Positions 1 to 64,000 of a stretch of 64,000 nucleotides of DNA are shown in pieces. The stretch covers positions 1 to 64,000 of the IMG/VR virus record IMGVR_UViG_2791355311_000001; one strand, 5' to 3'. Both the position numbers and the translations under genes were made by a program. Source of the stretch: a virus (Duplodnaviria > Caudoviricetes). How positions within the stretch are numbered: position 1 is the first letter of the stretch; each line of letters starts with the position of its first letter. The notes under the pieces were generated by a model. It was given only the letters and a program-made list of their open reading frames with translations. It was not told the origin of the DNA and did no database searches.

Positions 1-2
1 AT

Positions 3-38
3 GTTGAATACTACGAGTACGAAGAAAGTTGGTACTAG
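3..38 (+). CDS. 3' end of a gene entering from the left, possibly the terminase large subunit of prophage 1
   Basis: Reads VEYYEYEESWY*, similar to the acidic/aromatic C-terminus of prophage 2 TerL (EQEYEFYSENAW). Prophage 1 has no other TerL in the window. Confidence 0.35.
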   Translation, partial: VEYYEYEESWY

Positions 39-747
39 GGACAAGGGCGAAGGCGGCGACCAGGCACGGGACTGGAGCAAGTGGCAAAGCCAAACACGTG
101 GGAGTTGTGCAAAAACTTCACAAGTCAGTAAAGACCAATTAAAAAAAAGAAAAAATGGCTTTGTTTTTTTTTTGGGCTAAAACTTGAAAATTTTATAATT
201 TTTAAACATAGGGTGGTATATGTCAAAAAAATTCCAATGGGTTCATGGCTCCCCTATAATAAAAAAATCACAACAAAATGGCTTAAGGTTTCTAACTATA
301 AAAAAATATTTTTCTATCTCTAAAAACTCAAAGCTTAAATAAAATAATTAGTTTTTAGCACTCTAAACTTAAACAACATTTGTAATATTATAACAAGCTT
401 AAAAATAATAGTTTTTAGTAGTTAAAATATTATAAATTAACTACTTTTTATATTTTTTAAAGTTTTTTTGTAAATTTTTGCAAGTTTAAGCAAAAGTCTG
501 TAAAATTTTATGTATTTTGTTTTTTTGTGGGCTGATTTTTGTTTGAAAAACTCAAGGATACGACCCACACCGACAATCATTCTTATTAAATGCTTTTGGA
601 TTAAATTGTGTTGGACTTTGTGCTTGCAAAGGCAGTGAAATTTAAAAAAAATCAGTATTTTATACTTTTCTTACTTTTTATCCTATTTTTAAGTATTATT
701 TAATTATGTATTTATTATAATTCTACAAAGAAAGCAAAGGAACAAAG

Positions 748-1362
748 ATGACCGTAACAAACTTTAGAAAAAAATACGGCTTTTCAAGAGAAGAACTATC
801 ATCTGTTATAGGTTTATCAGACTCTTTTTTGGAAAAGATAGGAAGCCAAGATATAAGCAAGCTATCAACTAAAACAACAGTCTTATTTAATCTATTAGAA
901 GAAAATATAAAGTTAAAAAACAAGATAAAAGAGCTTGAAGCAAAAGAAAAAGATATAAACGATAGCTTTGATAGCTGGAATGAAGTTAAAAAAGAAGTTA
1001 ATAAAAGAGAAGGTGGTTACACTGTTAAACCAAAAAATATTTACTGGGTAAATTTAGGTTTGAATGTTGGTGATGAAGAATTTGGCAAAGGTAAAAAGTT
1101 TTTAAGACCTGTGCTTGCTATCAAACAAGTAACAAAAAATCTTTTTATAGGAATGCCACTAACAACAACAATAAGAGAAGATAATGAATTATTTCACACA
1201 ATAACTTACACAAATAATAAGCAAGAAAAATCAAGTTCTGTTATAATTTTTCAAATAAAAGCATTTAGCATTAAAAGAATTGTTAATAGAGCAGGTAAAA
1301 TAGATAATGAAAGTTTCAAAATTATTACAGATAAGTTAATAAAAATAGTTACTCCCCGCTAA
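748..1362 (+). CDS. XRE-type HTH fused to a PemK/MazF-like endoribonuclease domain
   Basis: N-term FRKKYGFSREELSSVIGLS HTH. C-term FDSWNEVKK...IYWVNLGLNVGDEEFGKG..RPVLAIK...GMPLTT is PemK-like. Confidence 0.7.
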   Translation: MTVTNFRKKYGFSREELSSVIGLSDSFLEKIGSQDISKLSTKTTVLFNLLEENIKLKNKIKELEAKEKDINDSFDSWNEVKKEVNKREGGYTVKPKNIYWVNLGLNVGDEEFGKGKKFLRPVLAIKQVTKNLFIGMPLTTTIREDNELFHTITYTNNKQEKSSSVIIFQIKAFSIKRIVNRAGKIDNESFKIITDKLIKIVTPR

Positions 1363-1411
1363 AAAACGGGGAAAACTTTACAAGTTGCCCTGTAAAGCGA
1401 ATTGTAGGCGA

Positions 1412-1440
1412 ATTATACACAAATCATCTTCAAAAGTCAA
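1412..1440 (-). promoter_or_regulatory. Sigma70 promoter pointing into the 3' end of the HTH-PemK gene
   Basis: Minus strand TTGACT(1440-1435)-N17-TATAAT(1417-1412). Confidence 0.65.
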
Positions 1441-1442
1441 AC

Positions 1443-4400
1443 TTAACAAACTCCATCGGCAAGTTTAATATTACCGTTTTCGTCTAAATTAGTAGCTTCA
1501 AAGTCCTTAACTTCCTTATCTACGGCTTTTAACTCATCATTAATAGTATCCATATTCTTTTTAAGTGTTTCAAGTTTTTGATTAGCTAGTTTTAAACTAC
1601 TCTCTTTACTTTGCAGTCTTTTTTTATTAAAAGCTTTAGTTTTAGCAAGCAAGCTATCGTATTTGTTTTGCAACTCTTGTTTTTTTGTTAAATCCTTTTC
1701 TTTTACCATCTTTTCAAACAAGCCCTGTGCTTCTTTTGTAGGTGTATCACTCTTTAGATTTTCTTGTATCATCCTAATCTCACCTTGTAGGTTGGTAATA
1801 TCAACGTTTTTGCTTTTGATGCTAAAGTCGGTATCACGTCTTGCATCAAATAAATCAGCACGCTTGCTAAGCAAAGAATTGTGTTTTATCTTTAACTCAA
1901 GTTCAGCACGTTTTATAGGATCTCTTGCAAGAGCCAACATTACTTGCTCCGCACTAGGCATAGCAGCGGAGTCATCCATACTTACACTCATAGTATTTGC
2001 TTTTTCTTTGCCATATAAAGCATCATTCCAACCACGTTTACCTAAAACAGTTTCATACATCAAGCTATCAATTGTTCCAGCCTGCATAAAAAAATGTGTA
2101 TTTACTTCATCGTTTATATTGCCAGAGCGGACTCCCCGCCCGTTTCTTTGTTTGATCTCAGCAGGTGTCCAGGGTAAGTTTAGATGATATATATCAGTAG
2201 TATATTTTTGTATATTTAGTCCTTCCCCGGCTGTTTGTGTTGTGCCTATAACAACTTTAATTTTACCGGCATTATAAGCATCCACTATATCTTGCTTTGC
2301 TTGCATCATTTTTTCCCCACTCATATTATTACTTTCTTTACCTGTTTTTACATTTGTAGCTTCATTTCCAGAGATGATAGCTATTTCACTTTCTTTAAAT
2401 TTTCCACTTGCAACAAGCTCATCTTTTATTTTTTTATGTAAATTCTTTTTTAAAGCACCAGCAAAAACAGCACTATGTCCTGCATTATCTAAAAATATAA
2501 TCTGTCCAGCATCTTTATTTGCTTGTCTTTTTTCGCTCACCATTTTAATGGCAGCCTTTATCTTATTGTTTGTATGATTCATTTCTATAAACTCACCATG
2601 AATAAAATCTTTACTCTGATAAAGTCTAGGATCAGCACTTGCATTTACAGCTTCAGAGTAATACCCCATCATTTTGTTTTTACCATCCGCATCACTTTTT
2701 GCTTTTTCCATCTTGTTAAAAATATCTTCAAACACAGCAACGGTATTATCATTAGCATCTAGATAATGAAACTGTATATTTTCTTTTGGTATTGTTATGC
2801 CGTTTTTTGCAAAATCTTCCATAGGTATATAATCAATAAACCTACTCTTAATACCATCAAGTTCAAAAAAGTTTTTAATCTCTGTAAGCCCTGTTTTAAA
2901 CCTACCGTCTTGTGCAAAATATTCACTAGTGCTAAAATATCTATCTTTAAAAATAGTAGCATCATATATACCATACTCATCTAAAATTTTATTATCAAGC
3001 ATTCTTAAAACAGTGTAAAGCTCCATAGGTTTATTAGGTGTAGGTGTAGCATCAAGCATAAATATATTACTATTATTGTTGCGTTCAGATATATATCTAG
3101 CCTTAAAAAATACATCATAAGCACGATTAGAGCCAAAAGAAAGTTTGCCAGTCTTTTTATTTCTTTTAATATTAATGCCAACACCCAAACCATCTTTTGC
3201 TATTTTGCTAGAAAAGCCAACATTTTTAAAAGCCCTTGCTTCATCTATTATAAGAGAGTCTATACCAAGCCTATCAAGAGTAAGCTTTTTATCTTCTTGA
3301 TTTAGATGGTAGGTTTCTAAAAGCAGTTCAGTACGTTCTTTGTTTAGTGCTTCTTGTCGTCCTTTGTCATTTAAATTCATAGTATTTTCTATCAAAAATT
3401 CATTAAGATACTTCCTTGTCGCTTCTTGTGGCAAAGCTAGCTTTTCAAAGCCCTCGTGCGATATTAGCACATAATCAGCTCGTGAATTTCCAAGTTCACT
3501 AAGCATTCTTACTCTTTTTTCAGCAGGCAAATTATAAAGATTTATAATTTTAGCACCAGGATATATTCTTTTTATCTCACTCTCCCAATTTTTCATAACC
3601 TTGCTAGGCACTACAAATAGTGGCTTTTGAGACATACCCCTTAGTTTTAAAGCCTTTGCTAAAAGTATTGCAGCAGCAGTCTTACCACCGCCAACATCGT
3701 GAGAGTTGATACCTTTACCTTCAAATATAGCCTTTGCAGCCCACGCTATTTGATTATCTCTAAACCTAAAGCCTTCAGCCGCTTCGTTTATAGCGTCTTG
3801 CACTAAAAACTTAGCTTTTGTATAATCAGGTGTAACATAAGAATTAAACATATTATTATAAATGCTTTCCACTCTTTGCTTTAATTCAGGGTTGTTATTT
3901 ACTCTTTCTTTTATCTCAAATTTTATATCTTTTACTCTCTCTTGAGCTTCTCTAAGTCTTTGCTTATAGATAGCTATGTTCTCGTCTTTGCCCCTTGCTA
4001 TTAGCTTTCTTGAGTTTAAATAGTTATCAAAAACTTCGCCAAATTCACTTTTATACTCTTCGCTAGCTTTTCCATCGCTACTATATTTTACAACCTTTTC
4101 AAGCTTATATATATTTATATTATTATCTATTAGCCAAGGTTCGTTACCATTTATCTCAAAGTCATCTATGGTCTTTACAGGTGGCAAGCTTTCTTCAAGC
4201 TTTAGCTTTTGGCTTTCAAGCTTATTAAGAACAACATCATCGTATATATAAGTCTGCTTTAGTTTATCTATATTATCAAGCTTTTTTCTAAGATTACCAG
4301 CATAATAAAGCACATCATTAGTAACAAGATTAATTCCAGATACACTGTAACCATGATCAAGTGAGCGGTGAAACTCCTGCTTGTTTAAAATCTCGCTAGG

Positions 4401-7400
4401 CTTACTAAAATCAATCTCCCCAGTTCGCCCCATGCTAGCCTTTAGCCTAAACTCCAAAGGTGAATCAGCATCTACATCAAGCCTGCCCATATTTTCAAAC
4501 CTAGTTCGTTTTATAGCTATCTCTTTAGGTGTAAAGTCCTTATCAAAAAAGCTAGCATAATCATGAAACAATGTATTTTCATCGCCAAAAGTTCTAACAA
4601 GGGCATTATCATTATATGGATGCTTTTTAAACCTTTCTTTATACTGGTTTATAAGCTTTGTAGCACCTTCTAAGTCTTGCTTCTCACTAGCCTTTTTTAT
4701 CTTATCAAGTAGCATTATCTTTTTGCCGTTTGGTGTATTTGTTATATCTTCATATATCCTAACTTTTTCTTTGATATCACTAAATTCAACAGTTTGAGTA
4801 GCTTTCTTAATACCTTTTTCACCTATAAAAAGTTCAGGGTTTTTAATATCATAATATTTTACATTATTATCACTAGCCCACTTTTTAAACTCATCAGCTT
4901 CAAGCGGCATTTTATCCATCACCTCTTGTTTTTTTATCTTTTCTTCAAAGCTAGGCTTTATTTTTATCCTTGATAAATCACTCTCGCCAAGCACTTCATA
5001 AGCCTTGTCACCATGAAATTTACTAATTCCAGCTTTCAAATCTCCCAAAATATTTTCAGGGTGTTTTTGAAAATACTCATTTAAATATATATCATCAGCT
5101 GTTTTGCTAGATTTTATAAATGCATCGTTATTAGCCTTTTGAGCCTCACTTATTTGCTTATTTGCTCCCCTTTTTTGCAAAAAGATTATATCTGTTCCTA
5201 CATCAGTATGAGCATTTTGGCTAAAGCTTTTATCAGCCAGTCTATACATACCTATCACATCAGCCTTACTCATTAGCTCGGCTCTTATCTTAGTATCTAT
5301 CTTATCAGCCACACCTCTGCTTGTTATAAAGGCAAGTATGCCATCATCTTTTACACTATCAATACCTTTAACAAAAAAGTAATCATGCAAAGTTCTAACA
5401 TCTGTTCTATCTAGATTTCTACCACCGCCCCTTCTTTCTAAAAAAGGCACATTTGATATAACCAAATCATAATCACCCTTTTTAAACGATTCAAAACGTG
5501 TATGGTAGTGTTTGCCTTTAGAGTAAAGCCTTTTAACAACCTCGTGTGCATTAGGGTCTATATCTATAGTAGTCCAATTTAATTCAGGCTTCATTCCTAC
5601 AAAGTTACCACTTCCAACAGCTGGTTCAAGTGCATTTTTTATCTCAACTCCAGCATCATCTAGGGCTTTATACATAGATTTTATAACAGGGTAGGGAGTA
5701 TAAAATTCAGTAAATCCAGCTTCGCCATTTTTTAAACCACCCCTACCAGTATAAAGCCTTAAAATTTCCCTATCTTCATCTGATATATCTTTAACATCTT
5801 TTTTAAGTATCTCTAAGGCTTTTTTATTTAGCTCAACTCTTTCTCTTTTATCTAGTCTTATAGGCTCTTTGTTGTTTAAATCATAATTACTTTGTGTATC
5901 TTGTGTAGTGTTTTCTTGCTCGTTAGCTTTTGTAGGCTCTTGTATATCACTAGCCAAAGGCTCATCTTTAGCTAGTGTATTGTTGCTTGCTTCGTCTAAA
6001 AGCCTTGCTCTTCCGGCGGTATCGCTTGCTCTTGTAGTGGAAAGCCCGCTATCGTATTCATCTTGTTTTGATACCACAGTGTCTCTACTAGCCCCCACAT
6101 CACCTGTCCCATCGCTGCTAGCGGGTTCATATCCATCCACTGAGTCATCGCTCGCGGATACCCGCCCACTCTCGCTAGGGCTTGCAGTATGCTGTCGGCT
6201 ATATCGTAGGGTGTCGCTAGTATCTCGTAAGCTTGCTCCCTCACTTCCTTGATATTGCTCTTTAGTGGTGCTTCCCCTTCTATTATCTGACTCGCTATGT
6301 CTTGTAAGTCCTTGTTGGGTAATCTCTGTTTGAGTATCTCCGCTAGCTCTTGCGTTGTTAAACTCTTCATTGACTTTAATCGTGCCATATTCCACTCCTT
6401 TATTTGTAATTTTTTCACTAAAAAGTCTATTTGCTATACTTATATCATTAGATGTAAAAGCTTGCATAAAAACATCAATATTTTTATCATTATATCCTGA
6501 TCGTTTTAATATATTAAGCATTTGTTCATCAGATAGTCTTTTTTCAGGTGGAGTTGACATGCTTTGTTTTAAAGCATGTAGTATATTATATCCAGCAAAT
6601 CTAGGCTCAACAGGCACACCGTCATTTATAATATTACTTATTAAAATTTCTTCATTAGTTGGCTTGTATTTTACATTTATAAAATCTCTCACAAAATCTG
6701 GACTTATATTTGGGTTTTCTTTAATTTTCTTACTAACTTCAGATTGAGCCTCGTTAAACCTAAGCATAGAATCCTCTTCTGCCTTACCAACATTTTGCCC
6801 AAAGTCTTGCACATGCTTTTCAAATTTCTTTATCTGCTTTTCATTAGCTTTAACAAATGCAGCCTCGCTTATATTATCAGCATATTCTTTTACATCTTCG
6901 TATGTTTGCTGGTCTATAACACTAGAGTCTTTGTTTTCTTTTAAGTCCTTAGCAACTTGCTTTTTTACATCAGGACTTTCATTTGGTATTACATCTTCAA
7001 CAATATCATCAGTTGTTATATCTTCCCCATTTTCAACTTTTTTAACAGAATACAACTCGCCTATTTCTTTAGCTTGTTCTTGTATCTTTTGTCTTCTTGC
7101 ATTCTCAGCATCACTTATAGCGATATCTTTTTCTTCTTGTGTTTTTGCATTAGCTATATTTTCATTAGCCTGTGCTTCTTTATTTTCAGCACTAGCTACA
7201 CGTCTATCTTTTATTTTCTTAAAAGAATTTATTAATGCCTTTCCACCATATTCTAAACCAGTGCCTAAAACAGCAGCACTAACAGCACCCATAGCAGCAC
7301 CTTCGGCTACATCTCTATCACCACCGTGTGCAGCTATTGCCCCACTTACTGCACCTGTTCCACCATAAAATAAAGATTTTTTACCTATTTGGGTCAAAAG

Positions 7401-7961
7401 CTTACCTTTATTAAAAACTGCTCCCATAGGAATTAAGTTTATAGGATCAATAAAACTACCAAGTATACCGCCAATTGTTCCTGCAACATCCCACTCGTTT
7501 GGATGAGCTTCGTGCCATGCCTTGTCTTTTTCTTTAAAAAGGTCTATACCTTTTTTTGCTTTTTTCGCCCAATCAATACCATAATCAACATTACCATCTT
7601 TATCTTTCATTGCTTTTTTTCTATCTTCATCAAAAAAATTTACAGCATCATCTGGTAATTTTGAATATCCAAGTGCAGATTCCGTAGGCTCTTTAAAGAA
7701 ATTCATTCCAAGTCTCGTCCACGGGCTTTCGATATCCTTGGCATACCTAGCTTTTTTTAATGCTTCACCTTCGCTAAGTTCACCACGAAATATTTTATTT
7801 ATATTATCGTTATTTACACCACGATTAAAAAGCTCTTCACGTTTTGCATTTTTATACTTTATATATTCATCTTTTGCAAAATTTATTACGGCATCTTTAC
7901 TAAAGCCTTGTTTTTGTAAGGCCATGATGGCATCATCGCCTAAAAATTCTCTTATTGTCAT
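1443..7961 (-). CDS. Large polyvalent virion/ejection protein with N6-adenine MTase and SNF2-type helicase domains (DarB-like)
   Basis: EFYTP, LEPAVGSGNF (motif I), ISNVPF (motif IV), HDVGGGKT (Walker A), IIDEAR, GEGLNIQ, QRNGRGVR. N-terminus is Gly/Ala-rich and hydrophobic. Confidence 0.8.
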   Translation of the reverse strand: MTIREFLGDDAIMALQKQGFSKDAVINFAKDEYIKYKNAKREELFNRGVNNDNINKIFRGELSEGEALKKARYAKDIESPWTRLGMNFFKEPTESALGYSKLPDDAVNFFDEDRKKAMKDKDGNVDYGIDWAKKAKKGIDLFKEKDKAWHEAHPNEWDVAGTIGGILGSFIDPINLIPMGAVFNKGKLLTQIGKKSLFYGGTGAVSGAIAAHGGDRDVAEGAAMGAVSAAVLGTGLEYGGKALINSFKKIKDRRVASAENKEAQANENIANAKTQEEKDIAISDAENARRQKIQEQAKEIGELYSVKKVENGEDITTDDIVEDVIPNESPDVKKQVAKDLKENKDSSVIDQQTYEDVKEYADNISEAAFVKANEKQIKKFEKHVQDFGQNVGKAEEDSMLRFNEAQSEVSKKIKENPNISPDFVRDFINVKYKPTNEEILISNIINDGVPVEPRFAGYNILHALKQSMSTPPEKRLSDEQMLNILKRSGYNDKNIDVFMQAFTSNDISIANRLFSEKITNKGVEYGTIKVNEEFNNARASGDTQTEITQQGLTRHSESDNRRGSTTKEQYQGSEGASLRDTSDTLRYSRQHTASPSESGRVSASDDSVDGYEPASSDGTGDVGASRDTVVSKQDEYDSGLSTTRASDTAGRARLLDEASNNTLAKDEPLASDIQEPTKANEQENTTQDTQSNYDLNNKEPIRLDKRERVELNKKALEILKKDVKDISDEDREILRLYTGRGGLKNGEAGFTEFYTPYPVIKSMYKALDDAGVEIKNALEPAVGSGNFVGMKPELNWTTIDIDPNAHEVVKRLYSKGKHYHTRFESFKKGDYDLVISNVPFLERRGGGRNLDRTDVRTLHDYFFVKGIDSVKDDGILAFITSRGVADKIDTKIRAELMSKADVIGMYRLADKSFSQNAHTDVGTDIIFLQKRGANKQISEAQKANNDAFIKSSKTADDIYLNEYFQKHPENILGDLKAGISKFHGDKAYEVLGESDLSRIKIKPSFEEKIKKQEVMDKMPLEADEFKKWASDNNVKYYDIKNPELFIGEKGIKKATQTVEFSDIKEKVRIYEDITNTPNGKKIMLLDKIKKASEKQDLEGATKLINQYKERFKKHPYNDNALVRTFGDENTLFHDYASFFDKDFTPKEIAIKRTRFENMGRLDVDADSPLEFRLKASMGRTGEIDFSKPSEILNKQEFHRSLDHGYSVSGINLVTNDVLYYAGNLRKKLDNIDKLKQTYIYDDVVLNKLESQKLKLEESLPPVKTIDDFEINGNEPWLIDNNINIYKLEKVVKYSSDGKASEEYKSEFGEVFDNYLNSRKLIARGKDENIAIYKQRLREAQERVKDIKFEIKERVNNNPELKQRVESIYNNMFNSYVTPDYTKAKFLVQDAINEAAEGFRFRDNQIAWAAKAIFEGKGINSHDVGGGKTAAAILLAKALKLRGMSQKPLFVVPSKVMKNWESEIKRIYPGAKIINLYNLPAEKRVRMLSELGNSRADYVLISHEGFEKLALPQEATRKYLNEFLIENTMNLNDKGRQEALNKERTELLLETYHLNQEDKKLTLDRLGIDSLIIDEARAFKNVGFSSKIAKDGLGVGINIKRNKKTGKLSFGSNRAYDVFFKARYISERNNNSNIFMLDATPTPNKPMELYTVLRMLDNKILDEYGIYDATIFKDRYFSTSEYFAQDGRFKTGLTEIKNFFELDGIKSRFIDYIPMEDFAKNGITIPKENIQFHYLDANDNTVAVFEDIFNKMEKAKSDADGKNKMMGYYSEAVNASADPRLYQSKDFIHGEFIEMNHTNNKIKAAIKMVSEKRQANKDAGQIIFLDNAGHSAVFAGALKKNLHKKIKDELVASGKFKESEIAIISGNEATNVKTGKESNNMSGEKMMQAKQDIVDAYNAGKIKVVIGTTQTAGEGLNIQKYTTDIYHLNLPWTPAEIKQRNGRGVRSGNINDEVNTHFFMQAGTIDSLMYETVLGKRGWNDALYGKEKANTMSVSMDDSAAMPSAEQVMLALARDPIKRAELELKIKHNSLLSKRADLFDARRDTDFSIKSKNVDITNLQGEIRMIQENLKSDTPTKEAQGLFEKMVKEKDLTKKQELQNKYDSLLAKTKAFNKKRLQSKESSLKLANQKLETLKKNMDTINDELKAVDKEVKDFEATNLDENGNIKLADGVC

Positions 7962-7964
7962 GGC

Positions 7965-8738
7965 TTAATCCATTTCATACTTATTAAGCCAATCTACACT
8001 ATAACTTTTATTTTTTGGCTTTTCTTGTATTTTTTTAGGTTCGTTTTTGTTAGGTGTACTACCGGTAATACTATCACTAAAAGCCATATCATCAGAAGTG
8101 TTTTTTTCGCCATTAAAAGCACTTCTACTTATATACTTATTTCCACTCTTGTCAGACTTTATATATCTTAGATATTTAGCATCTAAGTTTTTATACTCTT
8201 CTAATGATATAGGCTTATACTCATCAGGGTCTATACCTGTGTTTTTTATCTGTTCTGCCTTATGTTTTTGATACTCTTTGTGCTGCTTATCTATCTTATT
8301 ACCAAATAAAATAACCTCATTATCACTAAGCCCCTTTGTCTCATCAGGAAACATCTTCCTAACTAATGATATAGAGGCTATCCTATCTTCGTTGCTAAAT
8401 CTAGCTTTTTGTTTAGCTTCAGCAGTGTTCGCATTATAATAATTAACCTTACTATTAGTTTCCATACTCCTAAGTCTAAGCTCTTTATCTTTTATCTTAT
8501 TATCGTGTTCTAGATTATTTATTTGAGCGTTTGCTGTTCTTTCTTTCAGTCCATACTCTTTATTTTGTAAAGCTACAAGTCTCTCACGTTCCGCCTTTTC
8601 TTCTTCTCTCTTTTTTCTTTGAAGTCCTATGTCTCCGAGTCTTGATATACTCTCTCCAATAGCAGCTATTCCCATACCAGTACCAGCACCTGAACTCATA
8701 GTTGGATTTGGTAGGTAGTTTATATTAAATCTAGCCAT
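7965..8738 (-). CDS. Putative internal virion (ejection) protein
   Basis: Gly-rich N-terminus then coiled coil. Position parallels 46885-48291 in prophage 2. Confidence 0.5.
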   Translation of the reverse strand: MARFNINYLPNPTMSSGAGTGMGIAAIGESISRLGDIGLQRKKREEEKAERERLVALQNKEYGLKERTANAQINNLEHDNKIKDKELRLRSMETNSKVNYYNANTAEAKQKARFSNEDRIASISLVRKMFPDETKGLSDNEVILFGNKIDKQHKEYQKHKAEQIKNTGIDPDEYKPISLEEYKNLDAKYLRYIKSDKSGNKYISRSAFNGEKNTSDDMAFSDSITGSTPNKNEPKKIQEKPKNKSYSVDWLNKYEMD

Positions 8739-8740
8739 TA

Positions 8741-9019
8741 TTACATCTCCTCATCTTCATTACGTTTTCTATAGATATTTAAATTACTACCACTCCAAGC
8801 CCTTTGCAAGTCTTGTTCGGATCTATTTCTTCGCTTTCGCTCCTCTCTTGCCAAATCAAGATTAAAATTAAACTGTTTTTGTTGTAACTTAGCTTGTTTA
8901 TGACTAGCTATTGCACTACCAACACCACCGACAACAGCACCTACAGCATTGATACTATCGGCATTGTTTTTTAAAAAATCACTAAAGCCATTACCAGCAT
9001 TTTTCAAAAAATCCCACAT
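8741..9019 (-). CDS. Small putative internal virion (ejection) protein
   Basis: Resembles 48257-48595 (MWDFLKNAG vs MGFFEFLGNAG; AW near the C-terminus). Confidence 0.55.
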   Translation of the reverse strand: MWDFLKNAGNGFSDFLKNNADSINAVGAVVGGVGSAIASHKQAKLQQKQFNFNLDLAREERKRRNRSEQDLQRAWSGSNLNIYRKRNEDEEM

Positions 9020-9021
9020 TA

Positions 9022-11115
9022 CTATCTCCTTTCTTTTTCTAATGATAGATTTAGTTTTATATTTTTAGCTCTTGAATATTTCTTATACTCTTCAAGTTTA
9101 TTTTTAATATCTCTTTGTTTGTTATAATCTCTCTCTTCTACTGATTTTTTATACTCTTTTTTGAGTTTATTTGCTTGTTGTTGTGCCTCTTTTTGTTCTT
9201 GAAATTTTCTAAACCCAACACCTTTTGAAAGTATTTCACCGACACTAGCATCATCTTTTTTATTGTATGACTTTGGTGCATCTATAAAATCAGGTGCTAC
9301 ACTATGAACCGTGCTTTTAAACACATCTTGTCCATATCTACCAAAAGTAAGCGGTGGTAGATAATTTCTTGTTAATTCTGCTATACGTTTATACATTTTT
9401 TTAGGTATGCCGTCATCTTCTTTTTCAAAGCTATATCCAAGTGTGCTTTTACCTTCAGCTAATACATTCCATATACCCTTAGCAAAACCACCACTAAGTT
9501 CAAGCTTATCAAAGCCATCAAATCTAAATCCAGGCACCAAACGACCTGAGTTTAAATACCAACCATTACCTAAATCCATAAAGCTTTTTATTCCAAAAAC
9601 ATTAGGAAATTTATTACTATCAGCCCACGATGGCTTAAATAAATTCTCTTTTTCATTATCACCAAAAAATGAACTAGCTCCAAATCCTACAAGTCCAGCC
9701 TGAAGTAGCATAAACTTACCAGGATTTTTCATTATTGTTTTTAGCACCATAGGACTTGACTTTACACTGTAATGTAAAAATGGCATGATCCCGCTTTTAT
9801 CAAGCCATCTAAGAGTTCCATTAAAATGTGTTGAATAATCCACATAAGCATACTGTGCATCTTTCATAGCCTCTTTTGGACTCATTCCAGCATCTATATT
9901 TTTCTTATATCTAGCTAGTTTAAAAAACTTATCTTCCCAGTCGTATGCTTTTCTTATCGCATCACCAGTTTTTGAACCTTCTGAAAAATAAGCAAGCCTA
10001 GCTAAATTCCAAAAAATGCCATCTCTCTTTTCTACTTTTAAGTCTTTTATACCTTCAAGGTCATTAAGCATAGAGTTTAAACCAACTCCGTTTGCTTCAT
10101 TAACAAGCTTATCAAAAGCCTTTTTATCAGTAGCAAGCATATTTAAAGTCTTTGCAAGATATTTTAAATCACCATGCAAATAACTAAGCATAAAGTTTGA
10201 ACCAAAATTGTATAAATGTGTAAAGGGGTTTTTAACAGTAACATTTACTTTTATATGATCAATTAGCTTATAATACCAGTGGTTAAATTTCTTTATCTCT
10301 CCGCTTATCAAATCAGCTTCTTTAACAGCATTTGCAATATCTTCTGGCACATACTTACCAGCCAAAGCACCATATTTTTTTATACCACCACCAACAGTCT
10401 CATCACTTATTCTTACTAGTCCATCAGCCATCTTATCACCAGCATATCTATCAGCAAAAGTTTTTAGTATATTTGCCCTTAGTAATTGAACCTTTTGTTC
10501 TGCTATTGTTTTTGAGATAGCAAAGCTTGAGTCTTCAATCATTTTAAGACCAACACGCTGATCATAAGTTAAATCTTTTCTTGCTTTAAACTCATCAAAC
10601 AAAAGCTTTTTTGTTTTTTCGTTTTCTTTTAAATGTTTTTCATAGTAGCGTTTTATATAATTGCTTAGTTTTTTATCTTCGCTTAAAGCACCAGCTTTTA
10701 CAAGATCAGTAGCATTATCATCTATGATTTTTCTATATGTTGCATAGGTTTGTTTTAGATAATCAGGTAAGTCTTTAGATTCTATCTCTCCATCCATTGC
10801 CTTAAAAAGGAGCTTACTTTCATCTTTATTTAATTGTGATAAGTTATCCCTTACTCTTTTAGCATGAGCATATATGCCCATCTTTGTTTTTGTAAAATCA
10901 TCTAAGATATTATTTATCTCTCGGCCATATTTACTTAGACTTAAAATTTTAGCTATTTGTGGATTTTTTTGTGCGATTTTTACACTTGCATCATCTGTAA
11001 GTTTACCAGCAATTTCAAAAAGTTTATCTACTTTTTTATCCCAATTATCTTGTTTTAAAACATCATCAAAAAGCTTTGAACTCTTTGCAATGGTTTCTTT
11101 TATAGGACATTTCAT
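9022..11115 (-). CDS. Phage protein, probable internal virion protein
   Basis: 697-aa ORF in the late operon next to the ejection genes. Confidence 0.5.
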   Translation of the reverse strand: MKCPIKETIAKSSKLFDDVLKQDNWDKKVDKLFEIAGKLTDDASVKIAQKNPQIAKILSLSKYGREINNILDDFTKTKMGIYAHAKRVRDNLSQLNKDESKLLFKAMDGEIESKDLPDYLKQTYATYRKIIDDNATDLVKAGALSEDKKLSNYIKRYYEKHLKENEKTKKLLFDEFKARKDLTYDQRVGLKMIEDSSFAISKTIAEQKVQLLRANILKTFADRYAGDKMADGLVRISDETVGGGIKKYGALAGKYVPEDIANAVKEADLISGEIKKFNHWYYKLIDHIKVNVTVKNPFTHLYNFGSNFMLSYLHGDLKYLAKTLNMLATDKKAFDKLVNEANGVGLNSMLNDLEGIKDLKVEKRDGIFWNLARLAYFSEGSKTGDAIRKAYDWEDKFFKLARYKKNIDAGMSPKEAMKDAQYAYVDYSTHFNGTLRWLDKSGIMPFLHYSVKSSPMVLKTIMKNPGKFMLLQAGLVGFGASSFFGDNEKENLFKPSWADSNKFPNVFGIKSFMDLGNGWYLNSGRLVPGFRFDGFDKLELSGGFAKGIWNVLAEGKSTLGYSFEKEDDGIPKKMYKRIAELTRNYLPPLTFGRYGQDVFKSTVHSVAPDFIDAPKSYNKKDDASVGEILSKGVGFRKFQEQKEAQQQANKLKKEYKKSVEERDYNKQRDIKNKLEEYKKYSRAKNIKLNLSLEKERR

Positions 11116-11174
11116 AATAAAGCCTTTTTTAGTTTTTTATATACTATTAAAGACTTTCCTAAAAAATATAAAAA

Positions 11175-12938
11175 CTACCAGCTCTTACCGGTTTTGCTTC
11201 TATTGCTTGCCCTTTCCTTACTTGCTCTTGAGCGACCACCTGGCTTACCATCGCTCATGCCACTTCTGCGACCACCCCTGCTACTTCTAGAAGAATTATC
11301 ACTACCTGAGTTACCATTACGACCAAGACCACGACCAAGACCACTTCCTAATGCACCATAGTCACCATTACGACCAAGACCACGACCAAGACCACTTCCT
11401 AATGCACCATAGTCACCATTACGACCAAGACCACGACCAAGATTATTTCTATCTGCTTTTAAATTCTCTTTATTTCTTTCGAAAGTAGCTATAAGATTTA
11501 AATGCTCTCTCACAAATTTATTTTTTTCATTTCTCGCACGCTTATAAAGTCTATCACTAAGCTCATGTATATTATCTGAGCTAGCCATTGTTGAGCTTGA
11601 TGTAACACTCTGTGTTTGTGCTGTAGCTTGTGTATTTATCCTATCCCAATCCAAAATATTTGGAGTATCATAAGAAAACTTAGCTAACTCATTTTTCACT
11701 TCATCACTTAAACCAAAAGCTATACTATCAAGCTCTCCACGAATATTTATATTAAAGTTTACATTTCCGTAAGCATCCATTGAGATATTAGTCCCATAAG
11801 TAGAGTTAAAACCATCTATGTTTAAGCTTCTTGACATAGAGTCTCTATTATAACTAGAGACTTCAGAAAAGCTATTAAACCCAGTTTCTAAAAACGCACT
11901 CAAACTTTTATCAACTATTGTGCTACTAAACACATTATTGGTTATATTACTTACAAGTTTATCGCCTTGATAAACAGCTGATATCTTTTCATTATATGCA
12001 AAGCCAAGAACATTTTTATCTATGTCTGTTAAAAACTCAGCTCCCATATCAAGACCTATCATAGATTTCAAACCTTGCAAAAAGCTTCTATCGCCTATGT
12101 AGGTATTTACTTGCTTATTATCAATATTTACAGCACCTACCAAGTCTCCACCAAATCCAAAGCGATTATCAAGCCCAGTTGCTACTTCTAAAGCTTCTGT
12201 TACTAATGTTTGCACTGCTTTTAATGCCATAAACCCACCGATAGGAGATATCGTAGTTCCAAGAGCTGATAAGCTTTTACTTATAGCCACATCTACACTC
12301 TTTTTAAGAAGTCCTGTGTAAACATGCTCTGCAATATTTGAAGCATTAAATTTATCATCTTTAGCATAATCAAATGCAATACCAGCAAAAATTGAACCAA
12401 GAGAGCCTAAATAAACATTACTAATACTCTCAAGCACATTCTCTAAAGCACTATCTTTATGTATCTCATCAGCAAGACCTGCAAGACTACCAGCTTTATA
12501 GTATCCATTTCCAGAAATTCCAATATTCCCAAACTCACCTAAAGCTAGAGGATTTGTTTTATCAAATCTTGCATTCTCACTATCGCGGTTTGATAGCTCA
12601 TTTGTATAATGTCTTAAATCATTTATAGCATTTATGGCAATTTCTGTAGCATTTGTAAAACCCTCTAAACTTCTTTTATAATCTTTATACTCAAGTGATA
12701 TCTGTATAGCACTTAGTGCAAACTCTACAAAGTCTTCATTAAGTTGCATTATAGCCTCACTTAAAGACCCACCTTGTTCTATAAAAAGCCCTTTTAAATT
12801 TGGCATAGGTAAAGAAAAGGCATTATAAAGACTTCCGCTCGCATAACTCTCATCAAAGTTACTTCCCGCAAGTTCTGTAAAAATATCATCACTAAAGTTA
12901 TATGTTGTATTTATAAAGTCTTTAAATGCAATATACAT
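11175..12938 (-). CDS. Phage virion-associated protein with Gly/Arg/Ser-rich tail
   Basis: Paralogue of 35353-36906 (MYIAF start, GFGG(D/E)L.G, RRSGMSDGKPGGRSRAS tail). Confidence 0.65.
   Translation of the reverse strand: MYIAFKDFINTTYNFSDDIFTELAGSNFDESYASGSLYNAFSLPMPNLKGLFIEQGGSLSEAIMQLNEDFVEFALSAIQISLEYKDYKRSLEGFTNATEIAINAINDLRHYTNELSNRDSENARFDKTNPLALGEFGNIGISGNGYYKAGSLAGLADEIHKDSALENVLESISNVYLGSLGSIFAGIAFDYAKDDKFNASNIAEHVYTGLLKKSVDVAISKSLSALGTTISPIGGFMALKAVQTLVTEALEVATGLDNRFGFGGDLVGAVNIDNKQVNTYIGDRSFLQGLKSMIGLDMGAEFLTDIDKNVLGFAYNEKISAVYQGDKLVSNITNNVFSSTIVDKSLSAFLETGFNSFSEVSSYNRDSMSRSLNIDGFNSTYGTNISMDAYGNVNFNINIRGELDSIAFGLSDEVKNELAKFSYDTPNILDWDRINTQATAQTQSVTSSSTMASSDNIHELSDRLYKRARNEKNKFVREHLNLIATFERNKENLKADRNNLGRGLGRNGDYGALGSGLGRGLGRNGDYGALGSGLGRGLGRNGNSGSDNSSRSSRGGRRSGMSDGKPGGRSRASKERASNRSKTGKSW
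11313..11442. repeat. 51-bp coding tandem repeat, about 2.5 copies (17-aa unit LGRGLGRNGDYGALGSG)
   Basis: Units at 11313-11363 and 11364-11414, partial unit at 11415-11442. Confidence 0.9.
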
Positions 12939-12943
12939 CTATC

Positions 12944-13609
12944 TTATTTCTTTCGCTCTGTCATACTCATTGTGGTTGGTTTAGTAATGTTTACATCATT
13001 TTTAATAAGCTCACTTTGTAGGTCAAAAAAGAACTTAGTCATATCACTAGGCACTATCATACCGCCTTGTTGATTGCCTTCGATAAAGCTTCCTAAAATA
13101 CTAAGCACTTTTATTACCCTATTATCTTTTACTTGTCTATCTATCGCTTCTTGTTGTGATTGAGCCAGTTTGTTTTCTTTTTCTAGCTTTTTTATCTGAG
13201 CTTCTAGCATTCTTCCTTGTTTTTTTAGATTTTCCAGTTCATCAGCTCTTTGTTCTGATAATTTTGCATTTTTTATCTCTTGAGCTTTCGTTTGCTCTTT
13301 TATGCCAGCGATATTTGCTTCCATAGCTTCGCCTTGTTTTCTTAGGTTTTCAAGCTTTACAGCAAAGCTTAGGTCTTCATCGGCTAATTGTAAAGCTACT
13401 TGCATTGCTGTTTGTGTAAATTGCAAAGTCATCTGCGGAAGTAAAGCAACAAGTATCTTTATACGATAATCATTTGTTATATTGTACTCGCTAAATTTCT
13501 CTTCTAAAAACTTTATTGTTTGGTTATAAGGGCTATCTTCTTTTGTTGTTAGCTCTATTAAATCCTTTAATCGCTCTTTATATACTTCATTATAGTTTGT
13601 ATCTATCAT
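12944..13609 (-). CDS. Phage coiled-coil structural protein
   Basis: Paralogue of 36909-37568 (NQQGG.(I/V)VP.DM). Confidence 0.65.
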   Translation of the reverse strand: MIDTNYNEVYKERLKDLIELTTKEDSPYNQTIKFLEEKFSEYNITNDYRIKILVALLPQMTLQFTQTAMQVALQLADEDLSFAVKLENLRKQGEAMEANIAGIKEQTKAQEIKNAKLSEQRADELENLKKQGRMLEAQIKKLEKENKLAQSQQEAIDRQVKDNRVIKVLSILGSFIEGNQQGGMIVPSDMTKFFFDLQSELIKNDVNITKPTTMSMTERKK

Positions 13610-13844
13610 CTCTTTGTATCCTTCTTATCTTTGCATTTTGTAGAGTAAGAGTGTTGTTTATATCTCTTACTTTTGAGCTTATGCCATTATTATTTATTTT
13701 ATCTATCGCATTTGATAAATTATCTATTCTTTGCTCCAAATAATTAACTTTATTTTCTAAAACTTGTTTTTCTTGTTCTAGATAAGATACTTTCTCTTTT
13801 AGCTCTTTTAGCTCTTGATTATTGTTTGTGCTTTCATCTGACAT
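13590..13844 (-). CDS. Small coiled-coil phage protein
   Basis: Heptad pattern. Paralogue of 37565-37843. Confidence 0.6.
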   Translation of the reverse strand: MSDESTNNNQELKELKEKVSYLEQEKQVLENKVNYLEQRIDNLSNAIDKINNNGISSKVRDINNTLTLQNAKIRRIQRDDRYKL

Positions 13845-14247
13845 CGCTTATTACCACCTTTAGCTCTTTACATCTTGTTAATTTTAAAAATTTATTTAAA
13901 GTATCTTTGCTTTTATACACGCCCTTATCATCATAACTAGCCCCAAGCAAGATACATCCTTTTGTGTCCTTTGGGTAATTCCCAGCATGTATCAGCACAA
14001 ACCTATCTTTGGCTACGTTTTCATTGTGCAAGAGTGGCAATGTCGTTTTAAACTTAGGGCTAGAATGCCAAGAGACATGATAAAGCCCCTTTGGCATTCT
14101 TTTATCTTTGTTTCTTTCTATTGTGTCAGGTCCTGCTGGTTCTAGTGTGTAGCCATTTAGCATTATCTCATCATCACTATTTTTTAGTTCAAACTCGCCA
14201 ATGGTCCCATCGTTTATATCTTTTATTCTCATTATGTGAAGTATCAT
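13834..14247 (-). CDS. DUF5675-like protein, probable endolysin
   Basis: YTLEP...PKGLY...SPKF...LIHAGNYPKDTKGCILLG. Lies next to the holin, in the slot held by the M15 peptidase in prophage 2. Confidence 0.65.
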   Translation of the reverse strand: MILHIMRIKDINDGTIGEFELKNSDDEIMLNGYTLEPAGPDTIERNKDKRMPKGLYHVSWHSSPKFKTTLPLLHNENVAKDRFVLIHAGNYPKDTKGCILLGASYDDKGVYKSKDTLNKFLKLTRCKELKVVISDVR

Positions 14248-14558
14248 CTAATGCCTTTATTTGTTTTTGTCTCTATAAATTTATCAACTATGCTATTTAT
14301 CCACTCAGCGCCTCTCCACGCGACAAACCCACCAACAGCTAAAGATAGCCTTTCATGGTCTGTAAAATAGTATGATATTTCATAAGCTATCCAGCAAAAA
14401 AACATACTAGATATTGCACCTGTAAAGAAATTAGCCATCTTTCTTGTGTTTGTCTTATCTTCACTATACTTATCATTTAAAAATCCAGCCACAAGACCAA
14501 TAGTTGCTATCCAAAGTAAATAACTATTTTTTTCAAAAAATATTAAGATATCATTCAT
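14244..14558 (-). CDS. Putative holin
   Basis: 104 aa with three hydrophobic segments, in the lysis cassette. Confidence 0.7.
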   Translation of the reverse strand: MNDILIFFEKNSYLLWIATIGLVAGFLNDKYSEDKTNTRKMANFFTGAISSMFFCWIAYEISYYFTDHERLSLAVGGFVAWRGAEWINSIVDKFIETKTNKGIR

Positions 14559-14814
14559 CTATACATCCCTTTAAAAGTATTTCTATTTGCTTATAGTATT
14601 TAGATAGCTCTTTTGCTGTCTGCGGGTTTTTTTCATCAAATGCTGGTTTATTTGGTAGCTCTACTTTACATTTCACTGGCACGTATACATCTTTATACTC
14701 TGTTTTTACTATTACTTGTTTATCAGCACAACCTGCTAAAATAATCAAAAAAACAACTACAAAGATATAAAATACAAACTTACAATTTCTGTTTTTAGTT
14801 TCTGTTTTCATCAA
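14551..14814 (-). CDS. Lipoprotein, putative o-spanin
   Basis: Lipobox ILAGC and Pro-rich YKDVYVPVKC..P.KP. Confidence 0.65.
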   Translation of the reverse strand: MMKTETKNRNCKFVFYIFVVVFLIILAGCADKQVIVKTEYKDVYVPVKCKVELPNKPAFDEKNPQTAKELSKYYKQIEILLKGCIDE

Positions 14815-15146
14815 GAAAGCTCCTTAAAAAGTTGCTCATAGTATTTTAGTTTTACGCTACATTTGCTATTTGATTTTGGCGTTGTTATCTTTTTAAATTT
14901 ATCATCAAGCTTTATAAGTTCATCGTTTAGTTTTTCTTTATCTACTTTTAATGCTTTTAGCTTTTCGTTTTGAAGTTCTATCTTAGAGTTACACTCACTA
15001 AGGTTTGATATATAAAGTTCATTTGTTATATTGCTAGCGTTTAGTTTGTATGTCAAATCATCTATTTTATTATTCAAATGATTTATCCACACAAAACAAA
15101 GTACAATAATCATATAAGGTATATAATTAAAATAGCTTTTTATCAT
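14811..15146 (-). CDS. Putative i-spanin
   Basis: N-terminal TM segment plus coiled coil, overlapping the lipoprotein gene. Confidence 0.6.
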   Translation of the reverse strand: MIKSYFNYIPYMIIVLCFVWINHLNNKIDDLTYKLNASNITNELYISNLSECNSKIELQNEKLKALKVDKEKLNDELIKLDDKFKKITTPKSNSKCSVKLKYYEQLFKELS

Positions 15147-15511
15147 TGTCTATACTTTATTTTGTGATAAAGCCTACAGCTATAATAAAACAGCTTAGAC
15201 TTAAATTTTCCAACCCCTAAAGACAAAAGAGTCTTTAGAAGCATGTCATCAGCGTATTTAAAGCTCACATTTTTAAGTGTGTCGTATTTGATAGTGCTAT
15301 CAGCTACATCACATAAATAATCATGCAAGATAGTAGCCGATAGATACTCAGGACTATTTGGTGGAAAGATAGGCCATAAAAGGCGAGGCACATTTGCACC
15401 ATTGCTTTTATACCCCTTAGGTACTTTTATACCTTCAAAGATAAAATCTTCTACTACTTCGAATTTATCTTTACCAAAAGGTTTAACAATGACTCTGTTA
15501 AGTTTGTTCAT
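15143..15511 (-). CDS. DUF1353-like phage protein
   Basis: VPKGY.SNGANVPR..W...P...YL.A.ILHDYLC...ADD. Nearly identical to 39200-39568. Confidence 0.75.
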   Translation of the reverse strand: MNKLNRVIVKPFGKDKFEVVEDFIFEGIKVPKGYKSNGANVPRLLWPIFPPNSPEYLSATILHDYLCDVADSTIKYDTLKNVSFKYADDMLLKTLLSLGVGKFKSKLFYYSCRLYHKIKYRQ

Positions 15512-15682
15512 ATTTGTTTTAAAGTAGAATTACGACTAGAGGTTAGGCTAGAGGGTCACAACCTCCAGCCTAATGCTTAACTTCGGCGGTGGATAAATCC
15601 ACATCGCCTCGTCTTGCAAAGCTAAAAATGACAAGCAGTTGTCGTTTTTTACGCTTCTCACCTCAGAAAGGAGGTGAGCTTA

Positions 15683-15745
15683 ATGCTTCAAAAAATCATA
15701 TTAACAATTATAATACTTTGTTTTATAGTTGTCAAGGCTTACTAA
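15683..15745 (+). CDS. Ibs-like 20-aa type I toxin peptide MLQKIILTIIILCFIVVKAY (not in the ORF track)
   Basis: Strong SD AAAGGAGGTG held in the hairpin CTCACCTC/GAGGTGAG. Short hydrophobic peptide ending in AY. Confidence 0.75.
   Translation: MLQKIILTIIILCFIVVKAY
15707..15735 (-). promoter_or_regulatory. Antisense (antitoxin RNA) promoter inside the toxin ORF
   Basis: Minus strand TTGACA(15735-15730)-N17-TATAAT(15712-15707), perfect consensus. Confidence 0.75.
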
Positions 15746-15748
15746 GCC

Positions 15749-15768
15749 TAGCCCCTTTTTTGGGGCTA
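15749..15768 (+). terminator. GC-rich hairpin after the toxin ORF
   Basis: TAGCCCC-TTTTTT-GGGGCTA. Confidence 0.5.
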
Positions 15769-15807
15769 ATATGGTTTTTCCCTCTAGCCGTTTTTACTAT
15801 CTCCTTT

Positions 15808-16320
15808 CTATTTAGTTAACTCTAACTCCGGGAGCTGTTTAAAAAGCTCTTCTAAATCTACATCTCTAGGGTCTACACCTTGTGCTTCCTTTTCAGCTAA
15901 AAACATATACCCAGTTTTCCACACTTTAGACTTCCACACACCAAAAGCTTTTCCTTCTTCTTGAAAGTCATTTTCATACCCAGCATAAGAACTGGCACTT
16001 AAAATATTATCATATCCGTGTTCTTGTGCTTTTTTATCTAAATACTCCCCAGCTCTATCCTTAAATTCTTGTATAAGTTTTTCTTTTGTGTATTCTTGTA
16101 TACTCTTTGTCTCTATGATTTGAGCTACATATTCACCATCTACCTCTTTATACTCTACCGTTTGATAATCAGGGTTAATTTGAACTTCTACAACAGGAAG
16201 CAACCCAATCTTATTTAGTTCCTCTTTACTTAGTCTATCAAGATAAAATATCCCATCATCTGTAGTTACATAACTATCAAATACAAACCTTTTTTCTTTT
16301 TTATCAAAGTATTTTTTCAT
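15808..16320 (-). CDS. Tail fibre assembly/chaperone-like protein
   Basis: LD.KAQE.GYDNI.SA.SYA...FQ.EG.AF..W...VW motif, downstream of the tail fibre. Confidence 0.65.
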   Translation of the reverse strand: MKKYFDKKEKRFVFDSYVTTDDGIFYLDRLSKEELNKIGLLPVVEVQINPDYQTVEYKEVDGEYVAQIIETKSIQEYTKEKLIQEFKDRAGEYLDKKAQEHGYDNILSASSYAGYENDFQEEGKAFGVWKSKVWKTGYMFLAEKEAQGVDPRDVDLEELFKQLPELELTK

Positions 16321-17434
16321 TTTTTATCCTTATCTCCAAGCTGTGTTGGCGTTCTTGTTTCTAAACTTAGATGGAACATTACTTTTTGACAATGCTGAGC
16401 CTTGAGCAAAATATTGGTATATAGTAACACGACCAACGCTCCAGTTAGTTATGTTTTTGTTAAACTTTTTACAATCGTGGAACATAAAGGACATATCAAT
16501 AACTTTATCAGTCTTGAAATGTTCTAAAGTCTGATTAAACTCATAGCAGTCCCAAAACATACTATTCATATCAGTAACATTTTCTGTATTGAGGTTATTT
16601 AAAGACTGGTTAAATTTCTTACAACCGTAGAACATATCAGCCATATTTGTAATTTGTGTTGTATCCCAAAGACTAATATCAGGGTCATTAAAGTACAGAC
16701 TGTTATTTGCATTTGAGTCATTCTTGAAAAGATATTTAAACGAAGTTGGTGGCTTTGAGAAATATAAACCATCATTAGGTTTAAATGTATAAGGAGTTCC
16801 TCCTCGCTCTACGTATTTTGGGTATACTGGGTCTTTAGTGGTATGTGTCAGTGGAAAATATGTACCTTTGAATCTTTGGACTTTAGATTCAACACTATTG
16901 CTGTTATTAACTGTTATATGTGACATTTTGATATCAGTAGGACTAACAGCAAAATAAATAAAAAGCTCATAGCCATATAAATTTTTTGGTACTACTTTAA
17001 ACTTACACATACTACCAAATCCTGATATTTTAGAGCCATCCATTACTACTATCATCCCAGTTTGCCCAGCAATTGCGTTGTTTAAAGACAGTGTTTCTTT
17101 TGTAGATGGGGTTATAACAAAGTTGTTACTCTGTCTTAAATCAGCACTTAAACTTGTTTGTTCCCTTTTATCAAATGCAGTCTGTCCTGCTTTTTTTAGA
17201 TATAAAAATTCAGCTGAAGTTTTGTCTATTTTCTTATCTATCAACTCTTTAAGGACTTTACCTTGATTGGCACTAAGGGCTTCCTTTGGCGATGAACTAG
17301 CAAGATTATCTGTTACTGTTGTATAGTTTGCGTTTTCTGAACGAATATACCTACTATCTGCACTACTTTGAGTTAAAAATCCTGAAGTGCTAGGTATAGC
17401 GCTTCTTACAGAGTTTAACTCATTCTTTGTAGCA
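15893..17434. repeat. 1542-bp near-identical copy of 39657-41198
   Basis: Co-linear at offset 23,764. Only two substitutions seen by eye. Confidence 0.9.
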
Positions 17435-17775
17435 AAATTATTTTTTTCACTAGTGTACGTATCTACAGTTAGTTTGCTATCTAACTCAATCTTTGTAGCA
17501 TAAGTACTACTTGCCTCTGTAGTCGTAAGATAACCCGCTAGTGCTGAACTTAATGCGTATTTATCATCGCTTTGTGCTTTTGTATAAACATCTCCTAAAA
17601 GCTCGTTTATCTTATTACTTGAATAAGTCTTGTTAACATTTTTATTGCTATCGTCGATAACACTCTCTTGCTTTACTTGCTCACCTTTTTTTAAAAAAGT
17701 GTTATCAGCTTCAACTCTAGAGTAAACATCTTTTTCAGTTTCTACCGTATTACTTGCTTTAATTATCTTTATCAT
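16330..17775 (-). CDS. Tail fibre / receptor-binding protein with C-terminal BspA/DUF285-like repeats
   Basis: YTKAQSD fibre repeats. C-terminal WDT..ITNM..MF..C..FNQ.L repeats. Confidence 0.75.
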   Translation of the reverse strand: MIKIIKASNTVETEKDVYSRVEADNTFLKKGEQVKQESVIDDSNKNVNKTYSSNKINELLGDVYTKAQSDDKYALSSALAGYLTTTEASSTYATKIELDSKLTVDTYTSEKNNFATKNELNSVRSAIPSTSGFLTQSSADSRYIRSENANYTTVTDNLASSSPKEALSANQGKVLKELIDKKIDKTSAEFLYLKKAGQTAFDKREQTSLSADLRQSNNFVITPSTKETLSLNNAIAGQTGMIVVMDGSKISGFGSMCKFKVVPKNLYGYELFIYFAVSPTDIKMSHITVNNSNSVESKVQRFKGTYFPLTHTTKDPVYPKYVERGGTPYTFKPNDGLYFSKPPTSFKYLFKNDSNANNSLYFNDPDISLWDTTQITNMADMFYGCKKFNQSLNNLNTENVTDMNSMFWDCYEFNQTLEHFKTDKVIDMSFMFHDCKKFNKNITNWSVGRVTIYQYFAQGSALSKSNVPSKFRNKNANTAWR

Positions 17776-17784
17776 ATTTGCTCC

Positions 17785-19371
17785 TTAATATCTATGTATT
17801 TTTATATCATCACTTGATAAAACATAATAATTAAATGTTTCTACACCACTCATACCTTTCGGCTGTGTTTTAAACTTTAGCTTATTGTTAAAGTTTGTTA
17901 TCATTGCACTGTTTGTTACTACTATCGTTCCAGTTTGTCCTACTGTGGCATTATTTAAGCTCATCTCTTCGCTTTGTGCTGGTTTTATCACAAAGTTATT
18001 TCCCTTACTTAAATCTATACTTAAGCTTGTTTGTTCTATTTGGTTTTTAGGTAAAGCGAAATTATCATCATCTATACTAAAACCTTCGCCTAAAACATTA
18101 AACAAATCTGCATATTCAGCTTTGCTTAAACTAGCACCATCAAGGGCTTTAAAACCCTTAGGTAAAGTTTGTCCTTTTGGGTAGTTAAAGATAGTTCCTA
18201 CAGGGATTGTGCTATTGTTTGCACTTATTAAGCTTTCTATCTTTGTGCTTGAATATGTCTTATTGGTTCCTTTGTTGTTATCATCTATGACATCTTGATT
18301 CGTTTTTTGTTGAATTTGTTCTGTTGGTAGATTAAAACTACTTTCATCACTTCCAAACTTATCACCTATGATTTCATAAAGTTCTGCATACTCTGATTTA
18401 TCTAAGCTACTTCCATCAAGTACCTTAAACCCTATCGGAAGTTCTTTGTCCTCCGGATATTCTACTACCGCACCCACCGGCACAGATGGGCTGTTTATAT
18501 CTATAAGTGTTTCTACTTTTTTACTTGAATACACCTTTATTAAAGATGGCTTTTTATCATCTATAAGCCCATCACTTGATACAGTTTGTATATCATCCTT
18601 TAACTCATTTAATTTATCTTTTAGCTCTGTTAGCTCTTGTTCTTTTTGTTTTATCTCATCAGCTGATTGTCTGACTTGATCAACTTCTTGTTTAGCTTCT
18701 TCTAACCTATCCATATAATCATCAATTTGTCTATTCTCTAGTTTTACATCTTCTACTTGTTTTATTATTTCTTGTGCTTTTTTATCTAATTCGTTTATTA
18801 CTTCATCGCGTTTGCTATACCAACAGCACATTTTTTCTTGCACAAAGTCTAATAGTTTTCTTGTTTGGTCTGCGATGTCTTGTGTAGCTTGTTGTTGTCT
18901 TGTCTCCACAGTAGCTACTGCATTTTGTGCTACAAGTTTCATCTCGTTTGATTTGTTTTGTAGTTCTTGATATATTTTAGATTTTAGTGCGTCAAGTCTG
19001 CTTATACCTTCATCAGCTCTTGCCAAAGCACTTTCTACTCTCTCAAGCTTTGATACTACTTCATCTTTTATACTATCCGCTTCACTTATTTTAGCTAAGC
19101 CACTAGATACAGCTTGGTTAATTTCACTAGCCTTAGCTTCTATTTCGCTTTTTATATTGTTTAAGCTAGTTTCATATCCTCTTAAAGCGCTTTCAAGTCC
19201 GTGAAGTTGTGCATATTTGCTATCAAAATCACTCTTACTAGAATCAAGTGCAACCTGTATAGCCTTAACATGGACTTCTATTTGCCTAAGCTCTTCAAAG
19301 TCCATAGCCTCTATTCTTTTGCCAAGTGCTAAAATCTCTTTACATATCTGAGTAAATTCTTTTTCAGCCAT
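17785..19371 (-). CDS. Tail fibre with long coiled coil and two tail-collar-like domains
   Basis: Two repeats of PVG.(V/I)..YP....LP.GF..LDG.SL.K.EYA.L...(I/L)G. Confidence 0.75.
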   Translation of the reverse strand: MAEKEFTQICKEILALGKRIEAMDFEELRQIEVHVKAIQVALDSSKSDFDSKYAQLHGLESALRGYETSLNNIKSEIEAKASEINQAVSSGLAKISEADSIKDEVVSKLERVESALARADEGISRLDALKSKIYQELQNKSNEMKLVAQNAVATVETRQQQATQDIADQTRKLLDFVQEKMCCWYSKRDEVINELDKKAQEIIKQVEDVKLENRQIDDYMDRLEEAKQEVDQVRQSADEIKQKEQELTELKDKLNELKDDIQTVSSDGLIDDKKPSLIKVYSSKKVETLIDINSPSVPVGAVVEYPEDKELPIGFKVLDGSSLDKSEYAELYEIIGDKFGSDESSFNLPTEQIQQKTNQDVIDDNNKGTNKTYSSTKIESLISANNSTIPVGTIFNYPKGQTLPKGFKALDGASLSKAEYADLFNVLGEGFSIDDDNFALPKNQIEQTSLSIDLSKGNNFVIKPAQSEEMSLNNATVGQTGTIVVTNSAMITNFNNKLKFKTQPKGMSGVETFNYYVLSSDDIKIHRY

Positions 19372-20019
19372 CTAATCCATCCTTGTTTTATCTTTCATAA
19401 GTTTGTCAAGTTCTCTTAAGTCTTCTCTGTCAGGGTCTATCTTTTGGTTTTGATAGTCAATAAATAAATAAATAAATTTTCTATATGATAAGTTCTTTAT
19501 CGTATATACATTAGCCATCCAATAATCCAATTTTTGGATAAAATCACTATCCCATACATAAAAACTATCAATCGCATAATTAATATCATAAGGCTTTAAC
19601 CACCCCTGTGCCTTTAGTGCTTCTTCTGTGTTGTAGCTTCTCTCATCAAAGTTATTTAGGTTATATTCGCACATTGCACTTTTATAAAGCCTGTCATATT
19701 TATAATAAAACTTATCTTCTTTCGCTCTATCTCTTGCTATCAAAGCACATAAAGCATTTAAAAGCATTTTGTCAAGAAAATCAATCTCATCATTATCGTT
19801 TTTTGGTAGTTTAAATTTCCTTACAAAATACTTTTTATCAATATAATAATCCACTTCAAAATGCCTATGGTCTATCTCTATAAGCTCAAGTGGAGTAGTT
19901 GCCCTAGTTATTTCTAGGGCTGATTTTTCCATAAGCATAAAAAACTCATTATCATCAGGGATTTTTACATCTCCCCTTGTGATAATCTCATATTGTCTTT
20001 TAAATGCTGATAGTGTCAT
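19372..20019 (-). CDS. Putative head-tail adaptor (start likely MTLSAF at 20019)
   Basis: Directly follows the capsid gene. N-terminal part resembles 42347-42730. Confidence 0.45.
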   Translation of the reverse strand: MTLSAFKRQYEIITRGDVKIPDDNEFFMLMEKSALEITRATTPLELIEIDHRHFEVDYYIDKKYFVRKFKLPKNDNDEIDFLDKMLLNALCALIARDRAKEDKFYYKYDRLYKSAMCEYNLNNFDERSYNTEEALKAQGWLKPYDINYAIDSFYVWDSDFIQKLDYWMANVYTIKNLSYRKFIYLFIDYQNQKIDPDREDLRELDKLMKDKTRMD

Positions 20020-20945
20020 TAGTTTGCCTTTAAGCTTTGTAATGCACAAAAGGCATAAGGTGTACACACTCTAAGAGTAAACTCGCTTATTATCTCTTTT
20101 AACTCTTTATCATCTGTTGTTACACGACTTTTTACTTCCATAGGACGCCAATTAACCTTAACGATATCTTCAGGGTTATAAGCAATTATTTCGTTGTTTT
20201 CAAGATAAGGGTTTAAAAGTATCTTGATATTGCTACCGTATGAGGTGCTTTTTAATGTCTGCACATTCACACCAAGATAGTTAGTGTCCATTGTTGCTTG
20301 TTGTTTTTTCTCAAGCAAAAAGTCTAATCTATCCTTTTGGTTATCGCCCATCATTAGTATTTTATAAGGACGTCCTTTTAAAAATCCAACCTTAAGCAAG
20401 TCTAATATCATTTGCCAACTAAGCTCAGAACCACCGGCATCTACTTTGTTTGAGCTAGTTAAAAAGCTCTTAAGCCCACCACATTTACCAGCCGTATTAG
20501 CAGAGTTTACTCTTTGCACCGCAGCTTGATCTGACACTAATATCTTCTCGATTGTTCTTTTATGCACGTGTGAACTAAGCTCACCTTGCACGGCTAGTTG
20601 TTTTTTACCATCTATTCTGTTTCCAGCTGCTTCACTACCTGTAACACCATAAGCATTTTTAACTATCTGAAAGTGATTTTTCAAACTTCCACCTGTATAG
20701 TTTTTAAGATCAGCCATCGCTGCACCTTCATTGTGTGCATTATCTATATCACAATCAGGTATCTCATCATAAAACCATTGATGACCCAAACTAACACTTG
20801 AGCTTCTATCTGCCGGTGCCATTGTTTGTATCGTGCTTAAAAATGGTGTTTCAGTCCAGCCTATCTGATATATTCTTCTTTCTAAGTCTGCCCCGCTTTT
20901 ACCAAAAGCTTCTTGTGTTGTTACTAAACCTTGTTTCATTGCCAT
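20019..20945 (-). CDS. Major capsid protein (SU10/DUF5309-like)
   Basis: ETPFLS.I, H.W..D, N..QI...V.G(S/T), E.TL.V..P.A. Homologous to 42730-43712. Confidence 0.8.
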   Translation of the reverse strand: MAMKQGLVTTQEAFGKSGADLERRIYQIGWTETPFLSTIQTMAPADRSSSVSLGHQWFYDEIPDCDIDNAHNEGAAMADLKNYTGGSLKNHFQIVKNAYGVTGSEAAGNRIDGKKQLAVQGELSSHVHKRTIEKILVSDQAAVQRVNSANTAGKCGGLKSFLTSSNKVDAGGSELSWQMILDLLKVGFLKGRPYKILMMGDNQKDRLDFLLEKKQQATMDTNYLGVNVQTLKSTSYGSNIKILLNPYLENNEIIAYNPEDIVKVNWRPMEVKSRVTTDDKELKEIISEFTLRVCTPYAFCALQSLKAN

Positions 20946-20963
20946 ATTATTATTCTCCTAACT

Positions 20964-21479
20964 TTATGCAAAAAATTTAGAATAAAAGCCTAACTTATCA
21001 TCATAGCTAGCTTCGCCTCTATTCATCTTCTCTATCCTCTCATCCATAGAGATACCGCCTGCCATTCCTCTACCTGTGTCAAACTCATCATCTTCTACTT
21101 GCTTATCTTTAAAGTGTGTAAGATAGATATTTTCAAAACCCATAGGGTTATAATACAAATCAGCAAATCCCGGGTCTTTCTTATCAAATTCAAGTATCTT
21201 ATCTATGATTTTTCTAACATTAAAGTCAGAATATTTATTTTTCATAGTTTTATCAATTTCATCTAGCTCACGCTCTTGTTCCATATGTTTGAAGTTATGA
21301 TATTCATCTTCATTCATAGTTATAGTTTTTGGTTCTTTTGCTTTTGGCTCAGTTTTTTCTGCTGGCTTATCAGCTGCTTTTGTTTCTACTTTTTTTGTGC
21401 CTTGTTCGCTATTGTCTGTGCTAGGCTCTTGTCCGACATCATCCAAAGACACATCAAAAGCACTTAAATCTTTATCCAT
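20964..21479 (-). CDS. Putative scaffolding protein
   Basis: Acidic, charged, directly upstream of the capsid gene. C-terminal KMNRGE resembles RIKRGE in 48592-49266. Confidence 0.6.
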   Translation of the reverse strand: MDKDLSAFDVSLDDVGQEPSTDNSEQGTKKVETKAADKPAEKTEPKAKEPKTITMNEDEYHNFKHMEQERELDEIDKTMKNKYSDFNVRKIIDKILEFDKKDPGFADLYYNPMGFENIYLTHFKDKQVEDDEFDTGRGMAGGISMDERIEKMNRGEASYDDKLGFYSKFFA

Positions 21480-21910
21480 TATTTATCTCCCTCATTGTCT
21501 AATAATTCAGGCTCTACCGCTGGCAAAACTTCCACATCTGATTTATGCTCCTTTTCACCCCTGCTAGCCTTTTCAAGTTCAAGCAATCTTCTTTTTGTTT
21601 TTACAAGTTCTGCTTTTAGCTCTTCTATGGTTTTAAACTCTACAACACCAAGTGCCTCAGCCTCTTTTTCATCTTTTGATAAAGCTTCCCACTCTTCAGG
21701 ACTCATCACACTTATGGAGTTTATAAAGCCACCATTTTTTAATCGCAAAACATAATCCCCTATGTTTCCACCATCTACCTGCCCCTTTGTGGCATTTTTA
21801 CCCCTGCCACCTTCATAGACATTTAGTCCGTTACTTGCTTGATACTTGATAATACCAAGCACTTCAAACTGTTCTTTATATCTCATAAAAACTCCTTTGG
21901 TATTTTTCAT
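21479..21910 (-). CDS. Hypothetical phage protein
   Basis: ORF between portal and scaffold. Confidence 0.55.
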   Translation of the reverse strand: MKNTKGVFMRYKEQFEVLGIIKYQASNGLNVYEGGRGKNATKGQVDGGNIGDYVLRLKNGGFINSISVMSPEEWEALSKDEKEAEALGVVEFKTIEELKAELVKTKRRLLELEKASRGEKEHKSDVEVLPAVEPELLDNEGDK

Positions 21911-21944
21911 ATTTTATTTATTTCTTTCCTACTTTTTATAAAAA

Positions 21945-23621
21945 CTATACGCCACCCATAGCTAAATTTGCTAATTCTTTTTGCTCATCGCTTAATTCTT
22001 GTTCTTGTGCTTCTTGCTGTGCTTGCATCGCTTGTTGTTCTGCCATCGCTTGCTGTTGTGCTTGCATTTGTGCTATATACTCATCTATCATCTCAAGCGG
22101 TGCATTTTCACCAAGTATAAGTGTCAAAATCTCTTTTAATATACCCGACACTATCTCTATAGACTGTATGCCGTTTTGAGCTAAGACTCCAAGCAGGCTA
22201 TTAAGCTGCCCTATCTTAACCTCCTTGCTTATAGTAGTTCCAAACTCTATATTTACATCAAAATCAAGTCTATTACTACGCCTAAAGCTCTCATCACCTA
22301 TCTTTGCTATAAGCTCTTCATCTTCTGTTATCTTTATAAAGTCATCATCGCTAGTATGTTTATATATAAGCTCTACAAAGTGAGTAGCATAAGATGAAAG
22401 CATAGTCTCCATTAGTGTTTGCATCATACTCTCAATTCTCATAGAACTTGATGCATTCACAGTTTGCAAAGCCCCCATTGCACGCCTATCGCTAGGGCTA
22501 GTCTGTCCGGTCATTACACTATTTACACCAGTAATTACTTCATACTCATTTTTAAGCATAGCTATCTCTTCACTAAGTGGATATGCATTTGGTTGTGGTA
22601 ATGGTTGGATTATATCGCTTATGCTTTTACCTTGAATACTTTGCGCCCTTATATATTTTTTTCTTGCAGATATGTCGCTTATAGCTATCTCTCCAACCTC
22701 TTTATCTATGATATACAAAGGGTCTATTTGATTTTCTGTTATATCTATCTTTTGATTTCTTTTTATGTTGTATTCTTCTTGTATTTCTCTTGCTATTTCA
22801 CTTATACAAGACCCATAAACACAGTTTTGATTTTCTCTATCTTCTTCTAAAATCCTTGGCATATCCTCTATACAATACCCAAAGTGAAAAGGTAGTCTTG
22901 AAAATGTAGCCTCTCTAACAAGCACATCATTAGCAAAGCTTTTTAATTTCCATACGATCTTATTATCCTTATAACTCTTTTCGTATAAGTCTTTCATCTG
23001 TATGCGTGAGCTATCTTTACTATAAGCCCTATAAATAGCCTCTTCATCCTCCACTTGCTTATAGTATTTGCTTTTAATCTTTTGTTTTACTTCTCTTATT
23101 GATTGGTGCCATTTGTAGGCTACATATTCTATATCATTTATATCACTTGCATCTTTATCAAAGGCTAGATCGTTTATAGGTATAAATCTAGTTCTTATTT
23201 TCTTTTCTTGCCCATCATAATAAAGGCTGGTTATTCCAAGCGGTAGATATAGTGCGGATAATACCGCCTTGCTTAATCCTACCCTATGTTCTGTTTTTTT
23301 CCATCTGTTTTTAAGCACTGCTGTTAGTGCATTTTGTAAGGTTAAATCACTATCACTTTTTAAACCAACCCTTGTTATCTCTATAGGACAACGATCGGAC
23401 ATAAAGCTAGTTTTAAATATTGAGTGTATTATCAAAACAGTTGTCTTTATAAGTGGTACATAAAGCCTTGATCTGCTTCTTTCTGTATTTTTTCTTTTTG
23501 TGGTTCTGTTATCTTCTTTATATTTTGCAAGATATGCTCTTTCACAATTTAAAAATCGTTCTTGTAACTTTTCTAAATTCTTAAAAGCTTCATTTACTAA
23601 TTCCAGCTTAACATCAGCCAT
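21945..23621 (-). CDS. Portal protein
   Basis: 558 aa. RSRLYVP, FD..A....D, CVYG, QEEYNI.RN..ID, Gln-rich C-terminus. Homologous to the split portal of prophage 2. Confidence 0.8.
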   Translation of the reverse strand: MADVKLELVNEAFKNLEKLQERFLNCERAYLAKYKEDNRTTKRKNTERSRSRLYVPLIKTTVLIIHSIFKTSFMSDRCPIEITRVGLKSDSDLTLQNALTAVLKNRWKKTEHRVGLSKAVLSALYLPLGITSLYYDGQEKKIRTRFIPINDLAFDKDASDINDIEYVAYKWHQSIREVKQKIKSKYYKQVEDEEAIYRAYSKDSSRIQMKDLYEKSYKDNKIVWKLKSFANDVLVREATFSRLPFHFGYCIEDMPRILEEDRENQNCVYGSCISEIAREIQEEYNIKRNQKIDITENQIDPLYIIDKEVGEIAISDISARKKYIRAQSIQGKSISDIIQPLPQPNAYPLSEEIAMLKNEYEVITGVNSVMTGQTSPSDRRAMGALQTVNASSSMRIESMMQTLMETMLSSYATHFVELIYKHTSDDDFIKITEDEELIAKIGDESFRRSNRLDFDVNIEFGTTISKEVKIGQLNSLLGVLAQNGIQSIEIVSGILKEILTLILGENAPLEMIDEYIAQMQAQQQAMAEQQAMQAQQEAQEQELSDEQKELANLAMGGV

Positions 23622-23688
23622 ATAACTATCCTTTCTAACATTTAGAATAGTTTAATTAGTATTTTCCTATTTTTTATAAAGTTTTTTA

Positions 23689-23820
23689 TTTACAAATTTA
23701 CTTTTTTTATATATAATTTCAAATTAAAGATAACTTGTGATGGATTAAAGCTGTAGTCTTGCATTCAAGGTAGGCATTTGCTTAGTATTCTGCACGCTCC
23801 TGGGGTTATCTTTTTTTTTA
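23689..23820 (+). ncRNA. Candidate ~95-nt sRNA with its own sigma70 promoter
   Basis: TTTACA(23689-94)-N17-TATAAT(23712-17). Terminal stem AAAGATAAC/GTTATCTTT followed by a T-run. Confidence 0.4.
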
Positions 23821-23830
23821 TTTTTGTGGA

Positions 23831-24277
23831 TTATTTTTTGTTTCTTCCGCTTATATGATATAAGCCTAAGATTACAGTACTTATAACAGAAGTGATTGAA
23901 AATGCAGTTTGTTCTGTATATACGGCATATGCTACTATACCCAAACAACTAAGTATAACTACAAAAGCCAGCCATTGCCCAATACCAGAGTATTTTATAT
24001 TTGCGTCTGATTCTTTTATTCTTATTTTTTGTTCATCTTTTTCTATATTTATTAACCCATTCTCAATTTGCCTAACATGTTCATTATTTTGTAAAATTAC
24101 TTCTAGATACTCTCTAGCCAAGTCTTGATTTATTTTTGCTATACTTGCAAGTTCAGATGGGTTTATCTCTACATTTACATTTGTGTTTTGGATTATAGCC
24201 TTTACATCCATATGTTTATCCAAAACATCTTGATTTTTATTTTTTTGAGCTTTTTCTTTTAAGTTGTTCTTCTTCAA
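23831..24277 (-). CDS. DUF2335-like two-TM membrane protein (moron)
   Basis: P.EL.....I...LA...L......EH...IE, then GQW and two TM helices. Confidence 0.55.
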   Translation of the reverse strand: MKKNNLKEKAQKNKNQDVLDKHMDVKAIIQNTNVNVEINPSELASIAKINQDLAREYLEVILQNNEHVRQIENGLINIEKDEQKIRIKESDANIKYSGIGQWLAFVVILSCLGIVAYAVYTEQTAFSITSVISTVILGLYHISGRNKK

Positions 24278-24401
24278 TTGCTCTATCTCTCTTTTTATAA
24301 AAATCTATAAATGTTTCGCCATATTCTTTAGCGTGTTTTATCTTCACAGGCGTAAAAGCATTTCTAAAGCCCATAACAAGATAGTTAAATGCTACATTCA
24401 T
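24237..24401 (-). CDS. 54-aa hypothetical protein MNVAFNYLVMGF... (not in the ORF track)
   Basis: SD AGGAGG upstream. Overlaps the start of the DUF2335-like gene. Confidence 0.5.
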   Translation of the reverse strand: MNVAFNYLVMGFRNAFTPVKIKHAKEYGETFIDFYKKRDRAIEEEQLKRKSSKK

Positions 24402-24568
24402 TTTTTGCCTCCTTATCTATCTAATAAGCACAATAATTATACCATATATTAATTAAACTTAATCAAGCTAAAACAACATAAAAGTATTTAATGCCTAAGT
24501 AAATATATTTTATCTTTTTTTTCCTAACTTTTATATATTAAAACATCTTCATCTGTATAGAAAACTAT

Positions 24569-24892
24569 TTATTTTTTTTGGTTTTTTAAAGTAATAATTT
24601 TTACTTTTAAAAAAGGTTCATCGTCTTCGTGTTCTTTTATAAATTCAGCTTTTAAAATCTCATAATATGGTATATCCAAATTTTTTAGCATTTCCTCTGC
24701 GGCCATATTTGGATTACCAATATATCCAGTATCAATTGGGGCATCTTCTCTCGTAATTATAAATTCTTTTACCTTGTATATTGATAACTTGTGATCACCA
24801 CCAGCTCTTAAACCAGTTTTTACATTTGTTATGTTACCACTATTGTTGCCATTTACTATAACAGAATTGTTATTGTTGCTTATATTGCTCAT
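24569..24892 (-). CDS. Hypothetical protein co-transcribed with the repressor
   Basis: ATGA overlap with the CI stop. N-terminal NSVIVNGNNSGNI motif shared with CI. Confidence 0.6.
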   Translation of the reverse strand: MSNISNNNNSVIVNGNNSGNITNVKTGLRAGGDHKLSIYKVKEFIITREDAPIDTGYIGNPNMAAEEMLKNLDIPYYEILKAEFIKEHEDDEPFLKVKIITLKNQKK

Positions 24893-25278
24893 TGTGTAAC
24901 CTCTTTTATTTTTAGTAGCTTGTCTTTAAACTCTTGTAATATTTTGTTATTGCCGTATTCTTCAAATAATTCTATAAACTCCATAAGCTCAGAACTAACT
25001 TTGTGCTGATGGCTATTTACTATATTTCCACTATTTGAGCCATTGACAATAACTGAATTTTGAATATCTGAATAATTACCCTTGCCATCTAATAGCCATT
25101 CCAAGCTAACAAGATTATCCTGTGAAACATCTATTAATCTCTTTGTAGGTATTGATTTTCTATCTTTCCAGCCATTTAAAGTTTTATAAGGAACATTCAT
25201 TGCAACTGCTAATTCTTTATCTGTTTTGACTTCAAAAAGCCACCTTAATCGCCAAAATATATTTTCAACATCTTGCAT
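24889..25278 (-). CDS. CI-like phage repressor (HTH, no peptidase domain)
   Basis: DKELAVAMNVPYKTLNGWKDRKSIP...VSLEWLLDGKG. Divergent from the Cro-like gene. Confidence 0.8.
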   Translation of the reverse strand: MQDVENIFWRLRWLFEVKTDKELAVAMNVPYKTLNGWKDRKSIPTKRLIDVSQDNLVSLEWLLDGKGNYSDIQNSVIVNGSNSGNIVNSHQHKVSSELMEFIELFEEYGNNKILQEFKDKLLKIKEVTQ

Positions 25279-25291
25279 TTTTATCCTTTTA

Positions 25292-25343
25292 AAGTATTTT
25301 TTACTATAAAATACTTGACTTTTAAAAAAAATAGGGTTATAAT
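25292..25343 (+). promoter_or_regulatory. Lytic promoter with overlapping operator-like inverted repeat
   Basis: TTGACT(25315-20)-N17-TATAAT(25338-43). Inverted repeat AAGTATTTT/AAAATACTT at 25292-25316. Confidence 0.6.
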
Positions 25344-25419
25344 TACCACAAAATTAAGTAAATGATTTGCCAAATATCACACATTATAGCAAATCTTTTA
25401 CCAAAAAGGGCTTTAAATA

Positions 25420-25668
25420 ATGGTAAAAATAGATTTTGAAAGTATAGGTGATAGACTTGAAGCTATGAGAAAAGTAGCAGGGCTAAACAAGCAAAAAACC
25501 TATGAGCTATTAGAGACTACGAAATTTATCTATCACGAAGTCCGTTATGGTAGAAAAAAAATGCCATTAAGTTGGGCTTTTACTTTTAATGAAAAATATG
25601 GTTTTAACTTGCAATGGATTTATTCAGGACAAGGCGAAATTTTTATATCAAATAAGGATAACAAATGA
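25420..25668 (+). CDS. Cro-like HTH regulator
   Basis: IGDRLEAMRK..GLNK...NLQWIYSGQGE. Confidence 0.7.
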   Translation: MVKIDFESIGDRLEAMRKVAGLNKQKTYELLETTKFIYHEVRYGRKKMPLSWAFTFNEKYGFNLQWIYSGQGEIFISNKDNK

Positions 25669-25771
25669 GTTTAGAACTTAGCCTATTGATAATATCAGTA
25701 ACATTTATATCTTTTATGGGTGGAGCATTTTTATCAATATTTTTATATTTGTTTTTTACAAAGGGTAAAAA

Positions 25772-26371
25772 ATGAGACCGATAGGATCAACAAAAGAGCG
25801 TTTACCTATATACAACATGACTTTTAATACATTGATTTGCCAATTAAAAATGGATAAGCATATATCAGATGAAACCAAAAACAAGCTAATACAAGCTTAC
25901 ACTTTACTTTATTATACAGGTTGTAGGGTTAGCGAGATAGCAAAATTAGATGTATCAGATATTAAAAATATAATAGCATTAAAAACACTTGCATTAAACG
26001 GTCAAACTAAAACTAAAAGACCAAGAACTATCCATTTTACAGATAGAATGATAGCTATAATAAAAGATTTTAAATTAGATAATGCTACTAAACATGGGGA
26101 TTATTTGTTTTACCAAAATGGCACAAATTACCCTATGGATAAAAAAGGTTTAACCAAACTTTTAAACAACTATCTAATGGCATATCTTAAAACAGACCTT
26201 TACACTACGCATAGCTTTAGAGCTGGCTATATAACAAGGATAGTTGAAAGCACGGGCAATATAAGAACGGCTTGTGATATGGTAGGACATAGAAATGTAA
26301 CTACCACACTTAGATATATAGCTACCTCAAAAGAGCAAAAGTTAGACGCACTTGCAAAGGTATTTGGATGA
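25772..26371 (+). CDS. Tyrosine recombinase, catalytic domain only
   Basis: TGCRVSE, TKTK, HSFR, GH.....T.RY catalytic set in 199 aa. Confidence 0.85.
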   Translation: MRPIGSTKERLPIYNMTFNTLICQLKMDKHISDETKNKLIQAYTLLYYTGCRVSEIAKLDVSDIKNIIALKTLALNGQTKTKRPRTIHFTDRMIAIIKDFKLDNATKHGDYLFYQNGTNYPMDKKGLTKLLNNYLMAYLKTDLYTTHSFRAGYITRIVESTGNIRTACDMVGHRNVTTTLRYIATSKEQKLDALAKVFG

Positions 26372-26748
26372 GAGAGTTTATCCCTATTCAATACTTTGAT
26401 TTATCAAACACAACTAAAAAAGATATTCAAAACCTTTATTATAGAGATAAGCAAATAGGTAGAACAGATAGATTTATGATTGAAAACGGGCAGTTATTAG
26501 TGCATAATGATTATAAATGCCCACATTTTCACAAGGTAGCTGATTTATATTACAAAGCACTTGAATGTGCTAATTCACAAAGAGAGTTAGCAAAATTTGT
26601 AGCAAAGCAAACAGGTAAAGATATAAACACTGTGTATTTTTATTTTAGAAATTTCCGTTTCAAAAATCCAGACTTTGCACAACAAATATGCAATCTCTTA
26701 AAAAGATTTATAAAAGAAAATAATTTATTTGGGGATTATGATGAATAA
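26368..26748 (+). CDS. Hypothetical phage protein, possible HTH
   Basis: SQRELAKFVAKQTGKDINTVYFY. Confidence 0.55.
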   Translation: MREFIPIQYFDLSNTTKKDIQNLYYRDKQIGRTDRFMIENGQLLVHNDYKCPHFHKVADLYYKALECANSQRELAKFVAKQTGKDINTVYFYFRNFRFKNPDFAQQICNLLKRFIKENNLFGDYDE

Positions 26749-29656
26749 TGTATTTGAGACAATAAAGCAAACCATATCCAAAGACGACTTAAAAGACTTT
26801 ATAAGCAATGAATATGGTATAGAATTTAAAGCAAACAATGCCAATGCCTTTTGTCCTTTTCACGATCATAATTTCCAAACACCATCACTAGGAGTGAGTG
26901 CCAATAACAACGGAGCATTTTTCCACTGCTTTGCATGCAACACCAGCGGAGATATAACCAAATTTGTAGAACTCAAAGAAAACATATCACCACTACAAGC
27001 AGCCAAAAAAGTATGCGAATATTTTAATATACCTTGTGATATTAACGCACAAGACCTATCCGAAGAAGAAAAAAAAGAAAGAGCCAAAAAATTAGAAGCT
27101 ATAAAAAGACAAAACAAAGAAAGAAGAGCCAAAGACAACGAACAAAAACAAGAACTTATCAAAAAAAATATAATAGCAATAGGCAAAATAGCACCAACTC
27201 TTATAAGAGATTTAGAGATAAATTATTCTAGTATCAAAGACACCCTAGAAGAATCATTTCATTTATATTTTATGCCGATATTTAAAGATATTTCAAAAGA
27301 CCTTTTAGGTTATAGCTTAGAGCATAAAAGCCTAGCTATCATCATAAGAGATAAAAACAACAATCCTATAAATATCAGATATAGACAAAAATTTAAATAC
27401 GATAGCACTCACAAGATGCTAACAAATGAGAGAATGGACGGCAAATGGATAGGACAAGCAAATATGTCATCTTTTCCTTTTCCACTAAGCCTATATGGAA
27501 ATCACACAGACGATAAAGTGATAATCTGCGAAGGTGAAAAAGATGCACTAAATTTATATAGTGTAGGGGTTAGAGCCTTGACCTTGGGGGGAGTAAATAA
27601 TAGCTTTGAGCCTTACAAAGCCTTACTAAAAGACAAGACTGTATATATATGGTTTGATAATGATGAAGCAGGGTATGAAAACGCTATCAAAAAATACCAC
27701 GAATTAAAAGATGTAGCAAAAAATATATATGTAGTTTTATTTTATGCTATTAGCAAAAAGCTACCACCAAAATATGATATTAGCGATTTTATAGGGGATA
27801 ATATACCAAAACTACACGCAAATACTATATATGATTTAATATCATATAGTTGCTTTAAAGTCTCAAATGTGCTTATAGATGAGATATGTGATTATTATCC
27901 AAAGCTTAGCAAAAAGCTAGAAAAATTTAGAGAGATAGAGCCTTTAAAAGAATTCATAGATATAAAAAAAGAAATTATCCAAAAAGATGATAATGGCAAC
28001 TATATAAATATTTTTCCAGTCAAAGGCGAACTAGATGATGAATTTATAGACCGCATCCTAGACAAAACAAAAGCCTTAAAAAAAGAACTAGGCAATGAAA
28101 GATATGATTTATTAAAAGACCTTTATTTACGCAACTTTGTAGTAACAGAAACAGAAACAGAAAATTTTGAGCGATGGACTAAATCTTTTGACGAAGCCTT
28201 TAAGATAAGCAAAACAATGAGATCAAACTATCATCAGACACATATTGTGGATATGGTAGAAAGTCTAAACCAAAGTTTTTACAAACTAGGCTACATCTTA
28301 GGCGAATACAAAGGCAACCTATATGTATGGACAAATAACCACTATATGAAAATAGAAATTAATTCTATGGCTAAATTTATACATAGTTACTGGATGAAAG
28401 CAGCACGGGTTGATTTAAAAAAACAAACAAGACCAAATGTTGATTTAATAGTAGCAGACCTTATAAGCTTAGCTATCAATCTTGATGAAATAAAAGCAAG
28501 ACAACAAAGGCGTGTTATAAATATGTTAAATGGCACTATCTTTATAAGTAAAAATGGCAAGGTTACTTTTAAAGACAAGCACGACCACAAAGACGGCGCT
28601 ACAAATATTCTTAAATTTCATTATGACCCTAATGCAACTTGCCCTAAATGGAACAGATTTTTAAGCCAAGTAATGAGCGATAGTGATGATGAAAAAACAC
28701 TAATGGAATTTATAGGATATTGTTTATTACCAAGCCATGATTATGAAAGCTTTTTATTTTTATATGGCAAAAGTGGAGCAAATGGCAAGAGCGTTATTCT
28801 TGATACACTCAAAAGCTTTTTTGGTGATGATAATATCTCAGCCTTACAACTTCAGCAATTTGAAGGACACCAGCTACACGCCCTAACAAATAAAATAATT
28901 AATATAGGTAGTGAGATAGATAAAAACTCAAGCGACAAAGGACAACTTGCCAACTTAAAAGCAATAGTTTCACCAAAGGATAATTTGCAAATAAACCCTA
29001 AAAATCAAGAGCCTTATTTATTGCTTCCAAATGAAAAACCAAAACTAGCCTTTGCAGGTAATGAAAAGCCTAGACAAGGTTTAGATAATGCAGTCTTTAG
29101 GCGTATGCTTTTAATTAGCTTTGATAAGGAAGTAAAAGACGGACAAAAGATAAGGGGGCTTAGTGATAGATTTGCCGATGAAATGGCAGGAATTTTTAAT
29201 CTAGCCATAGCAGGACTTGCAAGACTTATCACAAATGGCAAATTTACACGTTCACGCAGAATGCAAAACGAACTAGAAGAATACAAAGACGAAGTAAATC
29301 CTATCAGGGCTTTTGTGCGTGATGCAATCATACAAGATGAAAATTATTTTATACCAAGCAAATATCTATATGCGGTATATAAGAATTTCATAGAAGACAA
29401 AGGTGGCACACCGCTTAAAGAAAAGAACTTTTTCAAAGCATTTAGAGATGAATGTTTGATGAATAATATAGTAACATCCTACGAACAAAAACGTTTGCAA
29501 TCTCACTACCTAGGACTTACAAATGATAGACCTTATTGTATCGTAGGCGTTAGAATCAATCTAAATATTGACTTTGATTCAGTAAGTTTTGGCGGACAAC
29601 AGATATTTATTAACACAATGAGTGTTCGAAAAGGAGCAGAACTTGCTTCTATTTAA
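26729..29656 (+). CDS. Primase-helicase (CHC2 Zn finger, TOPRIM, D5-like SF3 helicase)
   Basis: CPFHDH..CFAC, ICEGEKDA, WFDND, GKSGANGKS, RRML. Confidence 0.85.
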   Translation: MGIMMNNVFETIKQTISKDDLKDFISNEYGIEFKANNANAFCPFHDHNFQTPSLGVSANNNGAFFHCFACNTSGDITKFVELKENISPLQAAKKVCEYFNIPCDINAQDLSEEEKKERAKKLEAIKRQNKERRAKDNEQKQELIKKNIIAIGKIAPTLIRDLEINYSSIKDTLEESFHLYFMPIFKDISKDLLGYSLEHKSLAIIIRDKNNNPINIRYRQKFKYDSTHKMLTNERMDGKWIGQANMSSFPFPLSLYGNHTDDKVIICEGEKDALNLYSVGVRALTLGGVNNSFEPYKALLKDKTVYIWFDNDEAGYENAIKKYHELKDVAKNIYVVLFYAISKKLPPKYDISDFIGDNIPKLHANTIYDLISYSCFKVSNVLIDEICDYYPKLSKKLEKFREIEPLKEFIDIKKEIIQKDDNGNYINIFPVKGELDDEFIDRILDKTKALKKELGNERYDLLKDLYLRNFVVTETETENFERWTKSFDEAFKISKTMRSNYHQTHIVDMVESLNQSFYKLGYILGEYKGNLYVWTNNHYMKIEINSMAKFIHSYWMKAARVDLKKQTRPNVDLIVADLISLAINLDEIKARQQRRVINMLNGTIFISKNGKVTFKDKHDHKDGATNILKFHYDPNATCPKWNRFLSQVMSDSDDEKTLMEFIGYCLLPSHDYESFLFLYGKSGANGKSVILDTLKSFFGDDNISALQLQQFEGHQLHALTNKIINIGSEIDKNSSDKGQLANLKAIVSPKDNLQINPKNQEPYLLLPNEKPKLAFAGNEKPRQGLDNAVFRRMLLISFDKEVKDGQKIRGLSDRFADEMAGIFNLAIAGLARLITNGKFTRSRRMQNELEEYKDEVNPIRAFVRDAIIQDENYFIPSKYLYAVYKNFIEDKGGTPLKEKNFFKAFRDECLMNNIVTSYEQKRLQSHYLGLTNDRPYCIVGVRINLNIDFDSVSFGGQQIFINTMSVRKGAELASI

Positions 29657-29660
29657 CCCT

Positions 29661-30005
29661 TGTCTTATGAATGTCTTATCATTGTCTTATGATTTTACAC
29701 CGTTCATAAGACAGCAAAACCACGATAAACACGGGGTTAGTAGTGCCTTGTCTTATCATCTTATGATTTTTGCCCCTATATTGATTTTGAAAAATATTTT
29801 TTTTATTTTATTTTATTTTTTTCTAACTAATATAGTAAAAATCATAAGACAGATAGAAAACTTAAACAATCAAATAACCATTTTATCGGCTTTCTCTTTT
29901 GTCATACGATTTTTAACCTTAATAAGACAGCAAAAAAGCAAAAGCCCATTTTTAGGGGCTTTGCTTGTCTTACGATTTTTTTATGATAATAAGACATATA
30001 AGACA
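29661..30005. repeat. Iteron-like TGTCTTAT array, probable replication origin
   Basis: Nine exact copies in both orientations plus two variants, flanking an AT-rich core, directly after the primase. Confidence 0.7.
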
Positions 30006-30016
30006 GGAGCTAAAAG

Positions 30017-30568
30017 ATGAACGATTTACAACAAATGGCATTTAATATCTACATAGACTCAGCAAGCTTTGAAAATGACTTTAAGCCTATGAGTGAAGAG
30101 GCCATAGCCCAAAAGATGAGAAACGAAGGACACGAGACTTCAAGCTCATCCATAAACAGATGGAAAAATAAATTTGAATGGAACAAGGCACTAGAAAATA
30201 AAATAACCCTAGCTATGAGTGAAAATAAAGAGTTAAAAAACATAATACAAAAAAGCTCACTACAAACTACCGTAAAAAATACAAAGGTAGATATAGAACG
30301 AAATAACATGATAATAGCCGGTAGCTATGAGATCATGGAAAGAGAATTAACAAGGTTGATTAATGACCAAAAACAAAATGGCAAATTAAAGTCCAAAGAA
30401 GATATAGAGCTATTTAAATTTATAGCAACACTAAGCACACAAAGACACGACAAAATGCTTGACAGACTAGCACTTATACCACCGGAGTCGGTTTCTGGTG
30501 ATGAGCTAATTAGCAGGCTCATGGATGTAACCATAGATGTTGAAGTTGAAGAAGATACACAGGAGTAA
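30017..30568 (+). CDS. Putative terminase small subunit / HTH protein
   Basis: N-terminal HTH (SEEAIAQKM...SSSSINRWKNKFEW), helical middle, acidic tail. Confidence 0.45.
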   Translation: MNDLQQMAFNIYIDSASFENDFKPMSEEAIAQKMRNEGHETSSSSINRWKNKFEWNKALENKITLAMSENKELKNIIQKSSLQTTVKNTKVDIERNNMIIAGSYEIMERELTRLINDQKQNGKLKSKEDIELFKFIATLSTQRHDKMLDRLALIPPESVSGDELISRLMDVTIDVEVEEDTQE

Positions 30569-30571
30569 AAT

Positions 30572-30766
30572 ATGATAGAGATTAAATTTATAAGTTTGCA
30601 AAAAATCAAATATGGCAAGTATAAGGCTAGACTTTTTAATGAAAAGAAAAATCTTGTTTTAGAGATAAACAAAGAGTTTAGACTTAATGAACTTGGAATA
30701 GTTGGACAAGAAATAATAAAAGCAGAGAAAAAAATAAAAGAAGAAGAGGAGCCTAGATTATTATGA
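30572..30766 (+). CDS. Hypothetical phage protein
   Basis: ORF with SD in the early operon. Confidence 0.5.
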   Translation: MIEIKFISLQKIKYGKYKARLFNEKKNLVLEINKEFRLNELGIVGQEIIKAEKKIKEEEEPRLL

Positions 30767-31155
30767 ATTTTATGACATTTGATGAATATGTAAAAATACT
30801 TAAAACCGCTGAAAAACAAGCAACCAAGACAGAGATAATGAGAATGAATAAACCGTTAAAACCTGATAATCCGAAAGCGGTTTTTGTCAAAGTAAATGCG
30901 AAGCTCTTAGAAATTTGGGATAAAGAGTTTTATTCTTGTGTTGATAGTGAAGTTGAAAACATAATAAACGAAGCTTTAAGTAAAAAGCAAAACACAAAGC
31001 TATCAAACAGTGTTTTATCAGGTATAAAAGAAGCGAGAACAAGAATTGAGCTATTAAAAGATATCATAAACAAAATAGCAAATATCCAATGTAATAATTT
31101 AACAAATGCAAAAAAGATAATAGCAAATATAAATGAGGTGGTGCAAAATGCTTAA
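30763..31155 (+). CDS. Hypothetical phage protein
   Basis: Overlapping start/stop in the operon. Confidence 0.55.
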   Translation: MNFMTFDEYVKILKTAEKQATKTEIMRMNKPLKPDNPKAVFVKVNAKLLEIWDKEFYSCVDSEVENIINEALSKKQNTKLSNSVLSGIKEARTRIELLKDIINKIANIQCNNLTNAKKIIANINEVVQNA

Positions 31156-31260
31156 AGATATCGTAAAAGATAAACTTATAGTTTTAGCAAAGATGTTGTT
31201 AGTTGTTGTAACTATGATTTTTATAATGGCTATACAAGCCTTAGTAAATTAAGGGGATGT

Positions 31261-31455
31261 ATGAAAACAAGTATGTATTTATATGGGGGTGAAAACTCAC
31301 ATCTTATATCTATAAACAATGGTGCTGATGACCGCATAGCAAAGGCAAAGATATTAATAAAAGAACTTTTAAAAGAACCGTTAAAGAGTAGAGATTTTAA
31401 AAGGATAGATGATATTTGCAAGGCTATAAAGCATTGGGAAAATTTAAAAAACTAA
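31261..31455 (+). CDS. Hypothetical phage protein
   Basis: ORF with SD in the operon. Confidence 0.5.
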   Translation: MKTSMYLYGGENSHLISINNGADDRIAKAKILIKELLKEPLKSRDFKRIDDICKAIKHWENLKN

Positions 31456-31465
31456 GGAATAAAAG

Positions 31466-31921
31466 ATGAATATAGGTTATTTTAAAAATGTTATATATAC
31501 AAACGAACAAGGGCAGGAGTTAAGTTATATAGGTGGTATTATCAATATACCTTTTGCCAGACCTTTAGAAGTTGCTTTGTTAAAAGCTAGTGCGGAAGAT
31601 AAAAAAAACAATGCTAATTTACCAGATTTTAAGATAGTTTTACAAAGACCAAAAGGCTATCAAGGGCAAAGACAAATAATAGGTGCTTTATGGAAAAGAC
31701 AATCGCAACGCGGTTTAGAATACATTTCAGGAAGTATCCAAAGTCCAATCTTACCCGGTGGGCAAATGTATATAGCATTGTTTGAGCCAACACAAGATGA
31801 TTCACAACTTTTATATGAAATAAGTTGGAGTGTGCCAAAGAGCAATAACACTCAAAGCAGTATACCGGATGTAAACACAGATGATATAGCTTATGAGATT
31901 AATAACGAAATACCTTTTTAA
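31466..31921 (+). CDS. DUF736-like protein with SSB-like acidic tail
   Basis: PDF.I...IGALWKR.S..G..YISG.I.SP. C-terminus NEIPF. Confidence 0.65.
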   Translation: MNIGYFKNVIYTNEQGQELSYIGGIINIPFARPLEVALLKASAEDKKNNANLPDFKIVLQRPKGYQGQRQIIGALWKRQSQRGLEYISGSIQSPILPGGQMYIALFEPTQDDSQLLYEISWSVPKSNNTQSSIPDVNTDDIAYEINNEIPF

Positions 31922-31942
31922 AAGAAAACAAAGGGGCGAATA

Positions 31943-32155
31943 ATGAATGATTATAAAGATATATTAGTAACGTGGTATTCACCGAAATATAACAATGGCT
32001 ACAAGGTAGTTATTAGGGTAAAAGATGAGTTTTTAAAGGAAAATTACATGTATTATAAAGAACCTGATATTCTTAAAAAATATAGGGAAGTTTTAAACGA
32101 TGATAGTGCAGTTGTGCTTTTTGTAGAAGATGAAGTTTATTTTATAGAGGTGTAA
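31943..32155 (+). CDS. Hypothetical phage protein
   Basis: ORF in the operon. Confidence 0.5.
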   Translation: MNDYKDILVTWYSPKYNNGYKVVIRVKDEFLKENYMYYKEPDILKKYREVLNDDSAVVLFVEDEVYFIEV

Positions 32156-32157
32156 AA

Positions 32158-32409
32158 ATGGAAGTAAAAGAGATATTAGAACAAAGAGAGCAAACGCATG
32201 GAACTTTTGAGGAGCAATCCTCAATCTCCCAAACTTTAAAACATACACTAGGTAAGTATAGTTACAAACTAACCCCTCAACAAAGAGAGGCTATGCAGAT
32301 GATAATGCATAAACAAGCGAGGATTTTAGCAGGTGATCCAAATGTTAAAGACCATTGGGTTGATATAGCAGGTTATGCGACATTAGTAGCTAAAGAATTA
32401 AAGGAGTAA
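32158..32409 (+). CDS. DUF6378-like phage protein
   Basis: L.QR..THG.F...K.ARIL.GD....DHWVDIAGYA. Confidence 0.7.
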   Translation: MEVKEILEQREQTHGTFEEQSSISQTLKHTLGKYSYKLTPQQREAMQMIMHKQARILAGDPNVKDHWVDIAGYATLVAKELKE

Positions 32410-32411
32410 AA

Positions 32412-32867
32412 ATGCCATATGTAAACTTATATTTAGATGATGAAGTTGCTTATCAACTTTTAGAAGAATTAGAAGTAGAAGAATACCTTTCTCTACTTGA
32501 ATCTAAATTACTAACAGATAATGATATAACAGCAGGAGGAGTTGTTTATTTAGCAGAGATTTTAGAAAAAATAGACACAAGGTCAATAGGCGAACTTATT
32601 TATATGCTTAGTGATGATAGAGCAAAAGAAATAAAAGACTTTTTATCAGCATATAAAAAAATTAAAGGAGGTCAAGAGCTAAACACAAGAATACAAAGAG
32701 CGATAGAAGATTTATCACATTATTTTAACGAGTATGAAGAGTATGCGGAGTTAGATTATGAAGATTGGAATAAAGATGATGCAGAGTTTATATTAATCAA
32801 TATGTCATATTTATTAGATAAATTAAGAACTTATGTTGATGACACTTTAGATGAGTTGATGGAATAA
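32412..32867 (+). CDS. Acidic hypothetical phage protein
   Basis: ORF with SD AAGGAG. Confidence 0.55.
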   Translation: MPYVNLYLDDEVAYQLLEELEVEEYLSLLESKLLTDNDITAGGVVYLAEILEKIDTRSIGELIYMLSDDRAKEIKDFLSAYKKIKGGQELNTRIQRAIEDLSHYFNEYEEYAELDYEDWNKDDAEFILINMSYLLDKLRTYVDDTLDELME

Positions 32868-32871
32868 AACA

Positions 32872-33383
32872 ATGACAAAAACACAATTTAACGACATAAA
32901 AGAAAAGCTACTTGAGTATTGTAAAGACAAAGGGCTAAGTATAGTAAATCAAAGAGCAGGTTATGCAGCAAACCTTAGCAAAGAGATAACCGAATATCTA
33001 AGAGCTAATAACGACGATGATAAGGTAGACGCACTTTGTGATATGATTGTGTTTACTCTAAATGCCACCTACAAGCTTGAATATAGAACCGGAGATTCTC
33101 ATTTTGATAATAAAGTGCCAGTCATAGCTTTTGCTTTTTTAAGTATGTATTGTGACAAGTTAGCAAATATCACAGATGTAGCTTATTTTGTAGCAAACAT
33201 TATAAGAAATATTGAAATAATGGGCTATGATAGCTATAAATGTATGCTTGAAACGATTAAGAAGATAAGCTCCCGCACAGGGCATTACGATGAAAAAGCA
33301 AAAAATTTATCAAAGATACTTCAGATGAAGCCAAAGCCAAATGGTACAAAGCTGATTATGCTAGTTGCAAGTTAATGGATTAA
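32872..33383 (+). pseudogene. MazG/dUTPase-like all-alpha pyrophosphohydrolase with a probable frameshift near the 3' end
   Basis: EYL.A.....VDALCD.IVF. One extra A in the run at 33300-33305 gives KKFIKDTSDEAKAKWYKADYASCKLMD*. Confidence 0.5.
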
Positions 33384-33626
33384 TATGAGCTATTTAAACT
33401 ATGATGAATTATCAGGTTTATTCATTGCACCTGGCTTGCTAAATGATAAATATGCCAATTACCTAGTATAGGCTGAAAAAGACGACACAGGCAAGACGGT
33501 ATATAGAGCAAAAAACAGATGTAACGATAAATATTTGCAAGACAGATAAAGGCTTTGAGGCTAAAAAAGTTTTTTTATATGAAGCCTTTTATAACTATAT
33601 AAAAGCAACATAAGAAAGGAATACAA

Positions 33627-33803
33627 ATGAACGATGAACTATTAACGGCAAAAGAAGTTATGCAACTTTTAAAGATAAGTGCAACAACTTTATGGAAGTA
33701 TGTAAAAGCAGGGAAGATAAACAAACACTCTTTGACAAAAAGAACTATAAGATATTCTAAAAATGAGATACTACAACTTGTTAAATCTCAAACAGTGGCT
33801 TAA
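33627..33803 (+). CDS. Excisionase / AlpA-like HTH (58 aa, not in the ORF track)
   Basis: MNDELLTAKEVMQLLKISATTLWKYVKAGKI...RTIRY. Converges on the integrase. Confidence 0.8.
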   Translation: MNDELLTAKEVMQLLKISATTLWKYVKAGKINKHSLTKRTIRYSKNEILQLVKSQTVA

Positions 33804-34999
33804 GAAATTAAGCCACTTAAATAATCACCCCACCATTGCATTAAAACTCTCATCTGTTTTAAATTGCTAGCCCTATTATAAGCATCTCTTATCTTGTCTT
33901 TATCAGCATGTGCCAAACATTTTTCTATTATATCTATACCACATTGATGATCATCTCTTAACTCATTTGCTAAAGTTGAAAACATCGCCCTAAAGCCGTG
34001 AGATACTATCTCATCTTTACTATAACCAAGTCTTCTTAAGGCGGCATTTAGTGTGTTATCGCTCATACACCTATCAGCACTTCTTAAACTTGCAAATAAA
34101 TAGTTGCTACTCTTGTCAGCTACCAGCCTGTAATCTTTTAACAAATCCATAGCTTGAGTAGATAAAGGCAAGATAAATTCTTGTTTCATTTTCATTTTCT
34201 CAGCCGGTATCACCCATAGCTTGTTTTTAAAATCTATCTCATTCCACTCACAAGCCCTAATGTTAAAAGGGCGGACAGCAGTATTCATTAAAAGCTTTAA
34301 TGCTACCTTTGTTTTATAATCGCCATTGTATTCATCTATACTAAGTATCAAACCTCTTATGTCATTTGTCTTTGTTAGGGTAGGGTAGTTTTTTGTTTTT
34401 GCCTGTTTGAATGTATATCTAAAACTTATATCAGCTATTATATTATGCTTTGTATAGCCGTAGCTTACGGCATATTTGTATATTTGATTAAGTAGGGAGA
34501 ATATTCTTTTTAATGTTTCAAGAGAGCCACTATCTTCTATTATTTTAAGCGTATTTATAATATCAACTGTGCTTATAGCGTTTATATCTCTATCGCCTAA
34601 ATATTTTGATACATGTTTATTAAACACCAATAATTGTTTTTTTGCATAGCTTTGCGTGTTTGTAGCGTTTTTAATCTCTAGCCACTCAAGCCCTATTTTA
34701 TTTAGAGTGTTTATCATTTTGCCTTTATGCATTAAGGGATCATTGCCCTCTTGCAAAGCTTCTAATAATTCAGCCCTTTTCTTCCTTGCATTTGCAAGAG
34801 TAAGTGTAGGATAATCACCAAGTGCTATTCTTCTAATCTTTTGAGTAACAGGACTTTTATATTCAAGTGCAAAATGCTTACGACCATTAGGCTTGATAAA
34901 TAGATATAGCTTATCACCATCTGAAAGCTTATACTCTTTATCTTTTGGTTTTAAATTCTTTATCTTAGTATCAGATAACGGAGTGCTTATCTTAGGCAT
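33800..34999 (-). CDS. P4-type tyrosine integrase of prophage 1
   Basis: Arm-binding N-terminus (LSDTKI..LKPKDKEYKLSDGD.LYL), HGFRAMFST, LAH, AYNR. Confidence 0.92.
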   Translation of the reverse strand: MPKISTPLSDTKIKNLKPKDKEYKLSDGDKLYLFIKPNGRKHFALEYKSPVTQKIRRIALGDYPTLTLANARKKRAELLEALQEGNDPLMHKGKMINTLNKIGLEWLEIKNATNTQSYAKKQLLVFNKHVSKYLGDRDINAISTVDIINTLKIIEDSGSLETLKRIFSLLNQIYKYAVSYGYTKHNIIADISFRYTFKQAKTKNYPTLTKTNDIRGLILSIDEYNGDYKTKVALKLLMNTAVRPFNIRACEWNEIDFKNKLWVIPAEKMKMKQEFILPLSTQAMDLLKDYRLVADKSSNYLFASLRSADRCMSDNTLNAALRRLGYSKDEIVSHGFRAMFSTLANELRDDHQCGIDIIEKCLAHADKDKIRDAYNRASNLKQMRVLMQWWGDYLSGLIS

Positions 35000-35070
35000 A
35001 CATAATCCTTTTAACGGACTTTTTTTACAAAGTCCTTTTTTAGTCCGTCAAATTATCCGTTAAAAATGTT

Positions 35071-35120
35071 TAAAACAAGTTAAAACAAGTTAAAACAAGT
35101 TAAAACAATATAAAACAATA
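35071..35120. repeat. 10-bp tandem repeat, TAAAACAAGT x3 plus TAAAACAATA x2
   Basis: Seen directly between the integrase start and the att core. Confidence 0.85.
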
Positions 35121-35208
35121 TAAATAAACCAACACGAACAAAAACACGATTTTATCGAACTTCGGTTAAACAAAATAAAAGAAAATGAATAAGGGGAAAA
35201 TATGTAAA

Positions 35209-35231
35209 TGGTGGAAGCGAGGGGAATCGAA
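35209..35231 (-). other. ssrA: att core: duplicated 3' end of tmRNA
   Basis: Minus strand TTCGATTCCCCTCGCTTCCACCA = T-arm half, Ala-type acceptor strand and CCA. No upstream RNA body; adjacent to the integrase. Confidence 0.75.
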
Positions 35232-35352
35232 TTATATTAAGTAAAAGCCCATAATATCGTTATTATTTATTTTATGTGCTTTGTTTAGTCAATAATGAAG
35301 TCAATAAAAAATATATTAGTGCGTAAAAAAGTAATACATCAAAATGTCAATT

Positions 35353-36906
35353 CTACCCCCAGCTACTACCGCCTCTTTCTCTATTTCTTGACCTTTCCCT
35401 ACTTGCTCTACTTCTGCCACCGGGCTTACCATCACTCATACCACTACGGCGATTACTGCTCTTTGATGAGTCTTTATCTCTACTACTACCGCTACTTGAT
35501 GCCCAACTACTTCCAAAGCTACTGCCAAATTTATCTTTGAAAGATTTGTCTATAGTCATTTCAAGACCACTCTTATATTCACTTTTTTTAGTTTTGTCGT
35601 TTTCTCGATAAAAACCACCACTTCCGTTTGTATGCCATCTATCTCTACTCCTACTCCTCCTAGAGTTACCACTACTTGATGCCCAATTACTGCTTAAATT
35701 ATCATTAATAGCGTTAGTAAAGGGGCTATTTATTGTTGTGTTATAACCATAATTGTTAGCTATATCCTCGACGCTCTTATTTTTAATTATACCACCATAA
35801 AGGCTACTCTTACCATTTCTAAGCCAATCGCCATCACTCCTACCTGTAGTGATTAAATTATATGCCCTCATATCTACCAAGCTACCCTTAAATGTATTCC
35901 CTGTCATTGTGCTTGTGATTGTTCCATCAGTCCCATAAGTAGCTGACACGCGACCATCAACACCAAAGCCAGCCATATTGCCGTCCCAATCTGTAAGCAT
36001 TTCTAATTTACTCTCAACTTCATCGCCAAACAACGAATTGACACTGCCAACTAAATCTTTTAAAAATTCTCCTATTGTTTTTGGCTGTTGATAAAGTGCC
36101 ATTCTCTTACCATCAACTTCAGCAAAGCCCATCAACTCCCCACCAAATCCGTAGTGTCTGTCTAACTTTGTCATCACCTCAAACGCTTCTGTTACAGCCA
36201 TTTTGACAATTTCAGCTACAAACATACCGCCTATAGGGGCTATACTTGTGCCTATAGCCGACATTGTTTTCTTAACGGCGACATTGGTCGCTTTTGACAA
36301 CAAAGTATCTGATAAATTCTCAACAGCGTTAGCGGATAAGTTTAGTTTGCCTGTTGTAAGACCATCATAAATAGTACCTAAAACAGTACCGCCAATTCCC
36401 GGCATTATCGTATTTCCTACATATTCTAATTTATTCTCAATAATGCCATCAAATTGCTTCTCTTTTACAAACGCTTCAAGCGAATTTGTATAACCATTTG
36501 CTTGTAAAGTTGCCCTATCTTCACCAAATATAGCGTTATAGCCTTGCCCTTTGTTAGTAAATTGCCTTTTTAAAGGAAGTATTACATCTTTAATAACCCC
36601 CTCTATATCTTGCATTATCTCTATCGTTGTATCTATATCATCATTCATAACAGACATTTGAATACTCATTAATGCAAACTCAGCAAAATCTTCATTAAGT
36701 GATGTTATAGCACCGCTTAAATTACCACTTTTGTTTAAAAATATAGCCCTATAATCAGCCCCTGTCTCATTAAATGCAGAATATCCAAACCCACCAGCTA
36801 ATGTGCTATCCATAGCACCACCAGCCATATATGAAAATACATCACTTTCAAGCGTATTCTCTGCATTAAATGTAGCGTTTAGACTATTTTCAAAGGCTAT
36901 ATACAT
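35353..36906 (-). CDS. Phage virion-associated protein with Arg/Ser/Gly-rich tail
   Basis: Paralogue of 11175-12938. Confidence 0.65.
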   Translation of the reverse strand: MYIAFENSLNATFNAENTLESDVFSYMAGGAMDSTLAGGFGYSAFNETGADYRAIFLNKSGNLSGAITSLNEDFAEFALMSIQMSVMNDDIDTTIEIMQDIEGVIKDVILPLKRQFTNKGQGYNAIFGEDRATLQANGYTNSLEAFVKEKQFDGIIENKLEYVGNTIMPGIGGTVLGTIYDGLTTGKLNLSANAVENLSDTLLSKATNVAVKKTMSAIGTSIAPIGGMFVAEIVKMAVTEAFEVMTKLDRHYGFGGELMGFAEVDGKRMALYQQPKTIGEFLKDLVGSVNSLFGDEVESKLEMLTDWDGNMAGFGVDGRVSATYGTDGTITSTMTGNTFKGSLVDMRAYNLITTGRSDGDWLRNGKSSLYGGIIKNKSVEDIANNYGYNTTINSPFTNAINDNLSSNWASSSGNSRRSRSRDRWHTNGSGGFYRENDKTKKSEYKSGLEMTIDKSFKDKFGSSFGSSWASSSGSSRDKDSSKSSNRRSGMSDGKPGGRSRASRERSRNRERGGSSWG

Positions 36907-36908
36907 TC

Positions 36909-37568
36909 TTAACTTCTTTTAGTCATTGTATAAGTGCTAGGTTTGTTCGGTGTTGCTCCTGCCTCAACCAACTTGCCAACCAAATCAAACAAATATCTAC
37001 TCATATCAGTCGGCACAACTAAGCCACCTTGCTGATTTCCTGTAATCAAATTCTCAATTATATTCGCACCTTTGATTAGTTTATTATCCTTAACTTGCTC
37101 TTTTATCGCTTTATGTTGTTCTTCTGCTAGTGTCTGCTCTTGTGCTAGTTTAGCTATTTGTGCATCTAGCATTAGACCTTGTTTATGCAAATTTGCAAGT
37201 TTATCGGGGCGTTGTTCTTGTGCCTCTTCATTCTTTATTTGAGTACCTTTTGTTTGTTCTTTTATGCCCTCAATGTTTGCCGTCAAAGACTCGCCTTGCT
37301 TTTTTAAATTATCTAAATTTGTATCAAAACTAAGTGACTGATTTGCTAGCTCTATCGATATTTGCATTGCTGTTGTAGTAAATGATGTTGTCATTACGGG
37401 CAACATTTCAGCAAAAACCCTTATTCTCTCGTTTGCACTTAATTGATATTCATTAAATTTTTCCTCAAAAAATGCTATAGTCTTATTGTATGGGGAGTTT
37501 TCTTCTACACTTAAAGCCAACACTTCTTTTAAAATTTTCTTGTATTCTTCGGAATAAGTACTCATCAT
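36909..37568 (-). CDS. Phage coiled-coil structural protein
   Basis: Paralogue of 12944-13609. Confidence 0.65.
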   Translation of the reverse strand: MMSTYSEEYKKILKEVLALSVEENSPYNKTIAFFEEKFNEYQLSANERIRVFAEMLPVMTTSFTTTAMQISIELANQSLSFDTNLDNLKKQGESLTANIEGIKEQTKGTQIKNEEAQEQRPDKLANLHKQGLMLDAQIAKLAQEQTLAEEQHKAIKEQVKDNKLIKGANIIENLITGNQQGGLVVPTDMSRYLFDLVGKLVEAGATPNKPSTYTMTKRS

Positions 37569-37843
37569 TTATCCTTTTCAAGTTTTCTAATTTTCAACTT
37601 TTGAATTGTTTGTTCTTGTTCTAAATTTCGCACAACACCCCTAAGCCCATTATCTTCTATGTTTGCAAGCCTAACATTTACGCTATCGTTTGCCACGCTT
37701 AGTTGTTCTATCCTTTGGTTTAGTCTATGCACTTCATTATTTAGCGCTGTTATTTGCTTTGCTTGTTGTTTTAAATTATTTATTTCATTATTTAGTGCTG
37801 TTATTTGTTCTTTTAATACTTCTATCTCATTATTTTCAGCCAT
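37565..37843 (-). CDS. Small coiled-coil phage protein
   Basis: Internal QITALNNE duplication. Paralogue of 13590-13844. Confidence 0.6.
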   Translation of the reverse strand: MAENNEIEVLKEQITALNNEINNLKQQAKQITALNNEVHRLNQRIEQLSVANDSVNVRLANIEDNGLRGVVRNLEQEQTIQKLKIRKLEKDK

Positions 37844-38180
37844 TTACGCGCCTTTCAAAGTGTGGGCAGTCCGTAAAGTTCTTATAGTTTCCACCCCATT
37901 TATTTATAGGGGTTAAACTTTCCCAAAAAGCTCCAATTTCTTTTAAATCATCTTTGTTGGTTAGCCAGTTACCTTCTTTAAATATAAACAAATCAATAGC
38001 ACACTTTATTAAGTGGTTTGAATTGTTTGTTTTGCTTTTTCCTGTTTTTAGATAAATTTCTTGTTGCTCTTTTGTTCTTAAAAGCTCTCCACCTCTTACA
38101 CTGTATCCGTTTGTATGTATATAGTGCAAAAGCTTTTCTACATCTTTCATAAATAATTCTTGTTCTTTTCCTAAACTCAT
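37836..38180 (-). CDS. Endolysin, M15 family peptidase
   Basis: RT.EQQ, S.H....AID, WGG.....D.PHFE. Confidence 0.85.
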   Translation of the reverse strand: MSLGKEQELFMKDVEKLLHYIHTNGYSVRGGELLRTKEQQEIYLKTGKSKTNNSNHLIKCAIDLFIFKEGNWLTNKDDLKEIGAFWESLTPINKWGGNYKNFTDCPHFERRVNG

Positions 38181-38183
38181 CTT

Positions 38184-38456
38184 TTATATTTTCCTTTGAA
38201 AAAAATTAAGTGCAAATTCTTTTAAACTAACTAACATATCACTACCACTAAATGCCCCAACACCACATATAGCAAGGCTTAGCTTTTCGTTAGTTGTAAA
38301 ATAATATGCTATCTCATATACTACATATGCAGAAAAACAACCATCAATTACTCTAAAAAATATATTTCTAAGGTTATGATTTTCCGCTTTGCTCCAGCTT
38401 ACAAAACTGCCTACTATTCCTACTATCAATATATAAATTATGTAAGTTTCTAACAT
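38184..38456 (-). CDS. Putative holin
   Basis: TM segments. YEIAYYFT..EKLSLA matches 14244-14558. Confidence 0.7.
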   Translation of the reverse strand: MLETYIIYILIVGIVGSFVSWSKAENHNLRNIFFRVIDGCFSAYVVYEIAYYFTTNEKLSLAICGVGAFSGSDMLVSLKEFALNFFQRKI

Positions 38457-38458
38457 AT

Positions 38459-38653
38459 TTATATCTTAAATATCATTAGCCATTTTGCAGGGCTAAGAAC
38501 AGCAGAGTATGTACCAACGCTTACTAGCCACGCTATAAATGTTGTGTTTTCATCTTCAAACATCACATCAAAAAAATAAAATGCCCCAATAGACACAGCT
38601 ATCGAGATTATGCCACCTATAAAGAGTGCTAATACCTTTTTCATTTTACGCAC
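38459..38653 (-). CDS. Two-TM membrane protein
   Basis: Two hydrophobic helices, in the lysis cassette. Confidence 0.55.
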   Translation of the reverse strand: MRKMKKVLALFIGGIISIAVSIGAFYFFDVMFEDENTTFIAWLVSVGTYSAVLSPAKWLMIFKI

Positions 38654-38847
38654 TCCAACAGTAGAGCTTCAACTTTTAAATAATACTCCATTAGCCCCTT
38701 TGCGTCCTCAATACTCTCATATTTAGGTTTGTTTGGAATCTCTGCTATACACTTAGTAGGCACTAGCACATCTTTATATACTATTTGTTTAGTAGCACTA
38801 GCACATCCACTAAATAGCATTAATGCTATTATTAAAATGCTTTTCAT
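38641..38847 (-). CDS. Lipoprotein, putative o-spanin
   Basis: Lipobox FSGC and YKDVLVPTKC. Confidence 0.65.
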   Translation of the reverse strand: MKSILIIALMLFSGCASATKQIVYKDVLVPTKCIAEIPNKPKYESIEDAKGLMEYYLKVEALLLECVK

Positions 38848-39203
38848 CTGCTTACCTCCTTAAACAATGCTTCAAAGTAAGCTAGTTTTTTCTCGCAACT
38901 AGCATTTTTTGAAACGCTTTCAACCTTTATCTTTTTATTTAATGCTTTTTGTATATTGTGATTATCTACTTTTAACTTTTTTACAGCCTCATTTTGCTTA
39001 TAAATGATCTCATCTTTTTCTCTAATTTTTACACCCAAAAGTGCATTATCAAGCTTTAAATTTGATAGCTCATTTTTAGAATTTAATAGCTCATTGTTGA
39101 TTGTGTATGTCTTATAAAGAAGCATACAAAGAGTTAAGATAAGCCCGATAATAGCGTAGTTTAGTTTAGAATTCTTAAGTAGATTAAATATTATACTTAT
39201 CAT
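38844..39203 (-). CDS. Putative i-spanin
   Basis: N-terminal TM segment plus coiled coil. Confidence 0.6.
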   Translation of the reverse strand: MISIIFNLLKNSKLNYAIIGLILTLCMLLYKTYTINNELLNSKNELSNLKLDNALLGVKIREKDEIIYKQNEAVKKLKVDNHNIQKALNKKIKVESVSKNASCEKKLAYFEALFKEVSR

Positions 39204-39568
39204 TGTCTATACTTTATTTTGTGATAAAGTCTACAGCTATAATAAAACAGTCTAGTTTTAAATTTATTCACACCCAAAGCTAAAAGAGCTTTTAAAAGCA
39301 TGTCATCAGCATATTTGAAGCTCACATTTTTGAGTGTGTCGTATTTGATAGTGCTATCAGCTACATCACATAAATAATCATGCAAGATAGTAGCCGATAG
39401 ATACTCAGGACTATTTGGTGGAAAGATAGGCCATAAAAGGCGAGGCACATTTGCACCATTGCTTTTATACCCCTTAGGTACTTTTATACCTTCAAAGATA
39501 AAATCTTCTACAACTTCAAATCTATCTTTATTGAAAGGTTTAACTACCACACAATTAATATCCTTCAT
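39200..39568 (-). CDS. DUF1353-like phage protein
   Basis: Nearly identical to 15143-15511. Confidence 0.75.
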   Translation of the reverse strand: MKDINCVVVKPFNKDRFEVVEDFIFEGIKVPKGYKSNGANVPRLLWPIFPPNSPEYLSATILHDYLCDVADSTIKYDTLKNVSFKYADDMLLKALLALGVNKFKTRLFYYSCRLYHKIKYRQ

Positions 39569-39583
39569 CTTTAGTTACTCCTT

Positions 39584-40084
39584 TTATATCTCTAATTCTG
39601 GTAAACCCTCTAAAAGTTCATCAAGGTTTATTGTGCTAGGGTCTTGATCACCTTTCTCAGCTAAAAACATATACCCAGTTTTCCACACTTTAGACTTCCA
39701 CACACCAAAAGCTTTTCCTTCTTCTTGAAAGTCATTTTCATACCCAGCATAAGAACTGGCACTTAAAATATTATCATATCCGTGTTCTTGTGCTTTTTTA
39801 TCTAAATACTCCCCAGCTCTATCCTTAAATTCTTGTATAAGTTTTTCTTTTGTGTATTCTTGTATACTCTTTGTCTCTATGATTTGAGCTACATATTCAC
39901 CATCTACCTCTTTATACTCTACCGTTTGATAATCAGGGTTAATTTGAACTTCTACAACAGGAAGCAACCCAATCTTATTTAGTTCCTCTTTACTTAGTCT
40001 ATCAAGATAAAATATCCCATCATCTGTAGTTACATAACTATCAAATACAAACCTTTTTTCTTTTTTATCAAAGTATTTTTTCAT
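39584..40084 (-). CDS. Tail fibre assembly/chaperone-like protein
   Basis: Identical to 15808-16320 except the last ~22 aa. Confidence 0.65.
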   Translation of the reverse strand: MKKYFDKKEKRFVFDSYVTTDDGIFYLDRLSKEELNKIGLLPVVEVQINPDYQTVEYKEVDGEYVAQIIETKSIQEYTKEKLIQEFKDRAGEYLDKKAQEHGYDNILSASSYAGYENDFQEEGKAFGVWKSKVWKTGYMFLAEKGDQDPSTINLDELLEGLPELEI

Positions 40085-41198
40085 TTTTTATCCTTATCTC
40101 CAAGCTGTGTTGGCGTTCTTGTTTCTAAACTTAGATGGAACATTACTTTTTGACAATGCTGAGCCTTGAGCAAAATATTGGTATATAGCAACACGACCAA
40201 CGCTCCAGTTAGTTATGTTTTTGTTAAACTTTTTACAATCGTGGAACATAAAGGACATATCAATAACTTTATCAGTCTTGAAATGTTCTAAAGTCTGATT
40301 AAACTCATAGCAGTCCCAAAACATACTATTCATATCAGTAACATTTTCTGTATTGAGGTTATTTAAAGACTGGTTAAATTTCTTACAACCGTAGAACATA
40401 TCAGCCATATTTGTAATTTGTGTTGTATCCCAAAGACTAATATCAGGGTCATTAAAGTACAGACTGTTATTTGCATTTGAGTCATTCTTAAAAAGATATT
40501 TAAACGAAGTTGGTGGCTTTGAGAAATATAAACCATCATTAGGTTTAAATGTATAAGGAGTTCCTCCTCGCTCTACGTATTTTGGGTATACTGGGTCTTT
40601 AGTGGTATGTGTCAGTGGAAAATATGTACCTTTGAATCTTTGGACTTTAGATTCAACACTATTGCTGTTATTAACTGTTATATGTGACATTTTGATATCA
40701 GTAGGACTAACAGCAAAATAAATAAAAAGCTCATAGCCATATAAATTTTTTGGTACTACTTTAAACTTACACATACTACCAAATCCTGATATTTTAGAGC
40801 CATCCATTACTACTATCATCCCAGTTTGCCCAGCAATTGCGTTGTTTAAAGACAGTGTTTCTTTTGTAGATGGGGTTATAACAAAGTTGTTACTCTGTCT
40901 TAAATCAGCACTTAAACTTGTTTGTTCCCTTTTATCAAATGCAGTCTGTCCTGCTTTTTTTAGATATAAAAATTCAGCTGAAGTTTTGTCTATTTTCTTA
41001 TCTATCAACTCTTTAAGGACTTTACCTTGATTGGCACTAAGGGCTTCCTTTGGCGATGAACTAGCAAGATTATCTGTTACTGTTGTATAGTTTGCGTTTT
41101 CTGAACGAATATACCTACTATCTGCACTACTTTGAGTTAAAAATCCTGAAGTGCTAGGTATAGCGCTTCTTACAGAGTTTAACTCATTCTTTGTAGCA
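39657..41198. repeat. 1542-bp near-identical copy of 15893-17434
   Basis: Direct comparison. Confidence 0.9.
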
Positions 41199-42220
41199 TA
41201 AGTGTTATTTGCATTTACGGTAGTAAGATAGTTAGCTAGTGCTGAACTTAATGCATATTTACCATCGCTTTGTGCTTTTGTATAAACATCTCCTAAAAGC
41301 TCGTTTATCTTATTACTTGAATAAACCTTATTAATAGCACTTGAGTTGTCGTTTATAAGATTGGTCAATTTCTCATCTACATTTATATCTGCTAATTTTT
41401 GTTCTATTTTATTACTACTATATGTTTGAGTTTGTGAAACTACATTATCATTTATAACACCCCCAGAGATAACTTGATTTATTTGCTCTTTTATCTCAGA
41501 TAAACTACTCCCCAACTCTTTTAATTCAGCCTTTTTTTGGTCTAACTCATCATTAGCCGAATTCACATTTTGCATAAAGTCTTGTATTTGCTCTTTTAAC
41601 TCGTTAGTTTCAGCTTTTGCGCTTTTAACAATTTGTAACACTTCATCGCTTTTCTCTTGTTGTATATTTTCAAGATGTTTCTCTATTTGTGTAAATTTTG
41701 TGTGCTTATCATCTGTATAGGCTCTTAACTCATCGGTTTTTAAATCAATATGCCTTTTCGCACTATCAACGCTTGTCAATGTTTGATTAACCTTTTCTGC
41801 ATTTTTTCTAAAATCATTTGTAGCGTTTGTTATCTCATCGTGCTTTTGCTTAATATCATTAGCATATCTTTTACTTTCATCTGCCTTACTTATTGCATTT
41901 CTTTCAGCGGTTAAAGCACTTTGCTTAAGGCTTTCAAGTGTTGATTTTAAGGTATCTAAGGTATTATGAAATTCATTAAATAAGCTATATTTACTGTCAA
42001 AATCACCCTTTTCGTTTTCAAAAGTGTTTTTGACCTCATTTATACCTTGTTCTATTGTTTCAACCCTATCTTTAGCTTGTGTAATGCTTTCGTTTATACC
42101 TTTTATTTCTGTTAAATTGATAGTCTTTATAGCACTTTCTAACTCTGTTGTTTGTGTTAGCAAAAACTTTAATGCCTCTAGCGTTTCATCAGCTAATTTT
42201 AACTCGTGCATACTTATCAT
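40094..42220 (-). CDS. Tail fibre: coiled coil plus C-terminal BspA/DUF285-like tip
   Basis: C-terminal ~365 aa match 16330-17775 apart from one T/A change. Confidence 0.75.
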   Translation of the reverse strand: MISMHELKLADETLEALKFLLTQTTELESAIKTINLTEIKGINESITQAKDRVETIEQGINEVKNTFENEKGDFDSKYSLFNEFHNTLDTLKSTLESLKQSALTAERNAISKADESKRYANDIKQKHDEITNATNDFRKNAEKVNQTLTSVDSAKRHIDLKTDELRAYTDDKHTKFTQIEKHLENIQQEKSDEVLQIVKSAKAETNELKEQIQDFMQNVNSANDELDQKKAELKELGSSLSEIKEQINQVISGGVINDNVVSQTQTYSSNKIEQKLADINVDEKLTNLINDNSSAINKVYSSNKINELLGDVYTKAQSDGKYALSSALANYLTTVNANNTYATKNELNSVRSAIPSTSGFLTQSSADSRYIRSENANYTTVTDNLASSSPKEALSANQGKVLKELIDKKIDKTSAEFLYLKKAGQTAFDKREQTSLSADLRQSNNFVITPSTKETLSLNNAIAGQTGMIVVMDGSKISGFGSMCKFKVVPKNLYGYELFIYFAVSPTDIKMSHITVNNSNSVESKVQRFKGTYFPLTHTTKDPVYPKYVERGGTPYTFKPNDGLYFSKPPTSFKYLFKNDSNANNSLYFNDPDISLWDTTQITNMADMFYGCKKFNQSLNNLNTENVTDMNSMFWDCYEFNQTLEHFKTDKVIDMSFMFHDCKKFNKNITNWSVGRVAIYQYFAQGSALSKSNVPSKFRNKNANTAWR

Positions 42221-42354
42221 AATTTAGCCTTTTTGATAGTTTCTTTACACTCAATGAAATGTTTAGCCATATTTTTTAAAAACTTAAGCAAATCAATATC
42301 AGCTATTGATTTTACATTGTCAATTAAGTGTATTTTGTCTTTTTCATTAATCAT
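42217..42354 (-). CDS. 45-aa hypothetical protein MINEKDKIHL... (not in the ORF track)
   Basis: Fills the gap and overlaps both neighbours. Confidence 0.4.
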   Translation of the reverse strand: MINEKDKIHLIDNVKSIADIDLLKFLKNMAKHFIECKETIKKAKL

Positions 42355-42730
42355 AATAAACCTCTATACCGTCATTTGCGTTAAATTGATTGATTATATC
42401 CATAGCTAACTGCCTAAACCCCATATCTTTATTAAGTAAGAAAAGCACTTCATACATAACAGCATAAGTTAATACTTCATCTATTTGTATATGTTTTTCA
42501 GTTGAGTTTATATCTACTTTATCGGGTATTCTTAGCCCAAACCCATTGCTTAATCTTCTCAATAATCTTATGTTTGTTGTGTCTTTTACTACCAATTCAG
42601 ATGGTACACATTTTGTAGCTACAAATACAATCGCCTCTTTAACTAATTCATTTAAAAGTTCATCGCTAGGGAGATTGATACCACTCTTCCCCCTTAGCGA
42701 CAATAACTTTTTAAACTCACTTGCAATCAT
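42347..42730 (-). CDS. Putative head-tail adaptor
   Basis: Follows the capsid gene. P.EL motif shared with 19372-20019. Confidence 0.45.
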   Translation of the reverse strand: MIASEFKKLLSLRGKSGINLPSDELLNELVKEAIVFVATKCVPSELVVKDTTNIRLLRRLSNGFGLRIPDKVDINSTEKHIQIDEVLTYAVMYEVLFLLNKDMGFRQLAMDIINQFNANDGIEVYYD

Positions 42731-43712
42731 TATGCACGAAGTCCTACACCTATACAGAATGCGTCCGCGTTTCTAACTTCAAGACAACCCTCAGTATAAA
42801 ATCTCTTTTGAGTTGCTGTTTTAGAGGTTGGCACTTCCTCAATAGTAGTCGGAATTAATAAGCCCATTTTTGCATAATCAAAATCACCGGCAATTAAGAC
42901 ATCATCAAGACCGTATTTAGTGTTTAAAAATCTGTGTAATCTAAAATTAACTACCCCAAAATCAGTTTCTAAGCTTGTTACTCTTGTGTTGATTTTCTTT
43001 TCGCCCCCAAATTGTCTAGTAGCCATTTTATTAATAGCTTGTTTTAAACTAGCACCGATAAAAACATCTTTTGGAGTTGCACCACTATCCCATATCTTTT
43101 GTAAAATAGTATTTAGCTCTTTCTCTGTTAAAGGTGTTTTTGTGCCTTGCCAATTTTGTGAGTTGTCAAAAGCCAAAACATTGCCCCTAGCACCACTTGT
43201 AAATGCACTCGCCCCTTTTGCTAAGTAGTAAAACAATCCTGCCATTTCAGCCGGTGTTTCATCAGCTCTTGTTGTTGGTTTTAAAAATACACTTTGTTTA
43301 GCGTCGCTATTTCTACCTAAGCCCAAAAGTGCATACTCAATATCTAGTTTATGCTCTTTTGTTTTCTTGCCTAATTCGTGTTGTAACTCTTTTCCGCCAT
43401 AGGTTTTAACAGCTTGCATAGTTTTAGAAACCATTACATCAGTTGTAAATATTTGAGTTGAGTTTGTAACGCTTTGTTTAGTTGATTTTGCTGCACCTGT
43501 AAAGTCGCTTATCTCTTTTTGAGCATTTTTCTTTGGGTCTGCCAAGCTATCTACTATCCAACTATGTGTGATACCTGATACTTTGCTTTTACCTATAAGT
43601 GATAATAAAGGTGTGTCTTCAGCACCTACCATAATGATTTTGTCATAAACTGATGGGACTAAGCCCTCTCTTCTTGTGGCTGGGTTTTGAAACCCTGTTG
43701 AAGTTATTGCCA
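42730..43712 (-). CDS. Major capsid protein (SU10/DUF5309-like; start likely MAITSTGF)
   Basis: EDTPLLS.IG, HSW..D, NSTQIF...V.VS.T, EHKLDIEYA, E..LEVRN..A. Confidence 0.85.
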
Positions 43713-43859
43713 TTTCGTTTCCTTTGTTGTTAAATTTCAACAACTTTAACGAATAAGGCAGTCCAAAAACTACCCAATTTTTGGACTTTTAAAAGAAAAA
43801 TAGCGTTAAATTAAAAATTCATAATGATTAATTCTTTACGAGCTGTTTTGTTCTTAATT

Positions 43860-46800
43860 TCATTTAGTTTCCTTTTCTTTGTTTTCTATGCCTAAATCTT
43901 TCGCTAATTGTGTAATTGCACCTTTACTTAGCTTTCTTTGTTTTGCTTTATCAAGTAAAAATTTCCTCATTGCTACCGATTTTCTTGCCAAATTTCGCTC
44001 AAAATCTGTTAAATCATTTTCGGTTATATCTGCCAAACTATCGGCTAATATTTTGGTTATATTCCTAACCTCTTTGCCTTCTTGGTTTTTTTGTGGTATA
44101 ATTCTTTTAGCAGATGAATGTGCTTTAGCACCAGTCCCAGTTCCATTATTGGAAGTGATAGGTAAGGACGCCCTATCCATCTGCCTTTTAATTAATCTCT
44201 TAATTTCTTTTTTATTTGAGCTTCTTAAAGCGTGAACTATAAGATTTACATCCTCTTTGTTTCTTTGAATCCCTATATACCCTGTCTTATTGTCTTTCAG
44301 TTTTTTTAATAAGATAGCATTGTCTTCATTGCTCCCATCTAAGAAATGTGTTGGGTTGTTTTTGATTGCGTAAATAAGCCTAGCCACGTCTCCTTGTGTT
44401 TTAAACACGTTGGGATGTTTTTCTCTTAATTTGTCTAAATTTGTCTGTATTGGCGTATCGTTTATTTTTGCTTTTTCTCTAACATTTTTTGGTACATCAA
44501 ACAGAGTATTTTTGTATTCAAGAACCCCGTTCTGCATAGTAAAACCATCGCCTTTTATTATAGGCTCTATGTTGTTGCCAACTTCTGCTAATTCTTTTGC
44601 GTCGTTTAGTACATCTTGCAAAGTTTTAATAGTTTCTTTTGGGGCATTTGTGCGTTTTAAACTTTCTATATAATCACTAAACCCATTATCTTTTGCTTTT
44701 GCGTGTTTTAGTCCTTCTGCCAAATGATAATAAAATGCACTATCATCGCCCATATAAGGTATATATTTTTGTGCTTTAGCCCTTATAGCATTGACTGTTG
44801 CTGTTTTACTAGCACCCTCAAAGGTAGTAGCTATCCCCTTGTTAAATAATTTCGGTTTAATGTATGTGTTTTCTAAGGCTTGTAAGATGTCTATGACATT
44901 ACCTCTAGTTTTTGCCAATTTGTCTATTTGCTCTTTTATTGCTTTTGCTCTTTTGCTTTTGAAATTCATCTTTTCTAAAACTTCAGACAATGCTATTGAG
45001 TCTAGTGCCTCTTTCTTGTTATATGTTCCACTTATCCCCGTAGCCCCATCTATGTAATGCTTTAGCAAAGCCGACTCAAATCTTTCTGCCTCTTCATCAG
45101 ATAGCCTGTTAATAAAATCATCATATATCTTGCCTTGCGACTTATAAGCCCCCTCAAATGCATTTACAATATCTTCCATACTACTATCTTTATTTATAAC
45201 AGTCTCAAAAAACTTATTGCCCGATATATGCTTCATATCTTTGTAATTTTTTAGGTTGTCTTTTAGATATTTAATCGCGTCACCATCGGCTAAAAGCTCA
45301 TCCATAGCTTGCTCTAATATCTCTTTGCCCCTTGCAAAATCAATCTTTGTAGCTTGTGTAACCTTATCCTTGTTTAATATATCGTTTAGCCCTTTATTAT
45401 AATCAGACCTAAGCTTATTTAAATCCTTAACGCCTAACTCTTTGCCCCTTAGATTTTCAAACGCATTGATAATTTCTTGTGTTTTATCTGAACTTTTATC
45501 AAACTCATTAAGCCTACTTGTAACATCATCTATCATATCATCAATAGCTTTATCGCTTAATGTTACGGTTTTAGCCCCACCCCTATTTTCTACAAAATCT
45601 GCAAGTTCGTCTATTGCTCTCCCAAAGTTACCTTTGGTGTTGTTGTAATAATTTTCTACTATTGTTGATAATGCGTTTTTATCGCCCTCATCAAGTCTTA
45701 GTGCTTGTTTTATTTTGCTTATATCATCGTGTGCTATTTCTTGTAATTTTCTCGCCCCATTACCTGAGCTATCTTGTCTTAACGCGTCAATAAGCCTTGC
45801 GGACTCTTTCCTATCACTTAACGCTGTGTTTAATATATCTTCTCTAATCTTATCAACGCCACCACTTTCTTGTATCTTTTTAGAAACATCATCAAGGTGT
45901 AATTTTTCAGCTAGATATGAGCTAAAATCTTTTATTTTATTGATAACAGGATTAAATGCTTGTATATCGGTATAGCCCCCACTATCTACACTAAGCCCGT
46001 CTTTTTCTGCCCCTTTTAAAATTAAATCTCTTTCATCTCCTGCTATTGCCTTTGATACCTTTTCAGCACCACTGGCATTTGCAGTCGGCACACTTTTTAA
46101 AACATCTCCTGCAAGACCTGCTACTTTGCCTGTTGGTGTGTGAGTTAATACCCATTTCCCTGCATTTAACGCAGGTTTTGCACTTTTTCCCAATGCCTTA
46201 AATGCTAAATCGCCACCAGCTGAAAACCCAGCTTCTTCTACTACTTTTTGTGCTAAATCTTTTAAATTAATATTTTGTTCTGTGGCATTTGAGTTTATAA
46301 TACCATCAACTCCACCACCCAAACCACTGCCAACTGCACCACGAGCCACATTTGATAAGAAGCTTTTCCCACCTTTAACAGCTAATGCCCCACCTATGAT
46401 TGAGCCTAGATTATCTCTGCCAATTCTGGCGATATGTTTTAAAATCCCGTCGTCTAAATCTATTAAATCATCTCCCCTTTCAATATACATAGTGTTAGTA
46501 TCATTATCAACGATAAGCCCATCGCCTAGCTTGTTTGCTCTAATAACATCGCCTATTTTTCCTAAGAATTCGCCCTTTTTCTTATCATCGCTAAATATAG
46601 GCTTTGAGCTATCATATCTTGACAGAGAATTATTTACAGCACTTCTTAAATCATCATCGTTTTTAACATTGCTAAATTCATCTTTATAGTCTTTTCCATA
46701 GCCTAATGCACCGCTTACACCTTTAACCCCAAGTTCTGCTATATTTTTCATAGGGCTTATAAATGGTAGGTCTAATTCTAAGGGCTTATCTTCTGCCTCG

Positions 46801-46883
46801 ATATTAGGTTTAAACCCTTTTAATTTTTCCAAATGCTTTTTTATACTATTTCTTGCTACATTTTCATCAATTAAGCCATTCAT
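43860..46883 (-). CDS. Large internal virion/ejection protein, possibly with a C-terminal BECR-like domain
   Basis: 1007 aa with Gly/Ala hydrophobic patches. KHP..F....DV..LI..IK.NP...GI.......I.HA segment near the C-terminus. Confidence 0.55.
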   Translation of the reverse strand: MNGLIDENVARNSIKKHLEKLKGFKPNIEAEDKPLELDLPFISPMKNIAELGVKGVSGALGYGKDYKDEFSNVKNDDDLRSAVNNSLSRYDSSKPIFSDDKKKGEFLGKIGDVIRANKLGDGLIVDNDTNTMYIERGDDLIDLDDGILKHIARIGRDNLGSIIGGALAVKGGKSFLSNVARGAVGSGLGGGVDGIINSNATEQNINLKDLAQKVVEEAGFSAGGDLAFKALGKSAKPALNAGKWVLTHTPTGKVAGLAGDVLKSVPTANASGAEKVSKAIAGDERDLILKGAEKDGLSVDSGGYTDIQAFNPVINKIKDFSSYLAEKLHLDDVSKKIQESGGVDKIREDILNTALSDRKESARLIDALRQDSSGNGARKLQEIAHDDISKIKQALRLDEGDKNALSTIVENYYNNTKGNFGRAIDELADFVENRGGAKTVTLSDKAIDDMIDDVTSRLNEFDKSSDKTQEIINAFENLRGKELGVKDLNKLRSDYNKGLNDILNKDKVTQATKIDFARGKEILEQAMDELLADGDAIKYLKDNLKNYKDMKHISGNKFFETVINKDSSMEDIVNAFEGAYKSQGKIYDDFINRLSDEEAERFESALLKHYIDGATGISGTYNKKEALDSIALSEVLEKMNFKSKRAKAIKEQIDKLAKTRGNVIDILQALENTYIKPKLFNKGIATTFEGASKTATVNAIRAKAQKYIPYMGDDSAFYYHLAEGLKHAKAKDNGFSDYIESLKRTNAPKETIKTLQDVLNDAKELAEVGNNIEPIIKGDGFTMQNGVLEYKNTLFDVPKNVREKAKINDTPIQTNLDKLREKHPNVFKTQGDVARLIYAIKNNPTHFLDGSNEDNAILLKKLKDNKTGYIGIQRNKEDVNLIVHALRSSNKKEIKRLIKRQMDRASLPITSNNGTGTGAKAHSSAKRIIPQKNQEGKEVRNITKILADSLADITENDLTDFERNLARKSVAMRKFLLDKAKQRKLSKGAITQLAKDLGIENKEKETK

Positions 46884-46884
46884 A

Positions 46885-48291
46885 TTAATACCTTTTTATG
46901 TTTTTTATTTGGGATTTTGTTTTTTTATGTTCGCTTTTTGTATTTTCCATAGTTACGGGGTCTATCCCTGTTAAATCCTTTATCCTAGTTAAAATTGCTG
47001 GTATATTATCTAGTTCTGCTTGAAAATCATCGCTATAAGTGCCATTTGGTAGGGTTTTAGCCATTGATTGTAATTCAGAATTAAGCTCACCGCTTAAGAC
47101 TGCTAAAGATGATAAGAAGTTATTTGTAGATGGGTCACCAAACTTTGGTAAAATTCTGTCCATTGCCTCAGCTACCTTATCACTTCTCGCTCCTTTTGCA
47201 AATCTTGTATATAGTGCATTTAACTTATTTTTTAAAGCAGTAGCCTCAATATCATCACTATTTAAGAATTGTTTTATCGCGTTTATAGGCTTGTTTGCTC
47301 CAAAAAAACCGGTATGATTACTAGCTCCTTTTTCTATCATTCCGACGATTGTGCCTAACTCTTTTAAGGCTGTTAGATTTGTCGCCATAGCTTTTGCATT
47401 CTTAGAACTTGCTATAATATTATTTCTATTAAATAATCCCCCTTTGCCTGTGCTTTCAAGCCTTATATAGTTATCTAAAGTTTGCGGGTCTAAATTCTCA
47501 ATAGGCGCTCCATATTTTGCTGACAATGCGTTTCTTGCTCTTTTGTTTCCTAAAACATAGCTTTTAACTGCTGAAAAATTAGCCTCATCTTGTTGTGCTT
47601 GTGCGTTGCTTTCTTTTATTTTTCTTATGTATTCGTATGGATTTGTGTTAAACCCTGTCCCTAATGAGGCTATTTGTGTTTTTACAAGGGTATTAACTGC
47701 TCCGTTTATTTGGTCATCTGTATACCCTTGCTGTTTTAATCGCTCCCTAGTCTTGCTAAGCCCCTCTTGTGATATTCCAAGAGTTTTAGCAACATCTGGG
47801 ACCTCTTTATTTAACCAATCTGCTTGTGAATTGGCGAGTATATTTTCAGTATTGATTTTCTCTTGTTTTTCTTGCTGGTCTGCAAACATTTTCGCATAAG
47901 CAATATCTTTATTTGCTTTAAACTCATTCCACCTAGTCCATAGGCTTTTATCTCTGTAGTCTTTTGTGTTTGCAAATTCATCTTGTTTTAAAGCATAATC
48001 TTTATTCCAATGGTCGTTTTCTACATTAAACTTATTTTGTTTAAAATCACGGTCAAACGCGTTATCGGTGATTGTTTCTTGTAATGTTTTGTTGCTTAAA
48101 TCCTCACTTGCTACATTATGCCTTTTATCCTCATCAAGCTTCATTTGTGTTTGATTTTTTGCAACATTATGCTTATAAATATCCCATAAACCACCACCTA
48201 TATCACCTGTTGCTTCTATCCTCATTCGTGATGGATTGAAATCCACCACTTTAGGGTTATAAAATGCCATAAGGTTTCCTCTCCTCGTCAT
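46885..48291 (-). CDS. Putative internal virion (ejection) protein
   Basis: MAFYNPKVVDFNP start. Position parallels 7965-8738. Confidence 0.55.
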   Translation of the reverse strand: MTRRGNLMAFYNPKVVDFNPSRMRIEATGDIGGGLWDIYKHNVAKNQTQMKLDEDKRHNVASEDLSNKTLQETITDNAFDRDFKQNKFNVENDHWNKDYALKQDEFANTKDYRDKSLWTRWNEFKANKDIAYAKMFADQQEKQEKINTENILANSQADWLNKEVPDVAKTLGISQEGLSKTRERLKQQGYTDDQINGAVNTLVKTQIASLGTGFNTNPYEYIRKIKESNAQAQQDEANFSAVKSYVLGNKRARNALSAKYGAPIENLDPQTLDNYIRLESTGKGGLFNRNNIIASSKNAKAMATNLTALKELGTIVGMIEKGASNHTGFFGANKPINAIKQFLNSDDIEATALKNKLNALYTRFAKGARSDKVAEAMDRILPKFGDPSTNNFLSSLAVLSGELNSELQSMAKTLPNGTYSDDFQAELDNIPAILTRIKDLTGIDPVTMENTKSEHKKTKSQIKNIKRY

Positions 48292-48595
48292 CTTTCCTTG
48301 CTAAAAGGCTAGTGTTCCACGCGTTTGCTAAGTTATTTTGTGCTGTATTTTCTTTATTTAGAGACCTATTAGCTAACATTTTATTATAGTCCCATTGCTC
48401 TTTCATAAGCTTATTATTCGCCCTATTTGCTTTATATTTTGAGTAACTATCGTAAATGTTTCCAGCTGTTCCAAGTGCTGTTAAAAAGTTGCTAGTTCCA
48501 TCTTTTCCACTACCGCTTAGCCACTCTTTTACACTTCCAAAATTATCGCCTATAGTTTTTCCTGCATTTCCTAAAAACTCAAAAAAGCCCATCAT
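48257..48595 (-). CDS. Small putative internal virion protein
   Basis: Similar to 8741-9019. Confidence 0.55.
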   Translation of the reverse strand: MMGFFEFLGNAGKTIGDNFGSVKEWLSGSGKDGTSNFLTALGTAGNIYDSYSKYKANRANNKLMKEQWDYNKMLANRSLNKENTAQNNLANAWNTSLLARKDDEERKPYGIL

Positions 48596-49266
48596 AGCCC
48601 CCTTAACAACTCTTCGCCTATATCAACATTTGAAACACTTTCTCCCCTTTTAATTCGCTCAAATGTATCACTCTTTGCTGTTGCTCCGTTTGTGCCTATA
48701 ATATCATCTGGTGTTTCTTTTGGAGTAGCTGTATTTAGCATTGCTTTTGCTACTATTTTCCAACCCTTGTAGTCTTCACCAAGTAGGTCAATTACTCCGT
48801 TTTCTTCAGCAAACTTTCCTAAATCTTCCGGCTTAATTGTAGGAAACTCTTTTTCAAACATATTGATATTTTGGTTAAATAGCTCTTGTTTTCGGGCTTG
48901 TTCCATCATCTGCTCTTGTTGTGCTTTAAACGCTTGTAACTCTTGCATTTTCTGGTTGTAATCAGACAATCCCAACTCTTTTAACAACGTTTCTCTTTCA
49001 AGTTCAGCTGGTGTTGGCTCTGCTTGTTGCTGTGATTGTTCTTGTGCTTGTTGTTCTTGTGCCTCTTGCTCGTTTAAAGCTTGTGCTAAAGCGTTCTTAA
49101 TATCATCAGGATTTAGCCCTTTTTGCTCTTGTGCCTCTTGCTTTGTTTCTTCTTTACTTTCTTGCCCTTGCTCTTGTGCCTCTTGCCCTTGCTCTTGTGT
49201 CTCTTGAACTTCGCTATCGCCCACTAATTCATTTACTAAACTTGCTAATGCCTCATTCTCTGTCAT
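48592..49266 (-). CDS. Putative scaffolding protein
   Basis: Gln/Glu-rich repeats, downstream of the portal. Confidence 0.65.
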   Translation of the reverse strand: MTENEALASLVNELVGDSEVQETQEQGQEAQEQGQESKEETKQEAQEQKGLNPDDIKNALAQALNEQEAQEQQAQEQSQQQAEPTPAELERETLLKELGLSDYNQKMQELQAFKAQQEQMMEQARKQELFNQNINMFEKEFPTIKPEDLGKFAEENGVIDLLGEDYKGWKIVAKAMLNTATPKETPDDIIGTNGATAKSDTFERIKRGESVSNVDIGEELLRGL

Positions 49267-49393
49267 CTTTATACTCCTTAATTGTTTGTATTAAATTTAA
49301 AATGTGTTTTTGCTTTTCTATTGCTAAAATTCTTGTCCTATCATCATTTGATGAGTTGTTAAAAGTTGCTTGTGCTTCATATAGCAAACTCAT
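49253..49393 (-). CDS. 46-aa protein after the portal (start likely MSLLYEAQ)
   Basis: ATG at 49393 with GGAG upstream. Typical small gene between portal and scaffold. Confidence 0.45.
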   Translation of the reverse strand: MSLLYEAQATFNNSSNDDRTRILAIEKQKHILNLIQTIKEYKDDRE

Positions 49394-49577
49394 CAGTTGC
49401 TCCAATATCGCCCGTGTCAGGGGGTTGTAATATTGGGAGATTTCCTTGTTCGCTAATAGCTCCTGCTCCAATATCGCTAGTTCCTGCTCCCTTGTTAATA
49501 ACATCTTGTAAGCTCTCTTCCTTTCCTAGAAATTCATCAGTATTCTTAACACCATACAACGGTAAAAGCATTCTGAT
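49377..49577 (-). pseudogene. 3' fragment (66 codons) of the prophage 2 portal gene
   Basis: IRMLLPLYGVKN... continues in frame from ...ANGKI once 49584-60319 is removed. Confidence 0.88.
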
Positions 49578-49583
49578 AATCTT
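49578..49583. repeat. Left junction core AATCTT
   Basis: Direct repeat of 60314-60319. Confidence 0.88.
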
Positions 49584-49596
49584 GTATGATTCCCCT

Positions 49597-49820
49597 ACAA
49601 CATTTATAAAAGTTCTACATTCTCAAATCATACTTTTATAAATTGTTTAAACAATGTAAAATGATGATAACTCGCTGTTAATAATTCAAGTGCTTTGACA
49701 CTGTTGGGAAGATTTTAGCGATTATCATCGTTTTTGTTACTGATTAAAATCTTAGTAAGTTTAATTAAAACTCTACTGAATACAAGAAAAGTAACAAGAA
49801 CTAAATTAAATTTTACATTC
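49597..49820 (+). ncRNA. IS110 bridge RNA (5' hairpin, target-binding loop, donor-binding loop)
   Basis: Stems 49602-13/49632-43, 49653-62/49810-19, 49663-76/49717-29, 49732-41/49790-99. Guides match donor and target junctions. Confidence 0.85.
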
Positions 49821-49836
49821 AAAAAAGGATTCACAC

Positions 49837-50802
49837 ATGAAAAAATGTTATTTTTGTGGAGTTGATGTATCCAAAAATACTTTGGATTTATGTTTTTTAA
49901 CAAACAACGATAATATAAAACCTAAATATGAAAAATTACCAAACAATAAAGAAGTATTAAAAGCTTATTTTAATTCATTTATCAGTGATGATATACTTGT
50001 AGTATTAGAATATACAAACAATTATCATATAGCATTGCAAGAAGCATTAAGCGAATTAAAAATAAAATACTCAGTACTTAACCCAAACAAAACATCACAC
50101 TTTTTAAAACACCTAACCCATATAAAATCAGATTTAACAGATAGCTATGGACTTGCTTTATATTGTAAAATGTTTAAGTCCTATATAAACCCATCTAAAT
50201 ATAATAAAGAATATATATTAATTAAAAGCTATAACACTACAAGCGAGCTTTTATCAAAGATAACAACTCAATTAAAAAATCTAAAAAAATCACAATCTTT
50301 AACTTATGATAAAGACATAGAAATAATAGTTAAAGATTTAATAAAACATATAGATAGTATAAAAGAAAAACTTAACAATATAGCTTTTGAACTACTAAAG
50401 CAATACATACCACAAACCGAGCAAATTATAAAAGATAGCAAAGGAATAGGTAAAGATTTAGCTTTAAAACTATTCCCACAGCTACATTTTAACAGATTTA
50501 AAAATGCAAAAGAATTTATCTCTTTTATTGGCTTATCGCCTAGAATTTATGAATCGGGTACAAGTGTTAAAAAAACTAAAAAAATAAATAAAATTGGAAG
50601 CAGCACAATAAGAAAAGCTTTATTTATGTCTGCTTTATCTTGTATCAGATTTAACGATAAATTTAAAACAAGATATAACAGGTTAATAGATAGTGGAAAA
50701 AATAAAAAAGTTGCTATTGTTGCAGTAATGTGTGCGATAGTCCGATTTTTAAAAAGTTATTTTAAAAATGAAACAAATACCTATAAATTTAACACAGTTT
50801 AA
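49837..50802 (+). CDS. IS110-family (bridge) recombinase
   Basis: GVDVSK, LEYT, KSDLTDS (DEDD RuvC-like). GIG, FIGLSP...ESG (catalytic Ser region), KVAIVAVM. 321 aa, intact. Confidence 0.92.
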   Translation: MKKCYFCGVDVSKNTLDLCFLTNNDNIKPKYEKLPNNKEVLKAYFNSFISDDILVVLEYTNNYHIALQEALSELKIKYSVLNPNKTSHFLKHLTHIKSDLTDSYGLALYCKMFKSYINPSKYNKEYILIKSYNTTSELLSKITTQLKNLKKSQSLTYDKDIEIIVKDLIKHIDSIKEKLNNIAFELLKQYIPQTEQIIKDSKGIGKDLALKLFPQLHFNRFKNAKEFISFIGLSPRIYESGTSVKKTKKINKIGSSTIRKALFMSALSCIRFNDKFKTRYNRLIDSGKNKKVAIVAVMCAIVRFLKSYFKNETNTYKFNTV

Positions 50803-50962
50803 AATTTTAAAATCTGTGCTTAATAACTTTAATAACAAAAGGAGTATTACAAGACAAGATATATTAAACACTACAGACATATCAAAAGATAATTTAAGTA
50901 AAACAATTAAAAATGGTTATTTGTTAGAAAACAAATTAAACAAACATTTAAACAGTTTATAA
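50768..50962 (+). CDS. Small winged-HTH-like protein
   Basis: LTQFKILK...ITRQDILNTTDISKDNLSKTIK. Confidence 0.5.
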   Translation: MKQIPINLTQFKILKSVLNNFNNKRSITRQDILNTTDISKDNLSKTIKNGYLLENKLNKHLNSL

Positions 50963-50974
50963 AAGGATGACACA

Positions 50975-51415
50975 ATGGCAAAAGCTACAGAAGCTTTATT
51001 GAACACAGAAAAAGAGCAAGAGATAAAAAATATATGGAATGCTTTAAATCAGAATAACGACTTATTCGAACAAAAGATTAAAGTAACAGGTTTAAAACTT
51101 CAAGAAGGTAAGGAAAAAATAGATAAAGATGGTAACATCTTAACAGATGAGTTTGGAGAGCCGCAAAAATGGGATAACACTTATCGTTTAAGCTATGTAT
51201 CTTTAAATAGTGGTGGCGAACACTCAACAAGAATAACACAAGAACAATATTTAAATTTAAAACTTGATGAAGTATACATCGCTTCTGGCTCTATAAAATA
51301 CGTATTATACAAAGACGCATATAACACAACCCCGACCGTGGTATTTGAAAAATTTACCCCAGCTAGCGAGTTGTTTGTAACGGCAATGTTAAAACTTGAA
51401 GGTTTAAAAAAGTAG
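50975..51415 (+). CDS. Putative single-stranded DNA-binding protein
   Basis: Beta-rich 146 aa with OB-like pattern, upstream of the RCR Rep. Function inferred from context. Confidence 0.45.
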   Translation: MAKATEALLNTEKEQEIKNIWNALNQNNDLFEQKIKVTGLKLQEGKEKIDKDGNILTDEFGEPQKWDNTYRLSYVSLNSGGEHSTRITQEQYLNLKLDEVYIASGSIKYVLYKDAYNTTPTVVFEKFTPASELFVTAMLKLEGLKK

Positions 51416-51520
51416 CGCAAGCCCTGATTTTATAGGGCTTTAAACAAAAGTAAGTGCCTAGACTATCAGTACCTCACACCGTTACAAGCCCCTTTAGATA
51501 AAAAAAGAAAGGACAAAAAA

Positions 51521-51739
51521 ATGAAAACAACAATTTTTAATTCAGATATTGAAAACATATCATCTTTAGCCAATAATAATAAACATACAATGTCTATAGC
51601 CAAAGATATAGCAAATGTTATAAATGAAATAGATAGTTCTGTTTTTGTTAATAATTTAATCTTTCTCTTAAATGATGAGCAAAAAGAGCATTTTTTATAT
51701 CACTTAAAACACTCTATCATAGAAAGTAAAACAAAATGA
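51521..51739 (+). CDS. Hypothetical protein
   Basis: SD AAAGGA; ATGA overlap with rep. Confidence 0.55.
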   Translation: MKTTIFNSDIENISSLANNNKHTMSIAKDIANVINEIDSSVFVNNLIFLLNDEQKEHFLYHLKHSIIESKTK

Positions 51740-53184
51740 TTTTTGATAGCCTAAATTTTAACATTGTTCACCAAGGTATTGATACTTTAGTTTTAGGTAT
51801 TCGTTGCAATGATGAAGAATACTACAAAAATGAGTATTCTGAGTTTATATCAAAAATTTACGATTTAAAAAATCAAGCCCAATTAATAAATACTTACGGT
51901 GAAAAATATATCCTTGATGATTTAGGCTCATCATACGGTAATTTTAAAGTGTCATCTAAAGGCTTAGGTAATTATTTCGGTTTCTTTGAAAACGATGATA
52001 TATTTTGCTTAGTAGGTGATACAAGCTTTAAAAATAAACAAATGTATCATTTAAAAATACAATTTAGAAGTATATTTTTACTTAAATACGGTCATAAAGA
52101 ATGTTATAACCGTGTAAAAGCATTTTTAAATGATATATTCAAAGATAAATTTGATGTTGAAATCTCAAGGGTTGATATTTGTACCGATGTTGCTGGTATA
52201 AAATACACACCGCAGGATTTTTTAAAATTTAGAAGTTTAAAAAGAACAACAAATTACACTCATTCAACCTATAAGCATGATAGCACACTTATAAAAGATG
52301 ATGAAACAGAAACAAATCTTATAAACTTAGAACAAATGACAATTAACAATTTTATGCAATATAACAGATTTGAAGGTATCGCATTTGGCAAATCTCCATG
52401 TATGTTTAGAATATATGACAAAGTTAATCAGGTCATTAAAAAACGTATAAGTAATTTAATATTTACTAAGTGGGAGCTTTACGGATATGATATAAACTCT
52501 AAAAGCAATGTTTATCGCCATGAAATTGAACTTGGTCGCCCCTTTGTTAAAAAACTTATGGGCGATAATGTAACTGATGAAATTTCTTTTTTATTTGATA
52601 ATTTAGGGAAATTTTGGGCTTATGGTTTAAAAATTTGTAAGTGGTATGATTTAACAGATGATGAAGTTAAGAGATTAACAGAAAGCAACATTAAATCAGA
52701 TAGCAAGCGACTTATATATTTTCGTTGTGAAGCTGACACAAACCGCTTGAATTTTTGGGATATGATTAATAAATTTGATGAAGAAAACAACGAAGCTTTA
52801 TATCTTCATAAGTTTATTAATACAAGAGATATTAAAAAAGTAAAGATAGCTTTTAAATCTTTTATATCTTCAGTTTATAGTAATTTAGGTTCATTTGATG
52901 ATAATTTCACCTATGTAATCAATGAAGTTAAAAAAGACCTTGCTATGCAAAAAATATCACTTCATGAATACGGTTTATCTAAAATGTGCGGTAGCTTTAA
53001 TAAAAACGAGCAAATTATTAAAGGTGAAAAATTAGATGTTATAAATCCATTATATCCATCACTTTATCGCTCACTTGATGACTTATTACAAGCTTTACAG
53101 GATATTAGAAATGATGATTATAAAAAAGATATTGAAAAATCTTTAACGGTTTTAAAAAATGATGGATACATTTATGAATATTAA
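51736..53184 (+). CDS. Rolling-circle replication initiator, Rep_trans-like
   Basis: GIDTL, ISRVDICTD, FG.....FRIYDK (catalytic Tyr), RHEIEL. Confidence 0.8.
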   Translation: MIFDSLNFNIVHQGIDTLVLGIRCNDEEYYKNEYSEFISKIYDLKNQAQLINTYGEKYILDDLGSSYGNFKVSSKGLGNYFGFFENDDIFCLVGDTSFKNKQMYHLKIQFRSIFLLKYGHKECYNRVKAFLNDIFKDKFDVEISRVDICTDVAGIKYTPQDFLKFRSLKRTTNYTHSTYKHDSTLIKDDETETNLINLEQMTINNFMQYNRFEGIAFGKSPCMFRIYDKVNQVIKKRISNLIFTKWELYGYDINSKSNVYRHEIELGRPFVKKLMGDNVTDEISFLFDNLGKFWAYGLKICKWYDLTDDEVKRLTESNIKSDSKRLIYFRCEADTNRLNFWDMINKFDEENNEALYLHKFINTRDIKKVKIAFKSFISSVYSNLGSFDDNFTYVINEVKKDLAMQKISLHEYGLSKMCGSFNKNEQIIKGEKLDVINPLYPSLYRSLDDLLQALQDIRNDDYKKDIEKSLTVLKNDGYIYEY

Positions 53185-53476
53185 CAATAATTTATACATA
53201 GCATTAGTTGGTTATCTAATTGAAGAAAATAAAGAAAATAAATATATTTGTATTGATTTAAGGCATTATAGTGTTATAAAATCTTTTGCAAAGCAACATG
53301 GATTTATTAAATATAATAGCTTTGTAGGGAGTTTAAAACGTTATCGTGAATTACAAGAAAAATTAGCAAAAGATTTTGTTATTGCTCCTATTCGTAAGTT
53401 TTTAAGTATTAAAAATTATACCTTTAAAATTAGGGGCGATTATCTATTTATAGTTAAACAATTTACATTATTTTAG
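53159..53476 (+). CDS. Hypothetical protein
   Basis: ORF overlapping the end of rep. Confidence 0.5.
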   Translation: MMDTFMNINNNLYIALVGYLIEENKENKYICIDLRHYSVIKSFAKQHGFIKYNSFVGSLKRYRELQEKLAKDFVIAPIRKFLSIKNYTFKIRGDYLFIVKQFTLF

Positions 53477-53491
53477 AAAGGTTTTTTTATT

Positions 53492-53869
53492 TTGATAAAA
53501 ATTAATAGTATTTCTAGTTTTTTAATTAAATTTTTAAAAGATTATTATCCATATAAAAAAAATATTTCTTTTAAAATTGAAGAAATTAATAGACATTTTT
53601 TAATTATTGATTTTTATTTTAATGAAAGCTATGTAAAAAATGATTTTAGTAATTATATAACTTTTACACATTATTTTATTTTAGATGATAGTTATCTTGT
53701 CTTTCATTTTTTTATTTTTAAAAAAGCAAAAATTCAATCATCATTTTTACAAAATTTTATAATTAATCTTAAAAATGATTTTATTTTTTCTTTCAATTTA
53801 AGAGATTATGTTTTTAATTATGATGAAAATTTAACAAAATACAAAGGAGTTATTTATGCAAATAAATAA
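53492..53869 (+). CDS. Hypothetical protein (very AT-rich)
   Basis: 125-aa ORF with TTG start that fills the operon gap. Confidence 0.4.
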   Translation: MIKINSISSFLIKFLKDYYPYKKNISFKIEEINRHFLIIDFYFNESYVKNDFSNYITFTHYFILDDSYLVFHFFIFKKAKIQSSFLQNFIINLKNDFIFSFNLRDYVFNYDENLTKYKGVIYANK

Positions 53870-54182
53870 AGAAGATATCGCAAAATTTAGCGATAAGGCA
53901 AAAGGTGTTTTCGATGGACTTTCAACAATTACAAGCGTATTTTTTCCACAAATTACTGCGCCAGTTACTGCTGTTAGTAAGGTATTTTCTAAAATATCAG
54001 AACTTGATGACACAGAAGCAGAAAACATCGCAGGTTTATCTGCTACAGCTTTTAAACTTGATGAAATGATTAAACAAGTTGAGAAAGGCGAAAAGATAGA
54101 CATTGAACACTTAAAAGAACTTTCTGAAAACATTAAAAGTATAGATAGCTCTTTAGATAAATTTTACAAGGTTATTTCATGA
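53856..54182 (+). CDS. Hypothetical helical protein, possibly virion
   Basis: SD AAGGAG; amphipathic helices. Confidence 0.6.
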   Translation: MQINKEDIAKFSDKAKGVFDGLSTITSVFFPQITAPVTAVSKVFSKISELDDTEAENIAGLSATAFKLDEMIKQVEKGEKIDIEHLKELSENIKSIDSSLDKFYKVIS

Positions 54183-54844
54183 TACAATCTGTTACAAATC
54201 TGAATCAATTTTTTGAAGAGCCTGCGGATGGTTATTATCTTTTTAATGGAAATATCTATAAAAAAATTGGAGAGATTTCATTATATATTGATAATAATAC
54301 TTATGAAAATATATCTATGCTTAACACGAAATATCGAATAATATTTGTTAAGACTTCTCTTATTACCGCAGTTGATTTAAAAGACAATAAGGACTTTATT
54401 GAATCAACTTTTTTTGATTCTGAGGGTTTTCCTTCTCGTGTCCCTGCGATTTCTTCTTCTGGCTTATCTTTGCCTTTGCTGACTCCGGTAAAATTAAAAG
54501 GTTTTGATTTTTGGTTTTGTATAGCATCTTCTTTTATGCTATACATTGACAATAATACAGAAATATTATGTTATGTTCCAGAAACTTCTTTATTAGATTG
54601 TTTTGGTAAACTTTATAATCTTTCTGTTGCTTGTCCTGCTTCGCTAATTACTGAATATAAAACTGGTGAATTATTTCCTTATTGGTTCTTTTTTAATATT
54701 TATTCTTCTTTTGGTTTGCCATTTAAAAAAGACCATTTCTTAAAAGTTCTTGCCGATAAGAAAGATTTTTTGAGTTTTGAAGAATTTAAATCTTATGATG
54801 AAGAATATTATTCTCTTTATTCTTGGGCTGATTATTTTGAATGA
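54179..54844 (+). CDS. Hypothetical protein
   Basis: ATGA overlap; aromatic, beta-rich. Confidence 0.55.
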   Translation: MIQSVTNLNQFFEEPADGYYLFNGNIYKKIGEISLYIDNNTYENISMLNTKYRIIFVKTSLITAVDLKDNKDFIESTFFDSEGFPSRVPAISSSGLSLPLLTPVKLKGFDFWFCIASSFMLYIDNNTEILCYVPETSLLDCFGKLYNLSVACPASLITEYKTGELFPYWFFFNIYSSFGLPFKKDHFLKVLADKKDFLSFEEFKSYDEEYYSLYSWADYFE

Positions 54845-54902
54845 TTTTATATTTTTTATACAAAATGTTATAATCTATAAAAAAAAGAAAGGATAAAAAA
54901 AA

Positions 54903-56039
54903 ATGCCTCTTCCTGTTGTTGGTATTATTGCTAATCTTCTCCGAACCGGTGCTATATCTGCTTTTGATATTGCTAGTGCTGGTGCTGGTTCTTATGCTTT
55001 AACAAAAACTTTAAAAGATACTGATTTAAGTTCTCCACAAAACACTGGTGATTATATAAATCCTTTAGGTTTTTCAATTGCTCGTAATATTGTTGAGCGT
55101 ATAAATAATTATTCTCGTTCAAGTTCCTCAACAACTGATTTTAATCTTTCAGAAGCTCCTTCAATACCAAAGCCTGAAGATTATATTAACAAGCTCAGGT
55201 CAATTCATGATAAGGATTATACTATTCCCGCACCATCAGCTCCGCAAACTCCTAAGAACAATTTATCTTCTTCTGCTTCGTTTGCTAGTGGTAGCTCTAA
55301 TATTAATGCTGGTAATTCAACAAATCTTATCAGTGCTATTAATTCACAAAATGCTATACTTGCGGAAATTGCTTCAGCATTAAATTCTTTTGTAGCTTTA
55401 CAAGCAACAAAATCTCTTAATATTGCAGTGCCTACACAACAAGCAAGCAAAAAAGGTGGTTTTACACAAACTATATCTACACCTTTACCAAATTTTAAAC
55501 CAAAACCTGAGCTTAACTCAAAATCACTTGAAAAAAGTTTGGATTTAATAGCAAATTTATATAAAAAGTCTCTTGAAAATCCTAGTAAATCTGTAGATTT
55601 AACAGAAGTTACCAAAGCTTTAAATAATATAGCTAAAATAAAACCTAGCATAAAAATGACAATGCCAAAAGACTTATCTATAGCTTTCCCTGAATCAATG
55701 GCTGTAACTTTACCAGCTGATTACGTTGCAAATCAGACAGCTATTAAGGAAGCTTTATCTGGAACCTTTGAAATACACAAAGAACAAGCCGAATACATGA
55801 AAACACCAGCAACAGTTAAAGACCTCGATGGTAACACCATCGCTAAAGCTACTCCAAGAGAGATGTCGCTTACATACGAAGCAACTAGAGCAAGAACTGC
55901 AACAGATGAAAACAATTTTGAACTTGATGAAAATGATATAAATGCTTTATATCCTGCTTTACCGGATATATCTCAATTATTTAAATTTAAACTTGTCGGC
56001 GAAGTTACAAAGGATTATTTAAATGAAACAAATAAATAA
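54903..56039 (+). CDS. Putative DNA-pilot/minor virion protein
   Basis: Gly/Ala-rich hydrophobic N-terminus (MPLPVVGII...AGAGSYAL), Ser/Pro linkers, strong T at third codon positions. Confidence 0.5.
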   Translation: MPLPVVGIIANLLRTGAISAFDIASAGAGSYALTKTLKDTDLSSPQNTGDYINPLGFSIARNIVERINNYSRSSSSTTDFNLSEAPSIPKPEDYINKLRSIHDKDYTIPAPSAPQTPKNNLSSSASFASGSSNINAGNSTNLISAINSQNAILAEIASALNSFVALQATKSLNIAVPTQQASKKGGFTQTISTPLPNFKPKPELNSKSLEKSLDLIANLYKKSLENPSKSVDLTEVTKALNNIAKIKPSIKMTMPKDLSIAFPESMAVTLPADYVANQTAIKEALSGTFEIHKEQAEYMKTPATVKDLDGNTIAKATPREMSLTYEATRARTATDENNFELDENDINALYPALPDISQLFKFKLVGEVTKDYLNETNK

Positions 56040-56220
56040 AAATGATTTAAAAAATAATGATGTCAATAACAACGATGATAGTAATATATTGATTGATATT
56101 ATCGTTATTCTTGTTATTATTGGTATTGCTTACTATTTTATAAGCTCTTTCAAACTTGTTGGAGATGTTTCCCGTGAATATTTGGATGAGCAAAAGGTTA
56201 TAAATAATGTCAGAAACTAA
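56023..56220 (+). CDS. Small single-TM protein
   Basis: ILIDIIVILVIIGIAYYFI. Confidence 0.55.
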   Translation: MKQINKNDLKNNDVNNNDDSNILIDIIVILVIIGIAYYFISSFKLVGDVSREYLDEQKVINNVRN

Positions 56221-56968
56221 GCAAAGTAACACAGCTCGCATTATTGGTCTTGGTGTTGATGAAATGTTTGAAGATTTAACATATTCGGTTGCTTATAACG
56301 AAGTTCTAACAAGACTTAAAAATAGTGGTATGCCTGATGGAATTTTAAACGACGCTATTAATAGTGGTATTAGTATAATGTTTTCGGCTGCTTTAATGAC
56401 TTATATCCAAAAACAAGAAGCTATTATCCATAAAATTGTTGGTATTGCTGGCTCTTTGCTTATTGCTACTCTTACGCCTGTTCGTGCCGGTGCTAAAAAT
56501 CTTTTTAAAAAATTTTCCAAAGGTCGTAAGCTTGGCATGTTTAGTAAAATTTTTGGCGATTCGGATGCTAATAATATATCTTATGGACAAGTTATTGCAA
56601 CGAGTGCTAATTCTGCTTTTAATGCTCATCAATCTTCAAGTAATGTTTTTCAAGCTGGCAGTGTTGCAATGCAACAACGGGAGCATATTCTAAACACTAA
56701 AAATCATCAGATGAATTATGCTAAAGCTAAAGTTGATAGCATAAATCAAACATTATTATTTAAACTATTTACATCTAAATTTACAAGTCAAGACAAAGAA
56801 ATTTTACGTAAAATTACTGGCTCTTCTGAGATAAACATAGAAAATATTAACAAAGTTGCTTCTTTTATGTTTGTAACAGACAGCAACGGCGATATTACAG
56901 GTCTAGCTGAACAATTTACAACTATGTTAAATGGTTTGGGGTATTTTCATAATAAGGGTAAAAAATGA
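56207..56968 (+). CDS. Putative membrane-associated virion protein
   Basis: Two hydrophobic segments followed by a basic patch. Confidence 0.55.
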   Translation: MSETKQSNTARIIGLGVDEMFEDLTYSVAYNEVLTRLKNSGMPDGILNDAINSGISIMFSAALMTYIQKQEAIIHKIVGIAGSLLIATLTPVRAGAKNLFKKFSKGRKLGMFSKIFGDSDANNISYGQVIATSANSAFNAHQSSSNVFQAGSVAMQQREHILNTKNHQMNYAKAKVDSINQTLLFKLFTSKFTSQDKEILRKITGSSEINIENINKVASFMFVTDSNGDITGLAEQFTTMLNGLGYFHNKGKK

Positions 56969-57126
56969 GTATGAGTGAACAAGAATGTAAAGAAGCTGTT
57001 GAAAAAGAAATTTTATTGTTAAGTACAATTAGTAAAAATATTGAAATATTAAATTCCAATATCCAAAAACTTTTACTTGCACTTACTGGTGAAACTGGCG
57101 ATTCTACAAAAAGTCAAGGTAATTAA
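56965..57126 (+). CDS. 53-aa coiled-coil peptide MSMSEQECKE... (not in the ORF track)
   Basis: ATGA overlap; fills the gap exactly. Confidence 0.5.
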   Translation: MSMSEQECKEAVEKEILLLSTISKNIEILNSNIQKLLLALTGETGDSTKSQGN

Positions 57127-57128
57127 AC

Positions 57129-57857
57129 ATGATTGCTCCTTTAGTTTGTTGTTGTAAAAAAGAAAAAAGGGAATTTTATCTTTCTGTTTTTCAACTTATA
57201 ATTGAACTTCATGCAAGTTCAACTTATTATGATGGTGATTTAGCAAATTTGTTTGGTATTCACGTATTTCCAATATTTCCTCTAGAATTTCAAATTAATC
57301 ACAATCTTCCTAATTTCTTTTTTCGTAAAGATATTTCTTTTCCTGAAAATCATTTACCCGGATATGACTATGAAGCACCTTTATTTTTGACTGGGTTTTT
57401 TAAAAATGCTCCTGAAACTTTTTTTTATGCTGATGATTACAGCGAAAAGCCTATTCGTATTCCTGATCCTAATTTAAGTGTATCTTCAATTAACGAAATT
57501 TACTTGGCTATATTAAATTATTATGATAAAAAATCTTTTGATATAAACAACTATACCCCCGATGAATTTTCTTTTATTTTTACAAAAAAACATTCTTTTA
57601 ACGGTTTTGATTTGTTTGGCGGCGATACAGTAAAAACAAAGCACTATAATTATAATTCTTTTTCAAGTTGTTTTAATAATCTTAAATCTCTTTATGCTGA
57701 TTTTATTTCTTCGCTTGATTTTGCTAAAAAATCAAATAATTTTTATGAAGATTTTACAGGTATTCATATAGGTAAAGAATTTACTGAAATTAGTCCTTAC
57801 TCTTTTTCTCACATTTCCAGTATTGAATTATCTATAGCACTACCAATAATAAAATAA
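57129..57857 (+). CDS. Hypothetical protein, possibly receptor-binding
   Basis: 242 aa, aromatic-rich, N-terminal CCC. Confidence 0.5.
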   Translation: MIAPLVCCCKKEKREFYLSVFQLIIELHASSTYYDGDLANLFGIHVFPIFPLEFQINHNLPNFFFRKDISFPENHLPGYDYEAPLFLTGFFKNAPETFFYADDYSEKPIRIPDPNLSVSSINEIYLAILNYYDKKSFDINNYTPDEFSFIFTKKHSFNGFDLFGGDTVKTKHYNYNSFSSCFNNLKSLYADFISSLDFAKKSNNFYEDFTGIHIGKEFTEISPYSFSHISSIELSIALPIIK

Positions 57858-57872
57858 AAAAGGAGTTAATCA

Positions 57873-58229
57873 ATGCCCGTATATAAAGTAACCCAGCAAC
57901 AAGGAAATCGTGTTATAACTTCAACATACGAAGCTAAAAGCTCTACATCTTTATTACAATTTTTACAAGAAGTATCAACCGCTAAAGTTAAGTATATATA
58001 TCGTGTAGAGTATGAAGATGAAGAAACGACACCGCCAAACGATGACTTTAATTATCACAAACAATTTAAAGCATTTGCAAAAAATAGCAATAATGCTTCT
58101 AAACAAGTTTTAATACATAATGTTAAAACAACTAAGAATGAGCAAGAATTAACAAATGCAATAATTACACATCTTAGTGTAGGAGAACAAGCAATTAAAT
58201 CTGTGGCTTGTTCTTTGTTTATGCACTAA
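57873..58229 (+). CDS. ~115-aa paralogue A, candidate structural protein
   Basis: SD AAGGAG. Pattern shared with 58967-59320 and 59342-59680. Confidence 0.6.
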   Translation: MPVYKVTQQQGNRVITSTYEAKSSTSLLQFLQEVSTAKVKYIYRVEYEDEETTPPNDDFNYHKQFKAFAKNSNNASKQVLIHNVKTTKNEQELTNAIITHLSVGEQAIKSVACSLFMH

Positions 58230-58282
58230 ATTTTTAACCTTTCTTATAATCTAACCGCTTTAATTTTGAGCCTTGTCTATTT

Positions 58283-58328
58283 AAGCCTTGCGGTCGCTCT
58301 GCGACCTGCTGGCTTGATCCTTTTTTTT
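58283..58328 (+). terminator. GC-rich hairpin followed by a T-run
   Basis: AAGCC..GGTCGC-TCT-GCGACC..GGCTT then T8. Confidence 0.5.
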
Positions 58329-58560
58329 CTCATTCTCTTACTTTTTCTTACTCTCTTTTTGCCATTTTCTATCTTCTTGAAAAACTATAATCACATCTTA
58401 TTAAATTCTTTATAAAAATACTCCCCAAACTCTTGTATTTTTTATTTTTATATTATTTTGCTTACTTGTTTTGTTTTTCTTTGATTCTATAGCTTGTTTG
58501 ATATCTTTATACAGCTTTTTAACTTAACCCTTATATTTTTTTATTTATTTCCTAATAAAT

Positions 58561-58706
58561 AATATTTTTCATTCTTGCATAAATACCCAATATTATTTTA
58601 TTTTTGCTTGTCAAGACTGCGAAGCACACCGCTAGGTGCTTGGTCTTTACAAGCTTTCAAAAATAAAATAATAAACTCCAATTTATGCCAAGAATGATAA
58701 AATATT
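58561..58706. repeat. 146-bp imperfect inverted repeat (candidate sso or packaging signal)
   Basis: Includes a 16-bp perfect arm TATTATTTTATTTTTG/CAAAAATAAAATAATA, GCTTGTCAAGAC/GTCTTTACAAGC and AAGCAC/GTGCTT. Confidence 0.8.
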
Positions 58707-58966
58707 TCTTATATCTGTTTGTTTGTCTTTTTTTTTAATCAACTAAAATTTTGTAATAAAAACATATCCATCTGTGTTAATTTCATAATTTTACATTTTT
58801 AAAAGTTGCTTAAAAACTTTTAAACGCCCCTTTATAACGTTTAATAATCATGTGTTGCTTCAACTTTTTATATTTATCTTTATAATTTGAATTGTTTTAA
58901 AAACGTTTTTTAACAAATATTTTAAGTCTATATGACACAAATAAAACAAGAAAAAAAAGGAAACAC

Positions 58967-59320
58967 ATGCTAAAACAATACATCCAAGGTTTAAATCCTA
59001 AGACATTGTCTTTTAGTGATAATAGTGATGAGGATTCTCTGTTACCACTTCTTGCTGGAAAAATTGAAAAATATGAGCAAACTGCTACTGGTGGAGCTGT
59101 ATTAAATGAACTTCCCACTACATTAAATCGTAAAGAATTTATCGTTTCTAAAGATAGTCCTACTGGTAGAATTTCTTCAATAGTTAGAATACCGCACGTT
59201 AAAGAAACTTTTTACTTTAACGAGCTTAATGCTTCTGTTAAAGGTAAATTTGATTCATCTTTTACTAGCGATGTTAAATGTGATGAAGTTAAATTACGTT
59301 TCGACTCTCTAGCAAAATAA
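58967..59320 (+). CDS. ~115-aa paralogue B, candidate structural protein
   Basis: RIPHVK.T and VKCDEV motifs. Confidence 0.6.
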   Translation: MLKQYIQGLNPKTLSFSDNSDEDSLLPLLAGKIEKYEQTATGGAVLNELPTTLNRKEFIVSKDSPTGRISSIVRIPHVKETFYFNELNASVKGKFDSSFTSDVKCDEVKLRFDSLAK

Positions 59321-59341
59321 TTAAGATAAAAGGATAAAAAA

Positions 59342-59680
59342 ATGGCTAAAACATTAATAAGAAACAAGATAGCTAGTAAAACTTTTGGTATGGCTTTGCC
59401 TGCTAGTGCTGAAACTGCAAAAGCTTTTGCTGATGTTGCTCTTGAGGGTGAATATGCAATATTTGAAAGAAAAAGTGAGCAAGGTAATGATACCGAAGCC
59501 CAAGTTATAGAATATGTTGTTACTGGTAAGAGTGAGGCAGGTTTTAAAACAACATTTAGTTTTTATGCAAATGCTAACAAAACAGAAGTTGATATTAAAA
59601 CTGCTCTTTTAGAAAAAACTTTCAACGGTGTTAAGTTTGATGAAATTTATATAATTTCGGCTAAATATGTTAAAGGTTAA
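59342..59680 (+). CDS. ~115-aa paralogue C, candidate major structural protein
   Basis: Strong SD AAAGGA, VKFDEI motif, T3-biased codons. Confidence 0.6.
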   Translation: MAKTLIRNKIASKTFGMALPASAETAKAFADVALEGEYAIFERKSEQGNDTEAQVIEYVVTGKSEAGFKTTFSFYANANKTEVDIKTALLEKTFNGVKFDEIYIISAKYVKG

Positions 59681-59691
59681 TAAACATTAAT

Positions 59692-59922
59692 ATGCAATCT
59701 TTAACAAATGAATATTTAGAGTTAGTGCTAACTGCACTAGCTCTTTTCTTATCTGGTCTCAATTGGTTTATATCTCAAAAATTATCAAGTTTTTCTTATA
59801 GACTTGATAAGATAGAAACATCTTATACTGACACTTATCAGATAAAAGCAGATATACAGCTATTAAAAGAAAAAATAGATTTCATTATTGAGATGTGTAA
59901 AGATAATAATAAAAAGGTTTAA
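59692..59922 (+). CDS. Putative holin (one TM plus coiled coil)
   Basis: LELVLTALALFLSGLNWFI, directly upstream of the endolysin. Confidence 0.55.
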   Translation: MQSLTNEYLELVLTALALFLSGLNWFISQKLSSFSYRLDKIETSYTDTYQIKADIQLLKEKIDFIIEMCKDNNKKV

Positions 59923-59924
59923 CT

Positions 59925-60266
59925 ATGCCGTTAGGAAAAGAACAAGAAGATTTCACTAAAGATTTAAATAAATTACTTACATATTTACATAATAATAACT
60001 ATAATGTAAGATGTGGTGAACTATTTAGAACACAAGAACAACAAGAAATTTACTATCAAAGAAAACTAACTAAAACAAAAAATAGCTATCATACAAAAAA
60101 ATTAGCTATTGATTTATTTATATTCAAAAACGATACATGGTTAAAAACCAAAGAGCAATTACAACCAATAGGGGATTATTGGGAGAGCTTAAACAACATA
60201 AACAAATGGGGTGGTAATTATAACAGTTTTATAGACTGTGTACATTTTGAAAGAAGAGCAAAATAA
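59925..60266 (+). CDS. Endolysin, M15 family peptidase
   Basis: S.H....AID and WGG...D..HFE. 70/113 identities to 37836-38180 by manual count. Confidence 0.85.
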   Translation: MPLGKEQEDFTKDLNKLLTYLHNNNYNVRCGELFRTQEQQEIYYQRKLTKTKNSYHTKKLAIDLFIFKNDTWLKTKEQLQPIGDYWESLNNINKWGGNYNSFIDCVHFERRAK

Positions 60267-60297
60267 GCTAAAATAAAAAACTACAATTTAAATACTC

Positions 60298-60319
60298 TTG
60301 ACATTTATCTTAAAATCTT
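60298..60319 (+). promoter_or_regulatory. Right end: -35 box TTGACA plus junction core AATCTT
   Basis: Joins TATGAT (49585-49590) at 17-bp spacing only in the circular form. Confidence 0.85.
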
Positions 60320-61735
60320 CCCATTTGCTTTTTTAAGTTGCATTGCACCTTCCATATCTTGAAGTTGCAAACAAACGCCAAGTTGATTACCAATGGCTCC
60401 CATTGCTTCCATTAGCCCCTGTTTTTGCACTTCTTTATTTAAAGCACCAATTCCCGTATTTAAACTAACTGCAAAAGATGGTATTTCATCTCTGCTATAT
60501 CCCGCAAAGAAATCAGCGTTGCCATATTTCCAAACCAATTTTGCAAGTCTTTCAAATATAGGCTCAAAAAATGTTTCGTTAAAAGTTCTAATATAACCTT
60601 GTATCCTAACGCTACCTTCATTCGCCATAATGCTAGCCATCGTTGCAGTTTCTTTTCTGTATGTACTTGCTCCATTTTGTTGAGGGCTTACACCACTTGC
60701 TTCGCTCATTTCTTGGTCTATTAAACTTACTGCTAGTTGTGCCACATTTAGATTAGGCGCAGGTAGCACTTGTAAGGCTGTTGGCTCATTTGTAAATATT
60801 GGCAAGCCTATCGTTTCTATTTGCTCCCTTGTAACATTTGCACTTGTGTTAACTACTATCTTTGGCTTTAATGCCATATTGATACCATCTATAATTGAGT
60901 TTCTTGTAATGTTTATCTCGTCTTGTAAAGGTAAAATACTAGCAAGAGGTGGCTCACCATACACACAAACAAAGTCTTGCTCGTTAAAATCTCTAACCTG
61001 TGGTGTCATATACCCAAAGATAAAGGGTTGTCCATCTTTTAGCTTAATGCCTTCTCTTAAAAGTGTTTCGTTAAATAAGGTTGAAACTTCCCATTCCCCA
61101 TTGATTTGTTCGTAAATATCATATACTTCAAAACGCTCATAAGGCTTAAATTCAATATCATCAAGGCTTAATAACACTTGTTCTTTTTTAAATATCTTTC
61201 TTTTTGCAAGTGCTAACAAATCATCAGCCGTTAAGATTAGTTTATTGACTATATAACGCACATCTCTTGGGCTTTTAGCATTTGGGTCAAAGTATATCTC
61301 ATCTAATTCTATCTCTTCAATAATAGGCATATCACCAGACCAATATACCTTAGCCACGCTTGTTCCTAAGAACGGTATTTTTTGAAAGATTGGTGCAAAT
61401 GTGTTATAAAGCTTTAGCATATCGGTGTAAATATCCAAAGCCTCTTGCCATTTGTCTATAACTTCTTGCTTAGAATTGATATAAGTTTGAAGTTTCGCAA
61501 AAGTATCATTGTTAAAATACGTTTCGCTTAAACTATCACTTATACGCTTAGCCTTTGCGTTTATCTTTGGTATATAAATGCGTGATTTGTTCCTTTTTGC
61601 AAGTGATGTTATCTGCTCTTGTTCTAGATTAAGCAAGTAAGCACTATTTAATTTATCAAAGCTAGGCTTATACTTTTCAAAGCCGTCCTTCGCATTTGAT
61701 AACAACTCTTGCAAATAAACTACATCTTTTCCCAT
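60314..61735 (-). pseudogene. 5' part (474 codons) of the prophage 2 portal gene, interrupted
   Basis: KSRIYIP, FDPNA, CVYGE, LQDEIN.TRN. Stops two codons into the inserted element. Confidence 0.88.
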
Positions 61736-61736
61736 A

Positions 61737-62018
61737 TCACTTTACCAAAGGTGTTACATCTTGCACGAAATCGGTTATAAACTCATCATCTTTTAATGCA
61801 TTTATAGCCTTTAAACTATCATCATCCATACCACCTGTTAAAGGTATTTTAGCGATAAGCTGAGCTGAGCCTATAACATCTCTCCAATACACACCCTTGC
61901 TTATATATTCAAGCATAATATCAGCCTTTTTCTTGCTAAGCTCATCGCCCCTTATATACTCATATTCGGGTATTTGTTTAACTTCTTGTAACTCTTCTTT
62001 AATCTCTTTCTTTGCCAT
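61737..62018 (-). CDS. Hypothetical phage protein
   Basis: ORF between terL and portal. Confidence 0.55.
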   Translation of the reverse strand: MAKKEIKEELQEVKQIPEYEYIRGDELSKKKADIMLEYISKGVYWRDVIGSAQLIAKIPLTGGMDDDSLKAINALKDDEFITDFVQDVTPLVK

Positions 62019-62346
62019 TTTCTTGCTCCTTTTTCTTTATGTTAAAATATGTTGATTTGCTAACCCCAGTCATTTGCATAACTTTGTCCTTGCAAACACC
62101 TTTTTTAATTAGTCTCTTAACTAACTCAACCTTTGCCTTTTTCTTTGGAATATATTTAATACCGCTAGTTATTTCGCAAATCATACTAGCGATAACAAGG
62201 CTAAGGTCTTCATCGTTTAGCTTAACTGCGTCCCTTATAACGCCCAAGCTTATGTTTTGCCGAATATATTCAAATTTCCAGTCCAAATTCAACCCAATTT
62301 TTGGACTATTCTCTTTTTTACCACGCGTTTTCACTATAAAATTCAT
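61999..62346 (-). CDS. Protein with C-terminal HTH (Mor-like regulator?)
   Basis: SGIKYIPK...KVMQMTGVSKSTYFNI. Confidence 0.55.
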   Translation of the reverse strand: MNFIVKTRGKKENSPKIGLNLDWKFEYIRQNISLGVIRDAVKLNDEDLSLVIASMICEITSGIKYIPKKKAKVELVKRLIKKGVCKDKVMQMTGVSKSTYFNIKKKEQENGKERD

Positions 62347-63643
62347 ATTCTTGCTCTATTTTGTTATAATTTATGCCATCGTAAAAGCATAAAGCTAAAC
62401 TATCAGCATAATCAGGACTCACCCCATAATCTTTTTTTATCTCTGTTTTTGGAATTATCAAATATCTATCTTGCTTATCATAAGCAAACTCAATCATCTG
62501 CAATTGTTTTTTTAGTTTTTCGCTGTGAGTTATTGCTAGTAAATGAAACTTCTCTTTTAAATTAAAATACATTTCAGCGCGTTTGTTAAAATATCTCTTT
62601 TGATTTGTTGCTTTAAAACTTGCCTTTGCTTCTACACAAACACCCCTTAAGCCCAAATCACAAAGCATATCAAAGACACCAGCACCGACGCCTATAGTGT
62701 CTATGTATATCCATTTTGGTTTAATTTGGGCGAGGTTGTATTCCCTTAATATCTCTCTTGCAAGTTGTGTAACTGAATTAATCCTGTATGACTGAAACTC
62801 CGTTATATTGTAACCTTGCCTTTTGCATAAAACACTCTCATCATCGCCCTCACGTGCGACATCAAGACCCCACACATTCATATCATCGGGGTTAAAAGTT
62901 AGCTCTTTGTTAAACGCATTTTCAATCATTGAAACGCTAAACATTGCGTTGCTTGTAGTGTCTAAAAATTCGCCATATATCTCTTGTTTGACAACATCAC
63001 TATCAGCGCCGCCTAGTTCCTCGATAAGTTCGTTGATTTCATTTTCTCTAAGCATTGGGTTATCAAAGCTAGAAACTTGATAATTAACCCAATCCTTTTC
63101 GTTTCTCATGCCTTTTATTGCTAAATCATAAAACTTATTCTTGCCTTTTGGAACACCACCTATAAAAGCCCTTGAATTAGGATAATCAAGCAACATAGGT
63201 CTTATTGCGTTATCCCAAAGATAGCTATTTTTTAAGATAATTCCTGCCTCGTTTAGTATAATGATGTCATAGCCAAAGCCCTCTATATTTTCAGGTCTTT
63301 CAGCACTTCGCATATCTAAAAAAGCCTCGTTATTAAAGACTAAGCGTTTATCTTGTGAGTAGAATTTCCAAAAATCGCTAGGTAGTTGTTTTAATTCAGG
63401 TAAAAAATAACGCTCAAAATAACGCTGTAAGTTTGATGTGATAGTATCTACCCAAAGGATTTTCTTACCTTCAAGTAACCACTCAATACTAGCATTTGCT
63501 ATCCCTTTTGTGTAGCCTACACGGCGACCTTTTTCAATTGTGGTAAATTTTGATTTGTTTTTAAAAAATACTTCCCTTTGCCAAGGTGCATATTTTAAAC
63601 TTATAGTTGCATCACTCATCATCAACCAATCCCTTACGCTCAA
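62318..63643 (-). CDS. terL: Terminase large subunit
   Basis: KGRRVGYT (Walker A variant), IILNEA, GVPKGKN.FY, GLDVAREGDD, SPDYADSLAL. Confidence 0.88.
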   Translation of the reverse strand: MSVRDWLMMSDATISLKYAPWQREVFFKNKSKFTTIEKGRRVGYTKGIANASIEWLLEGKKILWVDTITSNLQRYFERYFLPELKQLPSDFWKFYSQDKRLVFNNEAFLDMRSAERPENIEGFGYDIIILNEAGIILKNSYLWDNAIRPMLLDYPNSRAFIGGVPKGKNKFYDLAIKGMRNEKDWVNYQVSSFDNPMLRENEINELIEELGGADSDVVKQEIYGEFLDTTSNAMFSVSMIENAFNKELTFNPDDMNVWGLDVAREGDDESVLCKRQGYNITEFQSYRINSVTQLAREILREYNLAQIKPKWIYIDTIGVGAGVFDMLCDLGLRGVCVEAKASFKATNQKRYFNKRAEMYFNLKEKFHLLAITHSEKLKKQLQMIEFAYDKQDRYLIIPKTEIKKDYGVSPDYADSLALCFYDGINYNKIEQEYEFYSENAW

Positions 63644-63998
63644 TAGTTATTTTGTTATTGTTCTGTTGTGCGTTTGTGTTGTTTATTATCGTATTTGCTT
63701 CTTTACCAAGCACCGTTTCTTTATTTCTTGCTGTTATTCTGCTGTGTGCTTCTACATCTTGTATCGTGTCTGCCATCTCCAAAAGCTCATTTGCTTTTTT
63801 TTGATTTGCTAAGGCGATATTTTGAAAATAGATTAAATGTTTGGTTCTTTCTTCCACCACTTCGTGAAAAGCTTTCACTTCTTTTTCATTTAGCTTTGCT
63901 AGCTCTGTTTTTATCGCGACTTCAGTTTTCACAAGTTCTTTTAAATTTTGTTCTACATCTTTGCAAAGATTATAAACAAAGCCAACACTAACATCATA
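63612..63998 (-). CDS. Putative terminase small subunit (5' end outside window)
   Basis: Frame is open to the window edge (YDVSVGFVYNLCK..., HTH-like) and lies directly upstream of terL. Confidence 0.55.
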   Translation of the reverse strand, partial: YDVSVGFVYNLCKDVEQNLKELVKTEVAIKTELAKLNEKEVKAFHEVVEERTKHLIYFQNIALANQKKANELLEMADTIQDVEAHSRITARNKETVLGKEANTIINNTNAQQNNNKITIERKGLVDDE

Positions 63999-64000
63999 TT

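Follow-up and report, generated by a model that had tools for sequence, protein, structure and literature searches.

An IS110-type virus-like element with a predicted bridge RNA interrupts the portal gene of a Campylobacter prophage

Helper-embedded satellites and phages that integrate by means of IS110 are both already known. IS110/IS621 bridge-RNA elements have been described (PMC11208160), as have IS110 elements with large cargo (bioRxiv 10.64898/2026.08.14.744561, a preprint whose main text makes no mention of Campylobacter, prophages or capsids). Excision of IS110/IS621 is reported to be rare or inefficient and to proceed mostly by copy-out. The filamentous Nf/MDA prophages of Neisseria and those of Thermus are described as integrating via their own IS110 transposase (PMC7058167, PMC11437467). 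For helper-embedded PICIs (HE-PICIs), insertion at portal sites has precedent (PMC10111431).

We analysed a window of 64,000 nucleotides (positions 1 to 64,000 of IMG/VR record IMGVR_UViG_2791355311_000001). The portal gene of its prophage 2 was found to be interrupted by an insert of 10,736 bp (Table 1), with a GC content of 27.3% vs 34% in the flanking prophage. The sequence AATCTT is common to both junctions (49578-49583 and 60314-60319) and contains the CT core (49581-49582 and 60317-60318). In one frame, positions 60320-61735 hold 472 portal codons and 49377-49583 another 68 plus the stop, which makes 540 aa. The first-pass annotation had already placed the element in this gene with a clean join, counted as 474 + 66 codons; the join is the same, with the 6-bp repeat assigned to the other side. 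It had also suggested looking for an uninterrupted allele, and one was found. P0074, a natural uninterrupted 540-aa portal of the same 90% cluster, reads ...KKANGKIIRMLLPLYG... Compared separately, the two halves agree with it at 539/540 positions, the sole difference being T297K. Among the closer homologous ORFs, which come from phage loci and genome loci, BLASTP found both halves in a single open frame in 29 of 30; for the exception (L081), the N half alone matched at E<1e-3. The portal DNA had no match in GenBank phages or PLSDB plasmids. On this sequence comparison, precise excision of the insert would rebuild the portal gene, and 'scarless' restoration would be a property of the sequence.

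Table 1. Positions in the window of the interrupted portal gene, the inserted element and its features.
Feature	Position	Strand	Basis or remark
Prophage 2	35207..64000, continuing to G000:331,326 (tmRNA 3' end)	-	att repeats, tmRNA, integrase, synteny
Portal 3' part, 68 codons + stop, with LPLYG-K motif	49377..49583	-	identical to P0074 473-540
Inserted element, 10,736 bp	49584..60319	+	ends same as in relatives
-10 box TATGAT; promoter formed only on joining of the two ends	49585..49590	+	
Predicted bridge RNA	49596..49830	+	two-internal-loop fold, z = -6.3; guide/flank covariation
Left target guide	49678-49686	+	
Right target guide	49705-49709	+	
Left donor guide	49744-49753	+	
Right donor guide	49780-49787	+	
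IS110 recombinase, 321 aa	49837..50802	+	PF01548 + PF02371; NF033542 147 bits (cut-off 140)
64-aa protein, probable winged-helix regulator	50768..50962	+	conserved in relatives; weak MarR_2 match, E 0.02
146-aa conserved protein, probable ssDNA-binding	50975..51415	+	60-66% identity in genus relatives
Rolling-circle replication initiator, Rep_trans fold, 482 aa	51736..53184	+	predicted-structure match
378-aa, 65-aa and 253-aa genes	54903..56968	+	378-aa C-terminus and 253-aa protein conserved across order
118-aa paralogue 1, candidate structural protein	57873..58229	+	63 relatives at E<=0.001
117-aa and 112-aa paralogues 2 and 3, candidate structural proteins	58967..59680	+	
76-aa holin-like protein and 113-aa M15 endolysin	59692..60266	+	PF13539, endolysin PHROGs
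-35 box TTGACA of circle-junction promoter	60298..60303	+	
Portal 5' part, 472 native codons	60305..61735	-	PF23899 SU10_portal, phrog_332; = P0074 1-472 except T297K

The ends, the predicted circle-junction promoter, the donor and target guides, the putative Rep_trans-fold initiator, the endolysin and a conserved family can be read from the sequence. With IS110/IS621 the element shares a recombinase with DEDD RuvC and C-terminal Tnp domains, a CT core, a bridge RNA at the left end with target and donor loops, and a sigma-70 promoter that forms anew where the ends join (TTGAC(A/T)-17-TATGAT in 22/22 elements with both ends examined). Repeat-targeting lineages and off-target near-matches are likewise common to IS110/IS621 and the family. 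In contrast, it carries as cargo a replication-structure-lysis module that is fixed and syntenic and, in some relatives, is borne on a tyrosine integrase. The Pfam search gave no match for the 482-aa protein; its predicted structure (mean pLDDT 49) matches RepDE (4cwc, E 3e-5; also 4cij) and identifies it as a Rep_trans-fold rolling-circle initiator. The 146-aa protein, a homologue of which precedes rep in distant relatives, is by its position a probable ssDNA-binding protein. The 378-aa, 65-aa and 253-aa products are probable minor virion or DNA-delivery proteins, and position and a hydrophobic stretch suggest that the 76-aa protein is holin-like. Paralogy of the three small structural candidates was negative on shallow alignments and positive on deeper ones (HHalign, 87-88% for the 118-aa protein against the other two and 95% for 117-aa vs 112-aa). 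The Rep and the 118-aa protein had no match in GenBank phages or PLSDB plasmids.

Like the Nf/MDA and Thermus prophages, the element unites a rolling-circle virus genome (~8-10 kb) with a terminal IS110 gene and a CT core in host repeats. Unlike Nf-type inoviruses it has no Zot/pI ATPase (the only Zot match in the genome lies at 635 kb), and instead of the genes of an extrusion pathway it has an endolysin, a holin-like gene and unrelated small structural candidates. FLiP, phiCjT23 and the Obscuriviridae are small tailless lytic ssDNA phages with a rolling-circle Rep and a lysis gene, and without terminase or portal. The element resembles them in all these respects and in size, but no jelly-roll capsid was found. 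No capsid was detected via Pfam/PHROG, Atlas, BFVD (best E 0.046) or PDB (best Z 5.6), and no packaging ATPase was identified in the element. The model of the 112-aa protein (pLDDT 90), the one structural candidate modelled, consists of tandem beta-beta-alpha-beta repeats and is not a jelly roll; its best PDB Z was 5.6 over half the chain. In a search of main texts, mostly of papers outside subscription, the family was not found in print; the large-IS110 preprint may list such elements in its supplements. A paper on dark-matter circular viruses had no link to it, and the C. concisus CON_Pii islands, considered as relatives, proved unrelated.

The guides of the predicted bridge RNA track the flanks. 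Across 23 elements with 13 distinct guide pairs, the mean score was 13.2/14 vs 7.0 with swapped guides (maximum 8.2 in 2,000). Unlike in IS110/IS621, the target measures ~8-9 + 2 + 5 nt, with TT, CT or AT as the left core. At the portal site the right guide pairs at 5/5 positions and the left guide at 6 Watson-Crick and 2 wobble positions with 1 mismatch of 9, a score of 12/14. No perfect target for this guide is present in the genome, and the tested target pattern occurs in only 1/142 genus genomes. The portal is the top site with a CT core and full right match (12 vs <=11.5 among 84); overall, 31 sites score >=12, 8 of them with full right match. The portal site also resembles the donor (AATCTT). 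Its top rank among CT-core sites and the lack of a perfect target count against landing at a near-match, and the lack of an identified capsid or packaging ATPase counts against autonomy of the element.

The family was detected in 30/141 related genomes and across the order Campylobacterales. Most relatives occupy intergenic sites or a host repeat, the repeat targeted by one lineage having 13-41 matches per genome. Guide scores reached >=13.5 in 15/22 relatives, and a long frame spanned the site in 0/14 of those checked. Perfect-guide insertions are intergenic, and imperfect ones lie in cas3 and other dispensable genes. The three relatives in which a gene is clearly split score 10.5-12.5, a range that includes the 12 of the window element, and interrupt cas3 (L073), a gene of an integrase-bearing island (L067) and a 171-codon frame (L061). 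One genome (G041) carries two copies with the same guide, one at the usual site of the lineage and the other at a mismatched site (L063, L059). The window element is the sole phage-gene insertion seen in the family. A 9,067-bp tandem in G272 was considered as an origin-to-origin repeat and rejected.

Prophage 2 measures 49.5 kb with the element and 38.7 kb without it. It keeps its integrase and att sites (repeats at G000 244,947, 281,865 and 331,326), and its terminase, scaffold-like, capsid and most other late genes lie in the same order as in a related prophage, mostly with near full-length matches, in keeping with the earlier impression that its other head genes are intact. The portal 5' part reads into the element end and yields a truncated ORF of 476 aa. 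If this product were functional and the downstream genes were driven by promoters inside the element, the insertion would be nearly neutral. The truncated portal does retain 87% of the protein, conservation is poor in the final ~40 residues, and leftward promoter-like sites within the element are little above the shuffled background (97 vs 81+-10). However, 61/61 portal homologues reach position 497 or beyond, in a set chosen by length (495-570 aa) that by design leaves out shorter forms. They also largely keep the LPLYG-K motif (P480 in 59/61, G483 in 60/61, K485 in 56/61), and the genome to be packaged would be 49.5 kb, not 38.7 kb. Near-neutrality therefore seems highly improbable. By sequence the portal had no match among solved structures, so what the lost motif does is judged from this conservation. 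With the motif lost, the remaining late genes parted from the upstream operon and the prophage lengthened by 28%, it is very likely that prophage 2 cannot package its DNA as long as the element stays there. The portal of prophage 1 (558 aa), which the first-pass annotation had called close, is so in length only; complementation by it is unlikely because identity is only 23% (over 441 aa).

Pairing of the guide with the portal site and the probable block of packaging thus bear out part of the original proposal. Its other part was a dedicated helper relation, a DNA-level switch in which the element replicates with the induced prophage and then excises, licensing the helper to package. The exactly restorable portal, the otherwise intact prophage 2 with its att sites and integrase, the lack of a recognised capsid and the precedent of HE-PICIs at portal sites favour it. 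As in HE-PICIs (10-20 kb), the element lies within a late gene of a prophage and brings no replacement sequence, and precise excision would restore the gene. However, HE-PICIs carry a tyrosine integrase of the PICI clade, AlpA and a primase, for which 19 element ORFs gave no Pfam/PHROG match, whereas the element has an RNA-guided recombinase and a Rep_trans protein. HE-PICIs share the orientation of the late gene; the element genes oppose the late operon, so late transcription could not supply bridge RNA by read-through. HE-PICIs repeatedly target late genes, whereas genes related to these prophages (191 prophage-region ORFs) adjoin 0/26 relatives with flanks, which lie at unrelated non-phage sites. 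Nor do the element and portal prophages occur together more often than by chance (9/30 vs 29/111, p 0.65), whether all are counted or those of the close type (2/30 vs 20/111, p 0.16). It has its own Rep and lysis genes, and IS621 excision is reported to be inefficient and mostly copy-out. A switch of this kind is distinctly unlikely. Since relatives land elsewhere, a near-match landing that happens to disable a phage is the likelier account.

We therefore favour, with a probability of about 0.6, a self-replicating, probably lytic virus-like element that landed at a near-match site and blocks packaging of prophage 2 with no need of a helper. The element would be temperate, with a rolling-circle genome and an IS110 bridge recombinase as its integrase. 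An incoming circle would express the bridge RNA and, with no perfect target in the genome, integrate at one of the best near-matches, in the portal of prophage 2. The host would survive because the cell can do without the portal. Prophage 2 would be restored by precise double-strand excision, an event that is probably rare and not tied to prophage induction; as a copied single-stranded circle, the element could probably depart with the portal left broken. The circle junction had 0 matches in viral contigs, and at least 115 pattern matches in metagenomes included none that was a true junction or had element genes. X1 reads gave scattered near-identical contigs of 260-740 bp at depth 2-3 with no joints, too sparse for junctions. 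Neither the contigs nor these reads showed a circle or an empty site.

The guide could instead have been retargeted to the portal of a phage group, so that the element disarms a competitor and excision is not needed. Besides the rank of the portal among CT-core sites and the lack of a perfect chromosomal target, the three guide/portal differences (read by hand) would fit: one is R/K and the other two are synonymous, at third codon positions, as might be expected from a guide set on a sister portal allele (chance ~1/5 to 1/10). NGK is rare at the target position among portals (G472 is E in 40/61), so the guide match is lineage-specific. Other imperfect insertions struck an integrative island and cas3; hits on cas3 or other mobile elements may be of benefit to relatives too. 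However, the window guide scores only 4.5-10/14 on the 30 homologous portals, and a sister strain appears to hold both the element (near-identical Rep, P0078) and the unbroken portal P0074, to judge by the equal length of the longest contig recorded for the two (1,705,426 bp). Survivorship alone accounts for insertions in dispensable genes, and the portal is a single case. We regard such an attack as rather unlikely. A broader version, also unlikely and more speculative, posits a new small lytic virus family with an unrecognised virion fold, its bridge RNA reprogrammed to a co-resident portal as a reversible off-switch for a competitor or helper, and the guides of other lineages set to cas3 or mobile islands. 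A simple scan of the genome of the window found no CRISPR array.

The locus would serve as a natural reporter, in which precise double-strand excision would show as any infectious particle of prophage 2, so cut-out vs copy-out could be tested in the natural host. The element combines the reported single-strand copy-out excision with a rolling-circle replicon, and such virion proteins as it may have are unassigned. The split portal alone has precedent in HE-PICIs, and the element family is the more durable result, its IS110 guide having been rewritten in nature at least 13 times over, with sites to match, which makes a ready dataset for bridge-RNA retargeting and mis-targeting. In distant relatives the same core lies among chromosomal genes, beside IS110 at 7 loci or a tyrosine integrase at 2 loci.

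The first-pass annotation had proposed that an element interrupts the portal gene of prophage 2 and that its removal would restore the reading frame. We found that the two portal parts share a frame across the element and equal P0074, the natural uninterrupted 540-aa allele that we sought and found in the same database cluster, at 539/540 residues, which bears out the proposal. The 5' part codes for a portal of the SU10 type. The prophage 1 portal, with which it had been compared in length, is just 23% identical. AATCTT is present at both borders of the element, whose GC content is 27.3% against 34% for the prophage around it. Named members of the element's clusters come from Campylobacter pinnipediorum, and cluster members suggest that one strain may hold both the intact portal P0074 and P0078, a near-identical copy of the element's rolling-circle initiator (Rep).

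Coordinates of the element, its host prophages and related loci (G000, genome containing the window; L numbers, loci)
Feature	Location	Remarks
Element	window 49584-60319	10,736 bp
Portal, 5' part	window 60320-61735, minus strand	472 codons
Portal, 3' part	window 49377-49583, minus strand	68 codons plus stop
Element endolysin	window 59925-60266	62.5% identity to prophage 2 endolysin
Prophage 2 endolysin	window 37836-38180	
Tail/lysis stretch, prophage 1	window 15140-17636	88-98% identical to prophage 2 stretch
Tail/lysis stretch, prophage 2	window 39197-41334	
DarB-like helicase/methylase, prophage 1	window 1443-7961	2,172 aa
MazF-like toxin, prophage 1	window 748-1362	
att repeats	G000 244,947; 281,865; 331,326	
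Small alarmone synthetase-like gene	L045 15712-16707; G000 320.7-321.7 kb	prophage 2 early region
Zot-family gene	G000:C1:635,389-636,018 (L306)	outside element and both prophages
Decayed family left ends	G000:C1 573,092-573,650; 814,475; 490,772; 714,829 (L042-L044, L174-L182)	intergenic chromosomal spots
L073	G113:C3, ~38.1-47.9 kb	element splitting cas3
L133	G087:C1:1,278,169-1,282,101	~2-kb internal-deletion derivative of element
L339/L340	G272:C15:69,015-87,075	distant relative; 9,067-bp tandem duplication
L342	G337:C1:1,177,000-1,196,900	relative few kb from cytolethal distending toxin subunit-like genes and glycosyltransferase cluster

The element starts with its IS110 recombinase gene, and its left end is predicted to fold (z -6.3) into a hairpin at the 5' side followed by a pair of internal loops. 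In this predicted bridge RNA, loop 1 matches the portal site and loop 2 the element's own joined ends. Joining of the ends creates TTGAC(A/T)-17-TATGAT in 22/22 elements with both ends examined; a promoter is likewise described as formed by the joined ends of IS621 (PMC11208160). A 482-aa protein is a predicted initiator, to which a model of low confidence gives the Rep_trans fold (E 3e-5 for the best match), an ssDNA-binding protein is probably encoded, and the 378-aa and 253-aa genes are conserved. Three proteins of 112-118 aa are paralogous (HHalign 87-95%); a confident model of the 112-aa one has tandem beta-beta-alpha-beta repeats, for which fold comparison gave no convincing match. An M15 endolysin is present; terminase, portal, HK97 capsid, primase and Zot were not found in the element. 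Since the endolysin is about as similar to that of prophage 2 as to those of relatives, lysis genes may have passed between the element and such phages.

Rep and IS110 matches were found in 30/141 and 32/141 other genomes of the genus, respectively, and gene order was common, to the extent of the contigs, to 29 of the 30 loci examined, the remaining one being a remnant. A profile of the 118-aa protein matched 26/401 genomes of the phylum (8/64 genera). Twelve regions fetched from distant relatives represented 11 loci, in which the core adjoins IS110 in seven and a tyrosine integrase in two, with two not resolved; the flanks checked hold chromosomal genes, and the lysins vary (M15, lysozyme, GH108). 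Either integration gene can thus stand beside a common core, a replication-structure-lysis module whose integration gene is exchangeable and whose most plausible reading is virus-like. L348 and L349, with the tyrosine integrase, also carry two adjoining 118-aa family genes. No description of the family was found in a literature search, supplements aside. A virus with an IS110 recombinase is not new, as Neisseria Nf and Thermus filamentous phages are described as integrating via their own IS110 gene (PMC7058167, PMC11437467); as described there they are non-lytic inoviruses, whereas the element encodes an endolysin. Large cargo IS110s have also been reported (10.64898/2026.08.14.744561). The importance of the present case rests mainly on the element family and on the testability of the locus.

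Bridge RNA target guides matched element flanks with a score of 13.2 of 14; swapped guides gave 7.0 and never exceeded 8.2 in 2,000, taking the best of two registers for real and swapped guides alike. This comparison covered 23 elements for which the two ends and the flanks were available, and 13 distinct guide pairs, many rows being close kin; six one-ended elements, one whose guide could not be parsed, one at the edge of a contig and three without a left end were excluded. Scores of at least 13.5 were obtained for 15/22 relatives, and a long frame on both sides of the site was absent in 14/14 of these checked. One lineage inserts in a host repeat that is matched 13-41 times per genome in 4/4 other genomes searched and nowhere in G000. 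Guide matches are imperfect in the three relatives that clearly split a gene: L073 separates the HD and helicase halves of cas3 in a CRISPR-Cas locus, beside cas4, L067 splits a gene of an integrase-bearing island, and L061 a 171-codon frame. All three, like the window element, face against the split gene, and the window element scores 12 at the portal site. Insertion of an independent virus-like element at a near match is the most likely reading (probability roughly 0.6).

Targeted disarming of the prophage is possible, at rather low odds. G000 holds no perfect site for the window element's guide, the tested pattern occurs in only 1/142 genomes, and the portal site outscores the other sites with a CT core and full right match (top 11.5 among 84), although overall 31 sites reach at least 12. 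Read by hand, two of the three guide/portal differences fall on third codon positions and are synonymous, and the other exchanges R and K. The guide's true target could therefore be a sister allele of the portal; 30 more distant portals score only 4.5-10. Deliberate targeting thus keeps some probability. As to whether relatives also hit portal or other phage genes, the flanks of 26 relatives gave no match to 191 ORFs of these prophage regions, a search that detects related phages only.

Whichever way the element arrived, its host is one of two tandem prophages at the tmRNA 3' end of G000. Prophage 2 carries an integrase, and its late genes follow the order of those in a related prophage and match them mostly over nearly full length, in agreement with the earlier view that its other head genes look intact. 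The integrated state gives a 476-aa portal product without a conserved motif (P480 in 59/61, G483 in 60/61 and K485 in 56/61 homologues); all 61 homologues, limited to 495-570 aa by a length filter, reach position 497 or beyond. The element separates terminase and portal from scaffold, capsid, tail and lysis genes in a unidirectional, tightly packed late region, and with it the prophage measures 49.5 kb instead of 38.7 kb. We infer that packaging would be blocked while it is in place.

The first-pass annotation went further, suggesting a switch in which packaging is coupled to excision. The helper-embedded satellites HE-PICIs offer a precedent, being described as repeatedly occupying late genes, portal sites included, but the element lacks three features given for them (a tyrosine integrase with AlpA and primase, co-orientation with the late gene, and recurrence of the family at late genes; PMC10111431). 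Late transcription of the prophage would run opposite to the bridge RNA, which removes the simplest form of coupling, and co-occurrence of element and portal prophage was not above chance in a test weakened by drafts and kin. We consider such a switch quite unlikely. No element circle or empty site was found in sparse sequencing reads, in public viral contigs or among the metagenome contig matches listed. Right junctions in the family always carry the donor CT and left cores vary, which fits strand-asymmetric recombination. By analogy with what is reported for IS110, excision by the element's recombinase may be rare and proceed mainly by copy-out.

Prophages 1 and 2, at window 1-35206 and 35207-64000, are unrelated and podovirus-like, and their shared tail/lysis stretches suggest a recent exchange. 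Toxin-antitoxin-like pairs also occur in the prophage 2 early region. Among family derivatives, L133 retains both ends, recombinase, small regulator, holin-like gene and endolysin, and copy 2 of L339/L340 is without most of the recombinase. One decayed left end in G000 differs in its guide, and the start of its recombinase gene is ruined; two of these left ends also occur in genome G079.

Follow-up and report, generated by a model that had tools for sequence, protein, structure and literature searches.

A small phage-like rolling-circle replicon that probably integrates by means of an IS110-family bridge recombinase and its guide RNA

What is a 10,736-bp block of low-GC DNA doing inside the portal gene of a tailed prophage, and by what means did it arrive there? 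The locus lies in the window, by which we mean the whole stretch analysed (64,000 nucleotides, positions 1 to 64,000 of the IMG/VR virus record IMGVR_UViG_2791355311_000001). A first-pass annotation had described the block as a cassette lying between copies of AATCTT at 49578-83 and 60314-19, a 6-mer repeat that is trivial on its own as boundary evidence. The proposed boundaries are real, because the same termini recur around syntenic elements, empty sites exist and removal of the block restores the portal reading frame. The features at the two ends are as follows.

49377..49582, minus strand: detached 3' end of the portal gene, about 65 codons (rejoined in silico in a 540-aa frame)
49581..49582, no strand: core dinucleotide CT at the left junction, target-derived copy (junction and empty-site comparison across the family)
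49583..49836, plus strand: left end (LE), non-coding, starting TGTATGAT, with the -10 box TATGAT (49585-49590) and the bridge-RNA gene
60267..60318, plus strand: right end (RE), with the -35 box TTGACA (60299-60304), then the left donor arm and core, ...TATCTTAAAATCT; motif unique in the genome
60305..61735, minus strand: 5' part of the SU10-type prophage portal gene, 476 codons, its stop now within the RE (PF23899, 4.9e-16)

Comparison across the family places the unit at 49583-60318, from TGTATGAT to ...AAAATCT, which is the length first annotated (49584-60319) shifted one base to the left; the two versions are indistinguishable because the flanking T is ambiguous. The recurrent termini, TGTATGAT... 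on the left and ...TTGAC[AT]T[CT]TATCTTAAAATCT on the right, were found in 34 and 18, respectively, of the 49 loci examined, with four more besides. At one chromosomal site, seven of ten loci examined are empty and three are occupied, with the 2-nt core only and no further duplication; the precise empty site, ...CTTCATAAATT / TAAGAAGC... (the slash marks the junction), is present in seven species. Family junctions and empty sites show the target NT kept at the left and the donor CT at the right, a pattern indicative of conservative exchange at a 2-nt core without target duplication. When the 10,736 bp are deleted in silico, the portal ORF grows from 476 to 540 aa, the uninterrupted homologue in genome G019 having 545 aa, and 27 of the 66 residues beyond position 472 are identical to the tail of that homologue. 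GC content is 0.19-0.34 within the element versus 0.32-0.40 in the flanks. The 1.76-Mb genome has a single copy each of the right-end motif and the donor-loop motif, and therefore no IS right end follows the recombinase gene; the matching right end, with its -35 box and donor sequence, lies ~9.5 kb downstream, where it had first been placed. The IS110 ends thus bound the whole ~10.7-kb cassette, which had rightly been proposed as the unit of recombination.

The left end and the gene that follows it contain the components expected of a bridge-RNA system.

49663..49729, plus strand: guide-bearing segment of the bridge RNA (alignment, covariation, guide-flank match statistics)
49730..49801, plus strand: donor-binding loop (invariant columns in 19 sequences; compensatory pairs in the outer stem)
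49742-49753, plus strand: donor-binding 5' loop, repeating the right-end terminus TTAAAATCTT
49778-49789, plus strand: donor-binding 3' loop, complementary to CTTGTAT across the junction into the LE
49837..50802, plus strand: intact IS110-family bridge recombinase, 321 aa (PF01548, 4.4e-13; PF02371, 3.4e-20)

An intact gene, kinship with bridge recombinases and a two-loop RNA upstream had all been suggested from the window, and all three are upheld: the protein shows full-length homology to the recombinases of ISCro4 (9t56, 1.3e-19) and IS621 (8wt6, 9.7e-17), the RNA of the LE folds at -55.6 kcal/mol (z -6.1), and 12 of 19 predicted bridge-RNA pairs show compensatory changes. The invariant donor loop corresponds, in its predicted pairing, to both element ends, and the predicted RE-LE junction would create TTGACA-17 nt-TATGAT. 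Whether insertion sites vary with the target-loop guides could be examined across the family. Left guides match their own flanks at a mean of 8.8/10 positions (at least 9/10 in 18 of 23 pairs) versus 5.7/10 in cross pairs (at least 9/10 in 0 of 434), and right guides at a mean of 4.9/7 (13 events) versus 2.2/7 (132 cross pairs); these values indicate that the variable target loop matches the flanks of each insertion across the family. The register of the left guide relative to the crossover shifts from -1 to +1 between events. Genome G092 carries two copies that have one guide and occupy two sites with an 11-mer in common. The two copies in G325, from another genus, have cargo that is 99.97% identical over 11,883 bp and an LE and recombinase region that is 80% identical, and in each the 10-nt left guide equals its own flank. 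In the window, the complement of the right guide, CT+TCCCA, is identical to the right flank, and the left guide matches the present site at 6/10 positions; because of this poor left match, the insertion in the window looks off-target. As first annotated, neither a tyrosine nor a serine integrase was found among the 19 ORFs scanned. The element appears to find its landing site by means of an IS110 enzyme and a short guide RNA; its relatives in other bacteria rely on an ordinary phage integrase.

Is the remaining DNA a stable companion of this module? The same termini bound syntenic elements of 9.7-12.6 kb in ~30 of the genus's 142 species genomes, and also in 39 metagenome contigs. The Rep gene is immediately downstream at 30 of the 32 non-fragment IS110 places in those 142 genomes. 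The same 11-gene order is common to all ten elements compared, at 37-68% protein identity, and the identity matrices of IS110 and cargo correlate at r 0.91-0.98 over 36 pairs that are non-independent; recombinase and cargo, as judged from these matrices, have diverged together. Homologous IS110 copies that end directly after the recombinase gene, as in a plain IS-sized relative, were absent from the 142 genus genomes searched, apart from fragments and one 2-kb form in G121 (LE-IS110-F1-M15-RE), whose retention of cargo genes from both ends favours an internal deletion as its origin.

The cargo comprises the following, all in the orientation of the recombinase gene.

50768..50962, plus strand: F1, 64-aa core protein, overlapping the 3' end of the recombinase gene (in 10/10 compared elements)
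50975..51415, plus strand: F2, 146-aa OB-fold protein, candidate ssDNA-binding protein (AF2 pLDDT 78)
51736..53184, plus strand: F3, 482-aa predicted rolling-circle replication initiator of Rep_trans fold (AF2 pLDDT 74.5; Foldseek)
53159..54844, plus strand: first variable slot, with F4 (105 aa, core), a unique 125-aa ORF, F15 (108 aa) and a unique 221-aa ORF
54903..56968, plus strand: F5 (378 aa), F24 (65 aa) and F6 (253 aa), conserved core
56965..57857, plus strand: second variable slot, with a 53-aa ORF and a 242-aa ORFan
57873..58229, plus strand: F7, 118 aa, the most conserved cargo protein (53-68% identity within the genus, ~42% in other genera)
58230..58966, no strand: large intergenic region, candidate origin or packaging signal (137-nt imperfect hairpin at 58565-58701)
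58967..59680, plus strand: F8 (117 aa) and F9 (112 aa), a conserved pair also found in other genera
59692..59922, plus strand: F16, 76 aa, one hydrophobic segment, holin/spanin candidate (in 5/10 compared elements)
59925..60266, plus strand: F10, M15 peptidase, phage-type endolysin (PF13539, 3.9e-9; phrog_465 endolysin, 2.5e-12)

On its predicted structure, the 482-aa protein is a Rep_trans-fold initiator, recognised by fold only: the top six Foldseek matches in the PDB are RepDE (4cwc/4cwe) and RepSTK1 (4cij), with E 2.8e-7 to 8.1e-6 and probability 1.0, and the top BFVD matches include Inoviridae sp. Rep/G2P. The Rep_trans assignment made at first pass therefore stands by fold but not by Pfam, where PF02486 gave no match even at E<=10. 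Compared with the known initiators, including inovirus pII/RstA-type Reps, F3 has the same predicted fold, and metagenomic Inoviridae Reps head the list of viral matches; it differs in its ~11-13% identity, its length (482 aa versus ~270), an extra helical C-terminal half and the unmatched PF02486. The putative SSB is supported as far as a predicted OB-fold: the best VIA matches, at Z 9.3-8.6, are DUF chains and baculovirus LEF-3, many SSB, RPA and PriB chains score Z 6.5-7.7, and Foldseek E values are at least 0.027. The intergenic hairpin folds as DNA at -38.6 kcal/mol (z -10.9), and the same gap has long hairpins of unconserved sequence in all eight relatives examined.

The M15 endolysin is confirmed by the profile matches listed above; it is conserved at 55-63% and is 72% identical in nucleotide sequence to the endolysin in the lysis cassette of the surrounding prophage. 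The claimed holin is a 76-aa protein with one hydrophobic segment, as described, but gave no significant family match. F1 starts 35 nt before the end of the recombinase gene and has sub-threshold matches of MarR/HU type only (E 0.02). Eight conserved ORFan families accompany the Rep, OB-fold and M15 proteins. F5 is of low complexity with a conserved C-terminus, and F24 and F6 each have one hydrophobic segment; none of the three matched Pfam, PHROGs, the PDB or Atlas. The proteins of the first variable slot gave no Pfam or PHROG match, and the 242-aa ORFan of the second had no match but itself among 5.8 billion proteins. No capsid, portal, terminase or morphogenesis ATPase gene was recognised in the cargo, and no Walker A motif occurs in any frame of the element, in agreement with the absence of a Zot/pI-type ATPase noted at first pass.

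We consider it highly probable that the block represents a small (~10.7 kb) temperate phage-like rolling-circle replicon in its integrated state, with the IS110-group bridge recombinase and the bridge RNA as its integration and excision module. The recombinase would excise the element as a dsDNA circle, whose RE-LE junction would form a sigma-70 promoter (TTGACA-17 nt-TATGAT) from which the bridge RNA and the recombinase, and perhaps all the co-oriented genes, would be transcribed. The initiator would nick an origin, probably in the hairpin-rich 737-bp intergenic region, and the circle would be replicated through ssDNA coated by the OB-fold protein; the endolysin and a small membrane protein may free progeny or aid transfer. 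Re-integration would follow at the site that the target loop specifies, in most cases a repeat in intergenic DNA. The present copy seems to have landed at a partly matching site in the portal gene, which would thereby have lost ~65 C-terminal codons, and precise excision would bring them back. Regarding the circle itself, no contig containing a right end continues into a left end, the junction 21-mer has 0 matches in viral_contigs and one chance match in genome_contigs, and neither IMG/VR nor the metagenome loci yielded a free circular contig. Searches of 72,556 PLSDB plasmid and 50,697 phage records gave no relative of F3, and in IMG/VR the family is confined to a single contig, so that a free episomal or virion form is unrecorded.

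The nature of the cargo is illuminated by sister elements in other genera (L088, L090 and L091), which are of the same order, ~11-12 kb long and of single gene orientation, and combine the cargo core with a PF00589 tyrosine integrase instead of the IS110 module. A homologous Rep is present in all three; L088 also has F6-F9, whereas L090 adds F7 alone and L091 F6 alone. L088 and L091 adjoin a DHBP-synthase/GTP-cyclohydrolase II gene. Between them they carry a tail-collar fibre (PF07484, 1.8e-17; phrog_523, 2.3e-27), a collagen/Gp10_C fibre and a LydA holin, and a CII-like regulator also occurs among them. Because these elements keep the core with a tyrosine integrase, we regard the cargo as an independent phage-like replicon with a swappable integrase rather than passive IS cargo. 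It is very improbable that an ordinary 1.5-kb IS110 gained, step by step, cargo without a life of its own. The size continuum of cargo-bearing IS110 elements described by Hu et al. 2026 (10.64898/2026.08.14.744561) and the G121 mini version would fit such a history, but the mini version is better read as a deletion, the 11-gene order and identity range hold in all ten elements, recombinase and cargo diverge in step, and the core exists elsewhere without IS110.

How such a replicon would travel is a separate matter. A tentative but serious possibility is an autonomous small virus, in which the ORFan core (F5-F9 and the small membrane proteins) builds a non-tailed, non-filamentous particle of its own, the variable 200-320-aa slots encode receptor-binding proteins and release is by lysis. 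Eleven core families syntenic in the genus, four of which (F6-F9) reach other genera, two hypervariable slots, the fibres and LydA holin of the sisters, the conserved endolysin, the long intergenic hairpins and a Rep fold like those of ssDNA phages all speak for it; against it stand the absence of a packaging or assembly ATPase and of a free circular contig, and no capsid fold was identified (two cargo proteins folded; two Atlas models, at pLDDT 0.44 and 0.49, of too low quality for a fold search). We think it rather unlikely that the element is a self-replicating satellite packaged or transferred by a tailed helper phage, whose host range or timing the fibre-like and lysis genes would alter. 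The interrupted portal gene recalls helper-embedded satellites (PMC10111431), the endolysin resembles that of the same prophage and no capsid gene was recognised; yet the flanking ORFs of nine loci scanned place the other insertions beside housekeeping genes and outside prophages, the prophage location looks accidental because the site fits the guide poorly, and no terminase small subunit, capsid-size or interference gene was recognised. Similarly doubtful is a virion-less integrative rolling-circle plasmid or mobilisable element, with the Rep_trans protein as plasmid initiator or MOBT-type relaxase and the M15 enzyme opening the wall for DNA transfer. Among solved Rep folds, plasmid initiators come nearest, the cargo has no recognised structural protein and some expanded IS110 loci retain plasmid replication determinants (Hu et al. 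2026), but PLSDB holds no relative, conjugation and coupling genes are absent, the sisters carry a CII-like regulator, tail-collar fibre, holin and phage integrase, and the endolysin matches in type that of the lysis cassette in the local tailed prophage.

Several traits are common to IS621 and ISCro4 (PMC11208160; PDB 8wt6, 9t56) and the proposed phage-like replicon. The DEDD plus Ser recombinases are homologous over their full length, and each gene is preceded, within the left end, by a two-loop RNA whose donor loop is conserved and whose target loop varies. The core is CT, its first base being tolerant of change, and the target is not duplicated; circularisation brings together a -35 box from the RE and a -10 box from the LE, and repeated intergenic sequences are the preferred sites. 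For IS621 itself, Durrant et al. 2024 (PMC11208160) describe the promoter restored where RE and LE join, along with the CT core and the reprogrammable first core base. What sets the present family apart is a left-guide register that varies and, separating the recombinase gene from the right end, ~9.5 kb filled with conserved phage-like genes that co-evolve. IS110-family enzymes are already known as integrases of inoviruses, namely the Neisseria Nf/MDA filamentous phages (PMC7058167, citing Kawai 2005) and Thermus phiOH16, Zuza8 and Zuza27 (PMC11437467), and cargo-bearing IS110 elements are also in print; for this reason, the initial proposal of a different virus or satellite class is overstated as to the integration principle, although its grounds of a lysis gene (M15) and no Zot/pI ATPase hold. 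Like the present element, those phages are rolling-circle replicons with the Rep side and an IS110-family gene at opposite ends, integrate into repeats with a CT motif and have no tyrosine or serine integrase. They are, however, inoviruses with coat proteins, a Zot/pI ATPase and non-lytic release, whereas the present element has an endolysin and an unrelated ORFan core, without Walker A or Zot. The portions of the two accounts cited here (PMC7058167, PMC11437467) draw no link between a guide RNA and site choice. In the cargo-bearing IS110 elements of Hu et al. 2026, the ends likewise enclose far more than the recombinase, some loci keep replication genes and circles of ~9 kb were recovered experimentally; the word Campylobacter has 0 occurrences in the main text. 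Those elements are described as products of progressive accretion, mostly of plasmid-derived DNA rich in resistance genes, whereas ours is a stable, syntenic phage-like genome without resistance genes. HE-PICI satellites (PMC10111431) also sit in a prophage late gene that excision restores, but the prophage site is the exception among the insertions examined here, and the integrase appears to be RNA-guided, theirs belonging to a tyrosine integrase clade that targets late genes.

We consider it probable that the 10,736-bp element is an RNA-guided, IS110-integrated rolling-circle replicon. The genome that carries it is 1.76 Mb long with 30.5% GC, and homologues of the element's proteins are labelled Campylobacter in source annotations. 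Copies of AATCTT lie at 49578-83 and 60314-19, as the first-pass annotation had described; GC content is 19-34% between them versus 32-40% outside, and all long ORFs inside the element are on the plus strand. The annotated genes at and beside its ends are:

49837-50802, plus strand: intact IS110 recombinase gene (PF01548, 4.4e-13; PF02371, 3.4e-20)
59925-60266, plus strand: M15 peptidase/endolysin gene (PF13539; six PHROG families annotated as endolysin)
60305-61735, minus strand: SU10-type phage portal ORF (Pfam), which flanks the element

When 49583-60318 (10,736 bp) is removed in silico, the portal ORF lengthens from 476 codons to 540, and a related prophage in genome G019 has an uninterrupted 545-aa portal with the same 82-nt spacing across the site as in the window. 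In a DNA search of 61 related genomes, the entire block, from its non-coding left end through its final 32 bases, was co-linear and 63-78% identical in eight other species. An alignment of 28 homologues of Rep, the 482-aa candidate replication initiator, was then used to retrieve one IMG/VR locus and 39 metagenome loci, and 49 loci were compared in total; element length ranged from 9,748 to 12,641 bp. Wherever ends were compared, the same termini recurred: the left end begins TGTATGAT and the right end closes TTGAC[AT]T[CT]TATCTTAAAATCT. The left terminus is present at 34 of the 49 loci and the right terminus at 18. An IS110 homologue lies upstream of Rep at 40, and none is visible at the remaining nine because those contigs begin less than 750 nt before Rep.

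One chromosomal site provides the precise empty form, whose absence the first-pass annotation had named as contrary to its proposal: ...CTTCATAAATT|TAAGAAGC... is uninterrupted in seven species, and three carry the element exactly between the two halves (10 loci). The comparison of empty and occupied forms therefore indicates that insertion at the core dinucleotide is conservative: it brings in the element plus one 2-nt core and leaves the target site otherwise unduplicated. The left junction retains the target core (TT, CT or AT) and the right junction the donor CT, with the core itself being ambiguous from sequence (CT, or TT one base rightward). Many insertion sites are a repeated intergenic sequence adjoining varied housekeeping genes (leuA, topA, ftsW, murC). 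The immediate left flank ...CTCGCAAGAATTGACTACTAAAATT is common to ten loci (L012, L015, L016, L023, L025-L027, L029, L032 and L036), whose neighbours, where scanned, are different housekeeping genes; this flank is a putative REP-like multi-copy intergenic repeat used as an attachment site.

These boundaries bear on two simpler explanations. An ordinary IS110 element beside an unrelated island would have its right end behind the recombinase gene, where the next ORF overlaps that gene and thus leaves no room for an IS right end; the right-end motif and the donor-loop motif each occur once in the window's genome, and the right end is kept at the far end of the cassette in relatives. We therefore rejected this explanation, and the proposal that the whole cassette is the unit bounded by the IS110 ends is borne out. 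The cargo is likewise not a part of the surrounding prophage, since elsewhere it is inserted in the chromosome, and taking it out makes the portal frame whole again. Portal disruption by the window copy is possibly reversible, and may then act as a switch on the viability of that prophage.

The recombinase gene is intact as claimed, with both Pfam domains. Residues 3-304 of its product align with ISCro4 (9t56, 1.3e-19) and IS621 (8wt6, 9.7e-17), the YESG(S/T)S stretch falling within the alignment, and Pfam and alignment together place a DEDD RuvC-like domain at the N-terminus and a Tnp domain with the catalytic serine at the C-terminus. The roles of the YESG(S/T)S and DEDD residues are those that we assume from the IS621 literature. 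Upstream, the 254-nt left end folds at -55.6 kcal/mol (z -6.1) into a predicted RNA with a 5' hairpin and two stem-loops, each built of a small hairpin flanked by paired internal loops. Among 19 aligned, non-redundant left ends, compensatory changes affect 12 of the 19 consensus pairs; the first loop's inner hairpin, for instance, has GC/CG/UA (8/6/5), and the second loop's outer stem has AU/GC (10/9). The second loop does not vary among these left ends; its 5' side equals the right-end terminus TTAAAATCTT, and CTTGTAT, which comprises the core and the start of the left end, is complementary to its 3' side. Invariant and matching both element ends, it is therefore read as the donor-binding loop, and the match recurs in another genus (g23), where the end sequences differ. 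Apart from AGATT on the 3' side, the first loop is variable; AGATT is the complement of AATCT (donor left arm and core), and we take this to be the IS621-type "handshake" arrangement. The fold, the compensatory pairs and the donor-loop match together support a two-loop bridge RNA upstream of the recombinase.

Joining of the right and left ends in a circle would create the sequence TTGACA, 17 nt, TATGAT; this holds for the window and the compared relatives, some of which have TTGACT as the -35 box. According to Durrant et al. 2024 (PMC11208160), IS110 circles rebuild such a junction promoter and have a CT core whose first base can change; the predicted junction of the element would match that promoter. 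The 21-nt junction motif had no match in viral_contigs, and its single match in genome_contigs, in a Lachnospiraceae MAG, was dismissed as chance since it lacks the -35 box and the element proteins. Among the metagenome and genome loci compared, no contig bearing a right end runs on into a left end. The sequencing runs were uninformative either way: none contained half of the sampled words, no RNA run was among them, and three contig-only runs yielded short fragments in which no joint was present. One genomic contig (C5 of G006, locus L017) and one metagenome contig (L058) stop within 2-10 nt of both element termini, which suggests that the assembly process encountered the element in different contexts, either as several copies or as occupied and empty sites; the guide-derived empty-site pattern gave one match in G006 versus one control match. 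Rfam yielded just two chance-level matches at E<=1, and the window contains no tRNA. A promoter and terminator scan found 82 sites versus 68 +/- 8 expected and is uninformative because the DNA is AT-rich.

Comparative evidence for RNA guidance comes from covariation between the first loop and the insertion sites. When the 10-nt left guide was scored against flanks in three registers, with own and foreign pairs treated alike, own pairs averaged 8.8/10 and reached at least 9 in 18 of 23 distinct events; the 434 cross pairs averaged 5.7 and none reached 9. The right guide averaged 4.9/7 in its own 13 events versus 2.2/7 in 132 cross pairs. Sites thus vary with the target-loop guides, as the first-pass annotation had suggested checking. 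Individual cases show the same relationship: between loci L038 and L048 a one-base guide difference is the same base difference in the flank; L043 and L044 have a common guide and 11-12-mer in different contexts; and genome G092 holds two copies with one guide at two sites having only CTTCATAAATT in common. In G325, from another genus, two copies (L094 and L095) have cargo 99.97% identical over 11,883 bp and a left-end and recombinase region 80% identical; the 10-nt guide of each is identical to its own flank and the two guides differ, which implies, as far as the sequences can tell, that the copies recently exchanged either their integration module or their cargo. The register of the left guide relative to the crossover is -1, 0 or +1 among events and that of the right guide is constant. 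In the window copy the right guide spells CT+TCCCA, exactly the right flank (5/5 plus core), and the left guide matches at 6/10. Given this left-guide score and its atypical site, a prophage portal gene, we read this copy as an off-target-like insertion.

The recombinase and the cargo behave as one entity. Of the 142 genomes searched in the genus, 33 have IS110 homologues and 30 have Rep, and Rep lies 0.6-1.4 kb beyond the gene at 30 of the 32 non-fragment IS110 places; homologous copies thus do not stop right after the recombinase, the outcome that had been named as contrary to the proposal. Of the other two places, one is a 1,167-bp contig and one is a 2-kb mini element in G121 (L064, about 1950-3982), which has the order left end, IS110, F1 (a cargo family), M15, right end, with intact termini and a bridge-RNA-like left end, and appears from its sequence to derive from the 10-kb form through internal deletion. 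When the ORFs of 10 elements were clustered, 11 core families stood in constant order: IS110, F1, F2/OB, Rep, F4, F5, F6, F7, F8, F9 and M15. The pairwise identity matrices of IS110 and of five cargo proteins are strongly correlated (r 0.91-0.98; 36 pairs, which are not independent). Recombinase and cargo thus appear to evolve as one unit, and the cargo seems to have an identity of its own.

A profile search of 301 genomes of the order detected Rep relatives in 19 genomes of 12 genera. Eight distant loci were retrieved. In three of them Rep is preceded by an IS110 homologue (34-35% identity) and followed by the cargo families F6-F9, and three have a PF00589 tyrosine integrase instead of IS110, the integrase scan having covered six of the eight. 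One of the latter, L088, keeps F6-F9 and encodes a tail-collar fibre domain (PF07484, 1.8e-17; phrog_523, 2.3e-27), a LydA holin and a CII-like protein whose E of 2.7e-4 is below Pfam's own cut-off; another, L091, encodes a collagen/Gp10_C fibre, and both adjoin a DHBP-synthase/GTP-cyclohydrolase II gene. Because these tyrosine-integrase sisters keep cargo genes, we regard the cargo as a phage-like replicon with an exchanged integrase rather than as DNA passively collected by an IS, and we rank this as the strongest evidence. In the window's element no tyrosine or serine integrase was found among the 19 ORFs scanned, in agreement with the earlier reading. In genome G263 (L092, 5424-19977) the series from IS110, F2 and Rep to F9 is followed directly by a second unit from F2 and Rep to F6 without a recombinase, with a period of about 9.07 kb, an arrangement reminiscent of the tandem arrays of rolling-circle prophages.

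The assignment of Rep as a Rep_trans initiator holds by fold but not by profile. In single-sequence and profile searches the protein had no Pfam, PHROG or PDB-sequence match, PF02486 being absent even at E<=10, but its AF2 model (pLDDT 74.5) has RepDE (4cwc/4cwe) and RepSTK1 (4cij) as its top six PDB fold matches (E 2.8e-7 to 8.1e-6; TM by target 0.48-0.56), with TBP-like folds next in the list. The named matches among the top dozen in a viral library are Reps of metagenomic Inoviridae, and one source annotates a homologue as "Replication initiation factor". The residues R145, D147, D151 and F224-R225-x-Y227-x-K229 are invariant in an alignment of 28 homologues and may correspond to motifs of the Rep_trans family. 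For the putative SSB, F2 (146 aa), the model gives an OB-fold barrel (pLDDT 78), but SSB identity is less secure: the best VIA matches (Z 9.3-8.6) include the baculovirus SSB LEF-3, dozens of SSB, RPA and PriB chains follow at Z 6.5-7.7, and Foldseek gives E 0.03 or weaker, so that the modelled fold is compatible with a candidate SSB. A 737-bp intergenic gap contains a 137-nt hairpin (z -10.9); long hairpins occur there in 8/8 relatives examined, and their sequence is not conserved. Within this "non-coding" gap lies a 49-aa ORF (window 58266-58415) with two strongly hydrophobic segments, and relatives have the small ORF families F13 and F14 there.

Of the two lysis genes claimed earlier, the M15 endolysin is confirmed by PF13539 and the endolysin PHROG families, and H..D and H residues, which we take to be the M15 zinc-ligand motif, are visible in its sequence. 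The holin is less certain: the 76-aa candidate F16, present in 5/10 compared elements, has one hydrophobic segment but no holin or other family match. The endolysin gene is 72% identical at the nucleotide level to that in the holin-endolysin-spanin cassette of the surrounding prophage, which suggests, on sequence grounds, gene exchange or a common pool; that cassette (window 36909-38847, minus strand) comprises two small membrane proteins, an M15 endolysin (37836-38180), a coiled-coil protein and a lipoprotein-like ORF. The endolysin is the one element protein that PHROGs identifies. Eight of the 11 core families are without a recognisable fold or family, and the unknown cargo proteins, singly or as alignments, gave nothing significant in Pfam, PHROGs or PDB sequences; F6 and F7 have low-confidence models in the ESM Atlas with no usable neighbour. 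Two slots hold unrelated proteins of 180-320 aa in the 10 elements, and the window's 242-aa occupant has no relative among 5.8 billion proteins.

Which known class the element resembles can be considered against this background. With the IS110 group it has in common the domains, the two-loop left-end RNA, the donor- and target-loop matches and conservative core insertion. A compact IS of about 1.5 kb, in contrast, consists of a recombinase and non-coding ends only; with 10,736 bp and at least 19 ORFs the element falls outside a strict definition of an insertion sequence and is instead a replicon using IS machinery. Cargo-bearing IS110 elements of up to about 100 kb, some with replication genes, are described in a preprint (Hu et al. 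2026, 10.64898/2026.08.14.744561), and IS110 ends around cargo far beyond 1.5 kb are common to those loci and ours. As portrayed there, however, the expanded loci arose by progressive additions of heterogeneous, mostly plasmid-derived DNA, whereas the element has a fixed gene order, co-divergence and no PLSDB match. The fixed order and the co-divergence of recombinase and cargo argue against accreted cargo on an IS110, which we consider very improbable here. Campylobacter is not mentioned in the main text of that preprint, whose supplementary tables may list such loci, and a literature search covering texts other than supplementary tables found no paper on this Campylobacter element family. 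Neither PLSDB nor INPHARED contains a match to Rep, and we consider a plasmid-like life improbable.

IS110-family integrases are known in phages, as reports on Neisseria Nf (PMC7058167) and Thermus inoviruses (PMC11437467) indicate. The Zot/pI ATPase of inoviruses, however, is absent from the element, as had been noted earlier: its ORFs gave no Pfam match to such an ATPase, and all six frames lack a Walker A motif. We rejected inovirus identity on these grounds; a 65-aa one-segment protein and a 378-aa low-complexity protein are present and have no detectable similarity to coat proteins. That the element makes its own virion is possible but doubtful; no capsid fold was found among AF2 models of two cargo proteins and poor Atlas models of two others. 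A phage satellite is suggested by the window copy, which lies in a prophage, versus nine other loci with scanned flanks, all chromosomal; no packaging-interference gene was recognised, and we hold this unlikely. A helper-embedded satellite as a general rule was rejected because the other scanned insertions are not in prophages. The probabilities that we give to these four lifestyles do not add up to certainty. Portal DNA had no match among phages, and the element family is nearly absent from IMG/VR (one locus).

We speculate, tentatively, that these elements could be small lytic viruses, non-tailed and non-filamentous, that infect Campylobacter and related bacteria and form a so far unrecognised family with genomes of about 10-12 kb and rolling-circle replication. 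Lysogeny would be RNA-programmed, lineages having replaced a tyrosine integrase with a bridge recombinase; retargeting would require mutating about 15 nt of the guide loop, and the circle-junction promoter would be an excision sensor switching on the whole single-orientation genome. The IS621-type machinery, IS110-family phage integrases and cargo-bearing IS110 elements are already known. What is new is a non-inoviral, lysis-equipped and mostly ORFan gene set on an IS110 integration module, its spread over about a fifth of one genus's species genomes and into other genera, a documented swap between tyrosine integrase and bridge recombinase, and unusually clear natural covariation between guide and site. 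A whole self-replicating phage-like genome, not an insertion sequence, would have its chromosomal address encoded by a short RNA loop. Near-identical cargos with different guides and sites, one guide at several sites with its 11-mer, and the use of tyrosine integrases by this cargo family elsewhere all show natural "reprogramming". This makes the family a clean natural system for the recruitment of bridge recombinases as integrases, with a bearing on the way in which new attachment sites become available through guide changes, and on mismatch and register tolerance in vivo. The 11 conserved families may also conceal a virion or transfer machinery of a new kind; the genus has important gut and oral bacteria among its members.

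Some smaller observations accompany these results. Decayed remnants consisting of the left end and the 5' third of the IS110 gene, with many stops, occur at G000:C1:573092-573650, outside the window, in G019 (L020 and L021) and in G131. Further short left-end-like matches lie at several genome sites, and three of them are identical copies. In a distant IS110-bearing relative (L087 in G334, 2867-3592), a protein with an Mrr-type restriction endonuclease domain is encoded just past F9 and is possibly a defence moron.

What the first reader, a model, noticed from the sequence alone, without database searches (positions are those of the whole stretch)
49597..49820. Complete bridge RNA readable in the left end, with four guides matching donor and target
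Seen: a 5' hairpin (12-bp stem 49602-13/49632-43) and a 10-bp closing stem (49653-62/49810-19) enclosing two stem/internal-loop/stem units. Donor loop: TTAAAATCTT (49744-53) equals the right end 60310-19 (10/10). ATACAAGA (49780-87) is the reverse complement of 49580-87 TCTTGTAT (8/8). Target loop: TGGGAAGATT (49705-14) is the reverse complement of target AATCTTCCCA (10/10). TAATAATT (49679-86) matches target TGATAATC at 6/8. All four sit in predicted unpaired loops and converge on the same CT-containing core. Established: this is the IS621 LTG/RTG/LDG/RDG layout.
Basis: partly seen in the sequence, partly recalled or inferred. Interest (0 to 1): 0.92.

Follow-up and report, generated by a model that had tools for sequence, protein, structure and literature searches.

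The report
Bridge RNA guiding a phage-like element
A genuine IS110-type "bridge" guide RNA sits at the left end of a 10.7-kb self-replicating, phage-like DNA element and appears to specify where the whole element inserts, here into the portal gene of a resident prophage.

Summary
Every stem and every guide match is in the sequence as stated. The RNA folds far better than shuffles (z -6.7). It lies just upstream of an IS110 DEDD/Ser recombinase gene.

Homologues at 58-64% protein identity occur in 21 of 100 other genomes of the genus. Their upstream RNAs keep the same architecture through compensatory changes: 26 of 39 pairs, 93% paired against 36-51% in slid controls. Their target loops change together with the DNA flanking each insertion, while the donor loop and the element ends stay constant.

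The right end really is 10.7 kb away. Removing 49583-60318 restores a 540-aa portal frame colinear with intact portals. Relatives have the same end about 10.5 kb out, with 22 empty and 5 filled copies of one site. One metagenome contig carries the right and left ends joined.

The cargo is a conserved replicon with a Rep_trans-fold initiator and a lysis pair. Sister elements carry a tyrosine integrase instead. No RNA data exist. The left target guide matches poorly.

The parts
49574..49582 (+). Left half of the target (TGATAAT) plus the left copy of the CT core (49581-82).
   Evidence: Joining it to 60319 onward restores the portal frame.
49583..49590 (+). Left end of the element (TGTATGAT). 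TATGAT at 49585-90 is the -10 box of the junction promoter.
   Evidence: Start conserved as T(T/G)TATGAT, mostly TGTATGAT, in all homologues. Coordinates.
49597..49820 (+). Bridge RNA (ends inferred): 5' stem-loop 49599-49647, closing stem 49653-62/49810-19, target-binding unit 49663-49729, donor-binding unit 49730-49801.
   Evidence: Fold z -6.73. Covariance model hit 49652-49813, 83 bits, E 5e-16. Covariation.
49679..49686 (+). Left target guide (TAATAATT), 5' strand of the target loop.
   Evidence: 6/8 to the left flank. Equivalent loops in relatives match their own left flanks by 9-11 nt in 18 of 23 cases.
49705..49714 (+). Right target guide plus the invariant AGATT(T), 3' strand of the target loop.
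   Evidence: 10/10 reverse complement of 60314-23. In the family the variable part follows the right flank.
49744..49753 (+). Left donor guide (TTAAAATCTT).
   Evidence: 10/10 identical to the right end 60310-19. Conserved in the family.
49780..49787 (+). Right donor guide (ATACAAGA).
   Evidence: 8/8 reverse complement of 49580-87. ATACAAGA in 29 of 30 model hits; the decayed remnant L002 has ATATAAGA.
49837..50802 (+). IS110-family recombinase, 321 aa. Candidate catalytic residues D10, E58, D99, D102, S240-G241.
   Evidence: PF01548 E 4.4e-13 and PF02371 E 3.4e-20. ISCro4 9t56 E 1.3e-19 and IS621 8wt6 E 9.7e-17. Motif positions.
50768..60266 (+). Cargo of about 17 co-oriented ORFs, conserved and syntenic in relatives.
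51736..53184 (+). Rolling-circle replication initiator with a Rep_trans fold, 482 aa.
   Evidence: AF2 pLDDT 88.9. Foldseek top 6 are 4cwc, 4cwe and 4cij, E 6e-8 to 2e-7. Inoviridae Rep in BFVD. No Pfam hit.
59692..60266 (+). Lysis pair: 76-aa protein with a hydrophobic N-terminal segment (holin-like, inferred) and an M15 peptidase endolysin (59925-60266).
   Evidence: phrog_465 E 2.5e-12. PF13539 E 3.9e-9.
60298..60318 (+). Right end: -35 box TTGACA (60298-303), left-donor sequence, and the right copy of the CT core (60317-18).
   Evidence: TTGAC precedes the end in all 12 far right ends found without asking for it.
60319..60323 (+). Right half of the target (TCCCA).
60305..61735 (-). N-terminal 476 codons of the interrupted SU10-type portal gene. 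The stop codon lies inside the element.
   Evidence: PF23899 E 4.9e-16, ending at profile position 529 of 593..
49377..49582 (-). C-terminal piece of the portal gene, in frame once 49583-60318 is removed.
   Evidence: Joined frame of 540 aa, colinear with intact portals of 505-559 aa.

Best explanation
49597-49820 encodes a bridge RNA of the IS110 (IS621-like) kind. With the DEDD/Ser recombinase encoded just downstream, it recombines the joined ends of its own element with a target.

Donor and target. The donor is the circular junction TTAAAAT-CT-TGTAT, read by the donor loop. The target is TGATAAT-CT-TCCCA, read by the target loop. Recombination occurs at a CT core.

Size. The mobile unit is not a 1.3-kb insertion sequence. 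It is the whole 10,736-bp block 49583-60318: a rolling-circle replicon with a lysis pair. The recombinase and RNA serve as its integration and excision module.

Expression. Excision is expected to create the promoter TTGACA-17 nt-TATGAT across the junction. This promoter would drive the RNA and probably the recombinase.

Shown: the anatomy, guide/site complementarity, stem and guide/flank covariation in relatives, whole-unit insertion, and a natural joined junction in a relative.

Inferred: transcription, RNA ends, protein binding, catalysis, and activity of this particular copy.
For: 1. Structure. z -6.73. Folded alone, 13 of 16 homologous RNAs give the closing stem plus two units, and 15 of 16 give the two units. 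A covariance model finds 30 hits in 500 kb, each in a locus brought in by the recombinase or its Rep neighbour, or in the decayed remnant, with no extra hits elsewhere; LE-to-hit distances of 45-83 nt put them in the left-end leader. On that alignment 93% of cells pair and 26 of 39 pairs show two-sided changes, against 36-51% paired and 8-17 pairs when partners are slid. On a plain MAFFT alignment, 11 of 22 RNAalifold pairs are compensatory.

2. Guides. All four match in the published orientation. In the family, cognate left-guide/left-flank pairs share a mean longest exact run of 8.9 nt, with 18 of 23 at 9 or more. The 484 non-cognate pairs average 4.2, and 1% reach 8. The variable 5-6 nt of the right guide matches its own flank by 5 or more in 12 of 17 cases, against a non-cognate mean of 2.7.

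3. True ends. The portal frame is restored to 540 aa and is colinear with intact portals. TTGAC...TTAAAATCT lies 9.6-10.6 kb from the left end in 12 of 12 far ends found. At one C. concisus site, 22 loci are empty and 5 filled, differing by the element plus 2 nt. A metagenome contig reads endolysin, right end, CT, left end, bridge RNA, recombinase start.

4. Enzyme. Both IS110 Pfam domains are present, full-length matches to IS621 and ISCro4 are found, and DEDD plus SG align. No other recombinase was found in the element by Pfam or PHROGs.

5. Module logic. Relatives of the cargo in other genera carry either an IS110 gene (5 loci, 2 of them with a model hit just upstream) or a tyrosine integrase (5 loci, no model hit).
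Against: - No RNA data. No RNA run holds the stretch, so expression and RNA ends are unknown.
- The left target guide matches only 6/8, and only with a 1-nt register slip relative to most relatives. Its longest exact run of 5 is among the lowest in the family.
- An identical 14-nt target elsewhere in the genome is empty.
- The element is single copy, so activity in this strain is unproven.
- The joined-junction contig comes from a C. concisus-type relative, not this copy. It could also be a tandem dimer rather than a circle.
- The model-fitted alignment A5 leans towards the structure.
- Rfam gave no family match. I do not know whether Rfam holds a bridge RNA family.
Confidence: 0.88

Rival explanations
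1. An ordinary, short (about 1.2 kb) IS110 insertion sequence sits at the edge of an unrelated 9.5-kb island. The bridge RNA serves only the short IS, and the match to 60310-19 is chance.
For: A right-end-like word, TTAAAATCTG (9/10), lies at 50807-16, just after the recombinase stop. TTAAAATCTT alone is not rare: 3 found against 1.8 expected. Published large IS110 loci often move as partial segments (bioRxiv 10.64898/2026.08.14.744561, section 5, read).
Against: - The inner site has no TTGAC -35 box.
- The right target guide matches DNA beyond 60318, not beyond 50816.
- The portal frame is restored only by removing the whole 10.7 kb.
- Cargo and recombinase have diverged in step and stay syntenic.
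- Filled and empty sites differ by the whole unit.
- The junction contig joins the far right end to the left end.
Confidence: 0.05
2. The structured leader is a cis-regulatory 5' UTR of the recombinase mRNA (translation or stability control), or an antisense target, with no guide role.
For: It lies directly upstream of the ATG, with a Shine-Dalgarno-like AAGGA just after the closing stem. No binding or expression data exist.
Against: A UTR model does not predict that internal-loop bases change in step with the DNA flanking each insertion while the stems only compensate. Nor does it predict a second loop that copies the element's two ends.
Confidence: 0.04
3. The RNA and enzyme are real, but this copy is an inactive relic, stranded by a half-matched (off-target) insertion and unable to excise.
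For: Poor left-guide match. Single copy. No promoter-like site upstream in the integrated state. An identical target elsewhere is empty. A decayed relative exists at G000 573092-573566.
Against: All ORFs are intact, both ends and all four guides are intact, and the catalytic residues are present. Half-matched sites are reported as substrates for excision; I saw only the search listing and abstract of bioRxiv 10.64898/2026.08.31.748434.
Confidence: 0.25

Closest known systems
IS621 / ISCro4 bridge recombinase systems (IS110 family, IS110 subgroup)
   Same: - DEDD RuvC-like domain plus Tnp domain with an SG loop.
- RNA encoded in the left end, upstream of the gene.
- 5' stem-loop plus target and donor loops.
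- LTG/RTG/LDG/RDG strand logic and a CT core.
- -35 box in the right end and -10 box in the left end.

   Different: - The RNA is about 224 nt against 177 nt.
- An extra closing stem encloses both loops.
- The element is 10.7 kb with about 17 cargo genes, against 1.3 kb.
- Protein similarity is distant (E 1e-17 to 1e-19).
- In the C. concisus lineage the target core is TT while the donor core is CT.
Large cargo-bearing IS110 loci (Hu et al., bioRxiv 10.64898/2026.08.14.744561; abstract, section 5 and passages read)
   Same: IS110 plus bridge RNA bounding multi-kb cargo. Half-matched guide/site configurations. A circle of a 9.2-kb locus was recovered.
   Different: Those loci are described as progressive accretions, mostly of plasmid DNA with resistance genes, and whole-unit mobility falls with size. 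Here the cargo is one coherent replicon, co-diverged with the recombinase across species and genera. Supplements were not seen, so I cannot exclude that this family is in their tables.
Filamentous phages with an IS110-family transposase as presumed integrase (Neisseria Nf/MDA; Thermus phiOH16, Zuza8/27)
   Same: An IS110-family gene at one end of a small rolling-circle provirus, thought to integrate at sites with a CT motif (PMC7058167 and PMC11437467, passages read).
   Different: No bridge RNA is described in the passages I read. Those are inoviruses. The element here has a holin-like/endolysin pair, no Walker A motif and therefore no Zot-like protein, and no recognisable coat protein.
Helper-embedded satellites (HE-PICI) in prophage late genes
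   Same: A small integrative element splits a prophage late gene, including portal genes, and precise excision restores it (PMC10111431, passages read).
   Different: HE-PICIs use tyrosine integrases and are co-oriented with the late gene. This element uses an RNA-guided recombinase and is opposite to the portal gene. Its relatives mostly sit outside phage genes.
Sister elements with a tyrosine integrase (loci L150-L154, other Campylobacterales genera)
   Same: The same Rep in all five; o253, o118, o117 and o112 together only in L150, with one of them each in L151 and L153 and none found in L152 or L154.
   Different: Phage_integrase (PF00589) takes the place of the IS110 gene and RNA. Three of the five lie next to ribBA. 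No bridge RNA model hit.

Membership tests
IS110-family bridge recombinase system (IS621-like) | Recombinase with a RuvC-like DEDD domain and a Tnp domain carrying the catalytic Ser | tested here: met
   PF01548 and PF02371 both pass their cut-offs. Full-length matches to 9t56 and 8wt6. D10, E58, D99, D102 and S240-G241 sit in the motifs that hold D11, E60, D102, D105, S241 and G242 in IS621. The residue equivalence rests on the printed ISCro4 alignment and motif position, not on a structure.
IS110-family bridge recombinase system (IS621-like) | Non-coding RNA in the left end upstream of the gene, with a 5' stem-loop and two stem-loops bearing internal loops | tested here: met
IS110-family bridge recombinase system (IS621-like) | [quoted passage not shown] | tested here: met
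   RTG 10/10 and LTG 6/8 in the window. Family-wide guide/flank covariation.
IS110-family bridge recombinase system (IS621-like) | Donor loop matching the right end and the left end of the element across the core | tested here: met
   LDG 10/10 and RDG 8/8. Conserved with the ends in 30 hits. In the C. concisus lineage the LDG has one extra A relative to the right end.
IS110-family bridge recombinase system (IS621-like) | Two-base core duplicated at both junctions (CT in IS621) | tested here: met
   CT at 49581-82 and 60317-18. Empty and filled sites differ by the element plus 2 nt.
IS110-family bridge recombinase system (IS621-like) | Promoter reconstituted across the joined right and left ends | tested here: met
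   By sequence only: TTGACA-17-TATGAT, also intact on the natural junction contig. No comparable site upstream in the integrated state. Activity was not tested.
IS110-family bridge recombinase system (IS621-like) | Circular (joined-end) intermediate | tested here: inconclusive
   One metagenome contig of a relative carries the joined ends. It could be a circle or a tandem, and it is not this copy. None was found in viral contigs.
IS110-family bridge recombinase system (IS621-like) | RNA is expressed, binds the recombinase, and guide changes retarget recombination | not testable with these tools
   No RNA holder is listed. Bench work is required.
IS1111 subgroup / seekRNA | Guide RNA encoded downstream of the recombinase gene, in the right end | tested here: not met
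   The RNA lies upstream. The model gave no hit downstream of the gene in the window.
Inoviridae-like provirus | Zot/pI-type morphogenesis ATPase and extrusion without lysis | tested here: not met
   No Walker A motif in any frame of the element. A holin-like/endolysin pair is present. The Rep does resemble Inoviridae-labelled Reps by fold.

The most novel reading that the evidence does not exclude
A family of small, lysis-capable rolling-circle replicons of Campylobacterales, possibly a tail-less virus of an undescribed virion type, has replaced its tyrosine integrase with a bridge recombinase plus bridge RNA. Its attachment site is then set by about 15 RNA bases and drifts from lineage to lineage by point mutation. 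That would be natural RNA-programmed lysogeny.

In this genome the element has landed in the portal gene of a resident prophage. There it could act as a reversible switch or hyperparasite of that phage.
Probability: 0.4. Interest if true: 0.8.

Novelty: new variant of a known kind. Interest (0 to 1): 0.6.

Why it matters
The RNA itself is one more member of the bridge RNA class described in 2024. What is unusual is what it moves.

- **A coherent cargo.** It moves a conserved 10.5-kb replicon with its own Rep and lysis genes. That replicon keeps the recombinase and RNA as its only integration module across species. Its sister elements use a tyrosine integrase instead.
- **A natural retargeting series.** At least a dozen different target-loop sequences each match their own insertion site, while the donor loop stays fixed. 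This is the experiment engineers perform, done by evolution. It gives a set of natural guide/target pairs, including a TT target core paired with a CT donor core, half-matched sites and a bulged donor guide.
- **Payload size.** Bridge recombinases appear to carry payloads of about 10 kb in nature as whole units.

For the host, the insertion disables a prophage portal gene in a way that precise excision would undo.

Tried and rejected
- **Rfam**: two chance-level hits (E 0.5-0.6) and nothing relevant.
- **Sequencing runs**: no RNA holder listed, and one DNA run with a 0.06 share.
- **Rep by sequence.** All of these were negative or uninformative: Pfam on the window protein and 8 homologues; Pfam on 10 of the 138 distant HMMER hits; PDB profile searches with A2 and A6; tblastn against INPHARED phages; and the single-protein scan of viral contigs.
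- **First AF2 model of Rep.** With 9 sequences it was unusable (pLDDT 42.9). The 53-sequence alignment fixed this.
- **ESM Atlas on the 253-aa cargo protein**: no usable hit.
- **PHROGs and Pfam on the other cargo ORFs.** Only the endolysin was identified. No capsid, portal, terminase or ATPase was found, so 'virus' remains an inference.
- **Idea that the family targets phage genes.** Not supported. Of 12 complete relatives examined, one lies in a 733-aa ORF and the others in short ORFs or between genes. The IMG/VR locus lies beside a prophage, not inside a phage gene.
- **An ideal target in the canonical register (TTAATAATT-CT-TCCCA).** Absent from the genome at up to 1 mismatch over its 14-nt core. 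The 16-mer appears only with 2 mismatches.
- **TCTTGTAT excess in the window**. Largely explained by a duplicated prophage segment and a high genome-wide frequency.
- **Not used:** Complex prediction. Supplementary files of papers were not consulted.

Full report
**What is at the coordinates.** The 12-bp hairpin (49602-13/49632-43) and the 10-bp closing stem (49653-62/49810-19) are both perfect. The four guide words match as stated:
- 49744-53 equals 60310-19 (10/10);
- 49780-87 is the reverse complement of 49580-87 (8/8);
- 49705-14 is the reverse complement of 60314-23 (10/10);
- 49679-86 matches TGATAATC at 6/8.

RNAfold gives -54.8 kcal/mol against -29.9 +/- 3.7 for shuffles (z -6.73). The fold shows a 5' hairpin and a closing stem around two stem/internal-loop/stem units. 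In the ensemble the guides are mostly open (mean P(unpaired) 0.58-0.93) and the stems closed (0.05 or less). Four bases of the right target guide pair weakly in the MFE. That pairing is not kept in relatives.

Singly, the short words are not beyond chance; only AATCTTCCCA is. The case therefore rests on position and comparison.

**The enzyme.** ORF 49837-50802 carries both IS110 Pfam domains. It matches the solved ISCro4 and IS621 recombinases over its full length (E 1.3e-19 and 9.7e-17). D10, E58, D99, D102 and S240-G241 sit in the motifs that hold D11, E60, D102, D105, S241 and G242 in IS621 (PMC11208158, passages). It is the only PF01548 gene in the 1.76-Mb genome. A decayed relative lies at 573 kb.

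**Where the element ends.** The minus-strand ORF 60305-61735 is an SU10-type portal cut short at profile position 529 of 593. Removing 49583-60318 in a script joins it in frame to 49377-49582, giving 540 aa. Portal homologues were found in 13 of 100 other genomes of the genus, and the complete ones have open frames of 505-559 aa. The joined protein aligns colinearly with them across the break (...AN.KI...LLPLYG...). The insert is therefore 10,736 bp, with CT on both sides (49581-82 and 60317-18).

**Relatives.** The recombinase has homologues at 58-64% identity in 21 of 100 other genomes of the genus. Record titles name the genus as Campylobacter: C. concisus, C. showae, C. ureolyticus and uncultured forms. 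I fetched 15 kb downstream in 20 loci. A right end TTGAC(n)TC-TTAAAATCT was found 9.6-10.6 kb from the left end in 12 of 12 cases located by the end word alone. Three more appeared with a relaxed pattern. One locus is a 2-kb deletion derivative, and the remaining loci run off their contigs. The cargo genes are syntenic at 30-68% identity, similar to the recombinase, so the unit has diverged as a whole.

**Empty sites.** At one C. concisus site the anchor was found in 27 of 30 loci. Of these, 22 are empty (CTTCATAAA-TT-TAAGAAGC) and 5 are filled. The filled loci read ...AAA-TT-TGTATGAT on the left, and the filled locus whose right end was read (L075) reads ...AAAAT-CT-TAAGAAGC there. The insertion therefore adds the element plus two bases. 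In this lineage a TT target core meets a CT donor core, and each junction keeps its own.

**A joined junction.** One metagenome contig (4,157 bp) reads in order: cargo genes, endolysin, TTGACATTTATCTTAAAATCT, TGTATGAT, bridge RNA, recombinase start. This is the joined right-end/left-end junction of a whole element, either a circle or a tandem. The same pattern found nothing in viral contigs.

**The RNA in relatives.**
- Upstream regions align with a constant donor loop (GATTAAAAATCTTAGTG...CACTGAATACAAGAAAG) and a variable target loop.
- RNAalifold on a plain MAFFT alignment predicts both units, with 11 of 22 pairs compensatory.
- Folded one by one, 13 of 16 give the closing stem plus two units, 2 give the units without the closing stem, and 1 folds otherwise.
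- A covariance model built from 16 sequences finds 30 hits in 500 kb. Each lies in a locus brought in by the recombinase or its Rep neighbour, or in the decayed remnant, with no extra hits elsewhere. The distance from the left end to each hit is 45-83 nt, which places them in the left-end leader. Ten of the loci were not in the seed.
- On that alignment (25 distinct rows) 93.0% of cells pair and 26 of 39 pairs change on both sides. With partners slid by 1-3 columns the figures are 36-51% and 8-17 pairs, and 0 of 500 shuffles reach the observed values. This alignment is fitted to the model, which favours the structure. The MAFFT-based counts point the same way more weakly.

**Guides follow sites.** For 23 distinct left-guide/left-flank pairs, the longest shared run averages 8.9 nt, and 18 reach 9-11. 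The 484 non-cognate pairs average 4.2, and 1% reach 8. For 17 right-guide/right-flank pairs, the 5-6 variable bases beyond the core match by 5 or more in 12 cases, against a non-cognate mean of 2.7. The strand sense is that published for IS621 (PMC11208160, section 7).

The invariant AGATTT in the 3' strand of the target loop is complementary to the donor's AAATCT, not to the C. concisus target (AAATT). This fits the 'handshake' idea (PMC11208158). It is an inference.

The window's own left guide is among the weakest (run of 5), and it fits only with a 1-nt slip relative to most relatives. The insertion in the portal therefore looks half-matched. An identical 14-mer elsewhere in the genome is empty.

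**Promoter.** Across the junction the sequence reads TTGACA (60298-303), then 15 nt of right end plus TG, then TATGAT (49585-90), a 17-nt spacer. The natural junction contig has the same arrangement. In the integrated state the scan finds no promoter-like site just upstream. The function of this promoter is inferred from IS621 (PMC11208160).

**The cargo.** The 482-aa protein has no Pfam, PHROG or PDB sequence match. I built a 53-sequence alignment from an exhaustive HMMER search. With it, AlphaFold gives pLDDT 88.9. Foldseek's six best PDB hits are the Rep_trans rolling-circle initiators RepDE and RepSTK1 (E 6e-8 to 2e-7, TM 0.52-0.57 on the target). The best viral hits are Inoviridae-labelled Reps. 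The ESM Atlas pointed the same way.

The right end of the cargo holds a holin-like ORF and an M15 endolysin. A paralogue of the endolysin at 62.5% identity lies in the surrounding prophage, at window 37845-38180. No Walker A motif exists in the element, and no capsid or other recombinase was recognised.

**Module swap.** Rep relatives occur in 39 of 301 Campylobacterales genomes, across 20 of 89 genera. I examined ten strong loci from other genera:
- Five have an IS110 gene (34-38% identity) upstream of the same cargo core. Two of these give a bridge RNA model hit immediately upstream of the gene.
- Five have a tyrosine integrase instead. Three of these lie next to ribBA, and none gives a model hit.

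The recombinase and RNA thus occupy the integrase slot of a pre-existing replicon family.

**Comparison with the literature.**
- Bridge RNAs and their layout are established (PMC11208160, PMC11208158).
- Large cargo-bearing IS110 loci were reported in 2026 (bioRxiv 10.64898/2026.08.14.744561; abstract, section 5 and passages). They are described as accretions of mostly plasmid DNA.
- IS110-family genes as presumed integrases of filamentous phages are older knowledge (PMC7058167 and PMC11437467, passages).
- Satellites that split prophage portal genes use tyrosine integrases (PMC10111431).
- My searches found no paper describing this Campylobacter element, nor a bridge RNA read out for a phage-like replicon. 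Supplements were closed, so such a record may exist in tables.

**Verdict.** The finding is real and correctly interpreted. The RNA is a new member of a known class. Its use as the integration module of a coherent 10.7-kb replicon, with a natural series of retargeted guides, is a new variant. Expression and activity remain untested.

Noticed in passing
G000:C1:1281734-1281747 (minus strand; outside the window): A second exact copy of the 14-nt target TGATAATCTTCCCA lies inside an unrelated 792-aa ORF and is unoccupied.
   Followed up: partly
G000:C1:573092-573566 (locus L002:1551-1709; outside the window): Decayed relative: a bridge RNA-like hit (51 bits) with different target-loop bases, followed by only the first 101 codons of an IS110 gene (51% identity).
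   Followed up: partly
window 50807-50816: A right-end-like word, TTAAAATCTG (9/10), sits just after the recombinase stop, without a -35 box. Several relatives have TTAAAATCT inside the 3' end of the recombinase gene. These are possible sites for partial (recombinase-only) circles.
   Followed up: no
L052 (G052), element of 2,046 bp: A deletion derivative keeps both ends, the bridge RNA, the recombinase, the 64-aa ORF and the endolysin, but has lost the rest of the cargo.
   Followed up: partly
L156 (G222:C15:66089-86000): The cargo is repeated in tandem with a 9,067-bp period, but only one IS110 gene lies in front of the first copy.
   Followed up: no
L150, L152, L153: Sister elements with a tyrosine integrase sit next to ribBA (DHBP synthase / GTP cyclohydrolase II) in three different genomes, suggesting a fixed attachment site there.
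   Followed up: no
L087-L113 (C. concisus site): In the C. concisus lineage the target core is TT and the donor core CT; the left junction reads TT in the filled loci and the right junction CT in the one read (L075). The left donor guide also has one more A than the right end it reads, implying a bulged pairing.
   Followed up: partly
window 37845-38180 (minus strand): The surrounding prophage region encodes an M15 endolysin 62.5% identical to the element's own.
   Followed up: partly
window 16067-16101 and 39831-39865: Identical sequence contexts about 24 kb apart indicate a duplicated segment, or two related prophages, in the window.
   Followed up: no
window 29326-29337 (minus strand): A 12-nt match to the left junction (TCTTGTATGATT). 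It may be chance.
   Followed up: no
window 58230-58966: The only long stretch of the element without an ORF of 60 aa or more.
   Followed up: no
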